Below are positions 1-64,000 of a stretch of 64,000 nucleotides of DNA, in pieces. A program made the translations under genes and the position numbers. The notes under the pieces were generated by a model. That model was not told the origin of the DNA, ran no database searches, and saw nothing but the letters and a program-made list of their open reading frames with translations. How positions within the stretch are numbered: the stretch's first letter is position 1; every line of letters begins with the position of its first letter. Origin of the DNA: Escherichia phage vB_EcoM_PHB13. The DNA lies in sequence record MK573636; one strand, given 5' to 3'.

Positions 1-975
1 AGATTCACGCATTACCGGAGCAAGTTCACGAATACGTTCGATTGATTCAGGATCACCACCACCATCTGCACCGACATAATCACGATCATTTGTCGGATTC
101 TCAATAATTTTAACAATAGAGATAGATGCAAGGGTATCCGCGTATGTGAAATTGACAGATCCGTTTGCTTCCGCGCCTTTAGTGCTAATATATTCAATTA
201 CGATATTAGCACCAGTTGACGGCTTAAGTCCACCAATATAATTTGCTTCCAGTGCACCGCCAGCAGCAGATAAAGTTGATTCACCCTCACCAAAGAAAAT
301 TTCAGTATGTCCGTCTACGGTTTCACGCATATAGAAAATATTACTAGCGCCAGTTGCATTAACAATACTTTCTCGCGTCCAGTCTTTCCATTCAGCACCG
401 TCTACCCACAACTTAACCTGAGCGCGGTCAATATCAGGATCGCGGATCAGAATTTGTTTCTTCGGATTAAATAACATCTCTGTACGAACGATACGACCTT
501 GTGCGACTTTAAGCATAGGCGTATATAAACCATTTGAACCCAAAACGCTTACAACATCCTCGGTAGTAACAAACGGGTAAGAAGTCTGGCGATCCACACT
601 TGCAATAAATTTAGTTCCTCGTGGGATTCGAATACTTGCCGGATTTCGTGGATGTGATACGTGCAACATAATAGTAGTTGATGCACTAGTTTTACTCGCT
701 GGCAAATATCCTAAATCTTGCGCGGCTTGAACAACTGAACTACGCTTAATTGCCGTTCTGATAAAAGATTCATATAGCGCGGCGTTAGCGAATTGCTGAA
801 TATACAGAGTGTTATATGCGAGCAAGTCCATCAATACGTTAATACCAGCACCATTAAAATCAAAATCTTTAAATTCTTCCTGGTTTCTCATCCAGTCTGT
901 TAATGCGCTTTTAATTTCATCGAATGTAGCAGCATTAAAAATATCAGGAATTTGTGTAATCTTTTGCTTTGTCAT
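1..975 (-). CDS. 6: baseplate wedge subunit gp6, N-terminal ~325 aa (gene runs off the window start)
   Basis: Reverse-complement translation from the ATG at ~975 ([13 protein letters not shown]...[12 protein letters not shown]...SSVVQAAQD...) stays open to the window edge and resembles the conserved N-terminus of T4 gp6. ATGA overlap with the 5.4 stop; synteny 53-5-5.1-5.4-6. Absent from the ORF track because it is truncated. Confidence 0.75.
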
Positions 976-1265
976 TTTATAAACACCTTCGGTGATGCCA
1001 TAGCGACGGTATCGCCACAGCTAATACGATCTGCCATTTGAATTGCTTTCTTTCCGGTAACAAATACTTTCGGGGTACTGGCGACCGTAGTTCCCCCGTG
1101 TGTATCATAAGGTTTTGTTGTTCTTGTATGTGGGGTAATAGAATCACCTTCTACTAATACAGGGATACCCTCAACAAATACCTTAGATTGAGTTGCATTA
1201 ATTACCGTAGGTGGGTAGTTTCCGTGCCCTGTAGTTTTAGCTTTATCGTAGGATAATCCAGCCAT
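972..1265 (-). CDS. 5.4: PAAR-repeat spike tip protein gp5.4
   Basis: 97 aa, same size as T4 gp5.4; immediately downstream of gp5/gp5.1; start overlaps the 5.1 stop. Confidence 0.8.
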
Positions 1266-1831
1266 TAAACACCCCTATGTACATAATCTCTTAGTTGCTG
1301 CGCCCACACATCCCAATTTCCAAAAACGGTTTGAGTATAAACTTTCTCTATTGTGTGCTCGGTTACTACCGGAGGAGGATTAGTTTCACCAGCACCCTCT
1401 CGGCTATTGGAACCACCACTATTTCCTTCACCAGAACCACCAGAAGACTCTGAAACAGATTGGATATAGGTTAGGGTTACTTTATAAGTATAAACCTCCT
1501 GTAGACGTGTAGGAGCGTTAAAATAATATAGATCTGCGGTAGTTGGATCTGGTAAATCATCAAAACTTCCGGCAGATTTTTTAATTCTATCTTTCGTTAT
1601 ATATTTAAGAGAATCCGCGCCAAGCGAAAAACTATCCCGATACTCACCAGATATTTTAGTTTCTTCAACGGTAACGCCCTTATTAGGGCGATACTCGCTG
1701 ATCTTAAACTCTTTAATCGTGTATGTGGTATTTGCATCCGGTGGCGTTGCTTTATAAGAGAACACCACCTCAAAGATTTCTCGCTCGCTGATATCCTCCA
1801 ATTTTGAACTCATCGGAAGAATTTCAACCAT
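1265..1831 (-). CDS. 5.1: baseplate-associated conserved protein gp5.1
   Basis: 188 aa ORF between gp5 and gp5.4 in the late baseplate operon; Gly/Ser-rich central segment. Confidence 0.55.
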
Positions 1832-1839
1832 TAGTTACC

Positions 1840-3639
1840 TCACCCAAGATCAATACGGCTACCATCAATTTTAACTGTACCAGATGCAATATCTTTAACG
1901 CTTGCACCACAATTACGGGACCAGTCACCATTAACCTGGTCTGATTTAGTGCCATTGACGGTCATATTAAAATTACCCTCAACGGTTAAATCATAGTTAC
2001 CTTTAATTGTTTCGGTAGTGTTACCCTCGATCATTAATTCAGCATTACCCTTGACGTTAGCCGTCAAATTGGCGTCAAGCTGCGCGGTAACATCACCTAC
2101 AACATGCATATTTGCAGTACCTTCAACGGTCTGATTAACATTGCCACGAATAAATTCAGTGACGTTACCATCAACGGTTTGCATCACATTACCCATATAA
2201 TAAACTTGCGCGTCACCTTCAACAACAACTTGCAGATTTCCTTTAACGTTGACTTTGCGACCTTGCTTAACGATCAAATAATCATCACCTTCAATCTTTT
2301 CTACCCTCGTTCCGTCCGGTCTGGTTTCTTCAAATGTACCAGAAGGATGTTTACGATGATAACGCTCGTGAGAAGGAGTATCATCAATCTCGATAATATG
2401 ACCGCTCTCTGACTCGTACACATGGTTATATGGATACCTTGCAGAATACGAACTCTTAGGCTCTTTAAACATGATTCGTGTGTCTTGTGGGGTAAACGGT
2501 GCTTCTGGGTCTTCTTCTGCTCTCTGCGTCTTATAGGCAGCAATACGGGCATTTCTCAAACGTGCTCGCGGATCATCCGAAATTGATTCCTCTTTCTTTG
2601 GAGCAATTACGCCATATGATTCTAAGTTACCAGTTAAAATAATTTTAGAAACACGGCTTGAACGTCCTGGAGTTTGGTTAGCCCATACCGATTGACGTAA
2701 TCCATCATAGGCTTGTTTCCATTCTTCCGCTAACATCGCAGCAAGACTATTCTTAAATTTACCCAATCCACCAACGCCCATTTGAAACGCCATATTTTCT
2801 AATGCCATACGACGAGAAGCATTACACTTATTATAGACAGGTGCAATTCGTGGATGTTTGCGCATATCACGACGAGTCTTTTCTATATCGTCAGCAAATA
2901 CTTTACTGACTTCTTCGGCTGTAAGTCTTCCGTTTGTAACTTCACGCCCTACCAGCTTAGAAAGTTCATTATTGATAATACCCAGATCACTGGTTTTCTT
3001 ATAAATGATCAAATGCCCGATTCCTATTGTCGGATATCCTTCTGAATCAAGATACCATTTCTCACGATATCCCTCATCGCCACGAAGCATTTTTTCTATT
3101 GTAAAATCAGGATTATCATCAACCGGAATTTGATCTAATGGCTCGTCGTCTGGATTTACTGCAACTCCAGTGTTTTCATCTCGAATATAGACACTATCAG
3201 GTTTTGTTGTTTGTCCGGTTTCTGGGTTAATACCGCCACGGGCAAGAATATTAACATCATTACCGATATAACGCGGATATGCACCGGAAGGGTCGCAAAA
3301 ACCTTCTGTAGTGAGTGGTTTCTCTGTATATTGTCCGGCAATAGTACCCAGAATAACGCAGTTTAAATAACGTTCATCTAAAGCCAAACCAAATACCATT
3401 GAACCTTCAACAATACCAGTAGGGCTTTGACCTATACCGGAGATCGCCGCGCTTGTAATATCTTGTACTGGCGTAATCCATAATAGATCTTCGGTTGGAA
3501 GACCTTGAATGTCACCGTGTGCGGATAGCGAAGGATGTATACCATGAATCCTAACCTGAACACGCCCCAGCATTAATGGGTCTTCCCTGTTTTCTACAAT
3601 TCCGGTAAACCATTTAACGGAGTTATTAAACATTAGCAT
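1840..3639 (-). CDS. 5: baseplate central spike / tail lysozyme gp5
   Basis: 599 aa. Central T4-lysozyme-like domain (...MLRGDEGYREKWYLDSEGYPTIGIGHLI...) and C-terminal beta-helix repeats (VxGNxxxxV repeated many times) are typical of the T4 cell-puncturing device. Confidence 0.9.
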   Translation of the reverse strand: MLMFNNSVKWFTGIVENREDPLMLGRVQVRIHGIHPSLSAHGDIQGLPTEDLLWITPVQDITSAAISGIGQSPTGIVEGSMVFGLALDERYLNCVILGTIAGQYTEKPLTTEGFCDPSGAYPRYIGNDVNILARGGINPETGQTTKPDSVYIRDENTGVAVNPDDEPLDQIPVDDNPDFTIEKMLRGDEGYREKWYLDSEGYPTIGIGHLIIYKKTSDLGIINNELSKLVGREVTNGRLTAEEVSKVFADDIEKTRRDMRKHPRIAPVYNKCNASRRMALENMAFQMGVGGLGKFKNSLAAMLAEEWKQAYDGLRQSVWANQTPGRSSRVSKIILTGNLESYGVIAPKKEESISDDPRARLRNARIAAYKTQRAEEDPEAPFTPQDTRIMFKEPKSSYSARYPYNHVYESESGHIIEIDDTPSHERYHRKHPSGTFEETRPDGTRVEKIEGDDYLIVKQGRKVNVKGNLQVVVEGDAQVYYMGNVMQTVDGNVTEFIRGNVNQTVEGTANMHVVGDVTAQLDANLTANVKGNAELMIEGNTTETIKGNYDLTVEGNFNMTVNGTKSDQVNGDWSRNCGASVKDIASGTVKIDGSRIDLG

Positions 3640-3650
3640 AATTAATCACC

Positions 3651-4205
3651 TTACACATCAGCCTTTTCCATTTCTCGAATGAATGCGTTAATAAATTGTT
3701 TAATTTGTGTAGGATCTATGATCTTGATCTTGCGTCGTTCCTCATTACGGAGGATCGCATCTTCCAGTGTGTCTACTGCCGATAATGCACCTTGAAACTG
3801 CAAATGACGATGATGAATATCCCCTTTATCATACCAGTTGCTTGATCCTTTCGGATATTCGGTAAGATTCCAATACTTGTTTCCGTCAATATCAACGTGG
3901 TATAATACTTGATTTCCTCCTACATTTGCATATCGTTGTTCGGCTGATTCATATGCTGTCTCTTGATCGGTGATCCAGTCATGAAACGGATCGTATACGT
4001 CATTAAGCATCAGCAAGATCCAATAAAGTTGCTGGTTTCCGTATACTTCATATGCAACTTGTTCCGGTCGTGGACTACCTTGAATGTAATATGTTTGTAT
4101 GTTATAATCAGAAATTATTGCGTTGAAATATGCGCGGTAATTGCGCACAATGTCAGTAATCATCTTGCCGTTGTATTCTATGGCAGGGAAGAAAGAAAAG
4201 AGCAT
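3651..4205 (-). CDS. 53: baseplate wedge subunit gp53
   Basis: 184 aa, first gene of the minus-strand late operon upstream of gp5; size and position match T4 gp53; late promoter motif just upstream. Confidence 0.75.
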   Translation of the reverse strand: MLFSFFPAIEYNGKMITDIVRNYRAYFNAIISDYNIQTYYIQGSPRPEQVAYEVYGNQQLYWILLMLNDVYDPFHDWITDQETAYESAEQRYANVGGNQVLYHVDIDGNKYWNLTEYPKGSSNWYDKGDIHHRHLQFQGALSAVDTLEDAILRNEERRKIKIIDPTQIKQFINAFIREMEKADV

Positions 4206-4237
4206 TTTATCACCCTCAATTGATAAATAGTATTATG

Positions 4238-4245
4238 TATTTATA
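4238..4245 (-). promoter_or_regulatory. T4-type late promoter (TATAAATA on the minus strand) for the 53-5-5.1-5.4-6 operon
   Basis: Plus-strand TATTTATA, i.e. TATAAATA on the minus strand, about 33 bp upstream of the gene 53 start, with a GAGGGTG Shine-Dalgarno between them. Confidence 0.5.
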
Positions 4246-4260
4246 ATAAAGGGTGCTAAA

Positions 4261-4734
4261 ATGGGAGGATCTAACACTTATAAGGGCAAGTATGTTCCTG
4301 AGAATAAGGAAAAATATAAAGGGGATATACGGAAAATCACATACCGTTCAAGCTGGGAATTGCATGTTTTTAAATGGTGTGACCGTAATCCTCATGTGGT
4401 TAAATGGGGGTCTGAGACCGTTGTAATTCCTTACAATTCATCAACAGACGGTAAGCGTCACAGATATTTTGTTGATGTTTATGTTAAGTTTGATGATGGA
4501 AAAGAGCATTTATGGGAAATTAAGCCAGCCAAAGAGACTAGACCACCAGAAAAGCCAAAGCGATTAACGACTAAAACAAAGCAGCGTTATATGATGGAGG
4601 CTTGGACGTGGACGAAAAATACCGAAAAGTGGGCAGCGGCAGTAGCATTGTGTAAAAAACATAATATGGAATTTAAAATCATAACCGAACACACATTAAA
4701 AAAGGTGTTCGGTTTTAAAGGTTTAAATAAGTGA
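4261..4734 (+). CDS. 4: head completion protein gp4
   Basis: 157 aa, divergent from gene 53 as in T4; contains ...ITYRSSWELHVFKWCDRNPHV... region; size matches T4 gp4 (150 aa). Confidence 0.75.
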   Translation: MGGSNTYKGKYVPENKEKYKGDIRKITYRSSWELHVFKWCDRNPHVVKWGSETVVIPYNSSTDGKRHRYFVDVYVKFDDGKEHLWEIKPAKETRPPEKPKRLTTKTKQRYMMEAWTWTKNTEKWAAAVALCKKHNMEFKIITEHTLKKVFGFKGLNK

Positions 4735-5745
4735 GTTCTTAAAGTCTTTTACTATAGTTTGATAGCATTGGTCGGGATACCCATTCTCGACCGCTATTTT
4801 TCTTGTTTTTCTATCGCTAGGCATACCATGTTCTTTCCACAGCTTATATATTTCGTCATAATATACCCAGACACCAGAATTTTTTCTGGGATTTAATTTT
4901 ATTAGGTCGTTTCCATTCTCCTTTATGTACTTATTTTTCATTTCTTTAACGATGTAATCATATGACCTATCTGGGTATCCACGTTTAATGGCCTCGCGCT
5001 TGAATACATATTGACCCGGCATATTCAGATCAATCCATAATGCATATAACTCATCAAATTTCCCCCATGTTTCTTTCGGTTTTTGTGAATCTGAAAGTAG
5101 TTTGGCGATTCTTTGTTTTTCTTCGTCTGACTTTGAGTTTATAGTTTGTAGAAGCCTTTCTCTTCGTAATTTAAGTTTTTCCTCTGATCTATTACTTAAC
5201 GCCTTTGATATTTTCTTTCCACGTTCTTTATACTTTCTTTCTCGTTCTTCATCGCTCAAGTTTCTAAAATGTTCTTTAACGGAATCAGTTCTTTTCTTAT
5301 GGCGACGTTTTAATTCTTCTTCATCAAGAGAAGCCATGAAACGTTTTTGTGATTCCGACATTTTCAGTCTAGATTCTTCCGTGTATACATGTTTTCGCTT
5401 TGCCTCTTCTGATATACCAGCAAGTTTCAACACAATATCTTCTGGCAATTCCTTCATAATATCAATTCTGGTATTAAACATCATAACAACAGACTTCCAA
5501 ATGGAATTTGTTGCTTTACTGAAATAGTAGTGTGCCATCATATGACGAACGGTGTTCAAGTGAACAGCATTAAAATCATGAATTTTAAGGTCTTCATATT
5601 CCTTCCAAATTGATTTTGGTAGAATATGATGCCTCTCTAATTCCCCATCCTTATCTGGGTTTTCACAAATTTCTAGATACTTTTCTAAATACTTGATATC
5701 TGCATTCGGAAACTGCATCAAAATTTTGTTCTTAATATCTTGCAT
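4723..5745 (-). CDS. free-standing HNH homing endonuclease (seg/mob-like)
   Basis: 340 aa. N-terminal His-Asn-His arrangement (ERHHILPKS...NAVHLNTVRHMMAH); C-terminal half carries two copies of a GYPD(R/Q)xY..IVK(E/D)xKN module consistent with a duplicated DNA-binding domain. Opposite strand, inserted between conserved genes 4 and 2. Confidence 0.5.
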   Translation of the reverse strand: MQDIKNKILMQFPNADIKYLEKYLEICENPDKDGELERHHILPKSIWKEYEDLKIHDFNAVHLNTVRHMMAHYYFSKATNSIWKSVVMMFNTRIDIMKELPEDIVLKLAGISEEAKRKHVYTEESRLKMSESQKRFMASLDEEELKRRHKKRTDSVKEHFRNLSDEERERKYKERGKKISKALSNRSEEKLKLRRERLLQTINSKSDEEKQRIAKLLSDSQKPKETWGKFDELYALWIDLNMPGQYVFKREAIKRGYPDRSYDYIVKEMKNKYIKENGNDLIKLNPRKNSGVWVYYDEIYKLWKEHGMPSDRKTRKIAVENGYPDQCYQTIVKDFKNSLI

Positions 5746-5871
5746 CTAATGTTCCTCCTGTGTTATAATGATATTTATCAACAAGTATCGCTGTTTATTT
5801 TCGTCTGCATTTTAGCAATAGCAAAGAGGATTGTCAAGTGTGTAACAAACATAAACATAGAGGATAATATT

Positions 5872-6693
5872 ATGAGCGTATTTGAAATAATCACCGAAGA
5901 CGAAAAGCCGTCTCCCCAAAAACGAAAGTCTAAACAGTGGGTCGAATTGGGTGTAGAATTTGCGAAGGCAAAAGCCAAAGGCATGACAGCTAAAGCATTT
6001 GCAGATTCTAAGGGAATAGCCTATGCGACTTTCACTAAAAGTATGTCTCGTTATGCAAGCGAAATTAAAACAGCAATAGAAGTTGAAAAACTAAAAGGGA
6101 AAGGTGCAAAGGGTCTCAATAAGCAGCAACGCGCAATGATGATGATTAATGATTTTCGTGCGTCTATGCGTGCTGTATCAAAGAGTCGTCCTAAAGAAAA
6201 ATCACAAGAGTGGTTTACTAAAACAATAAAATCGGGAATAAAGGGACACCAGATTGTAAAACCGCAAGTAGGGCGAATCTATACCTTTATGTATGATGCG
6301 AAGTATAAAGACACTTTGCCATATTGGGATGTTTTCCCGCTGATCATTTGTCTGGGTGATTCTAAGACAAAGGCGGGTAATACTGTAATGCTGGGTCTTA
6401 ACTTACACTATGTAACGCCTAAAGCCCGTCAGCAGTTTTTAGAGGCACTTTTAAAGCAATATGCATCTACTCCTACCTTGAGTAATAAAACACGCTTAAA
6501 AATCAAATGGAGCGATGTAAAAGGTATGCGTGGAAGTGATCACATGATCAAAGCATATCTACCGGGACACATTAAAACAAAACTTGTTGAGATTAGCCCG
6601 AAAGATTGGTCGAATATCATCTATATGCCAACATATCAGTTTATGTCAAAAGGCAAGAAATACGACGCAAGGAAAGTCTGGAAGGATGCATAA
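5872..6693 (+). CDS. 2: DNA end protector protein gp2
   Basis: 273 aa from the ATG at 5872 (SD AGAGGATAATATT-ATG); the ORF-track start at 5740 lies in the promoter region. Size and synteny (4-2-3-1) match T4 gp2. Confidence 0.8.
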   Translation: MSVFEIITEDEKPSPQKRKSKQWVELGVEFAKAKAKGMTAKAFADSKGIAYATFTKSMSRYASEIKTAIEVEKLKGKGAKGLNKQQRAMMMINDFRASMRAVSKSRPKEKSQEWFTKTIKSGIKGHQIVKPQVGRIYTFMYDAKYKDTLPYWDVFPLIICLGDSKTKAGNTVMLGLNLHYVTPKARQQFLEALLKQYASTPTLSNKTRLKIKWSDVKGMRGSDHMIKAYLPGHIKTKLVEISPKDWSNIIYMPTYQFMSKGKKYDARKVWKDA

Positions 6694-6699
6694 GATTAA

Positions 6700-6722
6700 G
6701 CCCGTCAATGACGGGCTTTTTA
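6700..6722 (+). terminator. intrinsic terminator after gene 2
   Basis: GCCCGTCAATGACGGGC hairpin followed by a T-tract. Confidence 0.6.
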
Positions 6723-6977
6723 TTATAGATCGATAGCATGAGCATAACCATGTAAGAAGTCTTTTAATTCTTCCTTATTGGTAACACGCTGTAAAATCTC
6801 TAATGCCTTGTCGCGATCACGTAATGCGCCTGAAAGGGATTTTATTTGGTCATCCCTTTCGGCAATCTGCTTAATCAGATCTGTATTGCATTTAGACAAA
6901 TAGAGAACTTCACCCCGCAATGTTGCTAATTCGTTATCCAAACGATCATAGAGTTTTAACAAAATGTCTTCTGTCAT
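6723..6977 (-). CDS. hypothetical coiled-coil protein
   Basis: 84 aa minus-strand ORF between genes 2 and 3; heptad-like charged sequence; no recognisable domain. Confidence 0.35.
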   Translation of the reverse strand: MTEDILLKLYDRLDNELATLRGEVLYLSKCNTDLIKQIAERDDQIKSLSGALRDRDKALEILQRVTNKEELKDFLHGYAHAIDL

Positions 6978-7166
6978 AAGAAGTCCTCGTATAGTACCCG
7001 TTTTATTTATTACTGTATAAAAATATAGTTATTGGTTAAAACATAACCAAAACGAAGAAAGATCTTTAGAATATAGAAAATTTGTTTCGGTTAAAAAGTA
7101 GTCAGTGCCTACGGCACGTCGCAAAGCGACAATTGTTAATAAATATTTTCATTTGAGGAATCGAAA

Positions 7167-7757
7167 ATGTCCAATCTCTTTAATTATGCTAACCCTAGTA
7201 ACTGGCAGATCAATATTCCAGATGGACAACTAACAAAAGGCTTTACTTTAAATGCTCAAGGTGTTACACTTCCGGCTATAACCATTCCACCGACTAAACA
7301 AGTTGCTGGTCAATATGGTTTGGCGGTCGCTGATTATCCTTCCAGTCATGTAGAGTTTGACCCGTTGGTAGTCCGGTTTATTGTCGATGAGCATTTGGAA
7401 AGCTATCTAAACCTTTACACATGGATGCTTTCTATAGTAGACTACAATAACGGTAACTCCACCGCGTGGAAGGATTCAATGCCGGAAGCCGTTCAAGTTC
7501 ACATGATGGACAACGAACGCCGTAACATTGTGTGCACTTTTAACTTTTATGGTTGTTGGTGTTCACAATTGGGGGAACTTGAGTTAACATACACCGATGA
7601 CATGCATGAATCTCTGGTGTGTACTGCAATTCTTCCATTTAAAACAATGAGCATTGAACGTGATGGTCAACTGATCGTTCCTCGCCCAGCAATTCAGGCG
7701 GCGGATCGTCAGCGAGTGGAAGGTATTAAAGCTATGCACCCTGCATTTAGAAAGTAA
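7167..7757 (+). CDS. 3: tail completion and sheath stabiliser gp3
   Basis: 196 aa; position between 2 and 1 as in T4. Confidence 0.7.
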   Translation: MSNLFNYANPSNWQINIPDGQLTKGFTLNAQGVTLPAITIPPTKQVAGQYGLAVADYPSSHVEFDPLVVRFIVDEHLESYLNLYTWMLSIVDYNNGNSTAWKDSMPEAVQVHMMDNERRNIVCTFNFYGCWCSQLGELELTYTDDMHESLVCTAILPFKTMSIERDGQLIVPRPAIQAADRQRVEGIKAMHPAFRK

Positions 7758-7772
7758 CAAGAGGCTTATATT

Positions 7773-8429
7773 ATGAAATTGATTGCACTTTGTGGTAAAA
7801 AGCGCGTAGGAAAAGACACTGCCGCGTTAATCATTGATGGACACAGTTATCAACTGGCAGCACCGATCAAAGAAATCTTATGCGAATGCCAACCAGACTT
7901 AGGTCTGACTTATCTTGACTTTGACGGGTTGGGGCGTGACAGAGAAGCCGATCTAGGTATTGATACATACACAGCGCATAAGTGGTTTATTCAGTGTCTG
8001 CTTATGCTAGATTCGAAGTATGGCGGTAGTTCCTTTACTTGTGATAGTCTGGCTGAGATTTACAAGGTCGTTAATGAGATCGGCGAAAAACATAATAACG
8101 TCTGGTCTATTCGTCTTATGTTAACCACTCTCGGTACTGACATAATGGTTAACTTGATTAATCCGCTTTATTGGTGTAATCTCTTCGTGAATGAGTTTAT
8201 GAAGCGCAAAAGTGAAGAAGGGTATTTTGTAGTAGTTGATGTGCGTCAGCCTATTGAAATTGCTCTCATGCGTACTATGGGTGCTAAGGTGTTGCATATT
8301 CAGCGTGATACCGGTATTGTATCGACTCACTCCACCGAAAAAGGAATTTTGCCTATTGACGGTGAAACCATTATCATAAATAATGGTACATTAGAAGAAT
8401 TTGAAAGCGCGATTCTCGCGAACATTTAA
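7773..8429 (+). CDS. 1: deoxynucleoside monophosphate kinase gp1
   Basis: 218 aa; N-terminal P-loop (LCGKKRVGKDT) with the T4 gp1 pattern; synteny 3-1-57A. Confidence 0.8.
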   Translation: MKLIALCGKKRVGKDTAALIIDGHSYQLAAPIKEILCECQPDLGLTYLDFDGLGRDREADLGIDTYTAHKWFIQCLLMLDSKYGGSSFTCDSLAEIYKVVNEIGEKHNNVWSIRLMLTTLGTDIMVNLINPLYWCNLFVNEFMKRKSEEGYFVVVDVRQPIEIALMRTMGAKVLHIQRDTGIVSTHSTEKGILPIDGETIIINNGTLEEFESAILANI

Positions 8430-8461
8430 TAAAAAGTTATCAACAAGTAGGAGATGTGAAT

Positions 8462-8722
8462 ATGTCCAATCAGCATGAACAAATGATTAATGTCCTGAAA
8501 GTACGTCTGTTCGACACTCAAGAAAAAGCCGCATTCTTAGAAGGCCAACTGAAAGATCGTGAGCGTGTATTGATGGAACTGGTACGCATTCTGGGTATTC
8601 AGCCAGACGAAAACGGGACTGTTTCCCTTGATGCTATTGTCGAAGAAGTGAAAGCACTTCTCCCTAAAGACGAAGCAGCGGAAGACGCAGAAGAGGAAGT
8701 AGAACTGATCACGGAGGCTTGA
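8462..8722 (+). CDS. 57A: tail-fibre assembly chaperone gp57A
   Basis: About 86 aa, acidic coiled-coil protein after AGGAG SD; position after gene 1 as in T4. Confidence 0.65.
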   Translation: MSNQHEQMINVLKVRLFDTQEKAAFLEGQLKDRERVLMELVRILGIQPDENGTVSLDAIVEEVKALLPKDEAAEDAEEEVELITEA

Positions 8723-9189
8723 TTATGACCCCGTTTAGAGAATCCGTTAAAGGTACATATGCGGCGGTTAAATTCACTGAGGATACACTAGACCGCATTG
8801 AAAAATTGCAGGAGTTCTACGATCTGCCTAATGCCGTTCCTCGTGATAAACTGCATAGCACTATCTTATATTCTCGTGTCTATGTTCCGTTTATCCCAGA
8901 AGAAGGGGAGAAGTTCTTAGGCTCTCTATGCCATCTGAAAGTGTTTGAAACTCAATCCGGTACTAATGCTCTTGTGCTGGCATTTGAAAGCGACTACATG
9001 CAATTCAGACACGATATCGGCACTGCTTTAGGTGCGACGTGGGATTATCCTGAATATGTACCGCATATCACGCTTTCTTATGATGTTGGTGCGCGTAAAT
9101 TTGGCACTGACCTAGAGTTCGATTTAGAGATTGTCCGATCTCATGAGTATGTCGAAGATCTAGACCTGGAGTGGACGACCAAACTGTAA
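8719..9189 (+). CDS. 57B: gp57B-like protein, 2H phosphoesterase fold
   Basis: 156 aa with two H-x-T/S-x motifs (HSTI, HITL) characteristic of the 2H phosphoesterase superfamily; T4 57B position. Confidence 0.6.
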   Translation: MIMTPFRESVKGTYAAVKFTEDTLDRIEKLQEFYDLPNAVPRDKLHSTILYSRVYVPFIPEEGEKFLGSLCHLKVFETQSGTNALVLAFESDYMQFRHDIGTALGATWDYPEYVPHITLSYDVGARKFGTDLEFDLEIVRSHEYVEDLDLEWTTKL

Positions 9190-9196
9190 TTTTATA

Positions 9197-9226
9197 CCCC
9201 GAAAATTTTTCGGGGTTTTTTGTTTT
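9197..9226 (+). terminator. intrinsic terminator after 57B
   Basis: CCCCGAAAATTTTTCGGGG hairpin plus T-tract. Confidence 0.65.
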
Positions 9227-9232
9227 TAGTTG

Positions 9233-9261
9233 TTGACAACCATAAACGACTATAGCATAAT
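9233..9261 (+). promoter_or_regulatory. sigma70-type early promoter cassette (TTGACA-N17-CATAAT) with conserved leader
   Basis: TTGACA, 17-bp spacer, CATAAT, then leader ATCGAAACGAAACAC...AGGAGAATCAAA-ATG. Confidence 0.6.
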
Positions 9262-9298
9262 GCACATATCGAAACGAAACACACTTAGGAGAATCAAA

Positions 9299-9676
9299 AT
9301 GATGATGATGTTTAAAGATAAATTCGAATGTCACTACACCCGTAACTTTGACTTAGTATCCCGCTACTACATTCATAAAGAAACTGGTACGCAAGTAGTT
9401 CTTGAATCTCACAGCGAAGTAGGATTCGATTCAACAAAAGTAGCAATTAGTGCTCGCTTCTGGGATAACGGCAAATTTGCTTATATCGCTTGGAACGACG
9501 ACGAAAATGTAATTACAGTAGCTTTCGGTGATGACTACTACACTAAAAAGACTTTCGATAGTAAGCCATCAAATGAATACCTGAAAGCGTATGTGCAGCA
9601 CATGTTCCAACGTGTTCTGACCGGAATGGAAATCAATGTCATGAAAGACATTGTAGACGAAGTAAAATATTCTTAA
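9299..9676 (+). CDS. hypothetical early protein
   Basis: ATG 8 nt after the GGAG of the conserved leader; the ORF-track start at 9230 is a TTG inside the -35 element. Confidence 0.5.
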   Translation: MMMMFKDKFECHYTRNFDLVSRYYIHKETGTQVVLESHSEVGFDSTKVAISARFWDNGKFAYIAWNDDENVITVAFGDDYYTKKTFDSKPSNEYLKAYVQHMFQRVLTGMEINVMKDIVDEVKYS

Positions 9677-9682
9677 AAATAG

Positions 9683-9711
9683 TTGACAATATGAAACGGG
9701 GGTAGTAAGAT
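9683..9711 (+). promoter_or_regulatory. sigma70-type early promoter cassette
   Basis: TTGACA-N17-TAAGAT followed by the AAGGAGAATCAAA-ATG leader. Confidence 0.55.
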
Positions 9712-9742
9712 ACCACCACAAACAAACGAAAGGAGAATCAAA

Positions 9743-9901
9743 ATGAAATTTATCGGTAAAACTTTTATGTTCGTAGCTGGTACTCTGTTTACTGCAACTC
9801 TGTTAGCTGGTGGGTTGGATATCTTTACTACATTTGAAACTTTCGGGTATACTGTAGCATCGGGTGCTCTCTTCGGATTGGGTTTAGCGATTAGCAAATA
9901 A
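9743..9901 (+). CDS. small hydrophobic protein (52 aa)
   Basis: ORF below the ORF-track size cutoff, directly behind a promoter cassette with consensus SD; predicted single or double TM peptide. Confidence 0.4.
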   Translation: MKFIGKTFMFVAGTLFTATLLAGGLDIFTTFETFGYTVASGALFGLGLAISK

Positions 9902-9910
9902 GGTGATAAT

Positions 9911-10114
9911 ATGGAATTGGATATGGTTAAAGCAAAATTTATGGGTAAGGATAAGAGCGGTAAAACATTTGTTATTAATAGAACATTGTTTCGCTCTGAC
10001 CTTAAGTGGGTGACACAACAATTTGCGGAAGTCAACGAGGCAGTTGTGACATGCTTCGTTGATGATAAAAAAGTTTTTGAAATTGATCGTCGTGGGGTGT
10101 CTAATGATCACTAA
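9911..10114 (+). CDS. hypothetical protein
   Basis: 67 aa ORF with AAGGTG SD. Confidence 0.4.
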   Translation: MELDMVKAKFMGKDKSGKTFVINRTLFRSDLKWVTQQFAEVNEAVVTCFVDDKKVFEIDRRGVSNDH

Positions 10115-10301
10115 ACTGTTTAGCAATACTTTGTTTATGATTGCATTTGTTTTCTTTCTGTGTCTGATGATCGGTGTTGTTACAGTAGGTAGCTATTCCG
10201 GTGTTACCTTAGATGATTTTTGCAAACTTGTTATGGTCTCGTTTATACCTAGTATTCTGCTCGCTTTATGTGGTGCTTTTAAATGGCTTTGTACGCTATG
10301 A
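10104..10301 (+). CDS. small membrane protein
   Basis: Hydrophobic 65 aa from an ATG overlapping the previous stop (ATGATCACTAA). Confidence 0.4.
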   Translation: MITKLFSNTLFMIAFVFFLCLMIGVVTVGSYSGVTLDDFCKLVMVSFIPSILLALCGAFKWLCTL

Positions 10302-10389
10302 ACGAAATAGAACGAATGATGTTGATAGGTGGACCTGAGTTCACTAAATTTGATGCAATTCTTATTGCGTTGGGTTTTCTTATGATCTG

Positions 10390-10629
10390 TTGTATGGTGG
10401 CGCTATGAGTAGTATAAAATATTTCGCTTTCTTGTGCTTTATGATGTTCTTTACATTCTTAGCATGTGTTTTCTTTACCTGGCTTGCTCATGTTGATAAT
10501 GCAACCGGACCGTTTTACTTCTTCTGTGTATTGTCTGTGTTGACTGGTGCTCTTGTTACGTGGATGATTCGAGATTGTTACGGAATGTATAAGTTTGAAA
10601 AGACTCGACCGAAATGGGGCAAACGATGA
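10390..10629 (+). CDS. small membrane protein
   Basis: 79 aa with two hydrophobic segments; start uncertain. Confidence 0.4.
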   Translation: MYGGAMSSIKYFAFLCFMMFFTFLACVFFTWLAHVDNATGPFYFFCVLSVLTGALVTWMIRDCYGMYKFEKTRPKWGKR

Positions 10630-10808
10630 AATTATTTGCGTGGCTAATTATTTTAAATGTAATTGTTAAGACCTTTCTCGCTGGTCTGATGATGGCGCAT
10701 AGCACCGAACCAGAAGAAGCATTAACGTATTTTGTTGCTTATGTGTTGGGATTCTTGCTTACTGCGTGGATGTGTGATGAATATCGAAGAATTGAGGTAA
10801 AACCATGA
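10614..10808 (+). CDS. small membrane protein
   Basis: 64 aa hydrophobic ORF overlapping its neighbours. Confidence 0.4.
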   Translation: MGQTMKLFAWLIILNVIVKTFLAGLMMAHSTEPEEALTYFVAYVLGFLLTAWMCDEYRRIEVKP

Positions 10809-11023
10809 AGATGACTTTTTATATCTTAGCAAGTATCATGCTTGTGATCTCTTCTGCACTATTTGCATTTCTTACCGTTTGGGGGATCTGCACTGATGCG
10901 AAGCCGTGGGATATCATAGAAAATACGGTTATGTTCCTGATCAGTGTCATGTGTCTTTTTGATGCATTTAACTCTATCAAGGAAGAAGATCAAAAACGTC
11001 GCGAGAGAAAGCGATATAAATAA
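10805..11023 (+). CDS. small membrane protein
   Basis: 72 aa with two TM segments and a basic C-terminus. Confidence 0.4.
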   Translation: MKMTFYILASIMLVISSALFAFLTVWGICTDAKPWDIIENTVMFLISVMCLFDAFNSIKEEDQKRRERKRYK

Positions 11024-11029
11024 TAGTGA

Positions 11030-11199
11030 ACTAAAGACAGCGCGGTTAGAATGATTTGGACGTCACCTAGCCGCATTTATTGCAGCGTATGGGGTGATCC
11101 GGTACGCTAAAGCATTCACTTGCTAGGCCGCTAGCAGGTTGGAGACAAGGAAGATTCGCTACCTTCCCCTATAAGCCACTCTTCGGAGTGGCTTTTTTA
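11030..11199 (+). ncRNA. candidate structured small RNA
   Basis: About 170 bp without ORF; TATAAATA late-promoter-like motif at 11015-11022 upstream; four consecutive predicted hairpins then an intrinsic terminator. Syntenic with the T4 tRNA/stable-RNA region, but no tRNA T-loop consensus. Confidence 0.3.
11174..11199 (+). terminator. intrinsic terminator
   Basis: AAGCCACTCTTCGGAGTGGCTT hairpin followed by TTTTTT. Confidence 0.65.
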
Positions 11200-11226
11200 T
11201 TGCCTAAATTTTTTTGAAAAAAGTGG

Positions 11227-11255
11227 TTGACACCAGACCCAGCCTATAGCATAAT
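11227..11255 (+). promoter_or_regulatory. sigma70-type early promoter cassette
   Basis: TTGACA-N17-CATAAT followed by ACACCCATCGAAACGAAACAC...GGAGAATCAAATT-ATG. Confidence 0.6.
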
Positions 11256-11301
11256 ACACCCATCGAAACGAAACACACTTTCTTAAACGGAGAATCAAAT
11301 T

Positions 11302-11487
11302 ATGGCACGTCGCATCACTAAAGCACTGAAAGCAGTAAGCAAAGAAAACGTAGTAGCTATTCTGGTAATCTGGGGTTATAACGAAGAATCCGCTAAACAG
11401 AAAGTTGAAGCAGGGTTTGAACTGGCAGTAAAAGCAATGCCGAATGATGACTCTGTAGGGCTGGCAAACTATATTGCATATTTCTGA
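11302..11487 (+). CDS. hypothetical early protein
   Basis: 61 aa behind a promoter cassette. Confidence 0.45.
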   Translation: MARRITKALKAVSKENVVAILVIWGYNEESAKQKVEAGFELAVKAMPNDDSVGLANYIAYF

Positions 11488-11495
11488 TAAAAGTG

Positions 11496-11524
11496 TTGAC
11501 AGGGGAGGATAACTCCCCTACAAT
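11496..11524 (+). promoter_or_regulatory. sigma70-type early promoter cassette with spacer palindrome
   Basis: TTGACA, then AGGGGAG-GATAA-CTCCCCT inverted repeat filling the spacer, then TACAAT. Confidence 0.55.
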
Positions 11525-11553
11525 ACAACCATCAACGAAACGGGAGAATCAAA

Positions 11554-11781
11554 ATGATTAACTTTAAAGACGCAGCAAAAGAAATTATCGACTTTGAGCG
11601 TGAACTGTTTGAGATGGAACCGCAGATGGGTAAAATGGAACTGGCTAACCAGATCTGGGCTACTAGACTGAATCCGGCTGATCGCTTAGAGATCATGAAC
11701 ATTGTAGGCGCAAGCGACATGAAAGGTGGTGCTATGGCTAAACTCCGCAAATGCACCGCATACATTGCTGATCAACTGTAA
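11554..11781 (+). CDS. hypothetical early protein
   Basis: 75 aa behind a promoter cassette. Confidence 0.45.
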   Translation: MINFKDAAKEIIDFERELFEMEPQMGKMELANQIWATRLNPADRLEIMNIVGASDMKGGAMAKLRKCTAYIADQL

Positions 11782-11792
11782 GAGGGTATATT

Positions 11793-11981
11793 ATGGGGGA
11801 GAAACCATTAGTACAACTAAGAGTACGCTATAACCAGATTTTAGCATTACTTAAAGCTGAGGGTGTAGATCCATCGGACCGCGAGGCTGTAAAAGCGTGT
11901 CTATCTGATACGGTACAACCAAAACAGAACTATGCTTGTTATATGTACTTTCAAAATCGATTGAATAACGTTAAGTGTTGA
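11793..11981 (+). CDS. hypothetical protein
   Basis: 62 aa ORF. Confidence 0.35.
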   Translation: MGEKPLVQLRVRYNQILALLKAEGVDPSDREAVKACLSDTVQPKQNYACYMYFQNRLNNVKC

Positions 11982-11990
11982 GGTGATACT

Positions 11991-12179
11991 ATGGAAGACA
12001 AAATTGAACAATTACGCGAATCCGCTAAAGAGCATGGTATGAGCGAAGAGTTTGTAGAATGGTTTATTTCTAAAAAGGCTGATTCCTGCGGGTGCTTTAC
12101 CTTCATCACTATGTCCATTATGTGGGAAGGTTGGAAAGGTGCGGTAGAAACTGCCCTAGAAATTATGAAAAAAGACTAA
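11991..12179 (+). CDS. hypothetical protein
   Basis: 62 aa ORF with SD. Confidence 0.35.
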   Translation: MEDKIEQLRESAKEHGMSEEFVEWFISKKADSCGCFTFITMSIMWEGWKGAVETALEIMKKD

Positions 12180-12188
12180 AAAAAGTTG

Positions 12189-12217
12189 TTGACACACGAT
12201 AGGGTGTATAGCATAAT
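12189..12217 (+). promoter_or_regulatory. sigma70-type early promoter cassette
   Basis: TTGACA-N17-CATAAT followed by ACACCCATCGAAACGAAACAC...AAGGAG...ATG. Confidence 0.6.
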
Positions 12218-12259
12218 ACACCCATCGAAACGAAACACGAACTACTAAGGAGTATCAAA

Positions 12260-12586
12260 ATGAAACCAGTATCTGTTAAAGTTATCTTCTCTGAATCTTC
12301 TGTATTCGCTAACGCAAACGAAGTATTCCACTTCGAAGACTTCGAGCGTAAAGCACAGGACGCGGCAGCAAAAGCCTATGAAAGCGAATATGACAAAACT
12401 CAAATCGAGGTTACTTTCGAAAACGGCACTACTTACGCTTGCCGCCTTGACCTGGGTGATCGTCTGTCTGGCTTCCGTCACCATGTAGAGAAGACAATCG
12501 CTTTCTCTAAAACCGAAAAAGGAAAACACTACTTTTCTGTTTTCGGTACTGAAAATCTGGATTTCTTGAAAACTGTTTCTTTCTAA
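12260..12586 (+). CDS. hypothetical early protein
   Basis: 108 aa behind a promoter cassette. Confidence 0.45.
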   Translation: MKPVSVKVIFSESSVFANANEVFHFEDFERKAQDAAAKAYESEYDKTQIEVTFENGTTYACRLDLGDRLSGFRHHVEKTIAFSKTEKGKHYFSVFGTENLDFLKTVSF

Positions 12587-12594
12587 GGTATATT

Positions 12595-12777
12595 ATGAAA
12601 AAGATTAATTGGTTAGCGAACATAGGCGCGGTCTGCGCCTTTAACATCCTCGGATGGATAATGTTACATTTTGATGAGCGAGTTTCAAAATGTGAGGGTG
12701 TATTGATTCTCGGATCTGCTAGCATATTCATTATGCTGTATGCAATTGCTGTTGACTTAAGCCGCGATGGTTGTTAA
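12595..12777 (+). CDS. small membrane protein
   Basis: 60 aa, two hydrophobic segments. Confidence 0.4.
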   Translation: MKKINWLANIGAVCAFNILGWIMLHFDERVSKCEGVLILGSASIFIMLYAIAVDLSRDGC

Positions 12778-12976
12778 TATGACGCTCAAGAATATGTTTT
12801 TTAACTTCGTAGGTGCTTCCATTCTTTCAATGCTATATCTTGTGATTGTATGGATGGGCGACTATGAATTAACTAACGATGAAAATTTGACAGTGTTTAC
12901 TGTCTTGACGATGATCATTTACACTGTCTTTCTTGTCTTGGATTTTATTGTGTTTCTTTACAAAACGGTGACTTGA
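12767..12976 (+). CDS. small membrane protein
   Basis: 69 aa hydrophobic. Confidence 0.4.
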   Translation: MVVNMTLKNMFFNFVGASILSMLYLVIVWMGDYELTNDENLTVFTVLTMIIYTVFLVLDFIVFLYKTVT

Positions 12977-13173
12977 TGACGATTAGTAAAAATGATATTG
13001 GTTTTGTTGCGGGTATCGCTAGCGTCTTTACTGTTGTTATTTTGCTAATGCTTTTACCCGGTGTATTCTCTGACCAGATTGAATTGTATGTAGCTTTTAT
13101 CTGTTGCATTTATACTTGGTTTGCAATGTTTGTGATTAGTCTAATTATGCAATTCGTCGTTAACAAATTTTAG
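12973..13173 (+). CDS. small membrane protein
   Basis: 66 aa hydrophobic. Confidence 0.4.
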   Translation: MMTISKNDIGFVAGIASVFTVVILLMLLPGVFSDQIELYVAFICCIYTWFAMFVISLIMQFVVNKF

Positions 13174-13194
13174 ATTTAATGTGAGGATTATATT

Positions 13195-13515
13195 ATGAGT
13201 AAACTGTTTGAAACTCCGCGCGAAATTCTGATCGATAAACTGAAAGAACGTGGTTTTAAGATCAAAGATGCAACCAAATACAGCCGAATTGATGAAATTA
13301 AGTTGCATTCTCTTGATGAACTGGTAGAATATGTTGCGGCAGTTGCTGATCCGCAGTTTGATGTGATTGTAGGTGACGTTGAATATCTCGATAATGTATA
13401 TTCATTCTTCACTTATGGTAAAATTGTGTCGGTGAAAATTTCATTCTGTGAAAATGTGGAGGTAGTTGCTAGTGAACCAGAAGAACCAACTGACAACGGT
13501 CCTACGGCAGCGTAA
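13195..13515 (+). CDS. hypothetical protein
   Basis: 106 aa behind a GAGGATTATATT-ATG type initiation region. Confidence 0.45.
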   Translation: MSKLFETPREILIDKLKERGFKIKDATKYSRIDEIKLHSLDELVEYVAAVADPQFDVIVGDVEYLDNVYSFFTYGKIVSVKISFCENVEVVASEPEEPTDNGPTAA

Positions 13516-13786
13516 CAAGGAAGACCGCCTGATTTATGCGCTGGCGGTTATCCTAGAAAAAGAATTACCGGATCTTGAGGTAGTCTTTACTGACCGACCA
13601 GTAGGCCAACGTTACGGAGGGTATGATAGCCTAGTTTATCCTTCATATAGCCTTGAAATGTGGGTAGAAGATTTTAAAAACCTGGCTGATACATCTAAAC
13701 CGCTTTATCTATGGGATGTTGAGTATAATTGCGATCCTAACTGGCCTGGTATTAATGTCTATGCGTCTATGACTTTGAAGGTGTGA
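13466..13786 (+). CDS. hypothetical protein
   Basis: 106 aa ORF; start uncertain, overlaps the preceding gene. Confidence 0.35.
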   Translation: MLVNQKNQLTTVLRQRNKEDRLIYALAVILEKELPDLEVVFTDRPVGQRYGGYDSLVYPSYSLEMWVEDFKNLADTSKPLYLWDVEYNCDPNWPGINVYASMTLKV

Positions 13787-13788
13787 TA

Positions 13789-13947
13789 ATGATTGAACAA
13801 ATGTTAACTGCAATGGTAATGGCTTTCTGTATGGTTGTTGTTATGATTGCAATGATCCCTAAAGAGAGAATGAGTCTTCTTGTCGCTGTCTGTATGGGTG
13901 TTGTTTGCGGATGGTTTGGAATCGCTTTAGAACAAGCTCTACGTTGA
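13789..13947 (+). CDS. small membrane protein (52 aa)
   Basis: Sub-cutoff hydrophobic ORF starting 2 nt after the previous stop. Confidence 0.3.
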   Translation: MIEQMLTAMVMAFCMVVVMIAMIPKERMSLLVAVCMGVVCGWFGIALEQALR

Positions 13948-14170
13948 TTAACAAAGCGGGTAGGGGAATGTACTACCCGCACTAAATTAGCTAACTGGAG
14001 GGCTTTCTATGGCGTTTTATTATAGTATGCTTTGTGCTGGGGTTGTGCTTCTATACTGGCGTATTCTGTTTGATTGGCTGGATAGACGGCGGATTCTCTA
14101 ATATCATTTTGCTTGCTGGATCAATCGCCTCGTTTCTGTTGATATGGCTTTTTTCTTATTTGTTTGGTAA

Positions 14171-14362
14171 ATGGGATTTATTATGAACAAATATATGTTT
14201 TGGGCGACCATTGCCTATGTTGTGATTGCTGTAGTCTGGGGACTCTGTGTTATCGTCGCTTCCCTTATATGGTGGGAATCACTTGGCGCGGGTTGTCTTA
14301 TTAGCGGCGCATCATGTCTTATCACTGGCGTGATTGTTGGTTTTCTTATGTCGGAGGATTGA
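14171..14362 (+). CDS. small membrane protein, holin-like candidate
   Basis: 63 aa with two TM segments, upstream of the endolysin. Confidence 0.4.
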   Translation: MGFIMNKYMFWATIAYVVIAVVWGLCVIVASLIWWESLGAGCLISGASCLITGVIVGFLMSED

Positions 14363-14364
14363 CA

Positions 14365-14580
14365 ATGGTTTTCTTCGGTCTTATTATAATGGTGCTTAAT
14401 GTCATTTGTGGCGTTGCTATGTTAGCTATGGCCTTTACTGTTCCTATGTCTGTTGACAGCGCCGCGTCAGTAGGTGTGTTGGGAATTGTAAACCTGTTTA
14501 CTGCCATAGCATGTTGGATCACCGGACGCGATGAGGTAATGTATTACTTTTATAAACGTAAACAGAGAAAAGGAAAATAA
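14365..14580 (+). CDS. small membrane protein, holin-like candidate
   Basis: About 72 aa, two TM segments and a highly basic C-terminal tail (KRKQRKGK), the classic holin layout. Confidence 0.4.
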   Translation: MVFFGLIIMVLNVICGVAMLAMAFTVPMSVDSAASVGVLGIVNLFTAIACWITGRDEVMYYFYKRKQRKGK

Positions 14581-14581
14581 T

Positions 14582-14773
14582 ATGAGATTTGCATTTGGTT
14601 TTACCGTGATGTTGATTATTGCTCTGAGTATGTGTACCGGAATGCTTGTATTTGGCCTTGCAAACGGATTTGGCATTTATAATAATCCGTGGGTTGATTG
14701 GGGAATGGTTGTCGTTAATGCGATCCTGATTGGTGCTAATACAAGAACTCTATGCAGGATCGCCGGAATCTAA
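14582..14773 (+). CDS. small membrane protein
   Basis: 63 aa with two TM segments, directly upstream of the endolysin. Confidence 0.4.
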   Translation: MRFAFGFTVMLIIALSMCTGMLVFGLANGFGIYNNPWVDWGMVVVNAILIGANTRTLCRIAGI

Positions 14774-14801
14774 ATATTATCACTCACAAAGGGGGTGAAT
14801 A

Positions 14802-15191
14802 ATGTTTAAATTATCTCAAAGAAGCAAAGATCGGCTTGTTGGTGTACATCCAGACCTAGTAAAAGTCGTTCATCGTGCATTAGAACTGACTCCGGTCGAT
14901 TTTGGTATTACGGAAGGTGTGCGTAGTCTAGAAACGCAAAAGAAATATGTTGCGGAAGGTAAATCTAAGACTATGAAATCTCGTCATCTTCACGGTTTCG
15001 CGGTTGACGTTGTAGCGTATCCTAAAGATAAGGATACATGGAACATGAAATATTACCGCATGATCGCTGATGCATTTAAACAAGCTGGTCGAGAATTGGG
15101 TGTTCCTGTTGAATGGGGTGGGGATTGGTCTAGTTTCAAAGATGGTCCTCATCTACAATTGCCACACAGCAAATACCCAGATCCAAAATAA
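14802..15191 (+). CDS. L-alanyl-D-glutamate peptidase endolysin (peptidase M15 / VanY-like)
   Basis: 129 aa with zinc-binding SRHLHGFAVD motif and a second His (DGPHLQ) diagnostic of M15 peptidases such as the T5 endolysin; occupies the approximate position of T4 gene e but is not a T4-type lysozyme. Confidence 0.75.
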   Translation: MFKLSQRSKDRLVGVHPDLVKVVHRALELTPVDFGITEGVRSLETQKKYVAEGKSKTMKSRHLHGFAVDVVAYPKDKDTWNMKYYRMIADAFKQAGRELGVPVEWGGDWSSFKDGPHLQLPHSKYPDPK

Positions 15192-15253
15192 AATATTAAC
15201 CATCAACGGGGAGACAATCTAAGGATCTCTCCCCGTTCACTGGAGACTTTACC

Positions 15254-15739
15254 ATGAATATTGATGTAAAATTAGAAAGTAAAGATTTGATTTATGCTGC
15301 GTGTGTATCTGCCGTAGATGGCATCATAGAACGCCGTAAGCGACGTAATTTTGCTGATGACCTAGATTCCATCGTCTCAATCAATTTAGGCCGTCAAACA
15401 GGGCATACAGACGCTACAATAAAGTTATATGACCATTATACGCGAAAAGGCTATAGTGTCTTTATCGTTTCAACGACGAGGGAACATGCCAAAACGATCC
15501 GAGAACGCGGTCGCGGTGAAAATGTAAATATTTCAAATGTAGATTGTACGTCGATCCGAACTTTCCTGAATCCGATCACATGGCGAGGTCGTAGTCTTGA
15601 CAAAACAATTTTTATCCTAGATACTACCATGCGCGGATTTACTGACAGCGTATTGCAGTTTTTAGAAGTAAATCGACTTAGTGTTGGGATGGGTAATGTA
15701 GAAGACCAACCTATTTTCATTGGCTTAGGTATCAACTAA
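15254..15739 (+). CDS. hypothetical protein
   Basis: 161 aa ORF; no confident domain. Confidence 0.4.
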   Translation: MNIDVKLESKDLIYAACVSAVDGIIERRKRRNFADDLDSIVSINLGRQTGHTDATIKLYDHYTRKGYSVFIVSTTREHAKTIRERGRGENVNISNVDCTSIRTFLNPITWRGRSLDKTIFILDTTMRGFTDSVLQFLEVNRLSVGMGNVEDQPIFIGLGIN

Positions 15740-15874
15740 TGAAAAATAAAGATAGCGTAGCTCGTCGATTCCGTGCTACAATTAAAAAGAATCGTAAAGT
15801 CCAACCTGATAAACTCTATGGTGTTTTGGTTGGTAAAATTAATGACGAACGTCCTGATCTATAAGAGGTGAATT

Positions 15875-16291
15875 ATGGAATTTAAAGCAATTCAAATCAT
15901 GAAAGGTGAGCATAAAGGTACTATTATCGGTGGACACTTCGCGCCTATGATTCTGGTATCCGAACCGAAAGCACTGATCGGCGCTAAAGTAATTGTTAGT
16001 AAGACTTTCGCAGAAGACCATGCGATCACCGCAGAAGACGTCGATTCTCTGGCACTGCACACAACTAGCTTCCGTCCTGTTATTGTAGATAATGGTGCTC
16101 CTGTTGTCGAAGGTGGTCAGCATTTGAATGTTAACGTATTGTTACGAGAAATGTTGCTGGACGCTGTTGAACATCCTGAGAAGTACCCGCAGCTTACAAT
16201 TCGCGTTTCTGGTTACGCAGTGCGCTTCAATAGTCTGACTCCAGACCAGCAACGTGATGTTATCGCTCGTACCTTTACCGAATCTCTCTAA
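15875..16291 (+). CDS. autonomous glycyl radical cofactor (GrcA/YfiD-like)
   Basis: 138 aa; C-terminal ~60 aa ([59 protein letters not shown]) is nearly identical to the glycyl-radical domain of enterobacterial GrcA/PFL, including the RVSGY motif. Confidence 0.85.
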
Positions 16292-16302
16292 TTTTTCATC
16301 AA

Positions 16303-16334
16303 GCCAATCCGAAAAGGGTTGGCTTTTTCGTTTT
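16303..16334 (+). terminator. intrinsic terminator after the grcA-like gene
   Basis: GCCAATCCGAAAAGGGTTGGC hairpin plus T-tract. Confidence 0.6.
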
Positions 16335-16377
16335 ATGATGATATGATGCAATCTCTTAATCAACTGAGGGTTTAATT

Positions 16378-17076
16378 ATGCATACAATGGTTAAAATGGT
16401 CTTCGGATCTCACTTGTACGGCCTTGATACTGAAAATTCCGATAAAGATTATCGTGGTATCTTTGTTCCGACTGCGAAAGAAATTATCTTAGGATCTATG
16501 AAAGAACACTATGACCAAAGCACTAGCGGTCAAGGTATCAAGAACACCAAAGACGATATTGACGTTAATGTGTTCAGTCTAAAACGGTTTATCAATCTGG
16601 CATGTAAAGGCGATATTGGCGCTATTGACATGGTGCACGCGCCTAGTAACATGTTGATTGAATCCTCCAGAGAATGGGAATACATCCGAACACATCGCGA
16701 TAAATTCTATCATGTTGGTATGTGGGGTTTGTCTGGTTATCTCAAAAAGCAGGTAGCCAAATCTGAAAAGTATTTCAGTAACTGGAAAGATCTTTCTCAT
16801 GCTCTGCGTGTTGGTTATCAGCTACTTGAAATCTATCAGACAGGTGATCTACAATTCCCGCTCGCGCGACGTTCTTCTATTTTAGCGTGTAAATTGGGTG
16901 AGAGAACCTTTGATAATGTGCGGGAAGAATTGAAAGATCTCTACGAGCGTGTTAAACTCGCGCGTGAAGAGGCAAAGAAAAACGGTATGCCGGAAGAACC
17001 AGATGTTGACTTTTGGAAAGATTTATTAGAATATATTCATCTGACCGTTGTTCTGGAACACTATACCCGTGGTTAG
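16378..17076 (+). CDS. predicted nucleotidyltransferase (Pol-beta superfamily)
   Basis: 232 aa with N-terminal GSxxxGxDxxxSDxD motif (GSHLYGLDTENSDKDYRGIF), the nucleotidyltransferase-fold signature. Confidence 0.5.
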   Translation: MHTMVKMVFGSHLYGLDTENSDKDYRGIFVPTAKEIILGSMKEHYDQSTSGQGIKNTKDDIDVNVFSLKRFINLACKGDIGAIDMVHAPSNMLIESSREWEYIRTHRDKFYHVGMWGLSGYLKKQVAKSEKYFSNWKDLSHALRVGYQLLEIYQTGDLQFPLARRSSILACKLGERTFDNVREELKDLYERVKLAREEAKKNGMPEEPDVDFWKDLLEYIHLTVVLEHYTRG

Positions 17077-17097
17077 TTAATATAGGAGATTAAGAAA

Positions 17098-17292
17098 ATG
17101 CAAGTTTATACCAATAGCAATAAAGGACAAGATATTACGCCCGGAAAGATGTATGATTTTACCCCGGCACGAGACGACGAACATCCACCGACTATCGGGT
17201 ATATTGAAGATGATGTGGGGTTTCGTATTACGATCCTTCTTGATGGTGGATGTTCTCATCTTCGCGGTGATAAATGGGAGTTAGTACCATGA
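17098..17292 (+). CDS. small paralogous protein A
   Basis: 64 aa; shares K(M/L)Y.FTP...GYI.DD.G...GCSHL...W motifs with the next two ORFs. Confidence 0.45.
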   Translation: MQVYTNSNKGQDITPGKMYDFTPARDDEHPPTIGYIEDDVGFRITILLDGGCSHLRGDKWELVP

Positions 17293-17534
17293 TGTATGTG
17301 ATGACACCTTATAGTAGTAGATCGTACATCACCCCAAATAAACTGTATAAGTTTACGCCAGATGAAAGAATGTCTACCTACGGTTACATCAAAGATGATA
17401 AAGGATACAAACTTTTTATTTCTCTGAAAAGCTGTGCATACTTAGACGACCGTCCGTGGACACTGATCGAAGAACCAAAACAACCTGAGAATAAAGGTCT
17501 TTGGAATGTGCTAAAAAAATTCTTGAAAAAGTAG
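17289..17534 (+). CDS. small paralogous protein B
   Basis: About 81 aa paralog of 17098; ATG after GGAG SD. Confidence 0.45.
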   Translation: MMYVMTPYSSRSYITPNKLYKFTPDERMSTYGYIKDDKGYKLFISLKSCAYLDDRPWTLIEEPKQPENKGLWNVLKKFLKK

Positions 17535-17563
17535 TTGACAGCATGAAACGGGGGTAGTAATAT
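17535..17563 (+). promoter_or_regulatory. sigma70-type early promoter cassette with spacer palindrome
   Basis: TTGACA...GGGGG-TAGTAATATA-CCCCC...; the -10 (TAATAT) lies in the loop of the palindrome; leader ATCGAAACAAAGGAG. Confidence 0.55.
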
Positions 17564-17591
17564 ACCCCCATCGAAACAAAGGAGTATTAAA

Positions 17592-17927
17592 ATGAGTGTT
17601 AAAGAAGTATTTGTTTATACTGACTATGAAGGGTGTGCCTATCTCACTGCTGGAAAACTTTACCGTTGTGAGATTATTCATGGTACGTTAGGTCGAATTA
17701 TGTGCGATCCTATTACAAAATTGTGGAAAAATAATCCTAGTGAGCGAGAAACTCTTATTAACCTAGATCCAGACGGTTGTTCACATTTGGACTATAGAAA
17801 ATGGCATATAGTTACACATGATGCTTATGGTATTCATCTTGCTACTAAAGAATTAACTATTGACAAGTTCAAGTTTAAAGAAATCCCGTTTGTATACTGG
17901 CTTCGCAATTTGTTTAAGAAAGGATAA
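17592..17927 (+). CDS. small paralogous protein C
   Basis: 111 aa, third member of the family (KLYRCE...DPDGCSHLDYRKW). Confidence 0.45.
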   Translation: MSVKEVFVYTDYEGCAYLTAGKLYRCEIIHGTLGRIMCDPITKLWKNNPSERETLINLDPDGCSHLDYRKWHIVTHDAYGIHLATKELTIDKFKFKEIPFVYWLRNLFKKG

Positions 17928-17931
17928 TAAA

Positions 17932-18354
17932 ATGGAAACAATTAACGTACATGTTCGCCGTAGTAAGCTGCGTAGATTCTTCGAAACCGAAATGCGCAAA
18001 ACCAATGCGCAGATCAAAGAAAAGTGCTTGAATGATGGTTACGGTGAGTATATTTTCATTCGCTTTAGTCCGCATATGATCGACCGTCTAACCGATCGTC
18101 ATATCGATGAACATAAGACAATGGAACTATTCAATAAGGTAGAAACTCGTTTGCCGGAGATCTTCGACTTCCTGAGAATGGAAGACCGACCTAATCGATT
18201 AGAAATTACTGACGGTAACATGTGGATCGGAATGACAGTAGATCTAATCGAAGAGGGTAAACCGTATCACGGTCTATGCTGCCGAATGATTATAGAGAAT
18301 CCAAAACGACTTGCGGGTAAAATGTCGGCTGTTGTTTTGAGGGTAGACCAATAA
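17932..18354 (+). CDS. hypothetical protein; possible RegB-like endoribonuclease by position and size
   Basis: 141 aa from the ATG at 17932 (METINVHVRRSKLRRFFETEMRK...RLEITDGNMW...). Located between the e-equivalent region and tk, where T4 carries regB (153 aa). Assignment is by synteny only. Confidence 0.3.
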   Translation: METINVHVRRSKLRRFFETEMRKTNAQIKEKCLNDGYGEYIFIRFSPHMIDRLTDRHIDEHKTMELFNKVETRLPEIFDFLRMEDRPNRLEITDGNMWIGMTVDLIEEGKPYHGLCCRMIIENPKRLAGKMSAVVLRVDQ

Positions 18355-18376
18355 TGGAAATTGGTTAAATTAATGC

Positions 18377-18405
18377 TTGACTTTCTGGTGATAGGGCTAT
18401 ATTAT
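18377..18405 (+). promoter_or_regulatory. sigma70-type promoter upstream of the transglycosylase gene
   Basis: AATGCTTGACT ... TATATTAT; -35 overlaps a TGCTT MotA-box-like motif. Confidence 0.4.
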
Positions 18406-18439
18406 GGAATCAGAAAGTTAAGCCAAACAGGAGAAATTA

Positions 18440-19030
18440 ATGTTAAAAGTTCTAAAAGCGATAGTATTGAGTCTGTCACTAGCCGTTGGTGCTACACACG
18501 CATCGACTAGCGCACCGATCAAAAAAGCGCCGATAGACAACTTTACAGCACACCAACTAGATAATTTACATTTCGCCTATCAATACGGCGAACAATTCGA
18601 GAAAAGCGGTAAGTTGAAAAAGCACCATCCGAATATTCGCTATAACGGAAAGGGTTTAGGCCACATCCTGGCGGGTATCGCATGGCAAGAATCAAGCGCG
18701 GGTGCAAACTTAGCACCAAAGAAAAATCATCATGCTTATGGATTATTTCAAAATTACCTTAAAACGGTGAAAGCGAAAAATGCAAAGCGCGGTGTTAAAA
18801 TGAGTGATCGCCAGACTATCAACTTTATAATGAATCGCGAGGTTTCTGCATTCTACGCGATGGATGAGTTAGCATACTGGCTGGATGTTCGAAACGGTAA
18901 TATCCGACTCGCGCTAGCTTCTTACAATGCAGGATGGAACTATAAAGCCGGTTTAGGTTATGCTGATGATGTACTAAAAAAGGCTAACCATCTAAAGAGT
19001 AAAGGCATTCTTAAAACTAAACGCTATTGA
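18440..19030 (+). CDS. secreted lytic transglycosylase-like protein (SLT domain)
   Basis: 196 aa; N-terminal signal peptide (MLKVLKAIVLSLSLAVGATHA); SLT signature AWQESS...GLFQ...YNAG. Confidence 0.6.
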   Translation: MLKVLKAIVLSLSLAVGATHASTSAPIKKAPIDNFTAHQLDNLHFAYQYGEQFEKSGKLKKHHPNIRYNGKGLGHILAGIAWQESSAGANLAPKKNHHAYGLFQNYLKTVKAKNAKRGVKMSDRQTINFIMNREVSAFYAMDELAYWLDVRNGNIRLALASYNAGWNYKAGLGYADDVLKKANHLKSKGILKTKRY

Positions 19031-19037
19031 GGAATGT

Positions 19038-19397
19038 ATGAAAAAGTTGACAATAATTGCTATGATTGCTATGATGTTCTCTGCTGGTGCGCTTGCTAGT
19101 AATGAGCGACCTTATCCAAAGTTCGAATACAAAGGATTTGAGATCAACAAAAAGATCATTAAAACCTTCTGTGATGATGATAACATGTGTAGCGATTTTA
19201 TAGCACTTGAACTCGACGAAGCCTATAAACAAGGTCGAGATGAAAAACGAAAAAATCGAGCGTGGGATCTGAGTATTGCCAGCTTTGCTAAAACAAAACG
19301 CAATCTGTGTGATACTGCCCCTGATAAGCAATTATGCTTTGCCTATCGAGACACACTGTTAAGCCGTTTTATGGCTGGGTTGTCTTCCCGTGACTAA
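19038..19397 (+). CDS. secreted hypothetical protein
   Basis: 119 aa with cleavable signal peptide (MKKLTIIAMIAMMFSAGALA) and four Cys; immediately downstream of the SLT gene. Confidence 0.45.
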   Translation: MKKLTIIAMIAMMFSAGALASNERPYPKFEYKGFEINKKIIKTFCDDDNMCSDFIALELDEAYKQGRDEKRKNRAWDLSIASFAKTKRNLCDTAPDKQLCFAYRDTLLSRFMAGLSSRD

Positions 19398-19412
19398 TTA
19401 GAGGTTTATATT

Positions 19413-19868
19413 ATGATTATTGATACTGTAAAGGGCGATCTCATCGCCCTGTTTAAACAAGGAAACGGTCATTTAATTCATGGTTGTAATTGTTTTCATA
19501 CTATGGGCGCTGGTATTGCTGCAAAGATCGCGAAAGAGTTCCCACAAGCGTTAGAGATTGACAAGCAAACTTCTCGCGGTAAGGTAGAAAAGCTGGGTGG
19601 GTTTAGTGTCTGGACGCATCAAGTTAATGGTTATAATTGGTGCGGGGTGAATCTCTATACCCAATTCCGACCGGGTCCAAATGCTGAATATGGTGCTATC
19701 CTGAAAGGATTTGAGACTATCAATGATGTTTTTGAAGGTGCTATACAGCCTTTCTATATTCCTAAAATCGGTTGCGGTATCGGTGGCCTTGAGTGGGAAT
19801 GTGTAGAAGAGATCATTAATATTGCTACTCCAGACATTAACATTGTGGTGGTTGAATATGACAAATAA
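19413..19868 (+). CDS. macro-domain protein (putative ADP-ribose binding / ADP-ribosylhydrolase)
   Basis: 151 aa; Gly-rich motifs (HGCNCFHTMGAGIAAKIA and IPKIGCGIGGL) in macrodomain-like arrangement. Confidence 0.5.
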   Translation: MIIDTVKGDLIALFKQGNGHLIHGCNCFHTMGAGIAAKIAKEFPQALEIDKQTSRGKVEKLGGFSVWTHQVNGYNWCGVNLYTQFRPGPNAEYGAILKGFETINDVFEGAIQPFYIPKIGCGIGGLEWECVEEIINIATPDINIVVVEYDK

Positions 19869-20052
19869 AAATGATCTATATTCCGGTGATTGGGTGAAAC
19901 GTCAGTCTGTAGAAAACGTAACTTGTTTTCGTTGTTTCACTGAATACAATATAAAAACCGCTCCTGTTAGTGTTCCAAAGACAGACGGGTATTATATTAA
20001 AGAACCGCATTGCCCTAAATGTAAATGTCGATTATATTGGAGTCATCTATGA
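19858..20052 (+). CDS. Cys-rich zinc-ribbon-like small protein
   Basis: About 64 aa with CxxC...CPKCKC motifs. Confidence 0.4.
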   Translation: MTNKNDLYSGDWVKRQSVENVTCFRCFTEYNIKTAPVSVPKTDGYYIKEPHCPKCKCRLYWSHL

Positions 20053-20267
20053 ATAAGCCTAATACCGCTCACATGAAGGAAAACTGCCGTTGTGGTAGAT
20101 GTGGTTGGCCTATCATCTTCACTTGCTGTAACGACGATATGCAGCGTTTACCGTGGGGAATGTGGGATTGGTGGATGTATTGCAGCAATAAAGGTTGCGA
20201 CCATCATGAAGGTGAAGGAGTCTTTCAGGAAACACCTGATTGGGTGGAGGTGATAGAAAATGCTTGA
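20049..20267 (+). CDS. Cys-rich small protein
   Basis: About 72 aa with CRCGRCG and CCND...CSNKGC motifs. Confidence 0.4.
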   Translation: MNKPNTAHMKENCRCGRCGWPIIFTCCNDDMQRLPWGMWDWWMYCSNKGCDHHEGEGVFQETPDWVEVIENA

Positions 20268-20553
20268 GACTATCATTAACCTTGTTATGTGGACTTTCAA
20301 TTTCGTTATTGTTATTATGGCGGGTATTGAGATTGTCAAGCAGTATCTGTTACAATCCAGAAATAAACATGTTGTAATTGATATGGACTCTCAAGGAAAT
20401 AAGCTGATCCGGTTAGAAGATGGTCGGGAATATTGGGTAGGTTATCCAAAGACACTACGCGGATTTATCTTTGCTATGGGTGTTTGCTTCTTTTTCCTTT
20501 GTATCTGGACTTATATCGGTTTAGGTCTTGTTGGATTTTTGGAGATTAATTAA
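20260..20553 (+). CDS. small membrane protein
   Basis: 97 aa with two TM segments; start overlaps the upstream stop, and its end overlaps the tk start (ATGGCG at 20553). Confidence 0.4.
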   Translation: MLETIINLVMWTFNFVIVIMAGIEIVKQYLLQSRNKHVVIDMDSQGNKLIRLEDGREYWVGYPKTLRGFIFAMGVCFFFLCIWTYIGLGLVGFLEIN

Positions 20554-21149
20554 TGGCGCAATTATATTTCTACTATGCATCTATGAACGCTGGCAAATCA
20601 ACTTCTCTGTTACAAAGTGCTTATAACTATACCGAACGTGATATGCGAGTATTAATTCTTAAGCCAGCGATTGATAATCGAGATTCAGAAAGTGAAGTCG
20701 TTTCCCGAATTGGCCTAAGTGTCCCAGCGATCACCTTCACTAAATCTGATGATCTTTTCGATTTGGTTTATCGTGAATCGTTAGGTAAGCGTAGACCGGA
20801 TCGATGGCGTCCAGATGCAGTTTTTGTAGACGAAGCCCAATTTATGACTAAAGAGCATGTTTTAGGCTTGTGTGCGCTTGTTGATGATGCTAATATCCCT
20901 GTACTGTGCTATGGCCTTCGCACTGACTTTCAGGGCAATCTATTTGAAGGATCTGCGGCATTAATGGCATTTGCTGATAAACTGGTCGAAATGAAGGGTA
21001 TTTGTCATTGTGGCAAGAAAGCGACTATGGTCCTTCGCGTAGATAAAGATGGTAATGTTATTCGCGATGGTGCTCAAATAGAAGTTGGTGCAGAGGATAA
21101 ATATGTTTCTGTGTGTCGTAAACATTTTATTGATGGTACTACCAAATAA
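20553..21149 (+). CDS. tk: thymidine kinase
   Basis: 198 aa; P-loop (ASMNAGKST) and C-terminal zinc ribbon (CHCGKKAT...CRKHF) of type II thymidine kinases; T4 tk position. Confidence 0.9.
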   Translation: MAQLYFYYASMNAGKSTSLLQSAYNYTERDMRVLILKPAIDNRDSESEVVSRIGLSVPAITFTKSDDLFDLVYRESLGKRRPDRWRPDAVFVDEAQFMTKEHVLGLCALVDDANIPVLCYGLRTDFQGNLFEGSAALMAFADKLVEMKGICHCGKKATMVLRVDKDGNVIRDGAQIEVGAEDKYVSVCRKHFIDGTTK

Positions 21150-21176
21150 GAGTTAATCATAAATAAAGCCCCGGAT

Positions 21177-21184
21177 TATAAATA
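21177..21184 (+). promoter_or_regulatory. T4-type late promoter motif TATAAATA upstream of the rI-like gene
   Basis: Exact TATAAATA about 34 bp upstream of the ATG at 21218. Confidence 0.45.
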
Positions 21185-21217
21185 TAACTGAATATTTTCA
21201 ATCTGGGGGAATGACTT

Positions 21218-21520
21218 ATGTCATTTATTCGTAAAACTCTAACAGCGGCAATATGCTTGACTGCGGTCGGAAGTGTCAGTGCTGATCAATATGATCCAAC
21301 TGGTGACTTTACTGATTATTTCGACGGCGCAATGATAGTATATGTAAACAAAATATCTCCTTCCATTGAAACCAGCCAGAAATTTCATGCCCATATTATG
21401 AAGATGTATGCTCGTAGTAAATGTATGGATTCTAGGCAGTGTTTTATTATGGGGGGATATGCCGCACAACAATTTGTTCTGTTGCATAATATGGAGAATC
21501 GAGAACATGAAATTCAGTGA
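21218..21520 (+). CDS. rI: lysis inhibition regulator RI-like periplasmic protein (antiholin)
   Basis: 100 aa with N-terminal signal-anchor sequence and a two-Cys C-terminal domain; directly after tk, as rI is in T4 (97 aa). Confidence 0.5.
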   Translation: MSFIRKTLTAAICLTAVGSVSADQYDPTGDFTDYFDGAMIVYVNKISPSIETSQKFHAHIMKMYARSKCMDSRQCFIMGGYAAQQFVLLHNMENREHEIQ

Positions 21521-21905
21521 TTTTCTAAAGACTTCCGAAGAGGGAAAGGCTAATAAAGTTGACCGCTTTATCGGTGAATGTCTGATGAGTGTTACTTATA
21601 TGCATTCTGCGCATTTTGGGGTAACTGGTCCTGGATCTTATGCAAAACATAAGGCTCTAGAAGAGTTCTATCTTGAAATGCAAGAATTGGTTGATAATTT
21701 CACTGAAACCAATATTGGGATCACTGGTCGTTATCAGCCAAAGTTGGTCGTCCGCAAGGAGATTAGCGAAATTGCCTATTTGCAAGAGTTAACGCAAATG
21801 GCTAGTGAGATTTATAATGATGTTGATAGCTCGTTACAGAGTGTTTTAGACGATATCAAAGCTCTATGCTTTAAAACAATTTATAAACTCACTCGACTGG
21901 CTTAA
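21507..21905 (+). CDS. hypothetical protein (rI.-1 position)
   Basis: About 133 aa from the ATG overlapping the rI-like stop. Confidence 0.4.
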   Translation: MKFSDFLKTSEEGKANKVDRFIGECLMSVTYMHSAHFGVTGPGSYAKHKALEEFYLEMQELVDNFTETNIGITGRYQPKLVVRKEISEIAYLQELTQMASEIYNDVDSSLQSVLDDIKALCFKTIYKLTRLA

Positions 21906-22139
21906 TGTTAGTCACCGTGGGATGCATACCATAAGTAAAAGAATACTAGCATTAACACAACTATTTGGCTTCCTCATAATTTCGCGTGTTCAATTACTGC
22001 CGAATCGGAAGACCCGTCTAAGACGAGGAAGGGTTATCATTGGAAAGGGATGGTGAATTGGTTACTATGTTTAACTAGTTTAGCAAAGGTCGATTCAAAC
22101 ACTACTATACAAATGGACGTGAATAAAATATAATCAAAA

Positions 22140-22164
22140 GCCATCCGAAAGGGTGGCTTTTTTG
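22140..22164 (+). terminator. intrinsic terminator
   Basis: GCCATCCGAAAGGGTGGC hairpin plus TTTTTT. Confidence 0.65.
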
Positions 22165-22174
22165 TTTTTAGGTG

Positions 22175-22203
22175 TTGACAACCGGAATAGTGTATAGCAT
22201 AAT
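22175..22203 (+). promoter_or_regulatory. sigma70-type early promoter cassette
   Basis: TTGACA-N17-CATAAT followed by GCACACATCGACAACAAAGGAGAATCAAAA-ATG. Confidence 0.6.
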
Positions 22204-22233
22204 GCACACATCGACAACAAAGGAGAATCAAAA

Positions 22234-22449
22234 ATGATTAATCCAGTAGCGGCAGCACTTGCTTCCGAAGAAACTTTGAAGTATATGGTAGAACATGCAG
22301 CAAAGAAAGGAGAAATTGTTACTGCCGATGAGATCGTAGAAACCATGCTCCGCGATCCGAATGGTAACACTGCAAAGTTTTTCGGTGATCATCTTAAACT
22401 GGCTTACAAAACAATTATGGAGACCGTGAAAAAATGCAAAATGATGTGA
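22234..22449 (+). CDS. hypothetical early protein
   Basis: 71 aa behind a promoter cassette. Confidence 0.45.
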   Translation: MINPVAAALASEETLKYMVEHAAKKGEIVTADEIVETMLRDPNGNTAKFFGDHLKLAYKTIMETVKKCKMM

Positions 22450-22772
22450 TTGAAGTTATTATGAATCAATACCGAAACCGGATTTGGTCTGGACGTATCA
22501 AAGAAGAAAAGGCAAAACGGATCATCGAAAAATATGCTGAAAAGACTAAGCAAGCGCCAACGGCTAACAGAGTTATGATTCTTAAATGTCTGGTGCTTTC
22601 CGGTGACGATATGCCTATTGATGCAGAGACAGCCACCGATTTTCATAAGACCTATCGCCAGTGTGATGTAATTTTTACTTCTGGCTTCGGTAGTTATGAC
22701 TCTATTATGTGGAATTTAATGCACCTTGACGCAACGATCTGGGATGTACTTTCGGAGGAGGGTTACAAATGA
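22434..22772 (+). CDS. hypothetical protein
   Basis: 112 aa ORF overlapping its neighbours. Confidence 0.4.
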   Translation: MQNDVIEVIMNQYRNRIWSGRIKEEKAKRIIEKYAEKTKQAPTANRVMILKCLVLSGDDMPIDAETATDFHKTYRQCDVIFTSGFGSYDSIMWNLMHLDATIWDVLSEEGYK

Positions 22773-23119
22773 ACATTGACATTCAACGACTAATTGATCA
22801 CCTTCACGCGGGAATACCTTATCATGGCGACGTTACCCGTGATATTCTTGATGTGTTGGAATATACCAAGCAAGTGATCAACGAAAAGCAAGCATTAGAA
22901 TCATGGATCGACGAGGCAATAGGAAACATTGCAACCGAAGATGAATTAGATAATCACTTTGGACCTGTTCTTGATGCTCTTATGGCTGCGCGTGATACCA
23001 AACTGAAACAGGATAAACAAGAATTTATCCTTGATGGTTTAGCTCGTTATCACAATGCAATTGATATTATGAATAACCAGCATGATTATGCTATTAGTGT
23101 TTTGCGAGGTCTGGCATGA
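22769..23119 (+). CDS. hypothetical protein
   Basis: 116 aa; ATGA overlap with the upstream gene. Confidence 0.4.
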   Translation: MNIDIQRLIDHLHAGIPYHGDVTRDILDVLEYTKQVINEKQALESWIDEAIGNIATEDELDNHFGPVLDALMAARDTKLKQDKQEFILDGLARYHNAIDIMNNQHDYAISVLRGLA

Positions 23120-23400
23120 AAGACACAAACGAATTTAACTGTATTCAGGTAAGCCCGAATTTTATTGTTCCATCACTGGTGACTAAGCTGAATGGTCATA
23201 TGGTCGCTTTGTCTTCCACACCGCCAGAATCAGGAAAGTTTATTACTATCGTAGTTTATGCGGGGCAAATTTTCTCTCATGATTGCTGCATGAAAAATGG
23301 TCAGTTGATGGTTGCAAATTATGACTACGGCGACCTTGAATGGGAAGTTTTAGGACTGGCTAAAGGCGCTGAAATTCTGGGCTATATTCGATTAATTTAA
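23116..23400 (+). CDS. hypothetical protein
   Basis: 94 aa; ATGA overlap. Confidence 0.4.
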   Translation: MKDTNEFNCIQVSPNFIVPSLVTKLNGHMVALSSTPPESGKFITIVVYAGQIFSHDCCMKNGQLMVANYDYGDLEWEVLGLAKGAEILGYIRLI

Positions 23401-23418
23401 ATTTTTTCTTAGAAAGTG

Positions 23419-23447
23419 TTGACAGCGATCCGGTGTCATTGCATAAT
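23419..23447 (+). promoter_or_regulatory. sigma70-type early promoter cassette
   Basis: TTGACA-N17-CATAAT followed by ACACCCATCGAAACGAGATAC...AGGAGAATCAAAA-ATG. Confidence 0.6.
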
Positions 23448-23488
23448 ACACCCATCGAAACGAGATACACTTTCTAGGAGAATCAAAA

Positions 23489-23710
23489 ATGGCAACTGTT
23501 AAAATTATCAAATCTTCCGCTGGTTTCGGTTTCATGCGTGGAGCTAAGTACCCGATGATTATTGAAAACGTTGCCATCGAAGATGGTATGGCTAAAGTGA
23601 CCAGCCGTCAATTGTTCGAAGCTGGTGTTAAAACTGCTGAATCATGGGCGCTTCGTTACCCAAACAAAACTTGGTCTTTCTTCCTGAATGGAGAAGCAGA
23701 GGTCATCTAA
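23489..23710 (+). CDS. small protein, KIEII/GVKLPII family member
   Basis: 73 aa; KIIKSSAGFGFMRGAKYPMIIE resembles the N-termini of ORFs at 26061, 26277 and 26534. Confidence 0.45.
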   Translation: MATVKIIKSSAGFGFMRGAKYPMIIENVAIEDGMAKVTSRQLFEAGVKTAESWALRYPNKTWSFFLNGEAEVI

Positions 23711-23728
23711 GTAATATTATTAATCAAT

Positions 23729-23750
23729 GCCCCTTAATTGGGGCTTTTCT
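23729..23750 (+). terminator. intrinsic terminator
   Basis: GCCCCTTAATTGGGGC hairpin plus T-rich tail. Confidence 0.5.
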
Positions 23751-23764
23751 TGTGAGGAAATTTT

Positions 23765-24544
23765 ATGGCAATATCTTCTGGATGGGTAGGATCATCTGCT
23801 GTGTCCGAGACTGGTCAACGGTGGATGAGTGCCGCAATGGAAGCTGTACGCTTAGGTCGTCCGGCGTATATGTCAGCAATGGTCGGACGTTCTAAAGAGA
23901 TTCATTATAGCATTGGTGCTAGTAACTCTTACAATAAAGATACGCTTATTAACTGGATGAAAGCACAAGGATCTACTCCGGTAGTAATTACTATCACAGG
24001 TAATATTGTTTCCCAATCTACTGGCGTTCCTTGTCTTGACTTCCCTAGCTCGTTAACAAACGAATATGTAACATTGATCATTAACTCCGGTGTTCATGTT
24101 TGGGGGCGTGGTGGTAATGGTGGCAATAACTCCGCTGGTGGTGCTGGTGGTAATGCAATTAACAACGGTATAGGCACACGCTTACGCATCACAAATAACG
24201 GTGTTATCGCAGGCGGTGGCGGTGGCGGTGGTGGCGGATATTATTCTCCTACGAAACCAATGAAATTAACCTTTGGTGGTGGCGGCGGTCGTCCATTTGG
24301 TGCTGCTGGTGGGTCTGCTAATATGGAACGGGGTGCTACTGCTGGTACTATTTCCGCGCCAGGTAAAGGGTCTGTCAACGGTGTATATAATGGCGGTAAC
24401 GGTGGTGATGCTGGCGGTGCTGGTGGTAAATGTAATATCCGTGGACAGGGATCGGAATATAATGGCGGTGCGGCTGGTAAGGCTGTTACTGGCAATGCCC
24501 CTCGCTGGGATAAAGTAGGCACGATCTACGGTGCTCGCGTGTAA
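23765..24544 (+). CDS. glycine-rich protein with gp38-adhesin-like polyglycine motifs
   Basis: 259 aa; about 110 aa N-terminal domain, then GGNGGNN, GGAGG, a run of nine Gly, GGGGG and GGNGGDAGGAGG segments resembling the glycine-rich motifs of T2-type gp38 adhesins and colicin translocation domains. Confidence 0.5.
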   Translation: MAISSGWVGSSAVSETGQRWMSAAMEAVRLGRPAYMSAMVGRSKEIHYSIGASNSYNKDTLINWMKAQGSTPVVITITGNIVSQSTGVPCLDFPSSLTNEYVTLIINSGVHVWGRGGNGGNNSAGGAGGNAINNGIGTRLRITNNGVIAGGGGGGGGGYYSPTKPMKLTFGGGGGRPFGAAGGSANMERGATAGTISAPGKGSVNGVYNGGNGGDAGGAGGKCNIRGQGSEYNGGAAGKAVTGNAPRWDKVGTIYGARV

Positions 24545-24550
24545 TTTTAT

Positions 24551-24587
24551 GGGCTATCCTTCGGGATAGCCTTTTTGTTTTTTGGGT
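24551..24587 (+). terminator. intrinsic terminator
   Basis: GGGCTATCCTTCGGGATAGCC hairpin plus T-tract. Confidence 0.65.
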
Positions 24588-24588
24588 G

Positions 24589-24616
24589 TTGACAATGAAA
24601 ATCATAGTGCTATAAT
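24589..24616 (+). promoter_or_regulatory. sigma70-type early promoter cassette
   Basis: TTGACA-N16-TATAAT followed by GCACACATACCAACTAAGGAGAATCAAAG-ATG. Confidence 0.6.
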
Positions 24617-24645
24617 GCACACATACCAACTAAGGAGAATCAAAG

Positions 24646-24936
24646 ATGACCGCTGAACAATTAATCAAACATATCCGCAACATTATTTGGGATCTGTCTG
24701 GTGATAAAGAGGAACAGGCTGAACGCATTTTAGCTAAACTCTATGAGCGCCGTGACCGTGGAGTATCCGTAAAGAAAGTAGAAACTTTCAAAGAGTTATC
24801 TTTCATCGAAGCTAAAAAGGATGGATTAATTTATCAGTTGACAGATGGTTACTGGTGCTATGATAATACTCGCTATGACACCGCGACTGATGCATTAAAA
24901 GCATGTAATGACCATCTTCGCAAAACTACAATTTGA
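24646..24936 (+). CDS. hypothetical early protein
   Basis: 96 aa behind a promoter cassette. Confidence 0.45.
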   Translation: MTAEQLIKHIRNIIWDLSGDKEEQAERILAKLYERRDRGVSVKKVETFKELSFIEAKKDGLIYQLTDGYWCYDNTRYDTATDALKACNDHLRKTTI

Positions 24937-24946
24937 GGATTATATT

Positions 24947-25144
24947 ATGAAGGTTAAAACATTGGCTGATATGGATGAGATCGAGACTCAAGTACATGCG
25001 GCGCTAGTCGGTTATGAGTTTGGTCGATTCCTTAATAAGTTCCATGATTATAAATGCTTAAATTGTGGTGCTCATAACGTAATTGGTGCTTGCTGTATTA
25101 ATCCTGTTATAGTACCATATAAAAGAAATGAAACAGAAGAGTGA
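24947..25144 (+). CDS. Cys-rich small protein
   Basis: About 65 aa from GAGGATTATATT-ATG; CxxC and CC motifs. Confidence 0.4.
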   Translation: MKVKTLADMDEIETQVHAALVGYEFGRFLNKFHDYKCLNCGAHNVIGACCINPVIVPYKRNETEE

Positions 25145-25154
25145 GGAATATAGA

Positions 25155-25412
25155 ATGAATGCCAACGAACAAGTAATACCGCCACCTTTCGGTCGCATTC
25201 CTATAGTTATCACAAAGTCAAATATGTCTTTCGTTGAGGTTGGTGAGCGTACACACATAACAACGATGCACGGAAAACAGTATATTTGGTCATCTTTCTG
25301 TAAATCGTATGAGCTTTTAAGCTGGGCGATTGATGTATGGAAAATTGAATATGAAGTAATTACAGAAGAGAGAGGAATACAAAATGAAAAAGTTGATGGC
25401 TACATTTCATGA
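25155..25412 (+). CDS. small paralogous protein
   Basis: About 85 aa; ITKSNMSFVEVGERTHITTM...SWAIDVWKIEYEVITEE duplicated in the next ORF. Confidence 0.45.
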   Translation: MNANEQVIPPPFGRIPIVITKSNMSFVEVGERTHITTMHGKQYIWSSFCKSYELLSWAIDVWKIEYEVITEERGIQNEKVDGYIS

Positions 25413-25474
25413 CATGCGAGATCTACCAGGTTTAGCACATATCGATTTTCCTGTTACTATGGAAGTGTCGGAAT

Positions 25475-25819
25475 ATGACGGTTATCATGATATTCTGTTC
25501 ATTAAAAAATACTGAGTTTATCCGCTTAGGCGCTAAACCTGCTGTGCTATACCCAGAAGGAAACCGGACAGCGGTCAGAAAAACAAATTCTGTTAAATTG
25601 TCATTTAGTTCAGATGTTGGCTTGGAACCCGCTTTCGGATATACTCCGGTCGAGATCACAAAATCGAATACTTCTTTCGTGAAAGTTGGAGAGAAAACGC
25701 ATATTTCAACTATGCCGAACGGTGCACAATATCTATGGTCCGATTTCTGCCAGCGTTATGAGCGTTTATCATGGGCTACCCGCTTATGGTGTGTTGAGTA
25801 TAAGGAGATCACAAAATGA
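25475..25819 (+). CDS. small paralogous protein
   Basis: Paralog of 25155 (EITKSNTSFVKVGEKTHISTM...SWATRLWCVEYKEITK); start uncertain. Confidence 0.4.
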   Translation: MTVIMIFCSLKNTEFIRLGAKPAVLYPEGNRTAVRKTNSVKLSFSSDVGLEPAFGYTPVEITKSNTSFVKVGEKTHISTMPNGAQYLWSDFCQRYERLSWATRLWCVEYKEITK

Positions 25820-26064
25820 TCACCGGATATATTCCATATTCAACGACAAAACACATTATCGGATTTGAAGACATAGAAAAGTCTTGCTTTCCTCTCAAGG
25901 TTGAAGTAGACTTTATTACAGCGAACGGATGGGCTTACGTCACTGTTTCAGAAATGAAGCGAGTGGGGTGGGAAAACTGCATACACCTACCGCATCTTAT
26001 CCTAGATGTTCGCGCTGGTGAAATTGATATTGCTGGAAAGATCTATGGAGATAATGTAACATGA
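25816..26064 (+). CDS. hypothetical protein
   Basis: 82 aa; ATGA overlap. Confidence 0.4.
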   Translation: MITGYIPYSTTKHIIGFEDIEKSCFPLKVEVDFITANGWAYVTVSEMKRVGWENCIHLPHLILDVRAGEIDIAGKIYGDNVT

Positions 26065-26258
26065 AAATTGAAATTATTGATGACGGTGGATTTTCTTTCA
26101 TGAATGGCGTTAAACTTCCTATTATCGTGGAAGGTCGTCGGTATGGGCTTGATTATCTTGTAGAAACGCAGGAACTACAAAAAGCTGGAGTGCCGATTAA
26201 AGGTTATTTTCCTGAGTATGAATGGTGTTTTCGTGCCAATGAAGCATGGGTAGTGTAA
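26061..26258 (+). CDS. small protein, KIEII/GVKLPII family
   Basis: 65 aa (MKIEIIDDGGFSFMNGVKLPIIVEG...YEWCF). Confidence 0.45.
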   Translation: MKIEIIDDGGFSFMNGVKLPIIVEGRRYGLDYLVETQELQKAGVPIKGYFPEYEWCFRANEAWVV

Positions 26259-26276
26259 CTAATTGAGGATTATATT

Positions 26277-26534
26277 ATGAAGATTGAAATTATTAGTGAT
26301 GCCGATTATTCTTTCTTGAAAGGTGTTAAACTTCCGATCATTGTTAGAGGAACTCCCTTCTATGATAGTTTTTTGGTAACGACCAAAGAATTACGCAAAG
26401 CTGGCGTTTCCTTTGAGGGAATTTACAATGATGATTATGAATGGTGTTTCTTGGATAGATTTGCCCGTAAAGCAGAAAAAGCACGAAAAGAATCATGCTT
26501 TGCTCGCTTTAATAACTGGTTGAGGAAGCTGTAA
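26277..26534 (+). CDS. small protein, KIEII/GVKLPII family
   Basis: 85 aa (MKIEIISDADYSFLKGVKLPIIVRG...YEWCF), tandem paralog. Confidence 0.45.
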   Translation: MKIEIISDADYSFLKGVKLPIIVRGTPFYDSFLVTTKELRKAGVSFEGIYNDDYEWCFLDRFARKAEKARKESCFARFNNWLRKL

Positions 26535-26872
26535 TGAACGAACCGAAAATGTATTTGTTGCTGAATGATTCAGGATACACCTTCTTACAAGGTGTCGAAA
26601 GTGATTCCCGTCCGATTGTATATGGCAAGGAGCATCCGACCATTCCTGGGATCATTCTTGTTACGACAAGATCACTTCGTCGAGTGTCGGAAAGCCCATA
26701 CCTACAAAACGTAAAGCAAGACCGAGAATGGGCTTTCGAGTTGGGTAAAGACCTTGTTGAATGGGTAAACTGTGAAGACAAGAACCAAAGAAATCATGAA
26801 AAGAAGATTGCACGACTTGAACATAGAAGAAAACTTGATGAAATCAAAAACAGGATTCTACAATCAATGTAA
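26534..26872 (+). CDS. small protein, KIEII/GVKLPII family (divergent)
   Basis: 112 aa (..DSGYTFLQGVESDSRPIVYG...REWAF). Confidence 0.4.
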   Translation: MNEPKMYLLLNDSGYTFLQGVESDSRPIVYGKEHPTIPGIILVTTRSLRRVSESPYLQNVKQDREWAFELGKDLVEWVNCEDKNQRNHEKKIARLEHRRKLDEIKNRILQSM

Positions 26873-27101
26873 CAGAGTATTCATTGTCCTGATGGAGTCG
26901 GAAAACTATCCTGAACTCTCTAAAACGCGTTTTCCGTGCGTTGTTGAAGCATATAAGGTAAATGCACCGGATAAACAGTTTATCGTGTTAGCTAGCGAAA
27001 TAGAGCGGCTAGGGGCGATTCCTAAACATGATGAATACGTGTTTCGTAAGGTGTACTCTGTACATCATTTTGATGTAGTAGTTAATTTACTAAAATCATA
27101 A
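26772..27101 (+). CDS. hypothetical protein
   Basis: ORF-track frame; the true start is probably an internal ATG near 26892 after the upstream stop. Confidence 0.3.
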   Translation: MKTRTKEIMKRRLHDLNIEENLMKSKTGFYNQCNRVFIVLMESENYPELSKTRFPCVVEAYKVNAPDKQFIVLASEIERLGAIPKHDEYVFRKVYSVHHFDVVVNLLKS

Positions 27102-27109
27102 AAAAGTTG

Positions 27110-27138
27110 TTGACAGGGGATCGCGTATCCCCTATACT
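27110..27138 (+). promoter_or_regulatory. sigma70-type early promoter cassette with spacer palindrome
   Basis: TTGACA-GGGGATCGCGTATCCCC-TATACT followed by ...ACGAAACACACTTTCTTAAGGAGAATCAAA-ATG. Confidence 0.55.
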
Positions 27139-27180
27139 ACACACATCAAAACGAAACACACTTTCTTAAGGAGAATCAAA

Positions 27181-27459
27181 ATGAGCAATCTGTCTTTCGC
27201 TAAAGTAGAAATTTCTAAAACTCGCGGTGGCTTTAAAATCAAAACTTCCAATATCACTTCCTGCCGTGGTTGCGACCAGTTTGCTCGTGACCTTGCTGTG
27301 AAGCTGGGTATCAAAACCTTTACCGTTGAGAGCGGATCTAACTGGACTACCCTGATTGTTGCTGCCGCTTGGATCAATGGCGAGTATGTGGAAAAAGCAT
27401 ACTTTGACATTTTCTACGACTACGAAGAAAAATGCTTTTATGCACTGCAAGACATGTAA
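27181..27459 (+). CDS. hypothetical early protein
   Basis: 92 aa behind a promoter cassette. Confidence 0.45.
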   Translation: MSNLSFAKVEISKTRGGFKIKTSNITSCRGCDQFARDLAVKLGIKTFTVESGSNWTTLIVAAAWINGEYVEKAYFDIFYDYEEKCFYALQDM

Positions 27460-27468
27460 GGAGGTATT

Positions 27469-27777
27469 ATGGATTTAAACGCGTTAGGCAGAAATCTTTC
27501 TATCTGGGCGGTAGGTGCAATGATCTCGTATCTTGTATTCTGCTTGTATGCCAGATTCGACAAGGACACTAAAGAGGTTGATATAGGAGCATTTTGTATT
27601 GCTGCGATCGTCTGGCCTATAACGTGGATTATTGTAGAAATTGTCATGATCTATAAAGGATTGAAATGTTTTGGTCTATCAATTGCTGGTAAGCCGGAAG
27701 CTAAACCGCGCACGCATAAAGGATTCAGTCCAAAACAGGAAGATGGCGGTCGATATAAACCGGAAGAAGATTTTTAA
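27469..27777 (+). CDS. small membrane protein
   Basis: 102 aa with two TM segments and a charged C-terminus. Confidence 0.4.
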   Translation: MDLNALGRNLSIWAVGAMISYLVFCLYARFDKDTKEVDIGAFCIAAIVWPITWIIVEIVMIYKGLKCFGLSIAGKPEAKPRTHKGFSPKQEDGGRYKPEEDF

Positions 27778-27783
27778 AAACTG

Positions 27784-27812
27784 TTGACATGAAAATGCGG
27801 TTATCCTATAAT
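27784..27812 (+). promoter_or_regulatory. sigma70-type early promoter cassette
   Basis: TTGACA-N17-TATAAT with ATGCGG...CCGCAT inverted repeat around the -10; leader of the GAGGATTATATT-ATG type. Confidence 0.55.
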
Positions 27813-27846
27813 AGCCGCATCAAATGAACGATGTGAGGATTATATT

Positions 27847-28155
27847 ATGTTTATCTCTTCTGCTACTCCAGTTAAAGTTTACGGCGAAACTGTGTATCTT
27901 CCGGCTGGCTATCGCTATGTTATCGTTGACCGTTACGGTGATGTATATGCTTTTAAAGGCCGTCCGGTTGAGATTGATGCTGAATATTGTACATGGGGAT
28001 ATAAAGCCGCTTACATGGATATTCCTGATTTGGGAGTACGCTTAGGAAGATTTGATAATGATGTTAAACCATGCTTGATTAAGTATGCATCCTATGGTAA
28101 AACTGTTAAACCAAATAGCGTCGGCTGGATTGATGACGGCGTTAACGTGAAATAA
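27847..28155 (+). CDS. hypothetical early protein
   Basis: 102 aa. Confidence 0.45.
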   Translation: MFISSATPVKVYGETVYLPAGYRYVIVDRYGDVYAFKGRPVEIDAEYCTWGYKAAYMDIPDLGVRLGRFDNDVKPCLIKYASYGKTVKPNSVGWIDDGVNVK

Positions 28156-28169
28156 TGTGAGGTGAATTT

Positions 28170-28463
28170 ATGCTGTCTACTCGTAAAATGGTTGTTGGTG
28201 TCGCTGAAAATGCTTTAGAAATCGCTGATGAGGCTTTGACCGTCGCTTATGTTCGACGTGAAGAACTGCTACTGAAACACGCGGATCTGTTGGTTGAACT
28301 GAAAGAGACTATGAAAGCGGGTAAAAGCAGTACCGCTATTGCCATTAAACTTTCTGATAGTGAAGATGAGATCGTGGAGATCCACACTAAGATCAAGGAA
28401 GTAGAAAAATACTCTGAAATGCTGCGACACAATCTTGATGAATTGGGGGTAAATCATGGCTAA
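28170..28463 (+). CDS. hypothetical protein
   Basis: 97 aa. Confidence 0.4.
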   Translation: MLSTRKMVVGVAENALEIADEALTVAYVRREELLLKHADLLVELKETMKAGKSSTAIAIKLSDSEDEIVEIHTKIKEVEKYSEMLRHNLDELGVNHG

Positions 28464-28677
28464 GTTACGATCTGGACGAATTTTAACGCTGGCTGAACTG
28501 AGAGAAAAAGGATTAGACCCTGATTCTGTCGGTATAAGACCTATTAATTACATTCTGTTTCTAGAGGGTAAACTCTTTACTAATGCTCATCCAGCATTAA
28601 ATGCACCACATTTTTATAAGTGCAATGACTTTAACGGTTATATCGTTCCAGAATATTTCTTAGAATTTGATGATTAG
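28456..28677 (+). CDS. hypothetical protein
   Basis: 73 aa. Confidence 0.4.
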   Translation: MAKLRSGRILTLAELREKGLDPDSVGIRPINYILFLEGKLFTNAHPALNAPHFYKCNDFNGYIVPEYFLEFDD

Positions 28678-28963
28678 TATAAAACACTCACCGACCGGAA
28701 AGGGGTCGGTGATTTTCAATGACGATAAACCGTTAATCTTAATTCGTAATGGTGACTGGACATTACACGATACCCGTGTTACTATCCATTCACCGCCTAA
28801 AGAGATTCAACGGGAATTGGTTAGGATCGCCCTAACCGATAAGCATAAAGAGGCGGTAGGCTATTCTCTTTTGAAGTTGGGTGTTGACTTTCCTTTCGAG
28901 TATACGCTAACATTCAGAGAGCAGTCAGTGCGATTAACAGAGATTCTATTCTCTGAGATATGA
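28667..28963 (+). CDS. hypothetical protein
   Basis: 98 aa. Confidence 0.4.
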   Translation: MMISIKHSPTGKGSVIFNDDKPLILIRNGDWTLHDTRVTIHSPPKEIQRELVRIALTDKHKEAVGYSLLKLGVDFPFEYTLTFREQSVRLTEILFSEI

Positions 28964-28973
28964 GGATTATATA

Positions 28974-29405
28974 ATGGTTTATCCAACTCCTAGTAAGATT
29001 TACATTGATGATACCCATTTTATGGTTGATATGATGGGTATAAAGTTTAGTGGTATTGTTAAAATTGTAGAATGGGAATTGCACGGTCAACCTGTCACTG
29101 ACTATGACCATTACATTCCTTTTTTGGGTGATGACAATTTTGTCTCGTTTGACCATGAAGGTTACATGATCTTTGAACAGTCTGACGTACCGACCTATCT
29201 GGCAATGATGCAAATTCCTACGAAGGTTTCTGTTGCTGAGGGTGATTGCGATTGCTGCGGTTGGTATAGTGTAACAGATATTAAGTTGCCATCCGGTAAA
29301 GAACTCTATAACGAAGACCATTTTGGAAACTGCAACTTTCCGTGTGATTGGGATGAATTTTTCGAACTGGTAGAAACTGAAAGAACTTATTTAAGGAAGG
29401 GATAA
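28974..29405 (+). CDS. hypothetical Cys-rich protein
   Basis: 143 aa; CDCC and CNFPC motifs. Confidence 0.4.
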   Translation: MVYPTPSKIYIDDTHFMVDMMGIKFSGIVKIVEWELHGQPVTDYDHYIPFLGDDNFVSFDHEGYMIFEQSDVPTYLAMMQIPTKVSVAEGDCDCCGWYSVTDIKLPSGKELYNEDHFGNCNFPCDWDEFFELVETERTYLRKG

Positions 29406-30220
29406 TGAAGAAAGCATTAGGTTTAATTCCCTATACTGGCAATAAGGAAAAGTTATTGCCTGGTGTTAGTAAGTATTTCCCTAAGCACTACAACCGCTTT
29501 GTTGATGCCTTTTGTGGTGGTTTGAGCGTGTCTCTGTATGTTGAAGGTGATGTGCTGGCTAATGACTATGATCACCGTTTAATTGACGCTTACAAGGCCA
29601 TTGATGCGTGTCCTGACCCAGTTTCTACGATCAAGCGGATTATTGCCGAGAATGGTTTGTCTCGCGATGATAAAGATGCTTACATGGCATTCCGCAAGAA
29701 GTATAACGAGAATCCAGATCCGCTATCTCTGTTTGTGTTGATTCAACATAGTTTTAGCAACATTAACCGCCATAACCGGAAGGGCGAATTTAATGCTAAT
29801 TTTGGTCGCCGGACTTTTAACGAAAACGCGGTAGAGCGTGTCCTGAATTTTAAGGAAGAAAACAAAGACGGTCGAATCAGTTTTACGTCTGGACGATATG
29901 ACGAGATCGAGATCTTGCCGGATGATTTCGTTTTCCTTGATCCGCCATATTGGATCACGTCGGCAGAATATAATAAGTTCTGGAGTGAAGAAGAAGAGAT
30001 TAAATTCTACATGTGGATAGAATCATTAATGTCTAGCGGTGCTAAGTTTGGATTAAGCAATGTTACTCACCACAAAGGGAAAGTTAACAACCATCTGCTC
30101 GATTTTATCGAACGTAATGATGTTTCTGTTGTTGAACTGGATAAAACATATTGTTTAGATCGTAGCGGGGGTAAAAAATCCGATACTAAGGAAGTTTATG
30201 TCACCAATGTTAAAATATGA
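29405..30220 (+). CDS. dam: DNA adenine methyltransferase (Dam-like, N6-A MTase)
   Basis: 271 aa; N-terminal AdoMet motif (FVDAFCGGLSV) and catalytic DPPY (FLDPPYW), typical of T4 Dam / GATC MTases. Confidence 0.85.
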   Translation: MKKALGLIPYTGNKEKLLPGVSKYFPKHYNRFVDAFCGGLSVSLYVEGDVLANDYDHRLIDAYKAIDACPDPVSTIKRIIAENGLSRDDKDAYMAFRKKYNENPDPLSLFVLIQHSFSNINRHNRKGEFNANFGRRTFNENAVERVLNFKEENKDGRISFTSGRYDEIEILPDDFVFLDPPYWITSAEYNKFWSEEEEIKFYMWIESLMSSGAKFGLSNVTHHKGKVNNHLLDFIERNDVSVVELDKTYCLDRSGGKKSDTKEVYVTNVKI

Positions 30221-30953
30221 GGTTATACACAAGACTCCAGAAGATAAACGTTTATATGATTTATATCATTCACGGTTTTATTATGATGATGGTTTTCTTA
30301 GGTGGAAGATTCACCCGCACCGAAAAGGTGTTATAAACGGATTAGCTGGAAGTGATACCCCCGATGGGTATCGTATTGTATGGACTGGCGAGCGATACGA
30401 ACGTATGCACCGTGTTATCTATCATATGTTTCATGGTCATTGTCCTAAGTATATAGATCATAAAGACCGAGATCGTTATAATAGCCGCATTGAAAACCTT
30501 AGAGAGACGACAAGCAAACAAAATAATATGAATATGAGCAAGACCAAATGCAAAACATATTCGAAGTATAAAGGTGTGTCGTTTAATAAGAATAAAGGTT
30601 ATTGGACTGGTGCAATAATGTTGGATGGGAAGTCGATACATTTAGGATATTTTCCCTCTGAGATCGGTGCGGCGTATGCATATAATCTTGCAGCGTTGAA
30701 ACATTTTGGTGATAGGTATTGTATAAACGAGATTGATGATATAGAATATGCAAAGTCTGAATATGGCAAGAAGCTCCAAAAAGCAGCAAGTTCCCGTCAT
30801 AGATACGTTTACAAAGTACCAAAACAAGGTAATTACGGTGCTAAAGTTCGCGGTGTGTATATAGGAAGATTTGACACAGAAGATGATGCGGCACGGGCAG
30901 TTAATGCCTATATTATTGAAAATGAACTTGATATAGAACTGAATGAGGTATAA
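30198..30953 (+). CDS. HNH-AP2 homing endonuclease
   Basis: 251 aa; HNH_3-type motif (IDHKDRDRYNSRIENLRETTSKQNNMN) followed by two AP2-like DNA-binding domains (YKGVSFNKNKGYWTGAI..., NYGAKVRGVYIGRFDTEDDAARAVNAYI). Start overlaps the last 23 nt of dam. Confidence 0.75.
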   Translation: MSPMLKYEVIHKTPEDKRLYDLYHSRFYYDDGFLRWKIHPHRKGVINGLAGSDTPDGYRIVWTGERYERMHRVIYHMFHGHCPKYIDHKDRDRYNSRIENLRETTSKQNNMNMSKTKCKTYSKYKGVSFNKNKGYWTGAIMLDGKSIHLGYFPSEIGAAYAYNLAALKHFGDRYCINEIDDIEYAKSEYGKKLQKAASSRHRYVYKVPKQGNYGAKVRGVYIGRFDTEDDAARAVNAYIIENELDIELNEV

Positions 30954-30954
30954 C

Positions 30955-31236
30955 ATGGTAGAAATTTTTGGTTTTGAGGGTTACAACTGTAAGTATTGCC
31001 AGAATGCAAAGCGACTTTGTGAATCGCGTAAGATCCCTTACATCTACATTCCGGTTAATGATGGTGTAGACGAAAACGGTCGTCCGGTAAAGATTGATTA
31101 TATCATTGCCGACATTCAGGATCGCGCAGGGGTAGAAGTTATTGCCACCATGCCGCAGATTTTCTATAATGGTGATTATATTGGTGGTTTTGATGAGTTC
31201 CGTTCCTTTGTAGTCAAAAACAAGATTAATGGTTAA
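30955..31236 (+). CDS. nrdC: glutaredoxin / thioredoxin NrdC
   Basis: About 93 aa with CKYC active site and C-terminal PQIFYNGDYIGGFDEF glutaredoxin signature; T4 nrdC position next to gene 49. Confidence 0.75.
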   Translation: MVEIFGFEGYNCKYCQNAKRLCESRKIPYIYIPVNDGVDENGRPVKIDYIIADIQDRAGVEVIATMPQIFYNGDYIGGFDEFRSFVVKNKING

Positions 31237-31260
31237 ATACCTTCTTTGGAGGGTGAATTT

Positions 31261-31734
31261 ATGTTACTGACTGCTAAGAGTGCTAAAGAGTACAAACAAG
31301 AACTATTCGAAAAACAAGGGGGCATTTGCCCCCTTTGTCAATTGCCACTTTTTGAGGATATGAGCAAAAACCATCTTGACCATGATCACGATCTAGATGG
31401 GAAAGGGCAAGGCCGCGTAAGGGGATTGCTTCATTCGTGTTGCAACCGCCTAGAAGGATCGTTGACCGGAGACTTTAAACGGTTTGGTGTTGGTGCTTTA
31501 GGTGCTGATTTCGTTGTTTGGGCTACAAACTATGTTAATTACATCAAAGGAGACTACACCGACAATCATTTACATCCTCAATATGCTGTTGATAAAGTAA
31601 AACGATTTTCACGCTTGACACGCGCGGAGATGGTTGCTATTATGGACGCAGAAGGTTTCGATTATTGTGACGCTGATACACGAGAAGAAATCACGAAGAA
31701 GTATAAGAAACAATTTATACAAAGATTAAGATAG
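31261..31734 (+). CDS. 49: endonuclease VII (Holliday junction resolvase) gp49
   Basis: 157 aa from MLLTAK; zinc site CPLCQ...HLDHDHDLDG...RGLLHSCCN and overall pattern match T4 endo VII. Confidence 0.85.
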   Translation: MLLTAKSAKEYKQELFEKQGGICPLCQLPLFEDMSKNHLDHDHDLDGKGQGRVRGLLHSCCNRLEGSLTGDFKRFGVGALGADFVVWATNYVNYIKGDYTDNHLHPQYAVDKVKRFSRLTRAEMVAIMDAEGFDYCDADTREEITKKYKKQFIQRLR

Positions 31735-31737
31735 TAG

Positions 31738-31766
31738 TTGACAATAAGAAATGGGAGTAGTAAAAT
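31738..31766 (+). promoter_or_regulatory. sigma70-type early promoter cassette with spacer palindrome
   Basis: TTGACA...GGGAGTAGTAAAATACTCCC...; the -10 is inside the palindrome; leader AAGGAGAATCAACA-ATG. Confidence 0.55.
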
Positions 31767-31797
31767 ACTCCCATCTAATCAAGAAGGAGAATCAACA

Positions 31798-32070
31798 ATG
31801 CGTAAGATGTTTAAATCCGGTGTGGCCTATGTTTTTAAATCTGAGCAAGCACGTAAAGACTTCTTAGAGGATGACTACGAAGGTTTGAAAGATACCTACG
31901 AAGTCATCAAGAATGGGTTTACTGTTCTTAAAGTGTCACCTATTGGTTATGTAAGTGAAATCTCGGTTGATGGGAAAACATATACCGCTAAAGACTTTGA
32001 TCCGCGTTGGGAATTTATGCTTCTTCCGTGTGACCGCATTCTGTTTCGTGCTGTTCAATTAGTGAAATGA
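31798..32070 (+). CDS. hypothetical protein, FKVL/ERKYFKRI-family module
   Basis: About 90 aa; the ORF-track start at 31738 is the promoter TTG. Shares the GFxVLKV...G.V...DG..YTA.DF module with the next two genes. Confidence 0.45.
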   Translation: MRKMFKSGVAYVFKSEQARKDFLEDDYEGLKDTYEVIKNGFTVLKVSPIGYVSEISVDGKTYTAKDFDPRWEFMLLPCDRILFRAVQLVK

Positions 32071-32084
32071 TAGAGGATTATATT

Positions 32085-32645
32085 ATGGTACAGAAAACGT
32101 ATAAATTGTATCCGGCTAAGTCTTCAACTGATGCTGTTTTTGAACGAGGTCGTTATTACACTTTCCGTAATGCTGAGTCCGCAGAGGAATTTATCAAACG
32201 ATGTCCGCAACATAATAAGTTCTTGTATGACGTGCTTTGTAACGGCTTTAAAGTTCTCACTGTTGATGCGATGGGGCGTGTGTATCTGGTAGAAACTCAT
32301 GAGTATGAAGGTGCATCTGTTCTGATTGCTGCAAACGAGCGCAAATACTTTAAACGCATCACTAAAAAGCAGTTTGAAGAAATGAAACCAGTTAAGAAAG
32401 AAGAATCTCTGGGAGATCTGATTAACTTGTTTGGTAAAGTTCGCTCGATCTCCTTTGCGATTGAAGATGACATTACTGACAATAAAATCTTTATCAAGAG
32501 CGCGGAAGACCTGAAAGAGTTTCTTATTGAAAATAGATTTCGGCTGGAAACCTTTCTTGAAAGTGAAATTATTCGACATGATACTTACGCTAAATTCAGC
32601 GCCGATAAAGTAGCTGAACTGAAAGAGATCCAAAAGTCACTTTAA
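32085..32645 (+). CDS. hypothetical protein, FKVL/ERKYFKRI family
   Basis: About 186 aa from GAGGATTATATT-ATG; contains ...GFKVLTVDAMGRVYLVE...ERKYFKRITKKQFEEM. Confidence 0.45.
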   Translation: MVQKTYKLYPAKSSTDAVFERGRYYTFRNAESAEEFIKRCPQHNKFLYDVLCNGFKVLTVDAMGRVYLVETHEYEGASVLIAANERKYFKRITKKQFEEMKPVKKEESLGDLINLFGKVRSISFAIEDDITDNKIFIKSAEDLKEFLIENRFRLETFLESEIIRHDTYAKFSADKVAELKEIQKSL

Positions 32646-32648
32646 CAC

Positions 32649-32677
32649 TTGACATGATGAAACGGGAGTAGTAAGAT
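32649..32677 (+). promoter_or_regulatory. sigma70-type early promoter cassette with spacer palindrome
   Basis: TTGACA...GGGAGTAGTAAGATACTCCC... Confidence 0.55.
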
Positions 32678-32708
32678 ACTCCCATTTAAACAACTAGAGG
32701 ATTATATT

Positions 32709-33887
32709 ATGGCTAAATTCTTTGAAGGTCATTACTATGCATTCCGTGAAGGTGGTAAAGATGAGTTTCTAGACTTTTCTCGCTATTCAATTATTCTGAC
32801 CGATGCTTCGCGCCGTGGTCATATTCGGGTTGCTGAAATCGTCGAAAAGGGCTTTAAAGTATTAGAAAAAGATGACAACGGTCATGTTATTACTATTGAA
32901 GCTGGAGATGTAGTTTATTCCGCTGAGGATATCGTTTATTATTGGGCTACTATGATTATGCACGATGAGCGTAAATACTTTAAACGCATCTCAAAAGAGG
33001 CATACGAAGCGATGAACAAGAAAGAGGATGCAATGCCGACTTACTTTGAAAAAGGTAAATGTTATTCGTTTACACCAGAAGGTTTGCAAGAATTTAAGCG
33101 ATTCTGGGGAGAGCATGATCCAGATCACAAAGAAGCTATGAAACTTGTTGATTTTGTCGAATATGGCTTTTTAGTTGAAGAAGAATTGCACGGATCAGCT
33201 ACCATGATCACCGCGAAAGGTGAAACTGTTAAGGCAGATCGTTTTTGTGATCAATGGGCTTGTGTGTTTGATGGTGGCGAATTTGAATACTTCGCGGAAA
33301 TCACGAAACAACAATTTCATTCTATGCAAGCGGATGGTCAGAGATTTAAAGTAGGTGAACGCTACAAGCCAAATCAGCATAATTTGCCATATTGGTTTAC
33401 CGCTGAAACTGTATCAAGTCATGTTGTTGAAATTGTTCAAAAGCTGGGACAAGGATTTAAGGTGACTAAAGTAGATGATTATGGAAGTGTTGACGCGGTT
33501 GAAATTGATGGTGTAGAATATACACCGAAATCTTTCGGGCTTTGCTGGTATCACTTGATCAGCAATGATGAACGTTATAACTTTGTTGAACTGCCATCTG
33601 AACCGGAAGAAGCACTAGAAGATCATGATCATCTGTCTGAACTGGTTAAACTGTTTGGTGATCTGCCGGATGGTGTAGGCGTGGCGGTAATGGGTGAAGG
33701 TACTGTTATTCGCAACCTGAAAGACCTTAAAAAGTTCTTGATTGACATGCTGCCTAAACTTGATGATAATCTCGATAAAGATATTCAGAATCGCAAAGAA
33801 ATTGTTAAAGATACTGAAAAAGAGATCGAAGAGATTCGAGCAATTCGCCAGAAGGTGAAAGCAGTAAAGAAAAAAGTTAGTGCTTGA
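32709..33887 (+). CDS. hypothetical protein, FKVL/ERKYFKRI family (multi-module)
   Basis: 392 aa with at least three related internal modules (GFKVLEKDDNGHV..ERKYFKRISKEAYEAM; GFLVEEELHG...; GFKVTKVDDYGSV...). Confidence 0.45.
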   Translation: MAKFFEGHYYAFREGGKDEFLDFSRYSIILTDASRRGHIRVAEIVEKGFKVLEKDDNGHVITIEAGDVVYSAEDIVYYWATMIMHDERKYFKRISKEAYEAMNKKEDAMPTYFEKGKCYSFTPEGLQEFKRFWGEHDPDHKEAMKLVDFVEYGFLVEEELHGSATMITAKGETVKADRFCDQWACVFDGGEFEYFAEITKQQFHSMQADGQRFKVGERYKPNQHNLPYWFTAETVSSHVVEIVQKLGQGFKVTKVDDYGSVDAVEIDGVEYTPKSFGLCWYHLISNDERYNFVELPSEPEEALEDHDHLSELVKLFGDLPDGVGVAVMGEGTVIRNLKDLKKFLIDMLPKLDDNLDKDIQNRKEIVKDTEKEIEEIRAIRQKVKAVKKKVSA

Positions 33888-33911
33888 CATGCGAAGGGAG
33901 TATGCTATAAT
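33884..33911 (+). promoter_or_regulatory. sigma70-type early promoter cassette with spacer palindrome
   Basis: TGCTTGACA-...GGGAGTATGCTATAATACTCCC...; consensus TATAAT within the palindrome. Confidence 0.55.
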
Positions 33912-33941
33912 ACTCCCACTTAACAACGAGAGGATTATATT

Positions 33942-34436
33942 ATGTGGGTACAAGATGTTTGGTATACTGTAACTAAAGAAAACCTTGACGCATTCAGCGA
34001 CCAATCTTGCGCTAATAGCTCAATTGCTGGTATACTTACTGATGTGTTTGGTGGTGTAGATAAAATTCGTTTTAAAGTTGTTGTTAGTTCGCTGGGTCAG
34101 GTGAAAGATCTTTACACCGAAGATAAAGACCTTGATCTTGAACTTCGTCTTCGTATTGATAATGCAAGTCTAGGTTATTGGTTTGAAGATAACGAATATG
34201 AATACTTCACACCAGCAATTAAAGTTTTTGCGACTAAACTGGAAGCTGTACTGAATCTACGACCAATTAATGTTGACGGCTACATTATCAAAAATATTCA
34301 GGATTGGGAGTTGTATCTAGATCAGGTTATCCGAAATAGTAAGCAGGAAGCCGCTAATAAGAAGCGACAAGAGATTAAACAGCTTAAAGCTGAACTGGAA
34401 GCGGCGGAAAAAGAATTAGCAGAACTGGTAAAATAA
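33942..34436 (+). CDS. hypothetical protein
   Basis: 164 aa; C-terminal coiled coil. Confidence 0.45.
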   Translation: MWVQDVWYTVTKENLDAFSDQSCANSSIAGILTDVFGGVDKIRFKVVVSSLGQVKDLYTEDKDLDLELRLRIDNASLGYWFEDNEYEYFTPAIKVFATKLEAVLNLRPINVDGYIIKNIQDWELYLDQVIRNSKQEAANKKRQEIKQLKAELEAAEKELAELVK

Positions 34437-34444
34437 CTATCAAC

Positions 34445-34468
34445 GAGCGGGAGAAATCCCGCTTTTTC
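34445..34468 (+). terminator. intrinsic terminator
   Basis: AGCGGGAGAAATCCCGCT hairpin plus TTTTT. Confidence 0.6.
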
Positions 34469-34480
34469 ATAGGTGATACA

Positions 34481-36343
34481 ATGGAAAAACTAATCAAAGA
34501 CATTACAGAGATCGCAACGGGTAAAGAAAACGAAGTAAGCAAAGAGAACGCGAACAAAGACGCGCGAACATTCCCGACACGTCGAGATCTGATTGCTGGT
34601 GCTGTGTCTAAACAGATTGCTAAAACCGTGTTACCTGAGCACATCTATAAAGCGCATGTAGACGGTGACATTCATTATCATGATATGGATTATGCACCCG
34701 CTATGCCGTTTACTAACTGCTGTCTTGTTAATCTCAAAGACATGTTAGAGAATGGTTTTAAATTGGGTAGCGCACAAATCGAAAGTCCGAAATCAATCGG
34801 CGTTGCTTGTGCTGTAACCGCTCAAATTATCGCACAGGTGGCAAGTCATCAATATGGCGGGACCACAATCGCAAACATCGACCAGGTGTTAGCGCCGTAT
34901 GTTAAGAAAACATATCATAAACACCTTGCTGATGCCGAAGCCTACGGAATCAAAGCTGATACTCTCTATGCACAAGAGAAAACAGAAAAAGAAACGTTAG
35001 ACGGATATCAGGCGTTGGAATATGAGATCAACACTTTGTTCTCTACCAACGGTCAAACACCTTTTGTGACTTTAACCTTTGGTATGGGTACTAGCTGGGA
35101 AGAAAAACTGATTCAGAAAGCGATCCTGAAAGTTCGAACTAAAGGTTTAGGTAAAGACGGTATAACTCCGGTGTTTCCTAAGCTGGTGATGTTCTTAGAA
35201 GAAGGATTAAACCTTAAACCGGAAGATCCGAACTACGACATTAAGCAACTTGCATTGGAATGTTCTAGTAAGCGTCTTTACCCTGATTATATCTCTGCGA
35301 AGAATAACCGTAGCATCACTGGATCTAGTGTTCCGGTTAGCCCGATGGGTTGTCGTAGCTTCCTGGGTGTGTGGCATAATGATAAAGGCGAGGAAGTATT
35401 AGACGGACGTAATAACTTAGGTGTTGTGACTCTGAATCTTCCGCGTATTGCCCTTATTGCCGCTCGTCGTGCTGGTAAAGCGTCTGTAATGCGCAGAATT
35501 GAGCTATTCGAACAAGAGCTAGCTAATCGTATGCCTATTTGCTTTGATGCGCTCATGAGTCGCGTAGACGCTTTAAAAGGGGCTAAAGCCAATGTTGCTC
35601 CGGTGCTGTATACAGAAGGTGCATTTTTCCGTATTCATCAAAACGATGAAATTTTGGAAGTGTTGAAAGATGGTCGCGCTAGTATCTCTCTTGGGTATAT
35701 TGGTTTACATGAGGTATTGAGCGTCCTGTTTGGTGTTCATCCGTTTGATTCGGAAGATGCGCAGCGATACGGTAAACATATTCTTAAGATCTTGCGTCAT
35801 TATACTGAAAAATGGAAGGATGAAACCGGACTTGGGTTTAGTCTTTACGGTACGCCAGCCGAGAGCCTTTGCTATCGATTTAATCGACTGGATCGAGAGC
35901 AATTTGGTATTGTTAAGGGTGCTACCGATAAAGACTGGTACACCAACTCATTCCACCTTGACGTAGACCGGAAAGTCACACCATTTGAGAAAATCGACTT
36001 TGAGAAAGATTATCACTGGCTGGCGTCCGGTGGCATGATCTCTTATGTTGAGTTCCCAGACATGAAAAACAACCTGAAAGGTCTTGAAACTGTAGTAGAC
36101 TATGCAATGGATAAATTGCACTACTTCGGTGTTAATACTCCTTCTGATGTATGTCATGTATGCGGATCTAATAAGGAAATGAGAGCGACCGAGTCTGGTT
36201 TTGTTTGCCCTGATTGCGGCAATGACAATCTGGAAAAGATGAATGTTATCCGTCGCGTTAGTGGATATCTTGGATCTGTTGATCTGCGTCCATTCAACCA
36301 CGGGAAACACTCCGAGATGGTAAACCGCGTTAAGCACATGTAA
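34481..36343 (+). CDS. nrdD: anaerobic ribonucleoside-triphosphate reductase NrdD
   Basis: 620 aa; class III RNR size with C-terminal zinc ribbon (CHVCG...CPDCG) and glycyl-radical region (RRVSGYLGS). Uninterrupted reading frame, no intron. Confidence 0.9.
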   Translation: MEKLIKDITEIATGKENEVSKENANKDARTFPTRRDLIAGAVSKQIAKTVLPEHIYKAHVDGDIHYHDMDYAPAMPFTNCCLVNLKDMLENGFKLGSAQIESPKSIGVACAVTAQIIAQVASHQYGGTTIANIDQVLAPYVKKTYHKHLADAEAYGIKADTLYAQEKTEKETLDGYQALEYEINTLFSTNGQTPFVTLTFGMGTSWEEKLIQKAILKVRTKGLGKDGITPVFPKLVMFLEEGLNLKPEDPNYDIKQLALECSSKRLYPDYISAKNNRSITGSSVPVSPMGCRSFLGVWHNDKGEEVLDGRNNLGVVTLNLPRIALIAARRAGKASVMRRIELFEQELANRMPICFDALMSRVDALKGAKANVAPVLYTEGAFFRIHQNDEILEVLKDGRASISLGYIGLHEVLSVLFGVHPFDSEDAQRYGKHILKILRHYTEKWKDETGLGFSLYGTPAESLCYRFNRLDREQFGIVKGATDKDWYTNSFHLDVDRKVTPFEKIDFEKDYHWLASGGMISYVEFPDMKNNLKGLETVVDYAMDKLHYFGVNTPSDVCHVCGSNKEMRATESGFVCPDCGNDNLEKMNVIRRVSGYLGSVDLRPFNHGKHSEMVNRVKHM

Positions 36344-36349
36344 TTTTCA

Positions 36350-36381
36350 GCCGATCCGAAAGGGTCGGCTTTTTCGTTTTT
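36350..36381 (+). terminator. intrinsic terminator after nrdD
   Basis: GCCGATCCGAAAGGGTCGGC hairpin plus T-tract. Confidence 0.65.
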
Positions 36382-36386
36382 GGGTG

Positions 36387-36414
36387 TTGACAACCTGATT
36401 AGCTAATGTATAAT
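36387..36414 (+). promoter_or_regulatory. sigma70-type early promoter cassette
   Basis: TTGACA-N16-TATAAT followed by ...CATCGAAAACAACGAGAGG...ATG. Confidence 0.6.
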
Positions 36415-36443
36415 GCTCACATCGAAAACAACGAGAGGACAAC

Positions 36444-36986
36444 ATGATGATGATGTTTTGTGTACTGAGCAAAGAAGTTAAACTTCGTAAACTGGAAATT
36501 GGCGATGGTGTTGTTGTTAAAATGCACGCTAGCACATTGGCTAGTTTTAATTTAAAGGAAAGTTTTTTTATTAGAGGAACGGTGGTTAATGTCTGCTGGA
36601 GTCAAGGCGAAGGAATCCGTAGCTTTTGCGTAATTGACGATGATAATAACCTGTATGTGATTCGCTATCATAATAATTCTGTATTGGTCTATACCGACAA
36701 TTCACGAGAATTATATACTCTTGAATTTGTTAAGCGTACTGATTGCGACCGATTTGTTCGTGCTTATGAAGAAGATGGCTGTTTTGCGACTGAAACAGAA
36801 ACAAATGAATATGTTCCTATGGAAGTAGGAGCAGAAATTAAACACAAGATCACGGATCGTATTTTTAAGGTTGTGGCGGTTGCTCATACTCAATTTGTAG
36901 CGCAAGCGCCGGATGAAGAATTTATTATCTACAATATTGGTAATGCAAGTTCTCATTTTCATAATGTACTATATCGCGACCTTTGA
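36444..36986 (+). CDS. hypothetical protein
   Basis: 180 aa between nrdD and nrdG, where T4 has mobC / I-TevIII; no nuclease motif recognised. Confidence 0.45.
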   Translation: MMMMFCVLSKEVKLRKLEIGDGVVVKMHASTLASFNLKESFFIRGTVVNVCWSQGEGIRSFCVIDDDNNLYVIRYHNNSVLVYTDNSRELYTLEFVKRTDCDRFVRAYEEDGCFATETETNEYVPMEVGAEIKHKITDRIFKVVAVAHTQFVAQAPDEEFIIYNIGNASSHFHNVLYRDL

Positions 36987-37003
36987 TAATGTGTGAGGTG
37001 AAT

Positions 37004-37531
37004 ATGAAATCATTAAACCGTAAGCGTAAAGCACAACGACACAAAGAACTAGCTAAAAAGATTGCTATTGAACTGGTTGAGCGTGAGGATAGCTATTTGT
37101 CTACGGGTCGTTTGTATACATTCCATGCATTGATTGATGGTAAGCCAGTGTTGCATAATCATGATTGTTTGGCACTGTTTCACGAAATCAAACCAATTCA
37201 TCGTGAATGGGATGACAACAAAGCAAAAGGTCAATATTTCCTTACTTGTTCGTGTGGTCATGCTGGATGTGCTGGATATTGGGAACCTGTTACTATCCGT
37301 GAGAAAAATGATACCATTCAATGGGTCGCCCGTACCCGCGATGGTTATGATAAAGGTGCTGATGGTACTGGAGATAACGTAGTTTACTTTAATCGTGATT
37401 GGTATTATATGGCGCGATGTATGATCCTGTTTTATCTTGACTCGATGCCGTATGAATATTTCAGTTTCCAGAATGGGACCGAACTGACAGGGAAGGAATG
37501 GTCTGACTACATTCGAAAAAATTTAAAATAA
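37004..37531 (+). CDS. hypothetical protein
   Basis: About 175 aa from GAGGTGAAT-ATG; contains CSCGHAGCAG. Confidence 0.45.
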   Translation: MKSLNRKRKAQRHKELAKKIAIELVEREDSYLSTGRLYTFHALIDGKPVLHNHDCLALFHEIKPIHREWDDNKAKGQYFLTCSCGHAGCAGYWEPVTIREKNDTIQWVARTRDGYDKGADGTGDNVVYFNRDWYYMARCMILFYLDSMPYEYFSFQNGTELTGKEWSDYIRKNLK

Positions 37532-37535
37532 ATGC

Positions 37536-37564
37536 TTGACGGGGATCGCGAGATCCCCTATACT
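37536..37564 (+). promoter_or_regulatory. sigma70-type early promoter cassette with spacer palindrome
   Basis: TGCTTGACG-GGGATCGCGAGATCCCC-TATACT followed by ...ACGAGATAC...AGGAGAATCAAAT-ATG. Confidence 0.55.
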
Positions 37565-37606
37565 ATATTCATCAAGACGAGATACAACTTTACAGGAGAA
37601 TCAAAT

Positions 37607-37759
37607 ATGTGGACTTTACTGATTTGGGAAACTGAAAACGCACAAGTAGAAATCCGTGAATACGAATACCTAAGCCCAGCTTATCTATTAGCATCTCGCG
37701 GTGGTTACTATAAAGCGCAGATTGTAAACGAGTTCGGGGTAATTGAATATGAGTTCTGA
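37607..37759 (+). CDS. small hypothetical protein (50 aa)
   Basis: ATG at consensus distance from the cassette SD; the ORF-track start at 37532 lies in the promoter. Confidence 0.4.
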   Translation: MWTLLIWETENAQVEIREYEYLSPAYLLASRGGYYKAQIVNEFGVIEYEF

Positions 37760-38252
37760 TACATACGGCAAACTACGCTATGCCGATATTAAAGATTGTG
37801 ATATGGTTAACGGTGAGGGAGTGAGAGTCTCCCTTTACGTTACCGGATGTTCACACGCATGTGATGGTTGCTTTAATGCTAGCCTACTCAATCCTAAGAA
37901 CGGGGAACCATTCACCGATGATACAATGGGATTGATTCTGGATCTGCTTAGACCTGATTTTATTCAGGGGCTAACATTCTTAGGTGGCGATCCACTGTAT
38001 AAACGCAATTTAAAGGGTGTACAGCGGATCATCGATGAAGTAAAATCATGGATGCCAAATAAAGATATTTGGCTATGGTCTGGTTATACCCTTGACCAAT
38101 TGAATGATGAGCAAAGAAAAATTGTAGAATCAGTTGACATGTTCATCGATGGGCGTTATATTAAAGATATGCCAACGAAGAAGCCGTGGCGGGGGTCTGA
38201 CAATCAAGTACAATACAAGATTGTTAATAGTATTCCAGTGAAAATTATTTGA
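37743..38252 (+). CDS. nrdG: anaerobic RNR activating protein NrdG (radical SAM)
   Basis: 169 aa with radical-SAM Cx3Cx2C cluster motif (GCSHACDGC) and NrdG size; T4 order nrdD-nrdG. Confidence 0.8.
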   Translation: MNMSSDTYGKLRYADIKDCDMVNGEGVRVSLYVTGCSHACDGCFNASLLNPKNGEPFTDDTMGLILDLLRPDFIQGLTFLGGDPLYKRNLKGVQRIIDEVKSWMPNKDIWLWSGYTLDQLNDEQRKIVESVDMFIDGRYIKDMPTKKPWRGSDNQVQYKIVNSIPVKII

Positions 38253-38262
38253 GGTGATTATT

Positions 38263-38790
38263 ATGGAATGGGAAGTTGGTAAAACTTACAAGATTGAATG
38301 CGAAGCGTCGAAAGCCGAACTGACTAAATTTTCGTCGTCTATTAACAGATGTATTGTTGACTTGTTGGCTGGTCGCCCGTTTAGGGTAGAAGACCTTGAC
38401 GATGATGGTGATGTTAGAGAAATTACTATTATTGGTAGTAATTTCGACTCTATGACGTTAAAAGAATCCCCTATTGGCTGTTCCGGTGTGTGGTTTTGGT
38501 CGGGTGAGCGTCGTTTCTTTACCGAAGTTACTATTGAACCTAAGATTCCAGATTCGGAAGAAAAAGAAGAAGACCTAACTTTAGAACGCCTGGGTCTGCT
38601 TATGGAAGCCTACGACATTCAGTTGATCGATAAGATGGGGTTACATAATAGCATTGCCAAAATTACTACCCTAGAAGGTATTAAGAGCGTGCTTGATGGT
38701 ATGCCTAGCCGGATCGGTGCTATCCGAGAATACAAGCAAACGCGCGACCGTATGATCCAATTAGAATCACGTATCAAAAATGAGAGATGA
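38263..38790 (+). CDS. WExGKTY-family protein (paralog 1)
   Basis: About 175 aa starting MEWEVGKTYK. Confidence 0.45.
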   Translation: MEWEVGKTYKIECEASKAELTKFSSSINRCIVDLLAGRPFRVEDLDDDGDVREITIIGSNFDSMTLKESPIGCSGVWFWSGERRFFTEVTIEPKIPDSEEKEEDLTLERLGLLMEAYDIQLIDKMGLHNSIAKITTLEGIKSVLDGMPSRIGAIREYKQTRDRMIQLESRIKNER

Positions 38791-38794
38791 TATT

Positions 38795-39259
38795 ATGAAA
38801 TGGGAAGCTGGTAAGACCTATGCGTGGAAAGATGTAAAAGATGCAAACCAATTTTTTAAATGGTATGATGTTGATTATTTGAAATATCTGAGATTACCGT
38901 TTAAAGTTGCGTCGGTTGATGCGAAAAAAGGATACGTGCGGTCTGTTTATCTTCATGATGGAACTTATATGAGTTCAACCGATGTAGGTCTATCTTGTTG
39001 GTTTCTGGATCATGACCGTAGCAGATTTGAAGAAATTATTATTCCAGAAGAATCTAAATTAATTGATCTTCTCAAGTTGGCGATGGATAATTATAAAATC
39101 CGCTTTGAATGCAAATCACATGCGGCTATCGGTGCTAACGCCTTGCGTCATATCTCCAGTTTTGAAGAGTTGAAAGATTTTCTTGACAAAATGCCGGAAA
39201 GGGTGCAAGCTATACAGGAAGCAGAGAAAGCATTAAACGAACTTGATAAAATCGGTTAA
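38795..39259 (+). CDS. WExGKTY-family protein (paralog 2)
   Basis: About 154 aa starting MKWEAGKTYAWKD. Confidence 0.45.
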   Translation: MKWEAGKTYAWKDVKDANQFFKWYDVDYLKYLRLPFKVASVDAKKGYVRSVYLHDGTYMSSTDVGLSCWFLDHDRSRFEEIIIPEESKLIDLLKLAMDNYKIRFECKSHAAIGANALRHISSFEELKDFLDKMPERVQAIQEAEKALNELDKIG

Positions 39260-39271
39260 GGGGAATATATT

Positions 39272-40096
39272 ATGAAATGGGAAATTGGTAAAACTTACAC
39301 CTGGAAAGACGAAAACGCTAAAACTGAGTTTATTACTAACGGAGAAGGTGTTCTTTCTCCACTTAACAGCGATATTAGTGCAGCTATTGGTGACAAGCCA
39401 TTTACCATCATCGAGATCGAGGGTAACGGTTGGATTGATGCAATAGAGCTAGACGGTGTTTATCATACGGCGAAAACTGCTACAGGAAAAGACATTTGGA
39501 AGTCAACATATTTGTTTAGTCCATTTGATAGAAAATTCTTTCGTGAAGTTGAAGAAGTTCCCCAGAAATGGGAAGTTGGTAAAACTTATACTTGGAAAGA
39601 TATTAAGGCTATGACCGACTTCTGTCATTATGCCGAAAACGTATCTAACCTTAATTATGTTATTGCACGAGCAATAAATTATAGACCTTTTACTGTTAAA
39701 AATGTTCGTCCATGTGGGCAAATTGATGTAATTGAAATTGATGGTAAAGACCATACTCTAATGAGCGCAACCGAAGATAGAGACCATAAAGGAACTAGCT
39801 GGTTTATTGATTCTGATAGAAAATTCTTTCGTGAAGTAGAAGAATTGGAAGTTATAACCACTGATTCTAAGATCGTTGGACAGTTGAAACGTCTGTTTAG
39901 TAGTCGTTACGGCCTGACAATGGTTAAATTTGGCGAAGCAAATGAAGGTAAAACCTTTGAACGTTTCGATGATTTCATTTCGGCACTTGACAAGATGGAT
40001 GAAATCATGCAAGATCGCCAGAAGATTAAAGACCTTCAAGAAGACATTAAACGTCGTGAAGTTGAATTTTTGATTGGTAAAGAGCGAGGATGGTAA
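39272..40096 (+). CDS. WExGKTY-family protein (paralog 3, internally duplicated)
   Basis: 274 aa with two copies of the module (MKWEIGKTYTWKD... and ...QKWEVGKTYTWKD..., each ending DRKFFREVEE). Confidence 0.45.
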   Translation: MKWEIGKTYTWKDENAKTEFITNGEGVLSPLNSDISAAIGDKPFTIIEIEGNGWIDAIELDGVYHTAKTATGKDIWKSTYLFSPFDRKFFREVEEVPQKWEVGKTYTWKDIKAMTDFCHYAENVSNLNYVIARAINYRPFTVKNVRPCGQIDVIEIDGKDHTLMSATEDRDHKGTSWFIDSDRKFFREVEELEVITTDSKIVGQLKRLFSSRYGLTMVKFGEANEGKTFERFDDFISALDKMDEIMQDRQKIKDLQEDIKRREVEFLIGKERGW

Positions 40097-40097
40097 T

Positions 40098-40583
40098 ATG
40101 TTTGTTGCTGGCGTGACCTATCAGTGGAAAGATAAGAAAACGAGAGAAGATTTTGCAAACTTTAGCGTTGCAAATGATGCAATAGCAGAGTTTATCGGCG
40201 ACCGTCCATTTAAAGTTATTGCATTTGATCACCACCATGCATCGGATGTGAATTATGTTTCTGTGATTGAAATTGATGGCACGGTATACACCTGCTGCAA
40301 TGTTGATGATGTACGGGAATACGCGCACAACTGGTTTTTGCAATCAGAAGAACGTCATTTTAAAGTGGTATCGGCAGAGCTATCATCCGAAGCAATGTTG
40401 GAACAATTTTTCAACAACTACGAAGTTTCTGTACGTCGCTATGGCGAAGAAGAAGTGTTTAAAATCGATGATTACAATCAGTTTAAACGAGTATTCGCCA
40501 CTAAGTTACAGCGTGATTTTGAACGCGAGAAGCGCATCAAGGAACTGGAAGAAGAATTGGAAAGATTAAAGGCTGAGAAATGA
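40098..40583 (+). CDS. WExGKTY-family protein (paralog 4)
   Basis: About 161 aa starting MFVAGVTYQWKD. Confidence 0.45.
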   Translation: MFVAGVTYQWKDKKTREDFANFSVANDAIAEFIGDRPFKVIAFDHHHASDVNYVSVIEIDGTVYTCCNVDDVREYAHNWFLQSEERHFKVVSAELSSEAMLEQFFNNYEVSVRRYGEEEVFKIDDYNQFKRVFATKLQRDFEREKRIKELEEELERLKAEK

Positions 40584-40849
40584 TCGAGATATACGGTATA
40601 CCGAAAGAGGCTTATCATTGTTATGGTTGTATTAGTGCAATGAAGCTACTGGATGATCTGGGTATTCCGTATACACTTAAACCAGTATTCAAGCAGGTCG
40701 GGGTTGACATTATTCCCGACCGTGATATGATTGAAGAACTGGCGGGGAGGCTAAACTCAAAGAGCCTCCGGTTTGTATACCCCCAGATATTCATTGACAA
40801 CGAGCACATTGGAGGCTATAAAGAACTGAGGGCGATTTATGATTATTGA
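40580..40849 (+). CDS. nrdH: glutaredoxin-like protein NrdH
   Basis: 89 aa with CYGC redox motif and C-terminal PQIFIDNEHIGGY glutaredoxin signature; T4 nrdH position. Confidence 0.7.
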   Translation: MIEIYGIPKEAYHCYGCISAMKLLDDLGIPYTLKPVFKQVGVDIIPDRDMIEELAGRLNSKSLRFVYPQIFIDNEHIGGYKELRAIYDY

Positions 40850-40997
40850 GAATTTAGTTTCGGTGTTCATTATTGCTTTATTTGCTATAATGACTTTACC
40901 GTTGAAGAAGTGTAAACACTGTAACGGAACAGGATTGCGTGGTGATGGGTGTTGCGCTCATTGTCATGGATCTGGTAAAGTAAGTATCATTAAGTAA
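40839..40997 (+). CDS. small membrane-anchored protein with DnaJ-type zinc-finger repeats (52 aa)
   Basis: Sub-cutoff ORF: N-terminal TM helix followed by two CxxCxGxG repeats (CKHCNGTG, CAHCHGSG). Start overlaps the end of nrdH in another frame. Confidence 0.35.
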   Translation: MIIENLVSVFIIALFAIMTLPLKKCKHCNGTGLRGDGCCAHCHGSGKVSIIK

Positions 40998-41018
40998 TTC
41001 TTGAGTGAGGAATATATT

Positions 41019-41306
41019 ATGTTAGTACACAATGCAATCGCACACATGGTTTATTCTCGATTTGGGCGCAGGGAAGAAATCAATATTACCGACGCAGATT
41101 TAGATCTGATGCAAGTAGAAGGTCAGACATATCTGAAAAATAACGGCGTGAATATCGGTAAAGCGCGTGTGCGTGAATTGTTGGTTGAATATATTCTCTC
41201 TGAATTTGGCATTAGTGCTTTCGGTGTGAAAGAGCTTGCACCTAAGCGCGAAATTTCTGATAAAATGATCAAGAAATGCCAGAAAGCACGACGTAAGGGT
41301 TTCTAA
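41019..41306 (+). CDS. hypothetical protein
   Basis: About 95 aa from GAGGAATATATT-ATG; stop overlaps the start of the NTPase gene. Confidence 0.45.
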   Translation: MLVHNAIAHMVYSRFGRREEINITDADLDLMQVEGQTYLKNNGVNIGKARVRELLVEYILSEFGISAFGVKELAPKREISDKMIKKCQKARRKGF

Positions 41307-42775
41307 TGAAGATTGAAACATTAATCGCATTGCCAGCGGCGGGGAAAACTGATGCTATACTTTCCCACGTCCTAGAGACAAAAGAAAAAGCGGTTATTGC
41401 TTCGCCATCTCGTGTTTTAAGTGAACAATCTTACAATAAGTTTAAAAGAATGGGCGGTCGTGCTGTCTTGATCGATAGCACAAGACTAAGAAGCCTTAAG
41501 ACAGTGCAAGCGTCGATAATGCAATCAGTTAAAGACGGTGCTGATGTGATATTCATTACACATACAGCGTTATCTAATATGGAACGTTCAAAAATGTTTG
41601 GTGAATATGCTCTTTACATTGATGAAGTTCCTCAACTGGTTGAATTTAATGAGTATCCGTTTAAGTCTAATCTTGAACTTATCACGAAGCATTGCGAACC
41701 AATCGCCGACGAATCGGAATGCCTACAGAACTTAGTTCTAAAAGACTCTGAGAAGGCCGCTATCAAAGAAAAGATAGAAAGTGCAAAGGATGGTACTGAT
41801 ATGATCGATTCTTCTCTTAGAGGGCTTTATGAGGCGTTATTAGAGAAGAAAATCAACGTTATGGTAAAACATAACGAAGGACACCGGAAGAATGGGTCGA
41901 AAATTGTTTTCTTGAACGATAACAAACACGGTACGTGGGGAGACTTTAAAAAGGTTACGATAGCATGTGCAAATCTCTTTGATACATATAGCGGGAAGTA
42001 TCTACGATACTATGCAAATTGCGATTTTGTTCCGAGTGCGCTAGAATCCAGACTATATTTCAAAGAGTATAAAAATACAGATAGAGTTAATATCATCCTT
42101 ATGACGGACTCCGAACGATGGTCGCGTCACCAGTCAGAAACAAACAATACCTTTGAACGTCTTGTTGATATGGTTAAAAATGAATGTGGTGATGACTTCA
42201 TTTATACCGTGAATCGGGACCGTGAAGCGTGCACAAATGGTATTGGCGAGCGGATACCTTACGGATCTTATGGTCTTAACTCTTACATTCATCATAAAAA
42301 TGTTGCTGTGATGTTCAGCTTTAACCCTCAACGATGGGAGATTGATATTTTAAAAGGTCTTGCTAATAGTTGTGATCTCCCGACAAATGAGTTTTTGAAA
42401 GCGCGTCATGTGTCTGATTATCTGGAACCAGCATTTCAATTATGTTTGCGTTGTAACCTGAGAGACAACGAGAGCAAGGAGAATGTTAATCTATATGTTC
42501 CTGATTGGGCGTTGGTAGATTATCTAAAAACGTTTCTACCTAATGCCAATGTAATAACAGACAGAATGATTCCGCTAGAATGTGGTGAGCGTAAAGGGCG
42601 AAAATCATTTAAAAAGATGTTCGATTTTAACGAGCAAGAGAATGCAAGATTTAACGGATTTAAGTACCGCATGAAGAAAAAGGGAAAAACTCTTGATCCG
42701 TCTGACGGTGAATCAGTAGAGATGGTTAGAGTGTGGATAACTAAGCAAAGAAAGTATAATGGCAATGGGGAATAG
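41306..42775 (+). CDS. P-loop NTPase of unknown function
   Basis: 489 aa; Walker A-like LPAAGKT near the N-terminus and Walker B-like ALYIDEV about 95 residues later; no further helicase motifs recognised. Lies between nrdH and gene 55, where T4 has only small 55.x ORFs. Confidence 0.5.
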   Translation: MKIETLIALPAAGKTDAILSHVLETKEKAVIASPSRVLSEQSYNKFKRMGGRAVLIDSTRLRSLKTVQASIMQSVKDGADVIFITHTALSNMERSKMFGEYALYIDEVPQLVEFNEYPFKSNLELITKHCEPIADESECLQNLVLKDSEKAAIKEKIESAKDGTDMIDSSLRGLYEALLEKKINVMVKHNEGHRKNGSKIVFLNDNKHGTWGDFKKVTIACANLFDTYSGKYLRYYANCDFVPSALESRLYFKEYKNTDRVNIILMTDSERWSRHQSETNNTFERLVDMVKNECGDDFIYTVNRDREACTNGIGERIPYGSYGLNSYIHHKNVAVMFSFNPQRWEIDILKGLANSCDLPTNEFLKARHVSDYLEPAFQLCLRCNLRDNESKENVNLYVPDWALVDYLKTFLPNANVITDRMIPLECGERKGRKSFKKMFDFNEQENARFNGFKYRMKKKGKTLDPSDGESVEMVRVWITKQRKYNGNGE

Positions 42776-42815
42776 CCCGAAAGGGTTATTTCCTAAATAA
42801 TAGCGAGGGTGCGAA

Positions 42816-43349
42816 GTGTCTGATTATGTAAACAATAAAGAGCTTTACGAAGAAATTTGCCGTTGGAAACAACAAATTGCAGCAGAAGGTCGGCAAGTTC
42901 CAATGAGCGATCAAATCGGCCTAGCAATTATGCAAATCTCTAAAAATCTATCACGTCGTTTTAACTTTTCTGGTTATAGTCAAACATGGCGCGAAGAAAT
43001 GATCGACGACGGAATCGAAGCGGCGGTCAAGGGTTTGATTAATTTTGACGAGACAAAGTATAAAAATCCTCATGCTTACATCACGCAAGCGTGCTTTAAT
43101 GCTTTTGTACAGCGCATTAAAAAAGAGAGAACAGCGACAGCCGCAAAATACAAATATTTTGTGCATCATGTATATGACGAACGCGACGCTGATATGTGCC
43201 AGATTGCTGATGAGGCATTCATACAGGACATTTACGATAAAATCAACAACTACGAGGAATCGGTCAATAAACCGAAAGCGCCAAAGGTTGAAGATGTATT
43301 GACTGAGGAATTGCCTAGCCTGGACCAATTTTATGAGATTGAAAATTAA
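42816..43349 (+). CDS. 55: late-transcription sigma factor gp55
   Basis: 177 aa (GTG start); size, order (nrdH...55...47) and conserved central region ([21 protein letters not shown]...[15 protein letters not shown]) fit T4 gp55. Confidence 0.8.
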
Positions 43350-43566
43350 CATTTCCCGTTTGCTGGAAGAAGCAGAGTTTGAAACTGACCTCGTGCCGTA
43401 TTTCGCCAAATTATTTTTGAGAGATTGCGGCGTTCCGGTGATTATCGATCCGTGCAATATCAAATCACCGGATCTTGAGGTCTTGACGGGTACAATCTCA
43501 CATAGCTATAATGTATCAGAAGATGAATTTTCTTTAATAATTGATTATATCCCAGAGGTAAAATAA
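43333..43566 (+). CDS. hypothetical protein
   Basis: 77 aa. Confidence 0.4.
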
Positions 43567-43567
43567 C

Positions 43568-43855
43568 ATGACTTACGATGAACAGCATGACAAGATTGCA
43601 GTGAATGAAGTAGACAAAGTACAAGCAGAACTAGAGGCTAAAGCCGCTAAGAAAGCGGAAAAGATCTTGCGTAAGAACTCGCGAGAGATTGCACGACTTA
43701 AGCGGTGGGCTGAACAAGCTATCATCGATGATAACCGTGATGCGTATATCTACGCTATCGGAAAGTTACGTGATATCTACAAACAGCCACACACGCCAGA
43801 ACTGCTTTCTGCTATGTGGATTAGTACACGGCAAACGGTATTAAGTATGCTGTAA
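43568..43855 (+). CDS. hypothetical protein
   Basis: 95 aa, basic and helical. Confidence 0.4.
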   Translation: MTYDEQHDKIAVNEVDKVQAELEAKAAKKAEKILRKNSREIARLKRWAEQAIIDDNRDAYIYAIGKLRDIYKQPHTPELLSAMWISTRQTVLSML

Positions 43856-43945
43856 TGGCTTTATAAGGGAGACTCCGAAAGGGGTTTCCCTTTTTATTTT
43901 TCTGTGATATAGTGAGAGCATCGAAAACGAAGAGAGGAAGAGACT

Positions 43946-44971
43946 ATGAAAATTTTGCTTTTAGGTGATCTGCATACTGGCATCGGTGGCGATGATCCGT
44001 GGGTGCATGAGTATATTTTAGACACGATCAAGAAAGCTGTTGATTATTCTAAAGAAAATGGTATTAAGATATGGATTCAAACAGGGGATTGGTTTGATTG
44101 TCGCAAGGCTATCACACATGAAACCATGAAATTTAACCGTACTAAGGTCATCCCATTACTGGAAGAGGCAGGAATCACCTGTTATATCACGGTCGGGAAT
44201 CATGATATGTTTAAACGCAATAAGATCCAGCCTAACGCGCCGCGTGAAGTGTTAAGCCAGTATGATTGCATTAAGGTTATTGATAAGCCAGAAACAGTTA
44301 CCTTTGATGGGGTATCATTCGACCTGTTCCCGTGGTTTTGTGATGACAATAAATCCGAGGTTTTAGAGTTTATTCAAAATTCATTCAGCGAATATTGTGT
44401 AGGCCATTGGGAATTGTCCGGCTACTATTTCTATAAAGGGTTAAAATCCGAAGGTTATAGCGCGGACTTCCTCAAGAAATACCGTGAAGTGTTTTCCGGT
44501 CACTTTCATACTATCAGTGATGGCGGTAACGTAACGTATATTGGCACACCATACACACTAACGGCTGGCGACGAAAATGATCCGCGTGGTTTTTGGGTAT
44601 TCGATACAGATACACACAAAAAGGAGTTTATCCAGAATGACAAAACTTATCATGTGCGTATCACTTACCCGTCAGATGATAAAATCGATGTAGAACGCTT
44701 TAAAGGGCTTAGTGTGCGCCTAATTGCAACGGTCGCTGATAATGGGTTAACTAAGTTAGAAAGCGCGTTAGAAGCCGTTGTGCATAAGCTAAAAGTTGTC
44801 CATAAGCTGGAGAGTAGCGCATCACAGGAAACAGGTGTTATTGAAGTTAAAAGCACTATTCAGATGGTCTATGAATATCTGGAAGAACAAAACCTAGAAC
44901 CGGAAGAACTTGCGGCGGTCAAGCGTATTTCTGATGAACTTTTAGCCGAAGTAAATAACGCAAAAAGTTAG
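43946..44971 (+). CDS. 47: recombination endonuclease subunit gp47 (Mre11-like)
   Basis: 341 aa; calcineurin-like phosphoesterase motifs (LGDLHTG, GDWFD, GNHD, GHFH); T4 gp47 is 339 aa. Confidence 0.85.
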   Translation: MKILLLGDLHTGIGGDDPWVHEYILDTIKKAVDYSKENGIKIWIQTGDWFDCRKAITHETMKFNRTKVIPLLEEAGITCYITVGNHDMFKRNKIQPNAPREVLSQYDCIKVIDKPETVTFDGVSFDLFPWFCDDNKSEVLEFIQNSFSEYCVGHWELSGYYFYKGLKSEGYSADFLKKYREVFSGHFHTISDGGNVTYIGTPYTLTAGDENDPRGFWVFDTDTHKKEFIQNDKTYHVRITYPSDDKIDVERFKGLSVRLIATVADNGLTKLESALEAVVHKLKVVHKLESSASQETGVIEVKSTIQMVYEYLEEQNLEPEELAAVKRISDELLAEVNNAKS

Positions 44972-45000
44972 TTGACGCGGGGAGAAATCCCCGTTATACT
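44972..45000 (+). promoter_or_regulatory. sigma70-type early promoter cassette with spacer palindrome
   Basis: TTGACG-CGGGGAGAAATCCCCG-TATACT. Confidence 0.55.
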
Positions 45001-45025
45001 CTCTAAAAATTGATTGGAGGTTGTT

Positions 45026-45271
45026 ATGGTTACTAATGCACTGAAAGAAATCAACGAAGGTTTGTCGAAATTCACTAAGATCCATGTATTTGAGGTTGTG
45101 CGAGATGGTCAGTATATGCTATCATTTCGGTCTAACTATGGTTTATGGACTCATGACGAAATCCCATTTGATCGTGAAAATATCACCAAAGAGTGGCTAA
45201 CAAACATCGTATCCCGTAAGGTTGCTGATATTACCCAGAATGTTATTGCTCGTGAATCGTGGAGTATGTAA
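45026..45271 (+). CDS. hypothetical protein
   Basis: About 81 aa after GGAGG SD. Confidence 0.4.
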   Translation: MVTNALKEINEGLSKFTKIHVFEVVRDGQYMLSFRSNYGLWTHDEIPFDRENITKEWLTNIVSRKVADITQNVIARESWSM

Positions 45272-45272
45272 A

Positions 45273-45590
45273 ATGAAAACACTTGCACAAAAAGTAGTAG
45301 AATTTAATGCAGCTTTGCCTATGTTTGCTCGACGTAAGGGGATCTCCGTTGATGTATGGTATTCTAAAGAGCATGAAGAAGTTCGGATGATGGTCGAAAA
45401 GCGACTCACCGATACTACTGTTAAGTGTAAGATTCGCTCTATTCCTCGCGCGGAAATAGAATTTGATGAAAGCTATTACTTTACGCTGCGTCATGTGCTG
45501 AAACAAGCAGTGGATGAACTTTTAGAAGACCTGAAACAATATGAGATTGAACGAGGAACATATTATGAATACGACTATGGTCGCGGCTGA
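45273..45590 (+). CDS. hypothetical protein
   Basis: About 105 aa. Confidence 0.4.
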   Translation: MKTLAQKVVEFNAALPMFARRKGISVDVWYSKEHEEVRMMVEKRLTDTTVKCKIRSIPRAEIEFDESYYFTLRHVLKQAVDELLEDLKQYEIERGTYYEYDYGRG

Positions 45591-46137
45591 TTCTGATTGG
45601 TTGGTAATGGAACATTTTATTAAATTGGTGCACACATACACACTAAAACAATCACATTGCAAGAATCCGATCTATGGCTATCTGAAAGCGCGTATTGCTA
45701 AAATGTGGGGTCAGCCAGTGGTTAAGATGTGGTATGATGACGGTTATCGTCGTTACCTTAAAGTGATTCATCCACAGGATTTGATGGTAACTATGGACAT
45801 TGGCGACTTTGTAAAAGACAAAGTAGAATCCATTATTAAGAGTGTGGTTGGTGAATATAATCCGATTGTATATGGTGCTTTCGTACAGTGGAAACAATCC
45901 AGCAAGTATTATTTTCCGAATACTCCATTGACGTTAACAGGTTGGATCTCTGTCATGCATAGTGGGGTATTCCTGGAAGCGTCAGAGACAATGTATAAAG
46001 GGTATATTCTCCCGCATCGACTGGTGAAATGTGATTACCGCTTGACTGTAGGTGAATTTCGCGATATTCTGGAACAGCAAGCGGAAGACCTGCAAGGTGA
46101 AATTGAAGAATTTTTAGAGGAACATAAACTAAAATGA
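45565..46137 (+). CDS. hypothetical protein
   Basis: About 190 aa from GAGGAACATATT-ATG. Confidence 0.4.
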   Translation: MNTTMVAADSDWLVMEHFIKLVHTYTLKQSHCKNPIYGYLKARIAKMWGQPVVKMWYDDGYRRYLKVIHPQDLMVTMDIGDFVKDKVESIIKSVVGEYNPIVYGAFVQWKQSSKYYFPNTPLTLTGWISVMHSGVFLEASETMYKGYILPHRLVKCDYRLTVGEFRDILEQQAEDLQGEIEEFLEEHKLK

Positions 46138-46397
46138 TTCTATCGATGACCTACCTTAGACACAGGGTTATAGAAGGTCTTCGCGAATATCTGGCATTGA
46201 ATAAAGGGATTTATGTTGATCCCTTTATGACATATGATCCTGCGACACTGGATTATGTGATCATGTTGCCAGATCGCAGAGACACATTAGTTAAAGTGAA
46301 GGCGGCAAGTGTTTACAACATTGATGAAGATGTGTTAGCATTTAATATTATGGAATGTGTGATTGCGGAGTGGCTTAATGGCAAAGTTAAATTTTAA
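46134..46397 (+). CDS. hypothetical protein
   Basis: 87 aa; ATGA overlap. Confidence 0.4.
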   Translation: MILSMTYLRHRVIEGLREYLALNKGIYVDPFMTYDPATLDYVIMLPDRRDTLVKVKAASVYNIDEDVLAFNIMECVIAEWLNGKVKF

Positions 46398-48060
46398 AAC
46401 CTTGCGCTATCAAAATATAATGAGCGTGGGTGCTGAACCTGTTGAGATTCAGCTAGACGGATTCAAAAAGACACTAATCACTGGTGTCAACGGTGCTGGT
46501 AAATCGACCATGATCGAGGCGCTTTGCTTTGTGTTGTTCGGTAAACCGTTTCGTAGTATCAAGAAAGGCCAATTGATTAACAGCGTCAACAAAAAGAAAC
46601 TGTTAGTCGAAGTCTGGTTTGAACTGGACGGGAAAGAGTTTTATATCAAACGTGGTCAAAAACCGGAAGTATTCGAAGTGCATCGAGACGGTCAAAAGAT
46701 CGACGAGAGCGCAAGCACCAAAGACTTTCAGGAATATTTTGAAGGTATCATAGGAATGAACCTAGCCAGCTTTAAACAGATCGTTGTTTTAGGCACTGCT
46801 GGTTATGTTCCGTTTATGAGTCTTCCGGCAGCGGGTCGCCGTAAACTGGTCGAGGATTTGCTTGATATTGCTACGCTAGGCGAAATGGATAAACTGAATA
46901 AAGCGTATGTGCGCGAGATAACCCAGAATATCCAAATGCAGGAAATGAAAGCTAATCACGTTCAGCAACAAATCAACACTCATAAAAAGTACATAGAGGA
47001 CGCGAGCAAGGCTAGTGCCGAGAATCTACAGCGTTTGCAGAATATGTATGATAAAGAGGTAGAATCGGCTAAAGCATTTAAAGCCGAAGAAACGCGCTTG
47101 ACCGATGAGCTATTGGCTGTTGTTATGCCGGAAGATCCTAGCGCGGCATTGGCTAAAATTAATACGGCTATCGCACAGATTGGTGCGCAGATCCAGAACT
47201 TTGACCGTGTTATCCATATGCACGAGAAAGGCGGGATCTGTCCTACGTGCACACAACCGATCATTCAAGGTAATGATCAAGCTGTACGCGAACAAAAAGC
47301 ACAAGCAGAACATAAACTGTCTCTGATTGACGAGAAACGCGTAGAATACGCAGAGAAGGCCAATTCTTTCCAGACAGCACAAACTAAGGTCTTGGAAATT
47401 AAACGCGCTATAGAGTCACAGAGAGCGAATTTAACAGCATCTGTAGGTCGGGCTAAACAGATCCAGAAAGAAATTCAGGAATTACAAAAAGAAAGGGTTG
47501 ACAATTCCGAAGAACTTGCTAAACTGGAACACGAACTGGTAGAGATTACTAATGAAAAATCAAAGCTAGTTCTTGAAAAATATCACCGTGGATTTGTAAC
47601 AGAAATGTTGAAGGATTCCGGTGTTAAGGCGTCTATCGTCAAGAAATATATTCCATATTTCAATGATCGGATTGCGTATTATCTTGATATCATGGAAGCG
47701 GATTATATCTTTACGCTAGATGAAGAGTTTAACGAAACAATCAAATCACGGGGGCGTGAATCGTTTTCGTATACATCGTTCAGTCAAGGCGAAAAGGCAC
47801 GTATTGACCTTGCGATGCTCTTTACATGGCGTGATGTTGCTGGTAAAGTATCTGGTACTAATATTTCTTTGTTGGTGCTCGACGAAATTTATGATGGGGC
47901 TACGGACGTTCAAGGCGTAAAAGCACTTGATTCCATCATTGACAAATTAGATGATAACGTGTATATTATCAGCCATCGTGACCATAACCCTGATGATTTT
48001 AGCCGTCATCTCAAGATGGTTAAACGTGGGCGATTCACTGAAATGAATGTTAACATTTGA
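46378..48060 (+). CDS. 46: recombination endonuclease subunit gp46 (Rad50/SbcC-like ATPase)
   Basis: 560 aa; N-terminal Walker A (GVNGAGKST), long central coiled coil with CxxC zinc hook (CPTC), C-terminal ABC signature/Walker B (SQGEKARIDLA...LLVLDE). Confidence 0.85.
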   Translation: MAKLNFKTLRYQNIMSVGAEPVEIQLDGFKKTLITGVNGAGKSTMIEALCFVLFGKPFRSIKKGQLINSVNKKKLLVEVWFELDGKEFYIKRGQKPEVFEVHRDGQKIDESASTKDFQEYFEGIIGMNLASFKQIVVLGTAGYVPFMSLPAAGRRKLVEDLLDIATLGEMDKLNKAYVREITQNIQMQEMKANHVQQQINTHKKYIEDASKASAENLQRLQNMYDKEVESAKAFKAEETRLTDELLAVVMPEDPSAALAKINTAIAQIGAQIQNFDRVIHMHEKGGICPTCTQPIIQGNDQAVREQKAQAEHKLSLIDEKRVEYAEKANSFQTAQTKVLEIKRAIESQRANLTASVGRAKQIQKEIQELQKERVDNSEELAKLEHELVEITNEKSKLVLEKYHRGFVTEMLKDSGVKASIVKKYIPYFNDRIAYYLDIMEADYIFTLDEEFNETIKSRGRESFSYTSFSQGEKARIDLAMLFTWRDVAGKVSGTNISLLVLDEIYDGATDVQGVKALDSIIDKLDDNVYIISHRDHNPDDFSRHLKMVKRGRFTEMNVNI

Positions 48061-48277
48061 CAGAGTAACGCAGCCGGAGTTAGAATTGTATACCTTAATC
48101 AATCTATATTCCGGTGAAGAATATGTAGTTAGTATGGGGGATATGAAAAACAGCATATACAGCGATGCAGACATAACAAAAATGTTGTCTTGTCGTCATC
48201 ATGAGTTTATGCTGGTCCCCAACTTTGATAAACTTGATTACCCTGATGCTGGGGTTGCAACAAACTTTAGAACGTGA
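48047..48277 (+). CDS. hypothetical protein
   Basis: 76 aa. Confidence 0.35.
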   Translation: MLTFDRVTQPELELYTLINLYSGEEYVVSMGDMKNSIYSDADITKMLSCRHHEFMLVPNFDKLDYPDAGVATNFRT

Positions 48278-48307
48278 TATACTGATTTTATTTTGGAGAT
48301 TAATATT

Positions 48308-48685
48308 ATGACTACTTCCGCAAACCTGGCTAAAATTACTGTAGCAGACATTCAGAACAAGAAAACCAGTCTCGAATTTGACCGAGCAATGAACAAGATC
48401 CGTAAAGCGTGGGTACTACAAATGCCAGAAAGCGAGAAAGCTAAAATGAAGGTTATCCCGCAGCAAGCACGCTTTGAACTGTACGCGCATATTGATGATA
48501 TGGTGCAAAAAGAATGGATCGCGGCAATGCGCAAGTATTACGATGATTCAATTGCTAAAGGCGCTAAAACTATTCGAGGTAAAGATATTCTCGAAAAGGG
48601 TTATCAGATTGACACCGATGAACTGCTGATTGAAGCCGCTAGCGTAGTAGTAACTCGTCTGATCGCAATTGCTGATGGGAAGTGA
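48308..48685 (+). CDS. hypothetical protein
   Basis: About 125 aa from GGAGATTAATATT-ATG. Confidence 0.4.
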   Translation: MTTSANLAKITVADIQNKKTSLEFDRAMNKIRKAWVLQMPESEKAKMKVIPQQARFELYAHIDDMVQKEWIAAMRKYYDDSIAKGAKTIRGKDILEKGYQIDTDELLIEAASVVVTRLIAIADGK

Positions 48686-48689
48686 TAGA

Positions 48690-49067
48690 ATGAAACGTAT
48701 GAGCTTAAAAGAACAATTAATGTTTATCGACCTTGACTATAAACTATTCCCGATACCGTTTGATTATGTCAAACGTGGCTGTGTGGTTAATTTTGATATT
48801 GGAACCGATAGCAACATTTGGCATTTTGTTGTTGATGAGTTTGTTGATAATGTGATTCGTCGTAAACTTGCGTTTGATGTTCGTGGTGATCTGGTATATC
48901 TCGAAGGTAAGAAGACCGCAAAGAATCCTGTTACTGTCTATGCTCTGCAACAATACTTGACAGCATACATTGGATTTAAGTATACTCATGCTATTGATGA
49001 GCAAGCTGCGGAAAACTTCCAAAACAAAATGCTCAAGATTCGTAACGAACACGCAGTAAACCCATAA
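48690..49067 (+). CDS. hypothetical protein, possible RNA polymerase-binding protein RpbA by position
   Basis: About 125 aa, immediately upstream of gene 45 where T4 has rpbA (129 aa). Synteny only. Confidence 0.3.
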   Translation: MKRMSLKEQLMFIDLDYKLFPIPFDYVKRGCVVNFDIGTDSNIWHFVVDEFVDNVIRRKLAFDVRGDLVYLEGKKTAKNPVTVYALQQYLTAYIGFKYTHAIDEQAAENFQNKMLKIRNEHAVNP

Positions 49068-49099
49068 TTAATTGATTAACATGATAAGGTGATTTGAAT

Positions 49100-49786
49100 A
49101 TGAAACTAACTAAAGAAACTGTTGCGATCCTGAAAAACTTTTCCGCTATTAACCCAGGTATCATCCTGAAAAAAGGAAACGTCCTGATCACCAAAAACAT
49201 GACAAACGTTGTATATGGTGAAGCGACTCTGAATCAAGAACTGGAACACGAAATCGGGATCTATGATCTTAACTCTTTCCTGGGCATTCTGAATCTGGTG
49301 GGCGATGAAGCAGATATTACGGTTGATAACCGCACCGGAAACATTCGTGTGTCTAATGATCGTCTGAAAATTAATTATCCTGGTGCTAGTGCTGCTGCTA
49401 TCGTATCACCGAAAGGCCGAGTTACTCCACCTGCAAGCGATGTAGATTACGAACTGAGCAACGACGATCTGAAACAGCTTATGAAAATGAGCAATCAGCT
49501 TAAAGTGGATCGCCTTGAATTTCTTCCGATTGATGGTCGTCTGATGATCAAAGGTTGGGAAGAGATTGACAAAAATAATCCTAATGAGATGTTTTGTCTT
49601 GATATGGGCGAATATACCGGAACCGCAGACTTCCATTTCTTTATTCGTAAAGATAACATGAAACTGGTTGCTACTGACTTCGGCGATTACAAACTTAGCT
49701 TCACTCGCCGTAAGGCTGTATGGCTGGCAAGTGAAACCGTATCTTATATGATCGCGTGTGACCTTGACTCAAGCTACACCGACTAA
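49100..49786 (+). CDS. 45: sliding clamp gp45
   Basis: 228 aa, same length as T4 gp45; N-terminus MKLTKETVAILKNFSAINPGIILKKG matches the T4 pattern. Confidence 0.85.
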   Translation: MKLTKETVAILKNFSAINPGIILKKGNVLITKNMTNVVYGEATLNQELEHEIGIYDLNSFLGILNLVGDEADITVDNRTGNIRVSNDRLKINYPGASAAAIVSPKGRVTPPASDVDYELSNDDLKQLMKMSNQLKVDRLEFLPIDGRLMIKGWEEIDKNNPNEMFCLDMGEYTGTADFHFFIRKDNMKLVATDFGDYKLSFTRRKAVWLASETVSYMIACDLDSSYTD

Positions 49787-49851
49787 TATAATATTTGTGG
49801 GGAGTGTAAATACTCCCCGTTTTAATGATGTAATTTGTGAGAGGTGATTAT

Positions 49852-50826
49852 ATGCTGAGTGTTAATGAAAATGAGTTTCAGTGGGAACAGAAATACCGTC
49901 CGAAATCAATTTCTGAATGTATTCTGCCGGAAGCAGATAAAAAGATCTTCGCGCAGATTGTTAAGCAAGGCCGAATCCCTTCTATGATCCTGCATAGCCC
50001 ATCGCCAGGTACTGGTAAAACAACCGTTGCTAAGGCGCTTTGCGAAGATGTGGGTGTTGATTATCTGTTTGTTAACGGCGCAGATTGTAAGATTGATTTT
50101 ATCCGCGATGAGATTACACGCTTTGCGCAGAGTGTATCACTCGATGAAGAAAAACGAGAAAAAGGCAAAGTTGTTATTATCGATGAGTATGACCGAGCGG
50201 GGTTGGCTGACGCTCAAAGACACTTGCGTAGTTTCTCTGAGGCATACTCAAACAACGTGACATTCATTATCACAGCAAACGATCTAGAAGGTATTATCCC
50301 GGCATTACGATCTCGATTTGATCCCATCACGTTTGGATCTCCGACTAAAGATGATCAGCTTCGCATGATGAAAGAAATGATCGTCCGGTGTAAAGCAATT
50401 CTTGATAAAGAAGGTGTACCAGTAGAAGAAATGCGCGTATTAGCGGAATTGGTTAAGCAGAACTTCCCAGACTTCCGGCGCGTAATGAAACTTTTGGACC
50501 GCTACGCTAAACATGGTAAAATTGATGCTGGCGTATTGAGCATGGTTATCGAAAGTAGCAATACCGAAGTAACCGATGTGGTGGAAGCACTTAAAACTAA
50601 ACAGTTTGCTAATGTGCGTAAACTCGCACCACGCTATACCAATACATACGCTCAATTTGTCAAGAAACTTTATAATGAGTTGTATACTCAAGTTAAGCCA
50701 GCTTCTATTATTCGTCTCACTGAGATTATCGGTGAAAATAATCAGATGTTTGCGCACGCGGCTGATAAAGAGATTCACATTGTCTTTTTGTTAATGCAAT
50801 TAATGGTTGAATTGGAGTTCGTATAA
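49852..50826 (+). CDS. 44: clamp loader large subunit gp44 (AAA+)
   Basis: About 324 aa; Walker A SPSPGTGKTT, Walker B VVIIDEYD, sensor SRF; T4 order 45-44-62. Confidence 0.85.
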   Translation: MLSVNENEFQWEQKYRPKSISECILPEADKKIFAQIVKQGRIPSMILHSPSPGTGKTTVAKALCEDVGVDYLFVNGADCKIDFIRDEITRFAQSVSLDEEKREKGKVVIIDEYDRAGLADAQRHLRSFSEAYSNNVTFIITANDLEGIIPALRSRFDPITFGSPTKDDQLRMMKEMIVRCKAILDKEGVPVEEMRVLAELVKQNFPDFRRVMKLLDRYAKHGKIDAGVLSMVIESSNTEVTDVVEALKTKQFANVRKLAPRYTNTYAQFVKKLYNELYTQVKPASIIRLTEIIGENNQMFAHAADKEIHIVFLLMQLMVELEFV

Positions 50827-51404
50827 TGTTAGGTCAATTTTTCGGTGAAGATGATACACAATTAAACGAGCATGAAATTGCATGGCGCTCTCGTGATTGG
50901 GAAAAGGTGTCTGAATTAGCTGACACATTCACCGAGAAAACCGACAATGCATTGTTTGCTCTGATGGATCATATCACCTTAGATAAACAGCGTGTTAATG
51001 TGGGAAACAATTCTGCATATAACCAGAGATGGATTAATACCGCTCTTTCCCAGCACGCAGATTGCCTATATAGCGCGTATGTGATGAATTTAATCGGTCA
51101 TGGCCTCCCAGATCAAATGCATTTTGATTATCTCTTACAGAGTATTTCTAAGGGGAAACGATACGGTAAATGGGCTAAACTAACAGAAGAATTGGACCAA
51201 AAATTGGTTTTAATGGCAGTGGCGAAAGCATATTGTGTAAATATGGATGACGCCCGGTTTTATCTCGATTTGGCTAATGAAAAGGGATATATGGACAAGT
51301 TATTGAAGCACATTAAACCGTATGCGACCGATGAACTTTTGGCGGGTGTTACTAAGAATCAGACAGAAAGGAAACGACTTAAAAAGATTATAGAAAGGTG
51401 GTAA
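50826..51404 (+). CDS. 62: clamp loader small subunit gp62
   Basis: 192 aa; ATGTTAG overlap with the gp44 stop; position as in T4. Confidence 0.7.
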   Translation: MLGQFFGEDDTQLNEHEIAWRSRDWEKVSELADTFTEKTDNALFALMDHITLDKQRVNVGNNSAYNQRWINTALSQHADCLYSAYVMNLIGHGLPDQMHFDYLLQSISKGKRYGKWAKLTEELDQKLVLMAVAKAYCVNMDDARFYLDLANEKGYMDKLLKHIKPYATDELLAGVTKNQTERKRLKKIIERW

Positions 51405-51405
51405 A

Positions 51406-51768
51406 ATGATTGAAATTAATTTGATTAGTCCTGAAAACTTCCTTAAAATTAAGGAGACTTTAACCCGCTGCGGCATTGCCAACAATCGTGACAAGACCCT
51501 GTATCAGTCTTGTCATATTCTCCAGAAGAAAGGGCGCTATTACATCGTTCATTTCAAGGAGTTGTTGAAATTAGATGGTCGTAGTGTTAAAATGACGTGG
51601 GAAGATGAATTACGCCGTAATAACATTGCAAAACTTCTTGCGCAGTGGAATCTGTGTACCCTGATTGATAGTGATTTTGAAACTACCGAAGTTAATAATT
51701 TCCGTGTACTGTCTTTCAAACAGAAAGAAGAGTGGACGCTGATCGAGAAATATCAGATCGGACGCTAA
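51406..51768 (+). CDS. regA: translational repressor RegA
   Basis: 120 aa; MIEINL...HILQKKGRYYIVHFKELL; T4 RegA is 122 aa at the same position. Confidence 0.8.
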   Translation: MIEINLISPENFLKIKETLTRCGIANNRDKTLYQSCHILQKKGRYYIVHFKELLKLDGRSVKMTWEDELRRNNIAKLLAQWNLCTLIDSDFETTEVNNFRVLSFKQKEEWTLIEKYQIGR

Positions 51769-51789
51769 GATACTGATGGGATAGGGGTA

Positions 51790-51818
51790 TTGACAAACTA
51801 AGTCGATTCCCCTATAAT
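51790..51818 (+). promoter_or_regulatory. sigma70-type promoter upstream of gene 43 with palindrome around the -35
   Basis: AGGGG-TATTGACAAACTAAGTCGATT-CCCCT then TATAAT; canonical TTGACA-N17-TATAAT. Confidence 0.55.
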
Positions 51819-51850
51819 GAGTGTCTTTCGTAAGTGAAGGAGTTTATATT

Positions 51851-54529
51851 ATGTATTTTCTGTCATGTGAGCGAGTAGGTGATAAGATCTACGAGCGTTA
51901 TATTGATGATGCTGGACAAGAACAAGAGCGTTACGTTGAATATACGCCAACTTTATTTCATCATGCCGCGCCTGGTATGGTTACGAATTATAAAGATATC
52001 TATGGCAAGCCTTGCATTGCTAAAAAATTCCCCTCTATGAACGAGGCCAACAAATGGCGTAAAAAGATGGGGGAGATGGGGCAAGAGGCACTAGGGATGG
52101 ATGATTTTATCATCTCCTATCTGTCTGATACGTATAAAGGCGAGATTCGATATGACCGAAATAAAATCCGTGTAGCATGGGTTGATATCGAGGTCACTGC
52201 CCCAGAATTTCCTAAACCAGAAGAAGCGAAATATCCTATCGATGCAATTACGCATTATGATTCCGTACATGATCGTTTCTTTGTATTTGATTTGAAAGGA
52301 AAAAACGGTGAATCTTGGGAAGCAAGCAAGTCTATTCTTCGCCCAGATATTGTAGAACGTGTTGTTTATAACGTCTATGACACAGAAGATGAATTGCTGT
52401 TAGAATACATCCGATTCTTTGAGGAAAACCGACCCGTTGGTTTCACTGGCTGGAACACAGAAACATTCGATATTCCATATATCATTAAACGTATCAGTAA
52501 TAAGTTCGGAAGTAGAACCGCTAACCGTCTAAGCCCGTGCGGTAAGATTAAATCCCGAATCTCACAGGATGATTTTGGCAACGAGCGTGAAGCATTTACG
52601 ATCATGGGGATCGAAAGCCTTGATTATATTGACCTGTACAAGAAATTTAGCTTTACGACTCAACCAACATATGCATTAGATTATGTTGCTGAATACGAGA
52701 CAGGAATCGGTAAGGTTGATTATGATGGTCCGTTAAAGAAATTGCGTGATGACAACCATCAACTTTACATCGATTATAACATCGGCGACGTTGATCGTGT
52801 GCTGGCGATTGATAAAAAGCGTGGATTTATCGATCTGGTGTATAGCCTATGTTTCTATGCAAAGATTAAATTTAACCATGTTTATAACCCGATGAAAGTA
52901 TGGGATGCTATTATCTTCGGATCTCTGAAAGCTGAGGGTAAAGTAGTACCGGAAAATAAGATACAACCTAAGCAGACGTATCCAGGCGCATTTGTAAAAG
53001 AACCTGTGCCAAATGCTTACCGTTGGATGATGAGCTTTGACTTAACAAGTTTGTACCCATCTATTATTCGACAGGTTAATATTTCGCCTGAAACAATCGC
53101 TGGATCTTTTGATGCTGCACCGATGCACGAGTATATCAATAAAACTGCACCACGTCCTAGTGATGAGTATTCTTGCTCGCCTAACGGATGGATGTATCGA
53201 AAAGATATTCATGGTATCGTACCGATTGAGATTAAAAAGGTATTCGATCAGCGTAAGCAGTACAAAAACATGATGTTGGCATGTGATCGCAATGCTGAAC
53301 TATGTAAAGCGATTCTACACGATGAAAATCATGTTTATGGGGGAACCATTAGCTATAGCGTTGAAGTGCGTCACGACTTCGATGAAGCGTTTAAATCGAT
53401 GCTTTCTGAATTAAGTAAAGACGCCTTAGAGAAATTGCTGGAAGAATGTAAAGACGAGTCGATCTTGTGCAATACAAACCAGCTTTCTCGAAAAGTTTTG
53501 ATCAACTCCCTTTATGGTGCGTTGGGGAATCCTAAATTCCGTTTTTATGATCTCCGTAACGCTAGTGCGATCACACTGTTCGGTCAGCTTGCAATTCAGT
53601 GGATTGAGCGTAAGATTAACGAATACTTAAACGAGCTTTGCGGAACAACCGATTTTGCATATGTTCGTTATTGTGATACTGACTCCGTTTATGTGCTGGT
53701 TAACAATGTTGTTGATAAGGTTGGCGGGGAAGACCGTTTCGACGATACCGAAAAACTTGTTGACTTCCTTGATAATTTCGGTAAACATCGAATGGAACCT
53801 ATTATCGACAAGGGATATCGCGAGTTATGCGAGTACATGAACAACTATGAGCACTTGATGTTTATGGACCGCGAGGCAATTGCTGGTCCTCCGTTGAAAT
53901 CTGCGGGTATCGGTGGATTCTGGACTGGTAAAAAGCGTTATGCTCTTAATGTTTGGGATATGGAAGGAACGCGCTTTGCTGAACCTAAGCTAAAAATCAT
54001 GGGCTTGGAAACGCAACGTAGCTCCACCCCGAAAGCATGTCAGAAATCACTGAAAGAATGTATTCGCCGTATGTTGCAGGAAGGTGAAGAGTCATTGCAG
54101 GAATACTACGGTATTTTTGAGCAAGAATTTAGAAAACTTGACTATCTTGATGTTGCTGCGGTATCATCTGCAAACAACCTACAGAAATACAGCGATTCAA
54201 ACGGGTATCCGATTAAGGGTTGTCCGTATGCGGTTAAGAGTGTATTGTGTTATAATCGTAATGCTCGAAAATTCGGACTAGATCCGATTCGTGAAGGCGA
54301 GAAGGTTATGATTGTACCGCTGAAAGATCGAAATCCGTTTGGAGAAATCTGTTTTGGTTGGTTGTCCGGTACTCGTATTCCTCCAGAGATTGAAAGCGAG
54401 GTGTTAAAGTGGTTAGACTGGTCTTTGTTGTTTAATAAGACTTTCGTCAAACCACTGGAGAACATTACAACGGCTGCAAAGCTGCAATATGAAAAAGTGG
54501 CATCTCTTACAGACCTGTTTGACATTTAA
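51851..54529 (+). CDS. 43: DNA polymerase gp43 (family B)
   Basis: 892 aa from the ATG at 51851; exonuclease motifs (WVDIEV, YNIGDVD), polymerase motifs (SFDLTSLYPSIIRQ, KILINSLYGALG, YCDTDSVY); strong resemblance to T4 gp43 throughout. Confidence 0.92.
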   Translation: MYFLSCERVGDKIYERYIDDAGQEQERYVEYTPTLFHHAAPGMVTNYKDIYGKPCIAKKFPSMNEANKWRKKMGEMGQEALGMDDFIISYLSDTYKGEIRYDRNKIRVAWVDIEVTAPEFPKPEEAKYPIDAITHYDSVHDRFFVFDLKGKNGESWEASKSILRPDIVERVVYNVYDTEDELLLEYIRFFEENRPVGFTGWNTETFDIPYIIKRISNKFGSRTANRLSPCGKIKSRISQDDFGNEREAFTIMGIESLDYIDLYKKFSFTTQPTYALDYVAEYETGIGKVDYDGPLKKLRDDNHQLYIDYNIGDVDRVLAIDKKRGFIDLVYSLCFYAKIKFNHVYNPMKVWDAIIFGSLKAEGKVVPENKIQPKQTYPGAFVKEPVPNAYRWMMSFDLTSLYPSIIRQVNISPETIAGSFDAAPMHEYINKTAPRPSDEYSCSPNGWMYRKDIHGIVPIEIKKVFDQRKQYKNMMLACDRNAELCKAILHDENHVYGGTISYSVEVRHDFDEAFKSMLSELSKDALEKLLEECKDESILCNTNQLSRKVLINSLYGALGNPKFRFYDLRNASAITLFGQLAIQWIERKINEYLNELCGTTDFAYVRYCDTDSVYVLVNNVVDKVGGEDRFDDTEKLVDFLDNFGKHRMEPIIDKGYRELCEYMNNYEHLMFMDREAIAGPPLKSAGIGGFWTGKKRYALNVWDMEGTRFAEPKLKIMGLETQRSSTPKACQKSLKECIRRMLQEGEESLQEYYGIFEQEFRKLDYLDVAAVSSANNLQKYSDSNGYPIKGCPYAVKSVLCYNRNARKFGLDPIREGEKVMIVPLKDRNPFGEICFGWLSGTRIPPEIESEVLKWLDWSLLFNKTFVKPLENITTAAKLQYEKVASLTDLFDI

Positions 54530-54590
54530 GATAAAGTGTGTATAATGGCGGGTGTTGGGTGACGATACCCGCCAATGTGAGAAATATATT

Positions 54591-54779
54591 ATGAGAGACA
54601 TTGAAAAGATTAAACGTGAACGTGAGGAAGGCATAGAGCATTTCAAGAAAGTTCACGGAAATCACAGTAACGAAGTATTTGTGACGATCAATGTTGATGC
54701 GATGAAAAAGTTAATTCAAGAGCACTACAAAGATCGAATAACAATGAAGCAATTAAAGTATTACGGATTAACTGAATAG
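54591..54779 (+). CDS. small hypothetical protein
   Basis: About 62 aa from GAGAAATATATT-ATG; the only ORF between genes 43 and uvsX. Confidence 0.4.
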   Translation: MRDIEKIKREREEGIEHFKKVHGNHSNEVFVTINVDAMKKLIQEHYKDRITMKQLKYYGLTE

Positions 54780-54790
54780 AGGTATTAATA

Positions 54791-55861
54791 ATGTCTGTAC
54801 TGGAAAAACTGAAAAAGAACTCTACCCTGAAAACTACTGCGGTACTGTCTAAATCCAGCTTCTTTAACGAAAAAACAAATACTCGCACTAAGATCCCGAT
54901 GCTGAATATTGCGTTTTCCGGTGATCTTAAAAAAGGCTTTCAATCTGGTCTGATTTTCTTTGCTGGTCCGTCTAAGCACTTTAAATCAAACATGGGATTA
55001 ACCTGTGTTAGTGCATACATGAAACAGAATCCTGATGCGGCTTGTTTGTTCTTTGATTCTGAGTTCGGTATTACTCCCGCTTATCTGGAATCTATGGGCG
55101 TAGATCCTGATCGCGTAGTGCATGTTCCAATCAAGAACATCGAAGAACTTAAATTTGAAATCATGAACCAGCTTGAGCAAATTACCCGTGAAGATAAAGT
55201 GATCATCTTTATTGACTCAATTGGTAACTTAGCAAGTAAAAAAGAAGTTGAAGACGCGATTAATGAGAAATCCGCACAGGATATGACGCGAGCGAAAGCA
55301 CTTAAAGGCTTGTTCCGTATGGTTACGCCGTATCTGACTATGAATGATATCCCGTGCATCGCTATTAACCACACTTACGAAACGCAAGAAATGTTTAGTA
55401 AGACCGTTATGTCCGGCGGTACGGGCGCGATGTACAGCGCGAATGAAGTTTTTATTATCGGTCGTCGCCAGCAGAAAGAAGGTACAGAGTTGACTGGTTA
55501 TGAGTTTATATTGAAGGCCGATAAGTCACGAACTGTTAAAGAAGGGTCGAAGTTCCCGATTGATGTAACGTTTAGCGGTGGTATTAACCCATATTCCGGT
55601 TTACTGGATCTCGCAATCGAGCTTGGGTGGGTCGTCAGCCCGTCGAAAGGTTGGTATTCTCGTTCCATTCTGAATACTGAAACAGGAGAAATGGAAACAG
55701 AAGAACGCAAGTTCCGTGCTAAAGAAACTAATAGTGTTGATTTTTGGAGACCGCTTCTGACTAATGATAAGTTTAACGAAGCGATTAACGAACACTATCA
55801 GCTGGGTCAAGTTATAAGCGATGAGGCAGTTGACAAAGAAGTCGAAGATATGTTAGCATAA
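54791..55861 (+). CDS. uvsX: RecA-like recombinase UvsX
   Basis: 356 aa; Walker A AGPSKHFKS, conserved IAINHTYETQEMFSKTVMSGGTG region typical of T4 UvsX. Confidence 0.85.
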   Translation: MSVLEKLKKNSTLKTTAVLSKSSFFNEKTNTRTKIPMLNIAFSGDLKKGFQSGLIFFAGPSKHFKSNMGLTCVSAYMKQNPDAACLFFDSEFGITPAYLESMGVDPDRVVHVPIKNIEELKFEIMNQLEQITREDKVIIFIDSIGNLASKKEVEDAINEKSAQDMTRAKALKGLFRMVTPYLTMNDIPCIAINHTYETQEMFSKTVMSGGTGAMYSANEVFIIGRRQQKEGTELTGYEFILKADKSRTVKEGSKFPIDVTFSGGINPYSGLLDLAIELGWVVSPSKGWYSRSILNTETGEMETEERKFRAKETNSVDFWRPLLTNDKFNEAINEHYQLGQVISDEAVDKEVEDMLA

Positions 55862-55872
55862 CAATGGTAGTA

Positions 55873-55895
55873 AAGGGGCTACGTGCCCCTTTTTC
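55873..55895 (+). terminator. intrinsic terminator after uvsX
   Basis: GGGGCTACGTGCCCC hairpin plus TTTTT. Confidence 0.6.
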
Positions 55896-55916
55896 ATATC
55901 TAGAGAGGATTATATT

Positions 55917-56234
55917 ATGGATAAGAAACCAACAAGTTTAGAAGAAGCACACAGCTTGATTCAAGAAGCAATGAAGACAGTTATCCAGGAACTGATAATT
56001 GTTGATGAAGAGGGAGAACATCATATTGTCTATATTCATAATGTTGAATACGATCCAGACACTAAAGGTATTGTGGTCGACTACTCCACGCCGTCAGATC
56101 GTGATGTGGTATATCCACACGTCATTAAGGCGTTAACCGCGCAGATCAAAGAAGCAGAAGAAAAGTTGAAAAAAGAAACTTTCTGGTATAAACTCAAGAC
56201 CTTTGTTATGCGTGTAGTTGGGGGCTATGTATGA
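55917..56234 (+). CDS. 40: gp40-like head vertex assembly chaperone (by position)
   Basis: 105 aa between uvsX and the gene 41 helicase, as gene 40 is in T4; C-terminal hydrophobic tail. Confidence 0.4.
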   Translation: MDKKPTSLEEAHSLIQEAMKTVIQELIIVDEEGEHHIVYIHNVEYDPDTKGIVVDYSTPSDRDVVYPHVIKALTAQIKEAEEKLKKETFWYKLKTFVMRVVGGYV

Positions 56235-57643
56235 TTAAAACTATCTTTTCACAGTTGATTTACAATGGCGCATTCTTTACGAATGTATGGCCTCACCTTA
56301 AAGCGGACTACTTCACCGAAGACGAAGAAAAACTGATTTATAAGCTGATTAAAAAGCACGTAGACGAATATTCCAATATTCCTACGCCAACAGCATTACA
56401 GATTGCTTTAGACAAGGAGAGAGGCAATCAGACAACATATGAAGGGGCTAAAACTCTTCTTGATTCGCTTGAGAATACACCGGAAGACCTTGATTGGTTA
56501 ATGAAGGAAACCGAAAAATTTATTCGTGACCGTGCCATGTATAATGCAATGTCACGGGCGCTAGAGATTCAGGCGAACGCACAACTACCAAAAGAGAAAC
56601 AGAATAAGAAATTGCCGAGTGAGGGTGCTATTCCTGAGATCATGCAGGAAGCACTATCCATTACGTTTGATTCTGATGTAGGTCATGACTGGTTTAATGA
56701 CTTTGAAAAACGATTCTTGCTATATCAGACTAAGGCGAATAAGATCCCGTTTAAGCTGCCGATGTTGAATAAAATCACGAAAGGAGGTGCGGAAAGAAAA
56801 ACGCTAAATGTGTTGCTTGCTGGTGTAAACGTTGGTAAATCGCTTGGCTTGTGTTCTCTTGCTGCGGATTATATGGAATGTGGTTATGATGTATTGTATA
56901 TATCAATGGAGATGGCAGAGCATGTCGTAGCAAAACGTATCGACGCAAACTTGCTTGACATTACATTAGATGAATTGGATAATGGTAATGTTTCTTTTGC
57001 GGAATATTCCGCACGCATGAAGCGTGTTAAGAATAAGAAGATCGGAGATCGTCCGGTTGGAAAATTGATGATCAAGCAGTATCCGACTGGTGGCGCAAAC
57101 TCCAATCACTTTGAGGCGTTAATGAATGAATTGCGACTCAAGAAACAGTTTAAACCTGATGTTGTGATTGTTGACTATCTGGGGATTTGCGCATCGTCTC
57201 GCTTGCGTGTATACTCTGAAAATAGTTACACACTAGTTAAGGCGATTGCGGAAGAACTGCGAGGATTTTTTGTTAAGTGGGATGTTGTTGGTTGGACTGC
57301 GGCACAGACTACCCGCGCGGGTTGGGATGCTTCCGACCTTAACATGAGTGATACCGCTGAATCAGCAGGTCTTCCGGCTACTGCCGACTTTATGTTGGGT
57401 GTTATCGAAACCGAAGACCTGGCTAAAATGGGCGTCCAACTCATGAAGCAGATCAAGTCTCGTTACGGTGATAAGAACTATTATTCACGGTTTAACGTTG
57501 GTGTGAAGAAAGGCAATCAGCGTTGGTATGAAGTACCAAACCAGATCGCAGATCAGGAGAATACACAAGTTAAACCACAAAGCGCACAGCAAGCCGAGAA
57601 ACGCGAAAAACTCGACGAGCTAGCAAATACCATGACTTTCTAA
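56231..57643 (+). CDS. 41: replicative DNA helicase gp41 (DnaB-like)
   Basis: 470 aa; Walker A AGVNVGKS, Walker B VVIVDYLG, DnaB-family layout; T4 gp41 is 475 aa. Confidence 0.85.
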   Translation: MIKTIFSQLIYNGAFFTNVWPHLKADYFTEDEEKLIYKLIKKHVDEYSNIPTPTALQIALDKERGNQTTYEGAKTLLDSLENTPEDLDWLMKETEKFIRDRAMYNAMSRALEIQANAQLPKEKQNKKLPSEGAIPEIMQEALSITFDSDVGHDWFNDFEKRFLLYQTKANKIPFKLPMLNKITKGGAERKTLNVLLAGVNVGKSLGLCSLAADYMECGYDVLYISMEMAEHVVAKRIDANLLDITLDELDNGNVSFAEYSARMKRVKNKKIGDRPVGKLMIKQYPTGGANSNHFEALMNELRLKKQFKPDVVIVDYLGICASSRLRVYSENSYTLVKAIAEELRGFFVKWDVVGWTAAQTTRAGWDASDLNMSDTAESAGLPATADFMLGVIETEDLAKMGVQLMKQIKSRYGDKNYYSRFNVGVKKGNQRWYEVPNQIADQENTQVKPQSAQQAEKREKLDELANTMTF

Positions 57644-57693
57644 TAAAATGCGCCCTACGGGGCGCTGGTGAATGATTTGATAGGAGATATAAC

Positions 57694-58329
57694 ATGATCG
57701 CTAATGCTTTACCGCCAAAATGGATCGTAAGTCGCTTTTATACTCTCAAGGAAGGTAACGCACCTGATGGTCGTCCGATCCGAGATCTGTTTCTGGAGAT
57801 GACTACCGCCGAAGCACAATTTTATAATGATCTGACAGACGATAAGCCGTTTCTTGTAAATTCTGTGGATCTTGATGGTAATGTTACGTCAATTATCGCA
57901 CATGGTGGGGAAGTGAAAAATATTACTTCTCTGCGTGAACACGGTTGGGAAATTGCTTGTGTATTTCCTGCGGATGTACGCGGATTCTTTGATGAGGTAT
58001 CTGATATTAAAGTAAATGCACTAGAACCATATGACGAGATCCCACCACTGAAAGAAGAAAAAGAGTTGACACCGGAAGATGTAGATAGTACACTACACCC
58101 AGACCTATTTAAGAAGATTAGCGGTTTATGGACTGTTACCCTGCATCCAACCGCATTAGGTCTAGAATTGGGTATGCCAACTTATTCTGATATTGATAAT
58201 TGGACTAAGCATATTGATAAAGATGTTGAAAAACAGCGAAATAATGCTAAAATGCAACTTAAAGAGAAACGAAAAGATCTTGAACGACAACTGAAAGAAA
58301 CCAAACATTTGCTTTCTACGTTCGCTTGA
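57694..58329 (+). CDS. hypothetical protein
   Basis: 211 aa. Confidence 0.4.
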   Translation: MIANALPPKWIVSRFYTLKEGNAPDGRPIRDLFLEMTTAEAQFYNDLTDDKPFLVNSVDLDGNVTSIIAHGGEVKNITSLREHGWEIACVFPADVRGFFDEVSDIKVNALEPYDEIPPLKEEKELTPEDVDSTLHPDLFKKISGLWTVTLHPTALGLELGMPTYSDIDNWTKHIDKDVEKQRNNAKMQLKEKRKDLERQLKETKHLLSTFA

Positions 58330-58359
58330 TCTATAATGAAACTCTAAGGAGACTATATT

Positions 58360-58734
58360 ATGAAAAATATGATTACGCCGGAAGATGTAGCATTTAAAAC
58401 CGCAAATAACGGAGACATTCTTATTTTTATCGACGGTAAACATGCTGGTATGGTTGAACCGGAAGGACGCTGGGGAGTCGCCGAACTTTATGATGTGGCT
58501 GGTGTAGATCCGAAAACTGCAATTGTTTTTCTGGCGGATAAAGATCAAATGCGTCGAAAAATTGCTGCGCTCTATAATGAAGCATTGTATTTCTACGAAC
58601 CGTTTCATCGTATTAAAACGATCTCCCGCGTGACTCGAAAAGATGTTAATGCTTGTGTTATCAAGATTGTAGAGAATCAGGATAAACTGACGAAAGACCA
58701 GATTGTTGACTTACTGAAAGAGATTATTCTATGA
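58360..58734 (+). CDS. hypothetical protein
   Basis: 124 aa from AGGAGACTATATT-ATG. Confidence 0.4.
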   Translation: MKNMITPEDVAFKTANNGDILIFIDGKHAGMVEPEGRWGVAELYDVAGVDPKTAIVFLADKDQMRRKIAALYNEALYFYEPFHRIKTISRVTRKDVNACVIKIVENQDKLTKDQIVDLLKEIIL

Positions 58735-59054
58735 TTGGCTTTAAACAGTTTGTTGAAGAAAATAAACTCAAAGAAGATATGACCGCTGGCGATGCTGGCG
58801 GCAATCCTGAGAAGATCGCAGCAGGTGAAACGAGCGGATCTATTACCAATCGTGGACCTAGTGTAGCGGGTAAAGAAAAACGCAAAAAGGAGAAAGACGG
58901 TGCTTAGTATCATCATGTTTATCGTTGGCTTGCTGTCCGCTATTATCGGTGTTGTTGTTTTCGGATTATCTGGACACAAAACAAAAACAGAAAAGTTATC
59001 CGAGATCACAATGTATGTTGGTGTAGTTCTCATTCTGTTGTCGGTGGCGCTTAA

Positions 59055-59258
59055 ATGATTACGATGAAATGTCTTAAAAGCACATATGCACTTTTTGAAG
59101 CCGGAAAAGAATATGAATTTACAGAACTTGACCCGGTAGGACGTTTTCGTGTATTCTCTTACACATCGCCAGATGGTAGTGTCTACAAATTTGGCTTAGA
59201 TGAAAACGGAGAGAATGAAAATGAAAGTGTAGGAACTTTCATGAAATTTGAGCTATAA
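59055..59258 (+). CDS. hypothetical protein
   Basis: 67 aa. Confidence 0.35.
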   Translation: MITMKCLKSTYALFEAGKEYEFTELDPVGRFRVFSYTSPDGSVYKFGLDENGENENESVGTFMKFEL

Positions 59259-59267
59259 GAGGTTATT

Positions 59268-60296
59268 ATGATTTACTACGCAGATTATGAAATAGCGGAA
59301 AAAGCCATATACGGCGAACGAAATTTTAAACGGTTGCATACTAGCTCATTTACGCTGGTCTGTAGTTGTCCGATCTGCGGTGACTCAAAGAAAAATCATA
59401 CTCAAGCGCGATTCCGTATCTATACCTATAAGGATAGTTTGCGTTGCGGCTGTTTCAACTGTAACTACAATCAGCCGTTAGGTGAATTTCTCAAACAGTA
59501 TAAGCCGGACCTATTCAGGGAATGGCTTATGGAACGACGGAAGGAACAAGGCGACCACAAGAACACCACGTTCAAGCCACTGAAAAAGGTAGAAAAGCCG
59601 GAGATTAAGAAAGTGCAAACATTGCCTTTCTGCGAGAGATTAGATACTCTTCCGGCTAATCATCCTATAATAAAGTATGTCAGTGATCGTTGCATCCCTC
59701 ACGATAAATGGGATCTTCTGTATTTCACGAGAGAATGGCAAAAGGTAGCAAATCACATTAAGGCTGATACTTTCAAGAATCCACAACCTGAACCGCGTTT
59801 AGTGATTCCTATCTTTAACCGCGAGAACAAGATAGAATCCATTCAGGGGCGAGCATTGAGAAAGGATTACGGAAAGACCAAATATATGACGATTAAAACT
59901 CACGAGTTAGCGAGTAAGGTCTATGGTCTTGAACGCGCCGATCCGAGTAAACCAGTGTATTTCTTAGAAGGTCCGATCGATTCATTGTTTATTGATAACG
60001 GGTGTGCAATTACTGGCGGTACGTTGGGATTAGATGAAATCCCTTTCCCAGACCAGCGAGTGTTTGTACTTGATGCGGAACCACGGTCTGCCGATACAAT
60101 GCACCGACTGGAAAAGTTTATCAACGCAGGGGAAAAGATTGTATTATGGGATCGTTGCCCGTGGCATTCTAAAGACGTTAACGCCATGATTCAGGATGAG
60201 GGTGCTACACGCGACCAGATCATGGAATATATCAAAGAGAACACCGTACAAGGTCTGATGGCTAAAATGCGGTTTATGAAATATTGTAAATTTTAA
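59268..60296 (+). CDS. 61: DNA primase gp61
   Basis: 342 aa, same length as T4 gp61; N-terminal zinc ribbon (CSCPICGD...CGCFNC) followed by TOPRIM region. Confidence 0.85.
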   Translation: MIYYADYEIAEKAIYGERNFKRLHTSSFTLVCSCPICGDSKKNHTQARFRIYTYKDSLRCGCFNCNYNQPLGEFLKQYKPDLFREWLMERRKEQGDHKNTTFKPLKKVEKPEIKKVQTLPFCERLDTLPANHPIIKYVSDRCIPHDKWDLLYFTREWQKVANHIKADTFKNPQPEPRLVIPIFNRENKIESIQGRALRKDYGKTKYMTIKTHELASKVYGLERADPSKPVYFLEGPIDSLFIDNGCAITGGTLGLDEIPFPDQRVFVLDAEPRSADTMHRLEKFINAGEKIVLWDRCPWHSKDVNAMIQDEGATRDQIMEYIKENTVQGLMAKMRFMKYCKF

Positions 60297-60310
60297 TTAA
60301 TGAGGTGAAT

Positions 60311-60829
60311 ATGTCAGAATTTAATTCTTGTGCTGGTCTGGTTAACGAAAAAGATATTAACGCGGCTATCGCCGCATATCATCACGCTATTGCAGAAGGT
60401 AAAGATCCGTTTCAGGTGATGCTCGAAATGCAAACTGGTTTGCAGGTTGCATTATCCGAAAAATTTGATTGGGTCCCAAATCCAACTAAGCTAGAGACTT
60501 GCGGTGAAATGCTGGATTGGATGCAACGGATGGATGACGCTATCGCAGACGAAACACGAGAGCTTTACACATCGCTGGGTGGAATGTCCAATGGTAAAGA
60601 TGCAAGTGCAATCTGGAAAATGTGGAAAAAGAACCACGGAGAAGCGCGAGCGCGTAAATTCTCTGAACTGTCACCGGAAGATCAGCTTGAAGTGAAATTT
60701 GAATTTGTGGACGCGATCCACTTCATTCTGTCAAAGATGATCCCGCTGGGTATTGACGCTCAAGAACTCTTTATTCTGTACTATCTGAAAAATGCTGAAA
60801 ACTTCGCCCGTCAAGAACGCGGCTACTAA
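60311..60829 (+). CDS. gp56-like nucleotide pyrophosphatase candidate (assignment by position and size)
   Basis: About 172 aa acidic protein after gene 61, where T4 carries gene 56 (dCTPase, 171 aa). No active-site motif verified. Confidence 0.4.
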   Translation: MSEFNSCAGLVNEKDINAAIAAYHHAIAEGKDPFQVMLEMQTGLQVALSEKFDWVPNPTKLETCGEMLDWMQRMDDAIADETRELYTSLGGMSNGKDASAIWKMWKKNHGEARARKFSELSPEDQLEVKFEFVDAIHFILSKMIPLGIDAQELFILYYLKNAENFARQERGY

Positions 60830-60865
60830 AAATTAGTTGACACTACTCTATCATGGTTTTATTAT

Positions 60866-60896
60866 GCCTCCCGTCGAAAGATTGGAGGCTTTTTTA
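60866..60896 (+). terminator. terminator-like hairpin sequestering the SD of the downstream gene
   Basis: GCCTCCCGTCGAAAGATTGGAGGC hairpin plus TTTTTT, ending 3 nt before the ATG at 60899; the only GGAGG upstream of that ATG is the 3-prime arm of the stem. Confidence 0.5.
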
Positions 60897-60898
60897 TT

Positions 60899-61402
60899 AT
60901 GCAATTTACACCAGAAGAACTTAACATCATTGATGAGGTGATGAACTCTAAAGAAAATATCGATATGTCGATCCTTAATGGATTGATTGAAAAGACTGAG
61001 CGGTTAGTGCATCATGAAGCCTTGTATCGCGGTGTGAGCAAAAGAGAAGGTCGTAAGCTGGATACCTTAATTGTAGGCGATTCTTTCGTTGTAGAGCGTC
61101 CTATGAGCTTTACGCCACTGCAATCAACAGCAGAGGACTTTGCAACCGATGTTTATGCAACAGGAAAGATTATTGCAATAAAACCTACCAAGCCTTGCAT
61201 GAATTATTACGAACATGCTATTGACCGAGTGGTGTCTAAAGAGTATGACAATCCGACTACTCGACTGTCTTTGTATGCTATGTTGGCAGATGAGCGCGAG
61301 TGCATATACAAGACAGGGACGACCATGATCCTTGACGAGATCGAGGAAGTTTACGCGTGTAATGGCGATCTGATAGAGATTTACAAATTTTCTTTAATTT
61401 AA
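60899..61402 (+). CDS. putative mono-ADP-ribosyltransferase (ModA/ModB-like)
   Basis: 167 aa with an ordered R (ALYRGVSKR) - S/T (MSFTPLQST) - ExE (DERE) triad like R-S-E ADP-ribosyltransferases; position corresponds to T4 modA/modB between 56 and srd. Confidence 0.4.
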   Translation: MQFTPEELNIIDEVMNSKENIDMSILNGLIEKTERLVHHEALYRGVSKREGRKLDTLIVGDSFVVERPMSFTPLQSTAEDFATDVYATGKIIAIKPTKPCMNYYEHAIDRVVSKEYDNPTTRLSLYAMLADERECIYKTGTTMILDEIEEVYACNGDLIEIYKFSLI

Positions 61403-61405
61403 GTG

Positions 61406-61434
61406 TTGACAGCACAAACCAGATAGACAATAAT
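61406..61434 (+). promoter_or_regulatory. sigma70-type early promoter cassette
   Basis: TTGACA-N17-(C)AATAAT followed by ACACACATACCAACTAAGGAGAATCAATT-ATG, a leader identical to the one at 24617-24645. Confidence 0.55.
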
Positions 61435-61463
61435 ACACACATACCAACTAAGGAGAATCAATT

Positions 61464-62219
61464 ATGAAACTGTTTGCTTTTAAATCTAACGAAGAATTGG
61501 CGCTGGTTGTTTTCCGTCTGAACTCTATCATGGCTGGTGCTTCACGTCGCAACAAAGACTTCTCTATGAGCTTAGTCACTGTGCGTAACATTTACCGACA
61601 GACTCATTGCGCCTATTCCGGTGAGGCTTTCGGTGAAGGTGATGATGGACTCTCCTTAGAGCGCATTGATTGCAATCTGGGATATGTTGATGGCAATGTA
61701 ATTCCGGTTAAACTGAAATACAATTCTTTCCGTGGCAATCACACTATCGAATCTCTTAAAGAGATCCAGGAACTAGGAACTAACGGTAAACTTTCTGATG
61801 ATGAAATTGCCCTACGTGCGAAGTACATCGAGTGGATCGAACTTAACGAGAATCGCATCAAAAATCAGGAAATGGCAATCGAAGAAAAGAAATTAGCAAT
61901 CGAGCGCCATAAAAAGCACAACGAACCGGAGAAAGCAGAGGCAGCCGAGCGAGCGATTAAAAATACTCTCTTCCGTATGGAAGAACGTTATCAGAAAATT
62001 GCAGATCTCAAGCAAGCCCTTAGCGAAATCAACAAGAAAGAAGAAAAACTTAAGGCTATTGCAAACAATACCGAAATCGTGCTAAAATATACCAGCGTTT
62101 TGATTGAATCTCTTTCTAAGTATGAGAACTTAACGCCAGCACAAAAAGAACGCGTGAAATACGGGCTTCCGATTGATGCGTCGTGGATTGAATTGATGAA
62201 AGCGAAGGTAGGTTTATAA
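61464..62219 (+). CDS. Srd-like protein (by synteny)
   Basis: 251 aa; position between the mod-like gene and dda.1/dda matches T4 srd (about 250 aa). Confidence 0.35.
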   Translation: MKLFAFKSNEELALVVFRLNSIMAGASRRNKDFSMSLVTVRNIYRQTHCAYSGEAFGEGDDGLSLERIDCNLGYVDGNVIPVKLKYNSFRGNHTIESLKEIQELGTNGKLSDDEIALRAKYIEWIELNENRIKNQEMAIEEKKLAIERHKKHNEPEKAEAAERAIKNTLFRMEERYQKIADLKQALSEINKKEEKLKAIANNTEIVLKYTSVLIESLSKYENLTPAQKERVKYGLPIDASWIELMKAKVGL

Positions 62220-62533
62220 TGCATGTATTTGCTGTATGTTATCGTGATAAAGACGGATTCTTTCAATACTCAGTGGACGCGAAGGGTCGCGTCCTAACTT
62301 GCGAAACACATGATGCTGCGTTAGCGTCAATGTGTGATCAGATAGATTATTGTGAGAGTCTATTGGCGGGTGAACCGAAATACAAGGTTGTACCTAAACG
62401 AAAATTTGGCATAATCCGGTCTTCTGAAATTGTTCGGGATGGTATCGAATATAAAATTCCTGAATATGAAAAAGAACGGGTACGGCGAGAACTCAATACT
62501 ATCTGTGTTCGCAAGGTGAGGATTTTAGGATAA
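62219..62533 (+). CDS. hypothetical protein (dda.1 position)
   Basis: 104 aa; ATGA overlaps at both ends. Confidence 0.4.
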   Translation: MHVFAVCYRDKDGFFQYSVDAKGRVLTCETHDAALASMCDQIDYCESLLAGEPKYKVVPKRKFGIIRSSEIVRDGIEYKIPEYEKERVRRELNTICVRKVRILG

Positions 62534-63924
62534 TGAGCAGAGTATTAACTTTCGATATGTTAACAGACGGGCAAAAACATGCTTTTGATGTTCTAATGAA
62601 ACGCATTGAACAAAAGAAGCATACAACTGTCCGTGGTGCGGCGGGTACTGGTAAAACCGCAATGATGAAATTCATTGTTCAGGAAATGGTCCGTCGTGGT
62701 GTAACTGGTGTGGTTTTGGCAACGCCTACCCACCAGGCTAAAAAAGTTTTGAGTAAAGCGGTAGGTCGTCAAGCATTTACTTTACATGCTTTATTGCGTC
62801 TTAATCCGACCAACTATGAAGATACTCAAGTATTTGAACAAAAAGATACTCCTAAGCTAGATGATGTTCAGATCATCATTGTTGATGAAGCGAGTATGGT
62901 CGATAAGAAGTTATTTGATATTCTCATGAAGAGTATCAACGGTCGAATTGTTGTTATTGCAGTTGGCGATCCGCACCAGTTACGACCAGTTGATCCAAGC
63001 GGTGCAACGTCAATTTCTCCTTTCTTCACGGATGAAAATTTTCAAAACGTGGAGTTGACAGAAATTAAACGATCTAATGCACCGATCATTGATGTGGCGA
63101 CCGCTGTCCGTAACGGTAAATGGGTATTCGAAAAGCAGTGCGGTAACGAGGGTGTATTCCATAGCTCAACTCTGCCGGAGTTTATGAAGCATTATTTCGA
63201 AACCGTTAAAACGCCGGAAGACCTTCTAGAAAACCGTATTCTGGCTTACACTAACAAGAGCGTCGAAAAACTCAATGAAATTGTGCGTAAGCGCGTTTAT
63301 AACACCGATGAACCCGTGATTGTAGATGAAATTCTGGTTACTCAGGAACCGTTGATCGAATATCTGCGAGATGAACGCGGGAAGAAAATTCCCAATGTTA
63401 TTTTTAACAATGGTGAGATGATCCGGGTTAAAGAGGTTATACCGCGTGAATTTACATTACGTTGCACGGGGGTAGATCCGCAACCAGTTTTAGGCTATAC
63501 TCTGAAAGTGGAAAGCGTCGATGATGACGAAGACAAAGAAATCCTAAATCAGAAAGTCGGTTTAGATGCAGTCGGAATCACTACAGATAAACCAGATTTA
63601 GTAGAAATCAACATTCTGACAGAACAACGTCAGAAGAACATTTTCTCTATCTATCTGAATACGGTCGCCGGACAATATCGCGAAATGAAGAAAGAGAATC
63701 CAAAATTTAAACCAGATTGGGATTCCTTCTGGACGATGAAACGTATGTTCTTGAATGTAAAAGCATTACCAGCTTGCACCATTCATAAGTCACAAGGGAT
63801 CAGCGTAGACCGCGTGTTCCTGTATACTCCTTGTATGTGTACAGACAATGTTGACTTTGAATTGGCAATGCAGTTATTATATGTGGGTGTTACCCGTGCG
63901 CGGTATCGAGTAGACTATATTTGA
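62533..63924 (+). CDS. dda: SF1 DNA helicase Dda
   Basis: 463 aa; Walker A GAAGTGKT, motif II IIVDEASM, conserved ATPTHQAKK and ELTEIKRSNAPIIDVATAVRNGKW regions closely matching T4 Dda. Confidence 0.85.
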   Translation: MSRVLTFDMLTDGQKHAFDVLMKRIEQKKHTTVRGAAGTGKTAMMKFIVQEMVRRGVTGVVLATPTHQAKKVLSKAVGRQAFTLHALLRLNPTNYEDTQVFEQKDTPKLDDVQIIIVDEASMVDKKLFDILMKSINGRIVVIAVGDPHQLRPVDPSGATSISPFFTDENFQNVELTEIKRSNAPIIDVATAVRNGKWVFEKQCGNEGVFHSSTLPEFMKHYFETVKTPEDLLENRILAYTNKSVEKLNEIVRKRVYNTDEPVIVDEILVTQEPLIEYLRDERGKKIPNVIFNNGEMIRVKEVIPREFTLRCTGVDPQPVLGYTLKVESVDDDEDKEILNQKVGLDAVGITTDKPDLVEINILTEQRQKNIFSIYLNTVAGQYREMKKENPKFKPDWDSFWTMKRMFLNVKALPACTIHKSQGISVDRVFLYTPCMCTDNVDFELAMQLLYVGVTRARYRVDYI

Positions 63925-63934
63925 GGAAATTATT

Positions 63935-64000
63935 ATGATTATGCGAAGTATCCCAGAATTTAATGATGTGACGGTAAGCCGTCACAATGGAACTGTTACC
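63935..64000 (+). CDS. start of a further early gene (truncated by the window end)
   Basis: ATG after AGGAAATTATT SD; open to the window edge (MIMRSIPEFNDVTVSRHNGTVT...). Confidence 0.3.
   Translation, partial: MIMRSIPEFNDVTVSRHNGTVT

Follow-up and report, generated by a model that had tools for sequence, protein, structure and literature searches.

What occupies the interval between gene 49 (endonuclease VII) and nrdD in a T4-like phage, when T4 itself has no gene whatever at this place? The question was raised by a 64,000-nt stretch of DNA, hereafter the window, whose source is an RB49/JSE-type T4-like coliphage (Krischvirus). A previous sequence-only reading reported three consecutive genes of about 90, 186 and 392 aa here. 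They were confirmed, all on the plus strand, and are designated A, B and C (Table 1); their lengths are identical to those of annotated genes in public Krischvirus records. Gene D, beyond the range which that reading covered, is a fourth member. A to D constitute a four-gene array between gene 49 and nrdD. The hairpin of the terminator that closes it is stable (dG -17 kcal/mol, z -5.0), and a terminator is annotated at the same place in GEC-3S.

Table 1. Coordinates of the genes, domains and regulatory elements in the window.
Feature	Position	Strand	Description
PeSL cassette before A	31738-31797	+	-35 TTGACA 31738-43; -10 TAAAAT 31761-66; Shine-Dalgarno GAAGGAG
Gene A	31798-32070	+	ORF, 90 aa; bare GoF-like barrel module, no C-terminal tail
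Gene B	32085-32645	+	ORF, 186 aa; one module (about aa 14-112), then helix-hairpin-long-helix tail
PeSL cassette before C	32649-32708	+	-35 TTGACA 32649-54; -10 TAAGAT 32672-77; stem-loop 32664-32683
Gene C	32709-33887	+	ORF, 392 aa; three tandem modules and tail
Gene C module 1	32709-33032	+	aa 1-108; HMM domain
Gene C module 2	33033-33338	+	aa 109-210; HMM domain
Gene C module 3	33339-33626	+	aa 211-306; HMM domain
Gene C tail	33627-33887	+	aa 307-392; short helix, beta-hairpin, helix of about 55 residues
PeSL cassette before D	33884-33941	+	-35 TTGACA 33884-89; -10 TATAAT 33906-11; stem-loop 33896-33917
Gene D	33942-34436	+	164 aa; divergent GoF-like module (about aa 1-95) and coiled-coil tail
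Intrinsic terminator	34445-34470	+	GCGGGAGAAATCCCGC, then T run; closes the array just before nrdD
Second array, E1-E4	38263-40583	+	four paralogs after nrdG, each with module(s) and tail; module HMM, ORFs
E1	38263-38790	+	paralog, second array
E2	38795-39259	+	paralog, second array
E3	39272-40096	+	paralog, second array; two modules
E4	40098-40583	+	paralog, second array
F	57694-58329	+	paralog, 211 aa, one module; directly after gene 41 helicase; HMM, ORF

One Repeated Module

Internal repeats lie far above chance by shuffle tests and HMMs. B was aligned by BLASTP to three separate stretches of C (residues 2-124, 113-217 and 246-383), and it is collinear with a C from which modules 2 and 3 are removed. 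Smith-Waterman comparison against 2000 shuffles gave z=12.8 for C1-C2, z=14.5 for C1-C3, z=15.7 for B-C1, z=10.3 for A-C3 and z=10.1 for A-B, and no shuffle (0/2000) reached the observed score of any of these pairs. The module HMM recognized exactly three domains in C. A non-circular test was provided by an HMM from the second gene cluster (E1-E4) only, built without the A-C modules, and it matched C (4.6e-11), A (1.3e-9) and B (1.5e-4). The signature of the module is [FW]-x-x-G-x-x-Y ... F ... F-x-V ... G ... E-R-x-[FY]-F-x-E-[VI].

A merely compositional or chance similarity among the genes, with no real module behind it, is practically out of the question and is refuted by these tests. The pairwise identities of the modules are indeed low (17-37%), and C2 versus C3 taken alone is not significant in the shuffle test (z=1.2), but for the other pairings z ranges from 4 to 16 and 0-6 of the 2000 shuffles scored as high, and HMMs, PHROG profiles, hhalign and predicted structures concur.

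The sequence-only reading had proposed that a single module had expanded, reaching at least three copies in the largest gene; BLASTP, HMM, shuffles and the model of C support this. The motifs quoted there are present: GF(T/K)VL...G.V, and ERKYFKRI(T/S)K in B and C module 1. The length of about 70 aa given for the module was too short, because the N-terminal F-x-G-x-x-Y strand and the helices had been overlooked; the real module spans about 90-105 aa.

The tails of B and C are related (z=6.7 in the shuffle test), as are those of D and C (z=5.5). C is under purifying selection throughout, with dN/dS of 0.24, 0.26 and 0.16 for modules 1, 2 and 3, and 0.14 for the tail.

Predicted Structure

Structure prediction, a check suggested in the sequence-only reading, gave a confident barrel for the single module A, while the full-length model of C is moderately confident only. 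The AF2 model of A (pLDDT 90.2, pTM 0.80) is a five-stranded SH3-like barrel in which beta1 and beta2 are separated by two helices. Its closest solved structure is FeoA, and the PDB neighbours of GoF are likewise FeoA and IdeR (Kim et al., PMC12152347). As modelled, the module is a bent five-stranded antiparallel SH3-like ("LSm-like") barrel, whose nearest solved folds are of the FeoA/IdeR type. In BFVD, 48 phage proteins match at TM 0.7-0.87, and one of them is an annotated GoF.

The model of C (pLDDT 65, pTM 0.32) repeats one order of elements three times, followed by a long helix, and gives no inter-domain arrangement. The strands of module 1 are predicted at 9-12, 49-54, 60-65, 68-71 and 91-93; the equivalent order is found at 118-208 in module 2, and the elements of module 3 at 218-295. 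The tail consists of H307-317, E325-327, E332-334 and H337-391, and this last helix is, from the model, probably a coiled coil.

The module shows no sequence similarity (5-17% identity) to FeoA, the DtxR-IdeR C-terminal SH3-like domain, or Tudor and KOW barrels. It differs from all of these in the two-helix beta1-beta2 insert and the conserved ER-x-[FY]-F before beta5, and from FeoA and DtxR-IdeR also in lacking metal-binding histidines, as noted for GoF by Kim et al. (PMC12152347). Comparison of PDB chain sequences with the family profile returned nothing credible; the best was eL20 (E 0.012), and SNAP-25 matched the coiled-coil tail.

With Hfq/Sm proteins, the module shares a small bent five-stranded antiparallel sheet and possibly a link to RNA stability, through GoF(D25Y). 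Neither Sm/Hfq as the closest structure nor ring-forming oligomerisation, which mark the Hfq/Sm (LSm) superfamily, was found for the module. It is very unlikely that C is a covalently linked, pseudo-hexameric, Hfq-like LSm ring which competes with or mimics host Hfq. Such a six-barrel ring would arise if chains with three barrels each dimerised through the tail; C does have three modules and a long helix, Kim et al. call the family fold LSm-like (PMC12152347), and dimers of GoF and of MotB.1 appear on gels. However, AF2 predicts no inter-module packing in C at that pTM of 0.32, no GoF multimer was predicted with confidence by AF3 and the effect of GoF(D25Y) is Hfq-independent (PMC12152347), and most members of the family contain just one or two modules.

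Relationship to the GoF Family

No T4 counterpart had been recognised by eye in the sequence-only reading, and profile comparison overturned this. A profile of 11 modules was aligned by hhalign with the N-terminal domain of T4 GoF (96.7%, E 3.8e-10) over GoF residues 1-91, collinear over the full length, and more weakly with T4 Frd.2 (86%, E 4.8e-6). Among T4 ORFs, GoF is the sole match of an HMM from five A-C modules, and it is likewise matched by the HMM from E1-E4 only. The family HMM recovers MotB.1 and D. C matches phrog_622, a profile containing GoF and Frd.2, over three stretches (2.1e-19), B matches phrog_8944 "goF" (E 1.6e-97), and A matches phrog_16115 plus weaker goF-family profiles; B and C are already labelled "goF mRNA metabolism modulator" in PHROG profiles and RefSeq. 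D was matched by a family-wide HMM from whose build it had been left out (E 3.8e-8), is collinear with the module in hhalign (E 5.7e-4), and shows weak matches to phrog_3710 and phrog_5804, both of which are also matched by GoF. Judged by these profiles, the module is the N-terminal domain of the GoF/Frd.2/MotB.1 family; it is closest to GoF and more distant from Frd.2 and MotB.1.

It took until 2025 for this family to be recognised, on the basis of three T4 proteins of a single domain each; its fold was termed "LSm-like" (Kim et al. 2025, Comput Struct Biotechnol J, PMC12152347), in a paper that makes no mention of multi-module forms. The locus is an unusual multi-module variant of a known family and not a new family. 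The T4 counterparts exist, but elsewhere than at the 49-nrdD locus, and none has several modules.

The Krischvirus genes resemble the T4 members as small acidic early-region proteins confined to T4-like phages, with a variable C-terminal part after a linker. B and D fit the family layout of N-terminal barrel, linker and variable C-terminal domain, whereas A has no C-terminal domain and C has three barrels. Each T4 member has one barrel, as against three in tandem in C and two in E3, and nine genes with 12 modules in Krischvirus stand against three in T4. The Krischvirus loci (49-nrdD, nrdG-nrdH and 41-61) also differ from the T4 positions. In RB49, nothing was found at the T4 goF position, and the scanned stretches of 1-9 kb and 114-164 kb, the latter containing frd, yielded no family member.

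In the RB49, JSE and Phi1 records, C is named "frd.2". That C is the RB49 ortholog of T4 frd.2 and that the other genes are unrelated ORFans is hardly credible, even though phrog_622, the profile matched by C, holds T4 Frd.2 together with GoF. PF03197 (FRD2) recognizes T4 Frd.2 with 5e-39 and 133 bits (cutoff 29), but A, B, C and D have no match to it even at E 1, and the frd.2 orthology of C is therefore unsupported. The module profile is nearer to GoF than to Frd.2, C contains three modules and is not adjacent to frd, and the paralogy of A, B and D has been demonstrated. These results contradict the name, and it is corrected here.

Single-sequence searches with C (tblastn and word-indexed protein search) returned nothing but Krischvirus orthologs with identities of 79% or more, and such searches therefore cannot link the family. 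RecT, LYR, HALZ, VioA and McsA appeared in Pfam/NCBIfam scans of A-D and were rejected as sub-threshold noise. A profile search of 1.84 billion representatives yielded about ten giant repetitive proteins (900-5000 aa), rejected as spurious; each matches only a 25-35-residue beta-hairpin stretch, many times over, and a second HMM missed nine of the ten and gave marginal short matches (E 6e-4 to 1e-2) for the tenth, P0103.

Promoter-Early Stem-Loop Cassettes

According to the sequence-only reading, each gene has its own promoter cassette. This holds for A and C, and also for the next gene D, but not for B. The three cassettes have 10-12 of 12 matches to the sigma-70 consensus in the promoter scan (11/12 for A and 12/12 for D) and stable hairpins, with dG of -11.9 to -13.8 kcal/mol and z of -3.9 to -5.5, the A cassette showing -13.8 kcal/mol and -5.5. 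Its stem-loop GGGAGTA/TACTCCC (31753-31772) overlaps the -10 element. This pattern is found three times in the window (0 expected), once in each of the three cassettes and nowhere else. The -35 element of the D cassette overlaps the stop codon of C. Promoters are annotated in GEC-3S at the positions of the A and D cassettes. Rfam identified no RNA family anywhere in the window. B starts 15 nt past the stop of A with no promoter cassette, and in the upstream alignment it shares with C and D only the ribosome-binding stretch AGAGGATTATATTATG; it is probably co-transcribed with A.

The cassettes before A, C and D are already described elements, the promoter-early stem-loop (PeSL) cassettes of RB49/phi1 (Arbiol et al. 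2010, PMC2839356; Comeau et al. 2014, PMC4122927). Promoter and attenuator activity of PeSLs was shown experimentally in phi1/RB49, in vivo (PMC2839356). The likeness includes the intergenic sigma-70 consensus promoter with a stable stem-loop over the -10 element (a described subclass), the upstream stop codon in or next to the -35 element, the Shine-Dalgarno sequence and start codon at the 3' end, and the location flanking accessory ORFs in a hyperplastic region. There is no essential difference; the cassettes here share one stem and flank paralogs instead of unrelated ORFans. The consensus promoters suggest early, sigma-70-dependent expression of A-D.

KFS-EC does not have A and B, and a single hybrid cassette is present at the junction, its left part corresponding to the A cassette and its right part to the C cassette. 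By comparison with this phage, PeSL cassettes would be recombination sites at which the flanked ORFs are inserted or deleted.

Other Family Members in the Window and in Related Phages

The module and family HMMs revealed nine genes with 12 modules in the window. The E1-E4 array matches phrog_5347, with cross-matches to goF profiles. Protein "Dc2" of phage ECD7, a structural match in BFVD, is likewise 211 aa long and hence probably orthologous to F. The helix-hairpin-long-helix tail of B, C and E1-E4 was not detected in T4 with the tail HMM, which likewise gave no significant link to D, F or any T4 protein; between the tails of the two clusters, similarity falls short of significance (E 0.07).

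Comparative genomics, another check proposed in the sequence-only reading, revealed natural variants that differ in the numbers of genes and modules, such as KFS-EC above and the E3 ortholog P0028, which at the corresponding locus has a single module and not two. An unrelated T4-like contig also carries arrays of multi-module paralogs next to nrdD. No relative of P0083 was found in the phage collection by tblastn. An apparently longer C in FL04 (1650 nt matched) turned out to be joined matches of B and C, and the architecture is unchanged.

Possible Functions

The whole is likely explained as an array of GoF-family paralogs, driven by PeSL cassettes and shaped by duplication and recombination, whose products are early RNA-related modulators. 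The array would be transcribed from the three sigma-70-type PeSL cassettes of A, C and D, with B on the A transcript, and transcription would stop at the terminator. Duplication, together with recombination between PeSL cassettes and between modules, would have generated the array and the number of modules per gene, and would still vary them. A-D may be abundant, non-essential early proteins, whose barrels would bind RNA or a host factor of RNA metabolism or transcription and tune the fate of phage mRNA, in the manner of the GoF(D25Y) mutant. Through its long helical tail the protein would dimerise, and tandem barrels would make a multivalent binder, with up to six barrels per C dimer. The proteins would be early and probably multivalent modulators of mRNA or of host factors.

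GoF is abundant, early and non-essential, and runs as monomer and dimer, and GoF(D25Y) stabilises mRNA post-transcriptionally (PMC12152347). Wild-type GoF and MotB.1 have little effect in the reporter assay (PMC12152347), which counts against this explanation. The position of D25Y is not conserved, being aromatic in 5 of 11 window modules and variable overall, and no conclusion was drawn from it. The ER[KR][FY]F motif is the site of the second goF suppressor, G84R, which replaces Gly by a residue class present in 31 of 75 family modules.

The barrels could instead be protein-protein interaction modules and not RNA binders, docking on host RNA polymerase, Rho or a defence protein like Tudor, KOW and FeoA-type SH3-like domains, and the genes diversifying adaptors for host takeover or counter-defence. 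This is possible but doubtful. The discovery of goF through suppression of rho alleles is consistent with it, as are the failure of wild-type GoF and MotB.1 to stabilise reporter RNA (PMC12152347), the location of the genes in hyperplastic regions with presence/absence and copy-number polymorphism, and the arrays beside nrdD in the unrelated contig. However, a GoF pull-down recovered essentially GoF itself, and dN/dS (0.14-0.26) gives no sign of positive selection at the level of whole modules.

Beside the explanation as early RNA-related modulators, a more far-reaching version, which is improbable, holds that Krischviruses and some uncultured T4-like phages use the GoF barrel as a combinatorial toolkit, in which members with a basic residue at the G84R position already protect mRNA or act against Rho, and valency sets avidity or specificity. 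Its arrays would comprise proteins with one, two or three barrels and dimerising tails, and PeSL-mediated recombination, together with recombination between modules, would shuffle them. A basic residue at the G84R position, in ER[KR][FY]F, is natural in B, C1, E1 and E3.

Implications

The locus reveals no new kind of system. GoF, whose mutants restore growth on rho alleles, has puzzled T4 biology since the 1970s. Here one barrel is repeated up to three times in tandem and expanded to nine genes in one phage. A ready-made allelic series is available in A, B, C and D, in KFS-EC without A and B, and in the one- and two-module forms of E3, and the map of conserved motifs (Y11, F22, F41, G50, E82 and F86, in GoF numbering) can be used for testing what the domain binds. 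If the toolkit idea is true, T4 GoF would gain only by mutation what B, C1, E1 and E3 already have, and the number of barrels would set the avidity or specificity for the target.

Internal repeat of the A, B and C proteins

Proteins A, B and C, encoded between gene 49 and nrdD, are built from one module, and the largest, C, has exactly three domains (C1-C3) with an HMM of the five A-C modules. ORFs and sequence confirmed the gene sizes and motifs quoted in the sequence-only reading. In BLASTP among the proteins, B matches three distinct stretches of C (2-124, 113-217 and 246-383), and A matches B and two parts of C. Module pairs were scored by Smith-Waterman against 2000 shuffles; z was 12.8 for C1-C2, 14.5 for C1-C3, 15.7 for B-C1, 10.3 for A-C3 and 10.1 for A-B, and none of the 2000 shuffles reached the observed score. 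The C2-C3 pairing alone is weak (z = 1.2), C2 and C3 each being linked to both B and C1. A relationship was also found between the C-terminal regions of B and C (z = 6.7). A test free of circularity used an HMM from E1-E4 alone, the paralog cluster after nrdG; this HMM matched A at 1.3e-9, B at 1.5e-4 and C at 4.6e-11. On these BLASTP, shuffle, HMM and cross-cluster HMM results, the internal repeat is real and statistically solid. The proposal of one multiplied module, with at least three copies in the largest gene, was right. The module is about 90-105 aa instead of the suggested 70 aa, because it starts with an F-x-G-x-x-Y strand, which is conserved, and continues with helices.

Locus and promoter cassettes

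The region 31200-34500 shows 93-98% DNA identity to 58 genomes of Krischvirus (RB49-like T4-type coliphages, among them RB49, JSE, Phi1 and GEC-3S). Gene 49 and nrdD of T4 have four bases in common, and thus nothing is present there at the position of A-D.

Features of the GoF-like gene loci in the window
Feature	Position	Strand	Description or evidence
HNH homing endonuclease gene	30198-30953	+	251 aa
nrdC	30943-31236	+	glutaredoxin/thioredoxin
gene 49	31261-31734	+	endonuclease VII; Pfam Endonuclease_7 and its dimerisation domain
Promoters TTGACA-N16/17-TA(A/T)(A/G)AT	31738, 32649, 33884	+	score 10-12/12
A	31798-32070	+	90 aa
B	32085-32645	+	186 aa
C	32709-33887	+	392 aa
D	33942-34436	+	164 aa
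nrdD	34481-36343	+	intact, 620 aa
E1	38263-38790	+	after nrdG; module HMM
E2	38795-39259	+	after nrdG; module HMM
E3	39272-40096	+	after nrdG, two modules; module HMM
E4	40098-40583	+	after nrdG; module HMM
F	57694-58329	+	211 aa, phrog_16187, right after gene 41 helicase; module HMM

An inverted repeat, GGGAGTA...TACTCCC, overlaps the -10 element in each of the three cassettes; the window has three occurrences of this pattern versus 0 expected, and the stem-loops have -11.9 to -13.8 kcal/mol. These cassettes match the promoter-early stem-loop elements (PeSLs) of RB49/phi1 and are of an already known kind. Promoter and attenuator activities of PeSLs were shown experimentally in RB49/phi1, and PeSLs were proposed to mediate cassette exchange (PMC2839356). 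A separate cassette for each gene, as first supposed, was found for A and C, and also for D, but not for B, which starts 15 nt past the stop of A and shares with C and D only the AGAGGATTATATTATG initiation region. A terminator lies 3' of D.

The HNH gene just 5' of nrdC is present in the window and GEC-3S and absent from JSE, FL04, KFS-EC and Brandy, where dam is directly 5' of nrdC; this is a presence/absence polymorphism of a mobile element. In JSE (L001, 4782-6269), a homing endonuclease gene comes after a first nrdD reading frame of only 879 nt, while nrdD of the window is intact. The interval from nrdD to nrdG contains three ORFs (36444-37759; 180, 182 and 75 aa), all of unknown function, with a strong terminator (36349-36370) and a perfect-consensus promoter (36387-36414) on their 5' side.

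Relationship to T4 proteins

Nothing in Pfam or NCBIfam matched A-D. PHROG profiles that carry the name "goF mRNA metabolism modulator", already in use in RefSeq, match B at 1.6e-97 and C at 1.2e-213. Against a profile of 11 window modules, the whole N-terminal domain of T4 GoF was aligned by hhalign with a probability of 96.7% (E 3.8e-10) and T4 Frd.2 with 86% (E 4.8e-6); T4 MotB.1 aligned weakly, with E 3.3e-5 against the family HMM. These three were the only genes matched by the HMMs in the 149 kb of T4 scanned. The modules thus have homologs in T4, where no counterpart had been recognised by eye. The module belongs to a known family, that of Kim et al. 2025 (PMC12152347), whose recognition dates from 2025 and which RefSeq and PHROG names already reflect.

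In RB49, no goF, cef or motB was found in the interval from gene 39.2 to dexA; all GoF-like genes of Krischvirus are therefore at other loci. In RB49 (1-9000), a 39.2-like FmdB gene is directly followed by dexA, and T4 goF, cef, motB, motB.1 and motB.2 are without positional counterparts. The RB49 stretch around frd contains no family member either. The name "frd.2" given to C thus does not indicate orthology, and C was rejected as an frd.2 ortholog; Pfam FRD2 matches T4 Frd.2 and not C.

Family members in the window

The window contains nine family genes with 12 modules. D was matched at E 3.8e-8 by a family-wide HMM (75 modules, D left out) and is collinear with the module by hhalign, WFEDNEYEYF being aligned to the ER-x-x-F motif; weak matches to PHROGs 3710 and 5804 are common to D and GoF. 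A 28-nt stretch of 82% identity between C module 2 (33266-33293, FDGGEFEYF motif) and D (34181-34208, FEDNEYEYF) may stem from a common origin, from gene conversion or from chance.

The E1-E4 array lies directly 3' of nrdG and 5' of a glutaredoxin-like gene (40580-40849); its genes directly adjoin or overlap one another, PeSLs being absent in between. F occupies the interval where T4 has dmd, 61.4, sp, 61.2 and 61.1. "Dc2" of phage ECD7, found as a structural match, has the same length as F (211 aa) and is probably its ortholog. No further member was found in RB49 at 1-9 kb and 114-164 kb.

Sequence comparisons give evidence that recombination shaped the array. A and B are absent from KFS-EC, where one cassette separates gene 49 from C; its left part is identical to the A cassette and its right part to the C cassette. 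In a metagenomic relative, the ortholog of the two-module E3 (P0028, 182 aa) occupies the same position after nrdG and has a single module. B is collinear in BLASTP with C minus modules 2-3, and over the ERKYFKRI motif the two genes are 78% identical along 50 nt.

Rarity of the multi-module architecture

When the module profile was run with HMMER against a full set of 1.84 billion representative proteins, only 84 matches were obtained at E<=1e-3. The genuine ones are small phage proteins, mostly with one module; about 11 clusters have two, and only two clusters have three: the C family and P0083, a protein from a 71-kb uncultured T4-like contig (SRR14300940) for which the phage collection has no close relative. 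In that contig (L014, 2920-11065), five consecutive genes, each coding for two or three GoF-like modules, are found just upstream of a fusion gene (GIY-YIG/EndoVII-dimerisation), and nrdD comes next. Multi-module GoF-like gene arrays adjoining nrdD are therefore recurrent. The fusion protein (499 aa; SegE-type GIY-YIG domain and endonuclease VII dimerisation domain) is unusual.

About ten giant repetitive proteins (P0066, P0068, P0070, P0077, P0091 and others; 900-5000 aa) were rejected as members. They repeatedly match the hairpin-sized stretch F-x-V..D..G-x-V..I..DG alone and are probably false positives of the profile; P0070 looks like a DNA repeat translated out of frame.

Kim et al. 2025 do not mention multi-module arrays, RB49 or Krischvirus, and "tandem" occurs there only for the name of the reporter assay (PMC12152347). 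The tandem three-barrel architecture and the common tail appear to be new, as do the number of paralogs and the naturally occurring differences in gene and module counts.

Predicted structure and possible function

The AlphaFold2 model of A (36 sequences) is confident (pLDDT 90.2, pTM 0.80), with two helices after beta1, then beta2-beta3-beta4, and a short helix before beta5. Foldseek found 48 similar viral models at E<=1e-3 (TM 0.7-0.87), all from phages, nearly all T4-like, and including an annotated GoF. No solved structure of any family member was detectable by sequence. The full-length model of C is only moderate (pLDDT 65, pTM 0.32); the same order of elements is predicted three times (9-102, 118-208 and 218-295), and at the C-terminal end a hairpin separates a helix from a second one of about 55 residues (337-391). 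dN/dS is 0.14-0.26 across every part of C among six Krischviruses, indicating purifying selection.

T4 GoF is an early, abundant, non-essential protein that runs as monomer and dimer; the D25Y mutant has a post-transcriptional, Hfq-independent stabilising effect on gene 41 mRNA, and wild-type GoF and MotB.1 have little effect in the gene 41 mRNA assay (PMC12152347). Because of these properties of GoF, we propose by inference that A-D are early multivalent binders acting on phage mRNA fate. They would contact either RNA itself or a host factor, for example Rho, RNA polymerase or the degradosome. Dimerisation would occur through the long tail helix, and a higher valency would come from the tandem barrels. 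A role in protein binding is a serious rival, since FeoA, Tudor and KOW-type domains are the closest folds of the module.

With respect to the proposed action on mRNA, the second goF suppressor, G84R, lies inside the conserved ER-x-[FY]-F motif when T4 GoF (L003, 1843-2268, minus strand) is aligned to the window modules. The D25 column is variable, with an aromatic residue in 5 of the 11 window modules. At the G84 column, K or R is observed in 31 of 75 family modules, among them B, C1, E1 and both E3 modules, and Gly in only 8. K/R is thus natural at this position, and natural members of the family may already have the property of the goF mutant.

What the first reader, a model, noticed from the sequence alone, without database searches (positions are those of the whole stretch)
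38263..40583. Four-gene WExGKTY(x)WKD family between nrdG and nrdH, including an internally duplicated member
Four adjacent genes start with near-identical N-termini (MEWEVGKTYK, MKWEAGKTYAWKD, MKWEIGKTYTWKD, MFVAGVTYQWKD). The third (39272-40096) contains two complete modules, each ending DRKFFREVEE, which indicates an in-frame tandem duplication. C-terminal halves end in coiled-coil segments.
Basis: seen in the sequence. Interest (0 to 1): 0.5.

Follow-up and report, generated by a model that had tools for sequence, protein, structure and literature searches.

The report
GoF-family gene array with swappable modules
Four neighbouring genes of an RB49-like T4-type coliphage are divergent relatives of the T4 early protein GoF, whose normal function is unknown; each joins a fast-varying small beta-barrel module to a constant tail, and related phages swap, lose or fuse these modules by recombination at short conserved stretches.

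Summary
Four adjacent + strand genes (38263-40583) between nrdG and nrdH share an N-terminal ~90-aa module, and the third gene carries two modules, each ending DRKFFREVEE. The window is a Krischvirus (RB49-like); the genes are RB49p051-p048, annotated hypothetical.

The "tandem duplication" reading is only partly right. The two gene-3 modules are 39% identical inside, no closer than modules of different genes. Across 14 related genomes every N-module occurs as deeply divergent alleles (27-67% DNA identity) between C-terminal domains and flanks that are mostly 93-100% identical. Alleles assort independently. Natural deletions and a fusion have junctions in the conserved KWEVGKTYTWKD and DRKFFREVEE coding patches or in microhomology.

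Function is unknown; a variable binding module on a constant tail is my inference. This is a new member of a family defined in 2025, of moderate interest.

The parts
37749..38252 (+). nrdG (anaerobic ribonucleotide reductase activase), upstream flank; 93-100% identical in DNA across 14 Krischvirus genomes
   Evidence: Pfam Fer4_12 2.4e-43 and phrog_626; RB49 annotation; sliding identity
38134..38162 (+). sigma-70-like promoter match (TTGACA-17-TATATT, 11 of 12) inside the 3' end of nrdG; candidate early promoter for the array (consensus match only)
38263..38790 (+). Gene A (175 aa, = RB49p051): N-module aa 1-93 (38263-38541), acidic linker, C-terminal domain from about 38572
   Evidence: phrog_5347 1.8e-66; alleles A1/A2
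38795..39259 (+). Gene B (154 aa, = RB49p050): N-module aa 1-85 (38795-39049) and C-terminal domain (39050-39256), modelled as alpha-beta-beta-alpha plus a long helix
   Evidence: AF2 model pLDDT 83; alleles B1/B2/B3
39272..40096 (+). Gene C (274 aa, = RB49p049): module C1 (39272-39562), module C2 (39563-39850), C-terminal domain (39851-40093)
   Evidence: AF2 model; orthologue variants
40098..40583 (+). Gene D (161 aa, = RB49p048): N-module aa 1-94 (40098-40379) and C-terminal domain (40380-40580)
   Evidence: alleles D1/D2
38259..38290 (+). Start patch, copy 1 (RBS-proximal bases plus codons for MEWEVGKTY = beta1)
38791..38822 (+). Start patch, copy 2 (gene B)
39268..39299 (+). Start patch, copy 3 (module C1); the conserved stretch runs on to about 39309, and the AV108/P0055 deletion junction lies at its TGGAAAGA end (39302-39309; copy 4: 39593-39600)
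39559..39590 (+). Start patch, copy 4 (module C2, internal to gene C)
39514..39556 (+). End patch, copy 1 (codons for ..DRKFFREVEE = alpha3/beta5 of C1); the ELT4-type deletion crossover lies in its 23-nt identical core
39802..39844 (+). End patch, copy 2 (C2)
40580..40849 (+). nrdH (glutaredoxin-like), downstream flank; overlaps the stop of gene D
31798..32070 (+). Further family member: 90-aa protein that is one N-module only (phrog_16115)
32067..32645 (+). Further family member (192 aa; N-module plus similar C-terminal architecture; RB49p059, annotated 'goF mRNA metabolism modulator')
32709..33887 (+). Further family member (392 aa; three N-modules plus C-terminal domain; RB49 'frd.2', annotated 'goF mRNA metabolism modulator')
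57694..58329 (+). Further family member (211 aa, RB49 'dc2'), immediately downstream of the gene 41 helicase

Best explanation
The locus is a tandem array of four paralogous accessory genes of the GoF superfamily of T4-type phages. SHOWN: each protein has one N-terminal module of about 90 aa (gene C has two), homologous to the T4 GoF N-terminal domain. The module is predicted to fold as an SH3-like five-stranded beta-barrel with a helical hairpin inserted between beta1 and beta2. It is followed by a gene-specific C-terminal domain (helix, two strands, long charged helix). SHOWN: among closely related phages the N-modules behave as exchangeable cassettes. Each exists as old, deeply divergent alleles that assort independently, while the C-terminal domains and flanking genes are nearly identical. 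Modules are deleted, replaced or fused by recombination whose junctions lie in the conserved beta1 (KWEVGKTYTWKD) and beta5 (DRKFFREVEE) coding patches or in short microhomology. Gene C is therefore a two-module member whose second module is an optional, replaceable cassette, not a recent duplicate. INFERRED: the proteins are early, dispensable host-takeover factors. The acidic, variable N-module is the recognition surface, more likely for a protein than for RNA. The conserved C-terminal domain supplies a constant activity such as self-association or docking to a conserved partner. The allele polymorphism (50:50 for gene B) would then reflect selection for different recognition specificities.
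For: Identity: the module profile aligns with GoF residues 3-91 (hhalign 96.3%, E 2e-9). A broader profile that does not contain GoF gives 97.7%, E 2.6e-12. All four proteins hit phrog_5347 and phrog_622; T4 GoF hits both, and Frd.2 hits phrog_622.
Family size: 8 ORFs with 11 modules in the window; 123 representatives among 1.84 billion proteins; 64 BFVD matches, all uncharacterised proteins, almost all from T4-like phages.
Cassette behaviour: DNA identity drops to 27-67% exactly over each N-module and is mostly 93-100% in the C-terminal domains and nrd flanks. Allele tables for 14 genomes are. All four B/D allele combinations occur.
Junctions: ELT4, AV108, P0055, P0061 and the P0069 fusion. 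Codon identity is in excess at module edges only.
Selection: omega is 0.2-0.35 in the N-modules and 0.01-0.06 in the C-terminal domains of B, C and D; the gene A value (0.15) includes a frameshifted copy. dS between allele types is about 1.1-1.5 for A, B and D (0.6 for gene C as a whole), against 0.1-0.5 in the C-terminal domains.
Location of variation: it sits in the alpha1-alpha2 hairpin and the beta4-alpha3 segment. By my reading of the hhalign alignment, GoF D25, site of the D25Y gain-of-function mutation (PMC12152347), falls in that hairpin.
Charge: N-modules are acidic, pI 4.5-5.6.
Confidence: 0.6

Rival explanations
1. A recent in-frame tandem duplication of one module inside gene 3, within a simple family made by gene duplication and steady divergence.
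For: Two complete modules lie head to tail in one ORF, with 92-97% identical DNA at their starts and ends. C1 and C2a show the highest full-length identity among non-allelic modules (51%).
Against: Interior identity is 39%, no higher than C2a against B1 (43%). Interior synonymous sites are at the chance level, and only the edges share codons. C2 is replaced by an unrelated module type in four of the 14 genomes compared. Independent single-module alleles keep either C1 or C2.
Confidence: 0.08
2. The proteins are LSm/Hfq-like RNA chaperones that bind and stabilise phage mRNAs, as proposed for the GoF family from GoF(D25Y).
Confidence: 0.15
3. The variable N-modules are specificity cassettes in an arms race, for example inhibitors or decoys for variable host defence proteins or for competing phages, kept polymorphic by frequency-dependent selection.
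For: Old alleles sit in a young backbone: N-module dS is about 1.1-1.5 for A, B and D, against 0.1-0.5 in the C-terminal domains. Gene B is a 29:29 dimorphism with no intermediates. Alleles reassort independently over about 1 kb. Variation is concentrated in one hairpin and one loop of a conserved scaffold. The family is expanded into many paralogues.
Against: No match to any known defence or anti-defence family (PADLOC, NCBIfam, Pfam). Omega is below 1. No host or defence association was tested. Alleles of A and C2 are rare, not balanced.
Confidence: 0.2
4. The genes are decaying, functionless ORFan filler in a hyperplastic region, and the variation is neutral.
For: Broken copies and array collapse occur in nature. 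T4 relatives are non-essential (PMC12152347). The region lies among other unknown small genes.
Against: Both domains are under purifying selection: omega 0.2-0.35 in the modules and as low as 0.01 in the C-terminal domains. Core fold residues are kept across alleles that are about 30% identical. All four genes are intact in most of the 58 GenBank genomes. C-terminal domains are 97-100% conserved.
Confidence: 0.05
5. The proteins are FeoA-like accessory factors linked to iron or Fe-S metabolism of the neighbouring anaerobic ribonucleotide reductase genes.
Confidence: 0.03

Closest known systems
T4 GoF (ComC-alpha) and the GoF/Frd.2/MotB.1 'LSm-like fold' family (Kim et al. 2025, PMC12152347)
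   Same: The N-terminal domain of about 90 aa is homologous (hhalign 96-98% to GoF residues 3-92), with shared PHROG profiles. The predicted five-stranded barrel and its structural neighbours (FeoA, IdeR-SH3) are the same. The proteins are acidic, the genes are dispensable T4-type phage genes on the early strand, and a variable C-terminal domain follows a linker.
   Different: The genes are not at the goF locus, which RB49 lacks. They form a four-gene tandem array within an 8-gene expansion. The C-terminal domain (alpha-beta-beta plus long charged helix) does not align with GoF's. One member has two modules. Similarity to Frd.2 and MotB.1 individually is weak (12.8% and 32%). The paper does not mention RB49/Krischvirus, multi-module members or allelic module exchange.
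RB49 'frd.2' (RB49p058, 392 aa) and RB49p059, annotated 'goF mRNA metabolism modulator'
   Same: Same phage, same N-module (three copies in the 392-aa protein), a similar C-terminal architecture, and a position only about 4.4 kb upstream.
   Different: They belong to a different PHROG (phrog_8944, against phrog_5347) and have a GFKV rather than PFxV beta2 motif. The four genes of the finding are annotated only as hypothetical.
PeSL-mediated modular shuffling in RB49/phi1-type phages (Arbiol et al. 2010, PMC2839356; PMC4122927)
   Same: The same phage group and the same outcome: insertion, deletion and replacement of non-essential early genes in hyperplastic regions through short conserved sequences.
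   Different: PeSLs are intergenic promoter plus stem-loop cassettes that move whole genes. Here the conserved sequences are coding (beta1 and beta5 of the module) and the unit exchanged is a protein domain inside a gene. There are no inverted repeats or terminator-like sites within 38200-40650, and the locus is not mentioned in that paper.
Hypervariable segments bounded by conserved glycine-rich motifs in T4-superfamily gp38 adhesins (from memory, not checked here: Trojet et al. 2011)
   Same: The design principle: conserved short motifs delimit hypervariable segments and serve as recombination sites, giving mosaic specificity determinants on a constant scaffold.
   Different: An unrelated protein with a structural (virion) role in receptor binding. 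Here whole folded domains of intracellular early proteins are exchanged.
FeoA and the DtxR/IdeR C-terminal SH3-like domain; PcrA/UvrD and CarD Tudor-like domains
   Different: There is no sequence relationship. The helical hairpin between beta1 and beta2 is specific to the phage family. Genomic contexts differ.

Membership tests
GoF/Frd.2/MotB.1 family (PMC12152347) | Profile-level sequence homology of the N-terminal domain to T4 GoF, Frd.2 or MotB.1 | tested here: met
   hhalign to GoF 96.3% (E 2e-9) and 97.7% (E 2.6e-12), covering GoF 3-92. Shared hits to phrog_622, 5347 and 3710. Weak to Frd.2 (12.8%) and MotB.1 (32%).
GoF/Frd.2/MotB.1 family (PMC12152347) | N-terminal half predicted as a bent five-stranded antiparallel beta-sheet or barrel, with FeoA / IdeR-type SH3 domains as nearest solved folds | tested here: met
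GoF/Frd.2/MotB.1 family (PMC12152347) | C-terminal domain of variable structure joined by a flexible linker | tested here: met
   Low-confidence linker (191-199 in C) and a distinct C-terminal domain. That domain does not align to GoF's.
GoF/Frd.2/MotB.1 family (PMC12152347) | Non-essential gene of a T4-type phage | tested here: met
   The genome is a Krischvirus, Straboviridae. Natural isolates carry frameshifted, split, deleted or fused copies.
GoF/Frd.2/MotB.1 family (PMC12152347) | Early expression and high abundance | not testable with these tools
   Only a sigma-70-like consensus match at 38134-38162 and co-orientation with early genes.
GoF/Frd.2/MotB.1 family (PMC12152347) | Effect on mRNA level or stability (shown only for the GoF D25Y mutant) | not testable with these tools
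   Needs reporter or RNA half-life assays.
Sm/LSm/Hfq proteins | Sm fold: N-terminal helix followed by five bent strands, with structural similarity to Hfq/Sm | tested here: not met
Sm/LSm/Hfq proteins | Basic RNA-binding surfaces | tested here: not met
   N-modules have pI 4.5-5.6 and net charge -3 to -7.5 (B1 is about neutral); Hfq core pI is about 10. This is whole-domain charge, not a surface map.
Sm/LSm/Hfq proteins | Ring-shaped hexamer or heptamer | not testable with these tools
   No multimer prediction is available here. PMC12152347 reports no confident AlphaFold3 multimers for GoF or MotB.1.
FeoA / DtxR-IdeR SH3-like domain | Sequence membership (Pfam FeoA) and association with feoB or a metal-dependent repressor | tested here: not met
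   No Pfam hit, no PDB sequence hit, and the genomic context is nrdG/nrdH in a phage.
PeSL regulatory cassettes (PMC2839356) | Intergenic strong sigma-70 promoter next to a stem-loop terminator flanking the exchanged unit | tested here: not met
   Genes A-D are separated by 1-12 nt. No terminator-like site and no inverted repeat lie within 38200-40650. Junctions are in coding sequence. A PeSL-like element does occur at 36349-36414, outside the array.

The most novel reading that the evidence does not exclude
The GoF-type modules form a phage-encoded repertoire of interchangeable recognition domains. Each gene pairs a constant C-terminal effector or assembly domain with an N-terminal barrel whose hairpin and loop surface sets target specificity. 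Conserved beta1/beta5 coding patches act as built-in recombination linkers, so co-infecting phages can shuffle specificities. On this reading the array would be a domain-level diversity system for intracellular early proteins, possibly countering variable host defences, and the 50:50 gene B dimorphism would be maintained by frequency-dependent selection.
Probability: 0.2. Interest if true: 0.65.

Novelty: new member of a known kind. Interest (0 to 1): 0.4.

Why it matters
The GoF family was recognised only in 2025 and still has no known wild-type function. This locus shows three things. The family is much larger in RB49-type phages (8 genes and 11 modules in 64 kb, against three genes described in T4). 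Its barrel domain is the unit of evolution. Nature has already made a set of allele swaps, deletions and fusions on a nearly isogenic background. That offers a practical route to function. Variation is concentrated in the alpha1-alpha2 hairpin, where by my alignment the GoF D25Y gain-of-function mutation also lies, so that hairpin is the candidate active surface. The natural allele pairs (B1/B2, D1/D2, C2a/C2b) are ready-made material for partner and host-range tests. The locus also adds an intragenic, domain-level example to the known gene-level shuffling in T4-type hyperplastic regions.

Tried and rejected
Family libraries:
- Pfam, NCBIfam and PADLOC gave only sub-threshold noise for the four proteins and their paralogues.
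- A PDB sequence search with the module profile gave nothing meaningful.
- Rfam found no RNA family in 36000-42000 on either strand, and no inverted repeats lie in the array.

Searches that fell short:
- IMG/VR held only two related loci, so population analysis used GenBank records and protein-database clusters.
- The first homologue search was limited to Krischvirus orthologues by its word index. The profile search was dominated by GoF orthologues because GoF was one of its rows.
- A Krischvirus comparative-genomics literature search returned nothing relevant.

Hits discarded:
- Several very long hits in the exhaustive search have only short matched stretches. The two I read (P0201, P0209) are bacterial repeat proteins and were discarded as spurious.

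Ideas considered and rejected or downgraded:
- Recent tandem duplication was rejected.
- The coiled-coil claim was tested by heptad periodicity and is not significant.
- Import of the alternative alleles from other phage genera was not supported: all tblastn matches of at least 60% identity are Krischvirus.
- The ORF at 33942-34436, which I first counted as a member by eye, is not recruited by the iterative profile search and has only a weak phrog_3710 hit. It is listed as a candidate only.
- ORFs 36444-36986 and 36983-37531, between nrdD and nrdG, belong to unrelated PHROGs.
- A link to the neighbouring nrd genes through the FeoA resemblance was considered and rejected (see rival explanations).
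Full report
OBSERVATION. The window is an RB49-like T4-type coliphage (genus Krischvirus). The region 37700-40900 matches 58 phage records at 90-98% identity, best FL15 at 98.0% and RB49 at 95.8%. They correspond to RB49p051-p048, all annotated 'hypothetical protein', between nrdG and nrdH. Pairwise BLASTP gives 25-30% identity (E 3e-4 to 1e-15 on the four-sequence database). A profile of the modules finds two complete modules in gene C, aa 1-97 and 98-193, both ending DRKFFREVEE. At the DNA level the only repeats are short patches. One is a 32-nt start patch in four copies (78-100% identical). The other is a 43-nt end patch shared by C1 and C2 (86%; core 31 nt at 97%). The 'coiled-coil' part is supported only as long, highly charged predicted helices, because heptad periodicity is not above shuffles.

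WHAT THE MODULE IS. Pfam, NCBIfam and PADLOC have nothing. All four proteins belong to phrog_5347 (E 1e-55 to 1e-92). They also hit phrog_622, phrog_3710 and PHROGs annotated 'goF mRNA metabolism modulator'. T4 GoF itself hits phrog_622 (5e-38) and phrog_5347 (6.5e-7), and T4 Frd.2 hits phrog_622. A profile of the five modules aligns end to end with the T4 GoF N-terminal domain (module 1-91 to GoF 3-91; hhalign 96.3%, E 2e-9). A 25-sequence full-length profile that contains no GoF gives 97.7%, E 2.6e-12, again limited to GoF 4-92. Matches to T4 Frd.2 and MotB.1 are weak. Kim et al. [quoted passage not shown] Wild-type function is unknown, the genes are non-essential, and only GoF(D25Y) stabilises a gene 41 leader RNA. 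That paper does not mention RB49, multi-module members or tandem arrays.

THE WIDER FAMILY. An iterative profile search of all window ORFs converges on 8 ORFs with 11 modules. These are A, B, C (two modules) and D, plus 31798-32070 (module only), 32067-32645, 32709-33887 (three modules; RB49 'frd.2') and 57694-58329 (RB49 'dc2', next to gene 41). The ORF at 33942-34436 looks similar by eye but is not recruited. RB49 lacks goF at its T4 position. An exhaustive HMM search of 1.84 billion representatives returns only 123 proteins at E <= 1e-3. Most are 120-260 aa, about twenty have two modules and three have three. Several very long hits have only short matched stretches; the two I read are repeat proteins and spurious. 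BFVD gives 64 structural matches, all uncharacterised proteins, almost all from T4-like phages of many hosts. Multi-module members are thus normal for the family. The C-terminal architecture seen here recurs in distant single-module relatives, while other relatives carry a GoF-type tail.

POPULATION VARIATION. I compared the array in 14 genomes: the window, 11 GenBank Krischviruses and 2 IMG/VR contigs. In 60-nt windows, DNA identity to the window is mostly 93-100% in nrdG, nrdH and every C-terminal domain. It falls to 27-67% exactly over an N-module wherever the allele differs. Every gene is polymorphic in its module and nearly invariant in its tail:
- Gene A has allele A1 and allele A2 (FL04, UPWr_E1, one IMG/VR contig), with interiors 43% identical.
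- Gene B has B1 and B2 (44%), plus a third allele, P0070, on an identical tail.
- Module C1 has a 011D4 variant.
- Module C2 has C2a and C2b (29%, no closer than unrelated modules).
- Gene D has D1 and D2 (55%).
All four B/D combinations occur (window, RB49, Makalu_003, PTE-Eco09), so recombination separates loci about 1 kb apart. Among 58 GenBank records B2 and B1 are 29:29 with no intermediates. A2 is in 4 records and C2b in 3. The RB49-type D module is in 37, the window type in 12 and intermediates in 9. No module allele is found outside Krischvirus.

JUNCTIONS.
- ELT4, P0056 and P0060 keep C1 only. In ELT4 the crossover lies within the 23-nt identical core GATAGAAAATTCTTTCGTGAAGT of the end patch.
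- AV108 and P0055 keep C2 only. In AV108 the crossover lies at the TGGAAAGA end of the start patch.
- P0061 is C1 followed by the b-type linker.
- P0069, on a 10-kb Logan contig, fuses the first 153 nt of gene A to the tail of C2b through about 20 nt of imperfect microhomology. This removes the rest of A, all of B, C1 and most of C2b; gene D on that contig is split.
- Broken copies also occur in ELT4 (D), PTE-Eco09 (C) and an ECD7-like contig (A).
At residues identical between C1 and C2, the same codon is used at 15 of 19 edge sites (9.2 expected, P = 0.005) but at only 11 of 28 interior sites (11.3 expected). Over all module pairs the counts are 70 of 109 (51.4 expected) at the edges and 78 of 179 (74.3 expected) in the interiors. 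The edges are therefore more alike at the DNA level than the interiors, as expected if they are the sites of exchange or conversion.

SELECTION AND WHERE VARIATION LIES. Nei-Gojobori estimates give omega of 0.21-0.34 in the N-modules. In the C-terminal domains of B, C and D omega is 0.01-0.06; the gene A value (0.15) is inflated by a frameshifted copy. Between allele types dS is about 1.1-1.5 in the modules of A, B and D (0.6 for gene C as a whole), against 0.1-0.5 in the tails. Both parts are constrained. The module alleles are much older than the backbone that carries them. Across 11 module types, beta1 (0.66) and beta5 (0.70) are the most conserved elements. The alpha1-alpha2 hairpin (0.12-0.22) and the beta4-to-alpha3 segment (0.13-0.21) are the most variable. 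By the hhalign alignment, GoF D25 falls in the alpha1 end of that hairpin.

MECHANISM. Shown: family identity, fold class, domain architecture, the cassette-like population structure and the recombination junctions. Inferred: the proteins are early accessory factors, based on a consensus promoter at 38134-38162, co-orientation with early genes and dispensability. The variable, acidic barrel is inferred to be a recognition surface, more likely for a protein than for RNA. The conserved tail is inferred to provide a constant function, possibly self-association; the GoF paper saw dimer-sized bands for GoF and MotB.1. The polymorphism may reflect selection for alternative specificities, but omega below 1 and the lack of any phenotype leave this open. 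Rivals are listed with their evidence. Recent tandem duplication, neutral junk and an nrd/iron link are disfavoured. An Hfq-like RNA chaperone role is possible but does not fit the charge or fold details. An arms-race role is the most interesting reading that remains open.

COMPARISON AND VERDICT. These are new, divergent members of the recently defined GoF superfamily, with a distinct tail, arranged as an array inside a lineage-specific expansion. The exchange mechanism resembles the PeSL-mediated gene shuffling described for RB49 and phi1 (PMC2839356). It differs in using coding patches and in moving domains rather than genes, and that paper does not mention this locus. I rate it 'new member of a known kind' with moderate interest (0.4).

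Noticed in passing
window 36349-36414: A GC-rich stem-loop with a T run (36349-36370) is followed 17 nt later by a perfect sigma-70 consensus promoter (TTGACA-16-TATAAT, 36387-36414), just downstream of nrdD. This is the layout of the PeSL cassettes described for RB49 and phi1.
   Followed up: no
window 33884-33911: A second perfect 12-of-12 sigma-70 promoter match with an extended -10 TG lies directly upstream of the ORF 33942-34436. That ORF resembles the family by eye but is not recruited by the profile search.
   Followed up: partly
window 57694-58329 (next to 56231-57643): The family member annotated 'dc2' in RB49 and ECD7 lies immediately downstream of the gene 41 helicase (DnaB_C hit). 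T4 GoF(D25Y) is known for raising gene 41 mRNA, so the adjacency may or may not be a coincidence.
   Followed up: partly
window 30198-30953: A 251-aa ORF with HNH_3 (2.2e-13) and AP2 (1.1e-08) domains, that is, a homing-endonuclease-type gene, lies just upstream of the nrdC-like thioredoxin and gene 49. The RB49 record lists dam at the corresponding position beside nrdC; I did not compare the two.
   Followed up: partly
window 32709-33887: The RB49 'frd.2' homologue (392 aa) contains three N-modules plus a C-terminal domain resembling those of genes A-D. It is the largest multi-module member in the window.
   Followed up: partly
L016 3001-3938 (Logan SRR11185258 contig): A natural Krischvirus in which the four-gene array has collapsed to one fused gene (A N-terminal half, C2b tail and C tail) plus a split gene D, with nrdG and nrdH intact.
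   Followed up: yes
L003 3048-3544 (ELT4); L015 2510-3333 (PTE-Eco09); L008 7521-8012 (ECD7-like): Individual isolates carry split or frameshifted copies of gene D, gene C and gene A respectively. These could be true pseudogenes or sequencing errors.
   Followed up: partly
window 41306-42775: A 489-aa ORF two genes downstream of nrdH (after 55.2-like DUF7570) has a DEAD/DEAH helicase N-terminal match just above Pfam's threshold (27.4 bits, cut-off 26). It is annotated hypothetical in RB49.
   Followed up: no
window 39727-39744 and 40262-40279: An 18-nt stretch coding VIEIDG (beta3/beta4 turn) is 94% identical between module C2 and gene D's module. It is a third short conserved patch inside the modules that could also serve as a recombination site.
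   Followed up: no
window 38254-38262 and 38780-38794: Start-codon ambiguity: the mechanical ORF list extends gene A to a GTG at 38254 and gene B to an ATG at 38780 (MRDDIM...), overlapping the end of gene A. The RB49 annotation and the conserved MKWE motif favour 38263 and 38795.
   Followed up: partly

Follow-up and report, generated by a model that had tools for sequence, protein, structure and literature searches.

A predicted SF2 helicase and a gp55.2 homologue in the nrdH–gene 55 interval of RB49-type phages

The best explanation of the block between nrdH and gene 55 in Escherichia phage vB_EcoM_PHB13 (MK573636) is that it belongs to the early DNA-metabolism region of RB49-type phages, where it is resident and passed on vertically. 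The window, that is, the whole stretch of DNA analysed, spans 64,000 nucleotides (64 kb), and its source is an RB49-like Krischvirus with ~99% nucleotide identity to the RB49 type. The largest product of the block, a protein of 489 aa, is predicted from its motifs and modelled fold to be a complete SF2 DNA-helicase-type motor, and it most likely serves as an auxiliary helicase in DNA replication or recombination. Three ORFs had been placed here by an earlier note on this DNA, and all three were found at those positions on the + strand. Each gave a significant family match (PHROG 3931, DUF7570 and PHROG 2467, respectively), so they are not chance reading frames. The borders, genes and candidate transcription signals are as follows.

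40580..40849, + strand: nrdH glutaredoxin, left border (Pfam Glutaredoxin, PHROG 22; annotated nrdH in RB49)
40704..40731, + strand: sigma-70-like promoter match inside nrdH (TTGACA, 16 nt, TG-n-TATGAT)
40839..40997, + strand: 52-aa ORF, RB49ORF046c (PHROG 3931 at 4.4e-10)
41019..41306, + strand: 95-aa homologue of T4 gp55.2 (Pfam DUF7570 at 1.1e-27; annotated '55.2' in RB49)
41306..42775, + strand: 489-aa predicted SF2 helicase, RB49ORF044c (PHROG 2467 at 8.8e-175, residues 1-489)
42816..43349, + strand: gene 55, late sigma factor, right border (PHROG 234 at 4e-63; RB49 annotation)
43865..43892, + strand: intrinsic-terminator-like hairpin past a-gt.4, the first strong one after the block (12-bp stem, T-run)

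The block lies in a region containing nrdD/G/H, 55.2, 55, 47/46, 43, uvsX, 41 and dda. The three genes had been described as translationally coupled, and overlaps were observed at two junctions, nrdH/52-aa (11 nt) and 95-aa/489-aa (1 nt, TAATG). The description does not extend to the junction between the 52-aa and 95-aa genes, which are separated by 21 nt. The 95-aa gene has a Shine-Dalgarno sequence of its own (GAGG), and its length is counted from an ATG, while a TTG at 41001 gives 101 aa. A GAGGG Shine-Dalgarno sequence was also identified 7 nt upstream of the 52-aa gene. The candidate promoter inside nrdH, identified by a consensus scan only, agrees at 11/12 consensus positions, carries an extended -10 element and could be the site from which the three genes are transcribed early. 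Neither T4 late promoter (TATAAATA) nor MotA-box patterns were present in 36-44 kb.

The interval had been called an accessory island, a label that its composition and distribution contradict. Its GC content (0.38-0.41) is uniform with the flanks, and 58/58 Krischvirus records contain the whole 2.9-kb block with ≥95% identity. The helicase gene was detected in 243 of 1995 gp55-bearing phage records, including all 58 of Krischvirus and 77 of the 78 Aeromonas T4-like records, and is absent from the T-evens. The presence/absence survey proposed in the earlier note thus found many T4 relatives with the helicase and T4 without it; the gene is not conserved in all T4-like phages. T4 and all T-evens manage without it, so the T4 replication scheme does not require it, which counts against the auxiliary-helicase reading. 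The idea of an insertion relative to T4 survives for the 52-aa and 489-aa genes and fails for the 95-aa gene, as T4 has 55.2 at the equivalent place. The 52-aa ORF is the only genus-restricted gene of the block.

Synteny is fixed across genera. In 7 of the 8 genera examined (Krischvirus, Bragavirus, Muldoonvirus, Angelvirus, Nanhuvirus, Biquartavirus and Roskildevirus), the helicase gene directly precedes gene 55, and the two are followed there by a-gt.5, a-gt.4, 47 and 46. In the eighth, represented by RB43, the order nrdH-55.2-helicase is kept and gene 55 is located elsewhere. Additionally, pairwise identities of the helicase and of gp55 rise and fall together (r = 0.94; 15 non-independent pairs, Krischvirus copy excluded). 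The shared slot beside gene 55, together with a predicted structure closest to XPD/Rad3, would suit a transcription helper for gp55 that, much as XPD does in TFIIH, aids the opening of promoters or clamp-coupled late transcription. We consider this highly improbable: in RB43 the helicase gene is grouped with nrdH and 55.2 and not with gene 55, its relatives associate with primases and integrases rather than with transcription factors, and T4 late transcription needs no helicase.

The earlier note had read the 489-aa product as a P-loop NTPase without a T4 counterpart, with Walker A (LPAAGKT, residues 9-15) and Walker B (LYIDEV, residues 103-108) motifs, and this part is borne out. It had also seen no recognisable helicase motifs beyond these two, which the alignments of 42 close homologues and of a 135-sequence superfamily set do not bear out. 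The following elements were mapped.

41330..41350, + strand: Walker A / motif I, L9-PAAGKT-15 (G13, K14 and T15 invariant in 42 homologues)
41612..41629, + strand: Walker B / motif II, L103-YIDEV-108, of DEVP type (D106 and E107 invariant in both alignments)
41633..41950, + strand: insert of ~105 aa in RecA domain 1, residues 110-215, between motif II and TIACAN
42038..42565, + strand: RecA domain 2, ~residues 245-420, with motifs V and VI (invariant residues; model topology)
42593..42772, + strand: C-terminal basic helical tail, residues 430-489 (model helices 443-458 and 468-486; Lys/Arg-rich)

Across the 135 superfamily members, K14, D106/E107, Q378, R382 and R386 are invariant, the last three as part of motif VI (FQLCxRxxxR), as are G323/N325 of motif V (HGLN). 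Motif Ia (IASPSRxLSxQS) and a motif-III-like TIAxAN are conserved in the family. By its motifs the protein is predicted to be a complete SF2 helicase rather than a bare Walker A/B NTPase. Profile searches and structure prediction, both suggested earlier, agree on an SF2 helicase with two RecA domains belonging to PHROG 2467, and the match to Pfam DEAD (27.4 bits) exceeds the cut-off of 26. In the AlphaFold model (AF2; pLDDT 87.6), two RecA-like domains are predicted, with a mixed alpha/beta insert directly after Walker B whose position and size resemble an arch domain, and with a low-confidence linker at residues 426-431 before the basic tail. The tail itself (430-489) gave no significant family match. 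Literature searches on RB49ORF044, Krischvirus helicase and phage DinG-like helicases returned no functional study.

Among the structural neighbours of the model, the best are of the XPD/DinG type, with XPD/Rad3 the closest, and the helicase-containing defence proteins Hna, DdmD and CasDinG are also included. A fold search in BFVD returned only uncharacterised phage relatives. Sequence comparison gave no affiliation within SF2. PDB-chain searches with the protein and with the 42-sequence profile found no match, and the matches of the 135-sequence profile were confined to generic ones with RecA1 of DEAD-box proteins, PriA, Mfd or UvrB. The family profile aligned insignificantly by hhalign with E. 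coli DinG (probability 0.6%), RhlE and UvrB, none of the 42 members matched DEAD_2 or Helicase_C_2 at E <= 1, and an NCBIfam search of the ORFs gave no useful match.

The modelled protein shares two RecA domains with XPD/Rad3/DinG proteins, including the Fe-S-less CasDinG and S. aureus DinG, and its insert may correspond to their arch. It differs from them in having DEVP instead of DEAH, in its extra basic C-terminal tail, and in lacking an Fe-S or vestigial Fe-S insert as well as any DEAD_2/Helicase_C_2 signal or significant E. coli DinG profile match. Only ~60 residues separate motifs Ia and II, and in the model these form elements of the RecA core; neither a four-cysteine Fe-S domain nor a vestigial helical domain was found between them. 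The only invariant cysteines among the 42 homologues, C130 and C380, both lie outside this segment. Because the sequence searches for XPD/DinG were negative, the XPD/DinG-like architecture and any 5'-3' polarity are predictions of the model only.

Replacement of Dda by the 489-aa helicase was considered and rejected, as Dda, gp41 and UvsX are all encoded in the window. With Dda (SF1B) and gp41 (DnaB-like) both present beside it, the 489-aa protein is an addition to these helicases and not a substitute. Its match to T4 UvsW (SF2) is only a generic SF2 one.

The helicase family has already been predicted by Kazlauskas et al. 2018 (PMC5862659), who described AEP primases fused to a remote SF2 helicase with its closest homologues in T4-like phages and SPbeta, and predicted a helicase family specific to viruses and plasmids, with a UL9-like branch or sister group. 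From its published description, we take this family to be equivalent to PHROG 2467 and 31024; the 489-aa protein matches the PHROG 2467 profile over its full length, and the family includes homologues in T4-like phages and relatives with primase-type domains. In the published family the helicase domains are C-terminal, whereas the long relatives recovered in this analysis have the helicase first and the primase-like part after it. The proteins of T4-like phages are stand-alone, unlike the primase fusions. Long forms of ~750-850 aa account for 59 of the 135 aligned members. Their C-terminal extension carries a DxD motif, and its profile found nothing significant among PDB sequences. A minority of the extensions score against PriCT_1 or PriCT_2 (best E 8e-8), and one long form has weak matches to 'DNA primase' PHROGs. 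The putative primase nature of the extension is drawn from these matches, the DxD motif and the literature. It was also considered whether two short forms (L016 and L017) are followed by split-off primase extensions; the adjacent downstream ORFs aligned insignificantly with the extension profile by hhalign, and the idea was rejected.

These fusions, the UL9-like sister group in the literature (PMC5862659) and a weak match to Herpes_ori_bp in one long member raise the question of a UL9-like initiator helicase. Such a protein would recognise or open a phage origin while gp55.2 favours negative supercoiling or R-loops, and would replace T4-type origin functions in the non-T-evens. The basic C-terminal tail and the conserved overlap between 55.2 and the helicase gene are consistent with this. 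However, no origin is mapped near the block, no domain for sequence-specific DNA binding is recognisable in the phage proteins, Herpes_ori_bp matches occur in 0/42 close homologues, and the best structural neighbours are XPD/DinG and not an initiator, with no UL9 structure among the matches. An initiator of this kind is therefore unlikely in our judgement.

Short-form relatives adjoin tyrosine integrases in small integrative elements, and some cellular relatives are located in islands that also carry defence genes (Kiwa, AAA_15/21 ATPase). The 489-aa protein had been proposed as an anti-defence or superinfection-exclusion NTPase, which would counter a host immune complex or competing phages, with the three genes forming a counter-defence module. 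The neighbouring defence genes in those islands could be cited in its favour, along with the absence of the helicase from T4 and most coliphage relatives and the presence of Hna, DdmD and CasDinG among the structural neighbours. In the integrative elements, however, the helicase is a backbone gene beside the integrase and the defence genes are cargo. There is no within-lineage variation (58/58 Krischvirus, 77/78 Aeromonas), and fixed synteny with gp55 co-divergence is unlike typical fast-turnover counter-defence cargo. Furthermore, one of the three genes is the homologue of 55.2, a known Topo I modulator, and a PADLOC search gave a single marginal match (13.6 bits, E 0.009). No result of the analysis lends support to anti-defence or superinfection exclusion, and we regard this proposal as decidedly improbable.

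The 95-aa ORF is a homologue of T4 gp55.2 by sequence comparison, and not an insertion. It matches Pfam DUF7570 with 96.4 bits (cut-off 27) and aligns with T4 gp55.2 at 47% identity over 74 aa (BLASTP, E 3e-19); T4 gp55.2 itself matches DUF7570 at 3e-42. Homologues of the 95-aa protein were identified in 1091 phage records. T4 gp55.2 binds DNA and inhibits relaxation by host topoisomerase I (Mattenberger et al. 2015, PMC4396842). The two proteins share the DUF7570 family and a map position downstream of nrdH, but their N-terminal thirds diverge, and 55.2 is followed in T4 by 55.1 whereas the 95-aa gene is followed, with an overlap, by the helicase.

A 55.2-type gene directly upstream of the helicase and overlapping its start was observed in Krischvirus, RB43, Pm5461, PX29 and LPCS28. 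The overlapping pair may form a module in which a block of Topo I keeps negative supercoils and the helicase opens or processes origin R-loops, although we rate this as rather unlikely, and the adjacency could be mere synteny. If the module were real, it would provide a UL9-like initiation or restart route in T4 relatives lacking T4's own arrangement. Serratia PS2 and Erwinia Cronus do not show this adjacency. In Aeromonas phage 31, the gene upstream of the helicase is DprA-like instead of 55.2; it was considered as a diverged 55.2 and rejected, as no similarity was found.

The 52-aa ORF had been noted as a peptide with a hydrophobic segment and two CxxCxGxG repeats that overlaps the end of nrdH, all of which is seen in the sequence. 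The hydrophobic segment covers ~residues 5-22 and is followed by a KK pair and the repeats C25-x-x-C28-x-G-x-G32 and C39-x-x-C42-x-G-x-G46, which would together form one zinc site. Its description as a DnaJ-zinc-finger peptide is apt for the motif likeness, with two repeats in ~25 residues, and does not extend to membership in the DnaJ domain family, as PF00684 scores 14.6 bits against a gathering cut-off of 32.7. The B. subtilis anti-TRAP protein (RtpA), a small zinc-knuckle protein, is similar in size and gives another weak match. All matches of the ORF to these two families are far below family cut-offs. It differs from DnaJ and anti-TRAP in its N-terminal membrane anchor and restricted distribution, and DnaJ has two zinc sites to its one. 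The ORF was detected by tblastn in 61 records, 58 of which are Krischvirus at ≥90% identity, and is essentially confined to that genus. Its product is predicted to be anchored in the membrane, with a zinc knuckle and with the C-terminus on the cytoplasmic side, and it probably has no connection with the helicase.

Our preferred reading, a resident early block encoding an auxiliary helicase (489 aa), a Topo I damper (95 aa) and a membrane-anchored zinc knuckle (52 aa), has in our estimate a slightly better than even chance of being correct as a whole. It draws on the observed gene structure, homology, conservation of catalytic motifs, synteny and distribution and on the predicted fold; substrate, polarity, timing, any cooperation with gp55.2 and the biological role are inferred. 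The 489-aa protein would be an ATP-driven SF2 nucleic-acid helicase or translocase of an orphan virus/plasmid-specific family, presumably made early, to judge from consensus promoter matches. We infer that it acts on the DNA of the phage, as an auxiliary motor and the fourth helicase besides gp41, Dda and UvsW. Its likely task is to open or remodel intermediates of replication or recombination, for example origins, R-loops, D-loops and stalled forks. The 95-aa protein, translated just upstream through the TAATG overlap, would bind DNA and dampen host topoisomerase I, as expected from its homology to gp55.2, and both products probably meet on the same supercoiled or R-loop-prone template.

For annotation, the 489-aa gene is better named 'SF2 helicase, XPD/DinG-like fold' and the 95-aa gene 'gp55.2-like Topo I modulator' than hypothetical proteins or parts of an island. 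About 12% of sequenced gp55-bearing phages carry this predicted fourth conserved helicase beyond the T4 textbook replication system, and the carriers include every RB49-type coliphage that is used in therapy cocktails, as well as nearly all T4-like phages of Aeromonas. As the family reaches primase fusions and integrase-linked elements, it bears on how replication may be started or rescued in non-T-even phages and small mobile elements.

A megablast search with 40500-43400 matched 58 phage records, each at no less than 80% query coverage and 95-99.3% identity, and all 58 belong to the RB49-type coliphage genus Krischvirus, among them phiS, KFS-EC, W115, RB49, phi1 and JSE. The block is annotated in RB49 as nrdH, RB49ORF046c, 55.2, RB49ORF044c and 55, and one of the records, W115, already calls the large gene a "putative helicase" and the small gene a "putative membrane protein". 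The three ORFs claimed in the earlier note are real, as confirmed by the ORF list and the raw sequence:

40839-40997, + strand, 52-aa ORF (RB49ORF046c)
41019 (ATG) to 41306, + strand, 95-aa ORF (55.2), annotated from the ATG in RB49
41306-42775, + strand, 489-aa ORF (RB49ORF044c)

An alternative TTG start at 41001 would extend the second product from 95 to 101 aa. The 52-aa ORF starts 11 nt ahead of the nrdH stop codon, with a GAGGG Shine-Dalgarno, and a TAATG overlap joins the 95-aa stop with the 489-aa start, but 21 nt lie between the 52-aa and 95-aa genes, and the latter has a GAGG of its own. The translational coupling proposed for all three genes therefore holds at two of the three junctions (nrdH/52-aa and 95-aa/489-aa). 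GC content across the region was flat.

The 489-aa protein is predicted to be a complete SF2 helicase and is a member of an already catalogued family. PHROG 2467, a family labelled "unknown function", covers it from end to end (9e-175), and Pfam DEAD matched residues 11-130 with a score barely above the cut-off, a weak match already listed for RB49ORF044c by Nolan et al. 2006 (PMC1524935). Both reported Walker motifs, LPAAGKT (residues 9-15) and LYIDEV (residues 103-108), were recovered; the accompanying statement that no helicase motifs exist beyond them was incorrect, as motifs Ia, III-like, V and VI are present and conserved in a close alignment of 42 homologues (31-99% identity). Invariant in this alignment are P10, G13, K14 and T15 (motif I); S33, L38 and S42 (motif Ia); V81, F83 and T85; D106, E107 and P109 (motif II); N223 within the motif-III-like TIAxAN; G323 and N325 (motif V, HGLN); F377, Q378, L379, C380, R382 and R386 (motif VI); and P399 and D400. 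Searching 1.84 billion representative proteins with a profile yielded 1330 relatives at E <= 1e-3, and in an alignment of 135 of them, at about 20% identity to the window helicase, K14, D106, E107, G323, N325, Q378, R382 and R386 are still invariant. Such a residue set would be the signature of an active ATPase motor, and it is highly probable that the protein is an active nucleic-acid motor.

An AlphaFold2 model built from the 42-sequence alignment (pLDDT 87.6, pTM 0.75) contains an insert of about 105 residues (110-215), made of helices and strands, directly past Walker B. The arch domain of CasDinG, 116 residues long and required for ssDNA binding and unwinding, likewise lies directly after Walker B, and R-loops and RNA:DNA hybrids are substrates of DinG-type helicases (PMC10450177). 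The Fe-S or vestigial Fe-S insert that XPD/DinG proteins carry between motifs Ia and II has no counterpart here, and neither the alignment nor the model has conserved cysteines in that interval. DEAD_2 and Helicase_C_2 gave zero matches in the 42 members, hhalign of the family against E. coli DinG was insignificant, and PDB profile matches were generic, with the XPD/DinG signal absent at sequence level. Because an arch-like insert is modelled but the Fe-S counterpart and the sequence signal are absent, the helicase is described as XPD/DinG-like in predicted architecture and is not classed in that family.

The 95-aa gene had been regarded as an insertion relative to T4. It is 47% identical to T4 gp55.2 over 74 aligned residues (E 3e-19), and both proteins match Pfam DUF7570 (1e-27 for the 95-aa ORF, 3e-42 for gp55.2); as a homologue of T4 55.2, it is therefore no insertion. 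The T4 order is nrdH, 55.6, 55.5, 55.4, 55.3, 55.2, 55.1, 55, and 55.2 homologues were found by tblastn in 1091 phage records. T4 gp55.2 is a DNA-binding protein that prevents relaxation of DNA by topoisomerase I of E. coli; extra Topo I or a weakened gyrase suppresses the toxicity of gp55.2, and the protein gives T4 a measurable fitness gain (PMC4396842).

By tblastn, the helicase occurs in 243 phage records, against 1995 with gp55. At 95% identity or more it is present in 58 records, which comprise every Krischvirus record; in Aeromonas phages, 77 of the 78 records having gp55 carry it, and other hosts include Cronobacter, Enterobacter, Citrobacter, Klebsiella, Serratia, Proteus and Erwinia. 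Among the 611 gp55-bearing "Escherichia" records the helicase is found in only 53, and the T-evens thus lack it. In seven genera gene 55 lies directly downstream of the helicase, followed by a-gt.5, a-gt.4, 47 and 46:

Phages with the helicase just upstream of gene 55 (phage, genus)
RB49, Krischvirus
Aeromonas phage 31, Biquartavirus
Erwinia Cronus, Roskildevirus (in Tevenvirinae)
Proteus Pm5461, Bragavirus
Serratia PS2, Muldoonvirus
Aeromonas PX29, Angelvirus
Cronobacter LPCS28, Nanhuvirus

RB43 retains the order nrdH, 55.2, helicase, adjoining a rearrangement; the helicase and gene 55 are separated in this phage, which argues against a helper of gp55-dependent transcription, a very improbable role. 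Pairwise identities of helicase and gp55 are correlated (r = 0.94; six non-Krischvirus phages, 15 non-independent pairs). The Krischvirus helicase is 38-44% identical to those of all other genera compared, and Krischvirus gp55 39-65%. In the comparison of phage loci L003, L005 and L011-L014, the non-Krischvirus helicases are 44-66% identical to each other; within its family the Krischvirus copy stands apart, and the adjoining gp55 has no such acceleration.

On the basis of synteny, gp55-tracking divergence and flat GC, the helicase is an old, vertically inherited occupant of the slot upstream of gene 55, and either the T-even lineage, where 55.1 is in the slot, has lost it or it was gained very early. 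The term "accessory island" was consequently mistaken for two of the genes, the 55.2 homologue and the helicase. The anti-defence or superinfection-exclusion function suggested with it appears quite unlikely for the helicase, since nothing was found in its favour and genes of that kind do not typically show such a pattern of conservation.

Only the 52-aa gene behaves like lineage-specific accessory material. Its product, MIIENLVSVFIIALFAIMTLPLKK-CKHCNGTG-LRGDGC-CAHCHGSG-KVSIIK, has the described hydrophobic anchor and two CxxCxGxG repeats, and the gene overlaps the nrdH end; lysines follow the anchor, which by the positive-inside rule suggests that the zinc knuckle faces the cytoplasm. The ORF matched PHROG 3931 (4e-10), and every match to DnaJ zinc-domain and anti-TRAP models was below threshold. 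Among 61 records (tblastn), 58 are Krischvirus at 90% identity or above and the others are weak zinc-motif matches. The product is a genus-restricted, small, putative membrane zinc-knuckle protein.

The block lies within a tightly packed + strand run bounded by terminator-like hairpins at 36349-36370 and 43865-43892, with these sigma-70-like promoter matches:

36387, 12/12 consensus
38134, from the consensus scan
40704-40731, 11/12, TTGACA, 16 nt, TGnTATGAT (extended -10)

The last falls within the coding region of nrdH, and the 52-aa ORF follows about 110 nt further on. Late-promoter and MotA-box patterns were absent at the block and, given the sigma-70-like matches, early expression of its genes is likely. 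At 36349-36414, the GC-rich hairpin (36349-36370) is directly followed by a perfect sigma-70 consensus (TTGACA, 16 nt, TATAAT), an arrangement resembling the mobile "promoter-early stem-loop" cassettes reportedly described for RB49 and phi1. Between nrdG and nrdH (38254-40583), four tandem paralogous ORFs, RB49ORF051c-048c (175, 154, 274 and 158 aa), each open with a W-E/K-x-G-K/V-TY-x-WKD module, in two copies in the 274-aa ORF; PHROG 5347 matches them, with weak hits also to PHROGs labelled "goF mRNA metabolism modulator", and their pairwise BLASTP identity is 27-31% (E down to 1e-13). In RB49, a-gt.4 and gene 47 are separated by RB49ORF040c, a 555-nt gene for an HNH/AP2 homing endonuclease; the corresponding gap in the window (43856-43945) is only 90 nt and taken up by a terminator-like hairpin, and the endonuclease is thus missing from this phage.

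The window also encodes Dda (62533-63924), gp41 (56231-57643), UvsX (54791-55861) and the clamp loader; replacement of Dda or gp41 is therefore ruled out, and the helicase is additional. Its most likely action, powered by ATP and early in infection, would be as a helicase or translocase on DNA intermediates of phage replication or recombination, and a role in replication, recombination or repair is the reading towards which we lean. A sharper version, in which the protein is a UL9-like origin initiator, seems unlikely. In five genera a 55.2-type gene lies directly upstream of the helicase and overlaps its start; this adjacency is broken in Serratia PS2 and Erwinia Cronus. Inhibiting Topo I promotes negative supercoiling and the formation of R-loops. 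Since DinG-type helicases unwind R-loops and the two genes are adjacent, joint action of gp55.2 and the helicase on R-loop-prone or origin DNA is, by analogy, an attractive but unproven model. In Aeromonas phage 31 (L003 2441-3004), a gene for a 187-aa DprA-like protein (PHROG 768, 5e-67) overlaps the helicase start in place of 55.2; this putative recombination mediator would be another DNA-transaction partner in the 55.2 slot.

Family members fall into two length classes, one of about 450-600 aa and the other of about 750-850 aa. A common C-terminal extension in the 59 long forms carries LDxDxG, NSxS...RYRVFIP and GxDxSK...FYLPC; it is mostly missed by Pfam and ends in PriCT-like helices, examples being P0076 (L007 8001-10511) and P0074 (L009 8001-10259). 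A minority of long forms matched PriCT_1 or PriCT_2 (best E 8e-8), and one, on a jumbo-phage-like contig, weakly matched "DNA primase" PHROGs. The extension probably represents a diverged primase module of the AEP type, placed C-terminal to the helicase. Bacterial short forms adjoin tyrosine integrases in small integrative elements, some bearing a resolvase and defence cargo, e.g. Kiwa. In two bacterial genomes (L019 4291-13437, L008 5867-11274) the short form is directly 3' of a DUF6538-type tyrosine integrase, with a resolvase in the element, and KwaA and KwaB of Kiwa are additionally present in the L019 element; together, integrase and helicase look like the backbone of a kind of element that has not been described. 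The family, already recognised as a prediction (Kazlauskas et al. 2018, PMC5862659), is associated with replication modules. That paper reports a remote SF2 helicase fused to AEP primases, places its nearest homologues in T4-like phages and SPbeta, and predicts a helicase family specific to viruses and plasmids, with a UL9-like branch.

The block thus combines a catalogued but unstudied helicase family, a T4 homologue that was already known and a short peptide specific to the genus, and its main value lies in a defined experimental target and a correction of the annotation.
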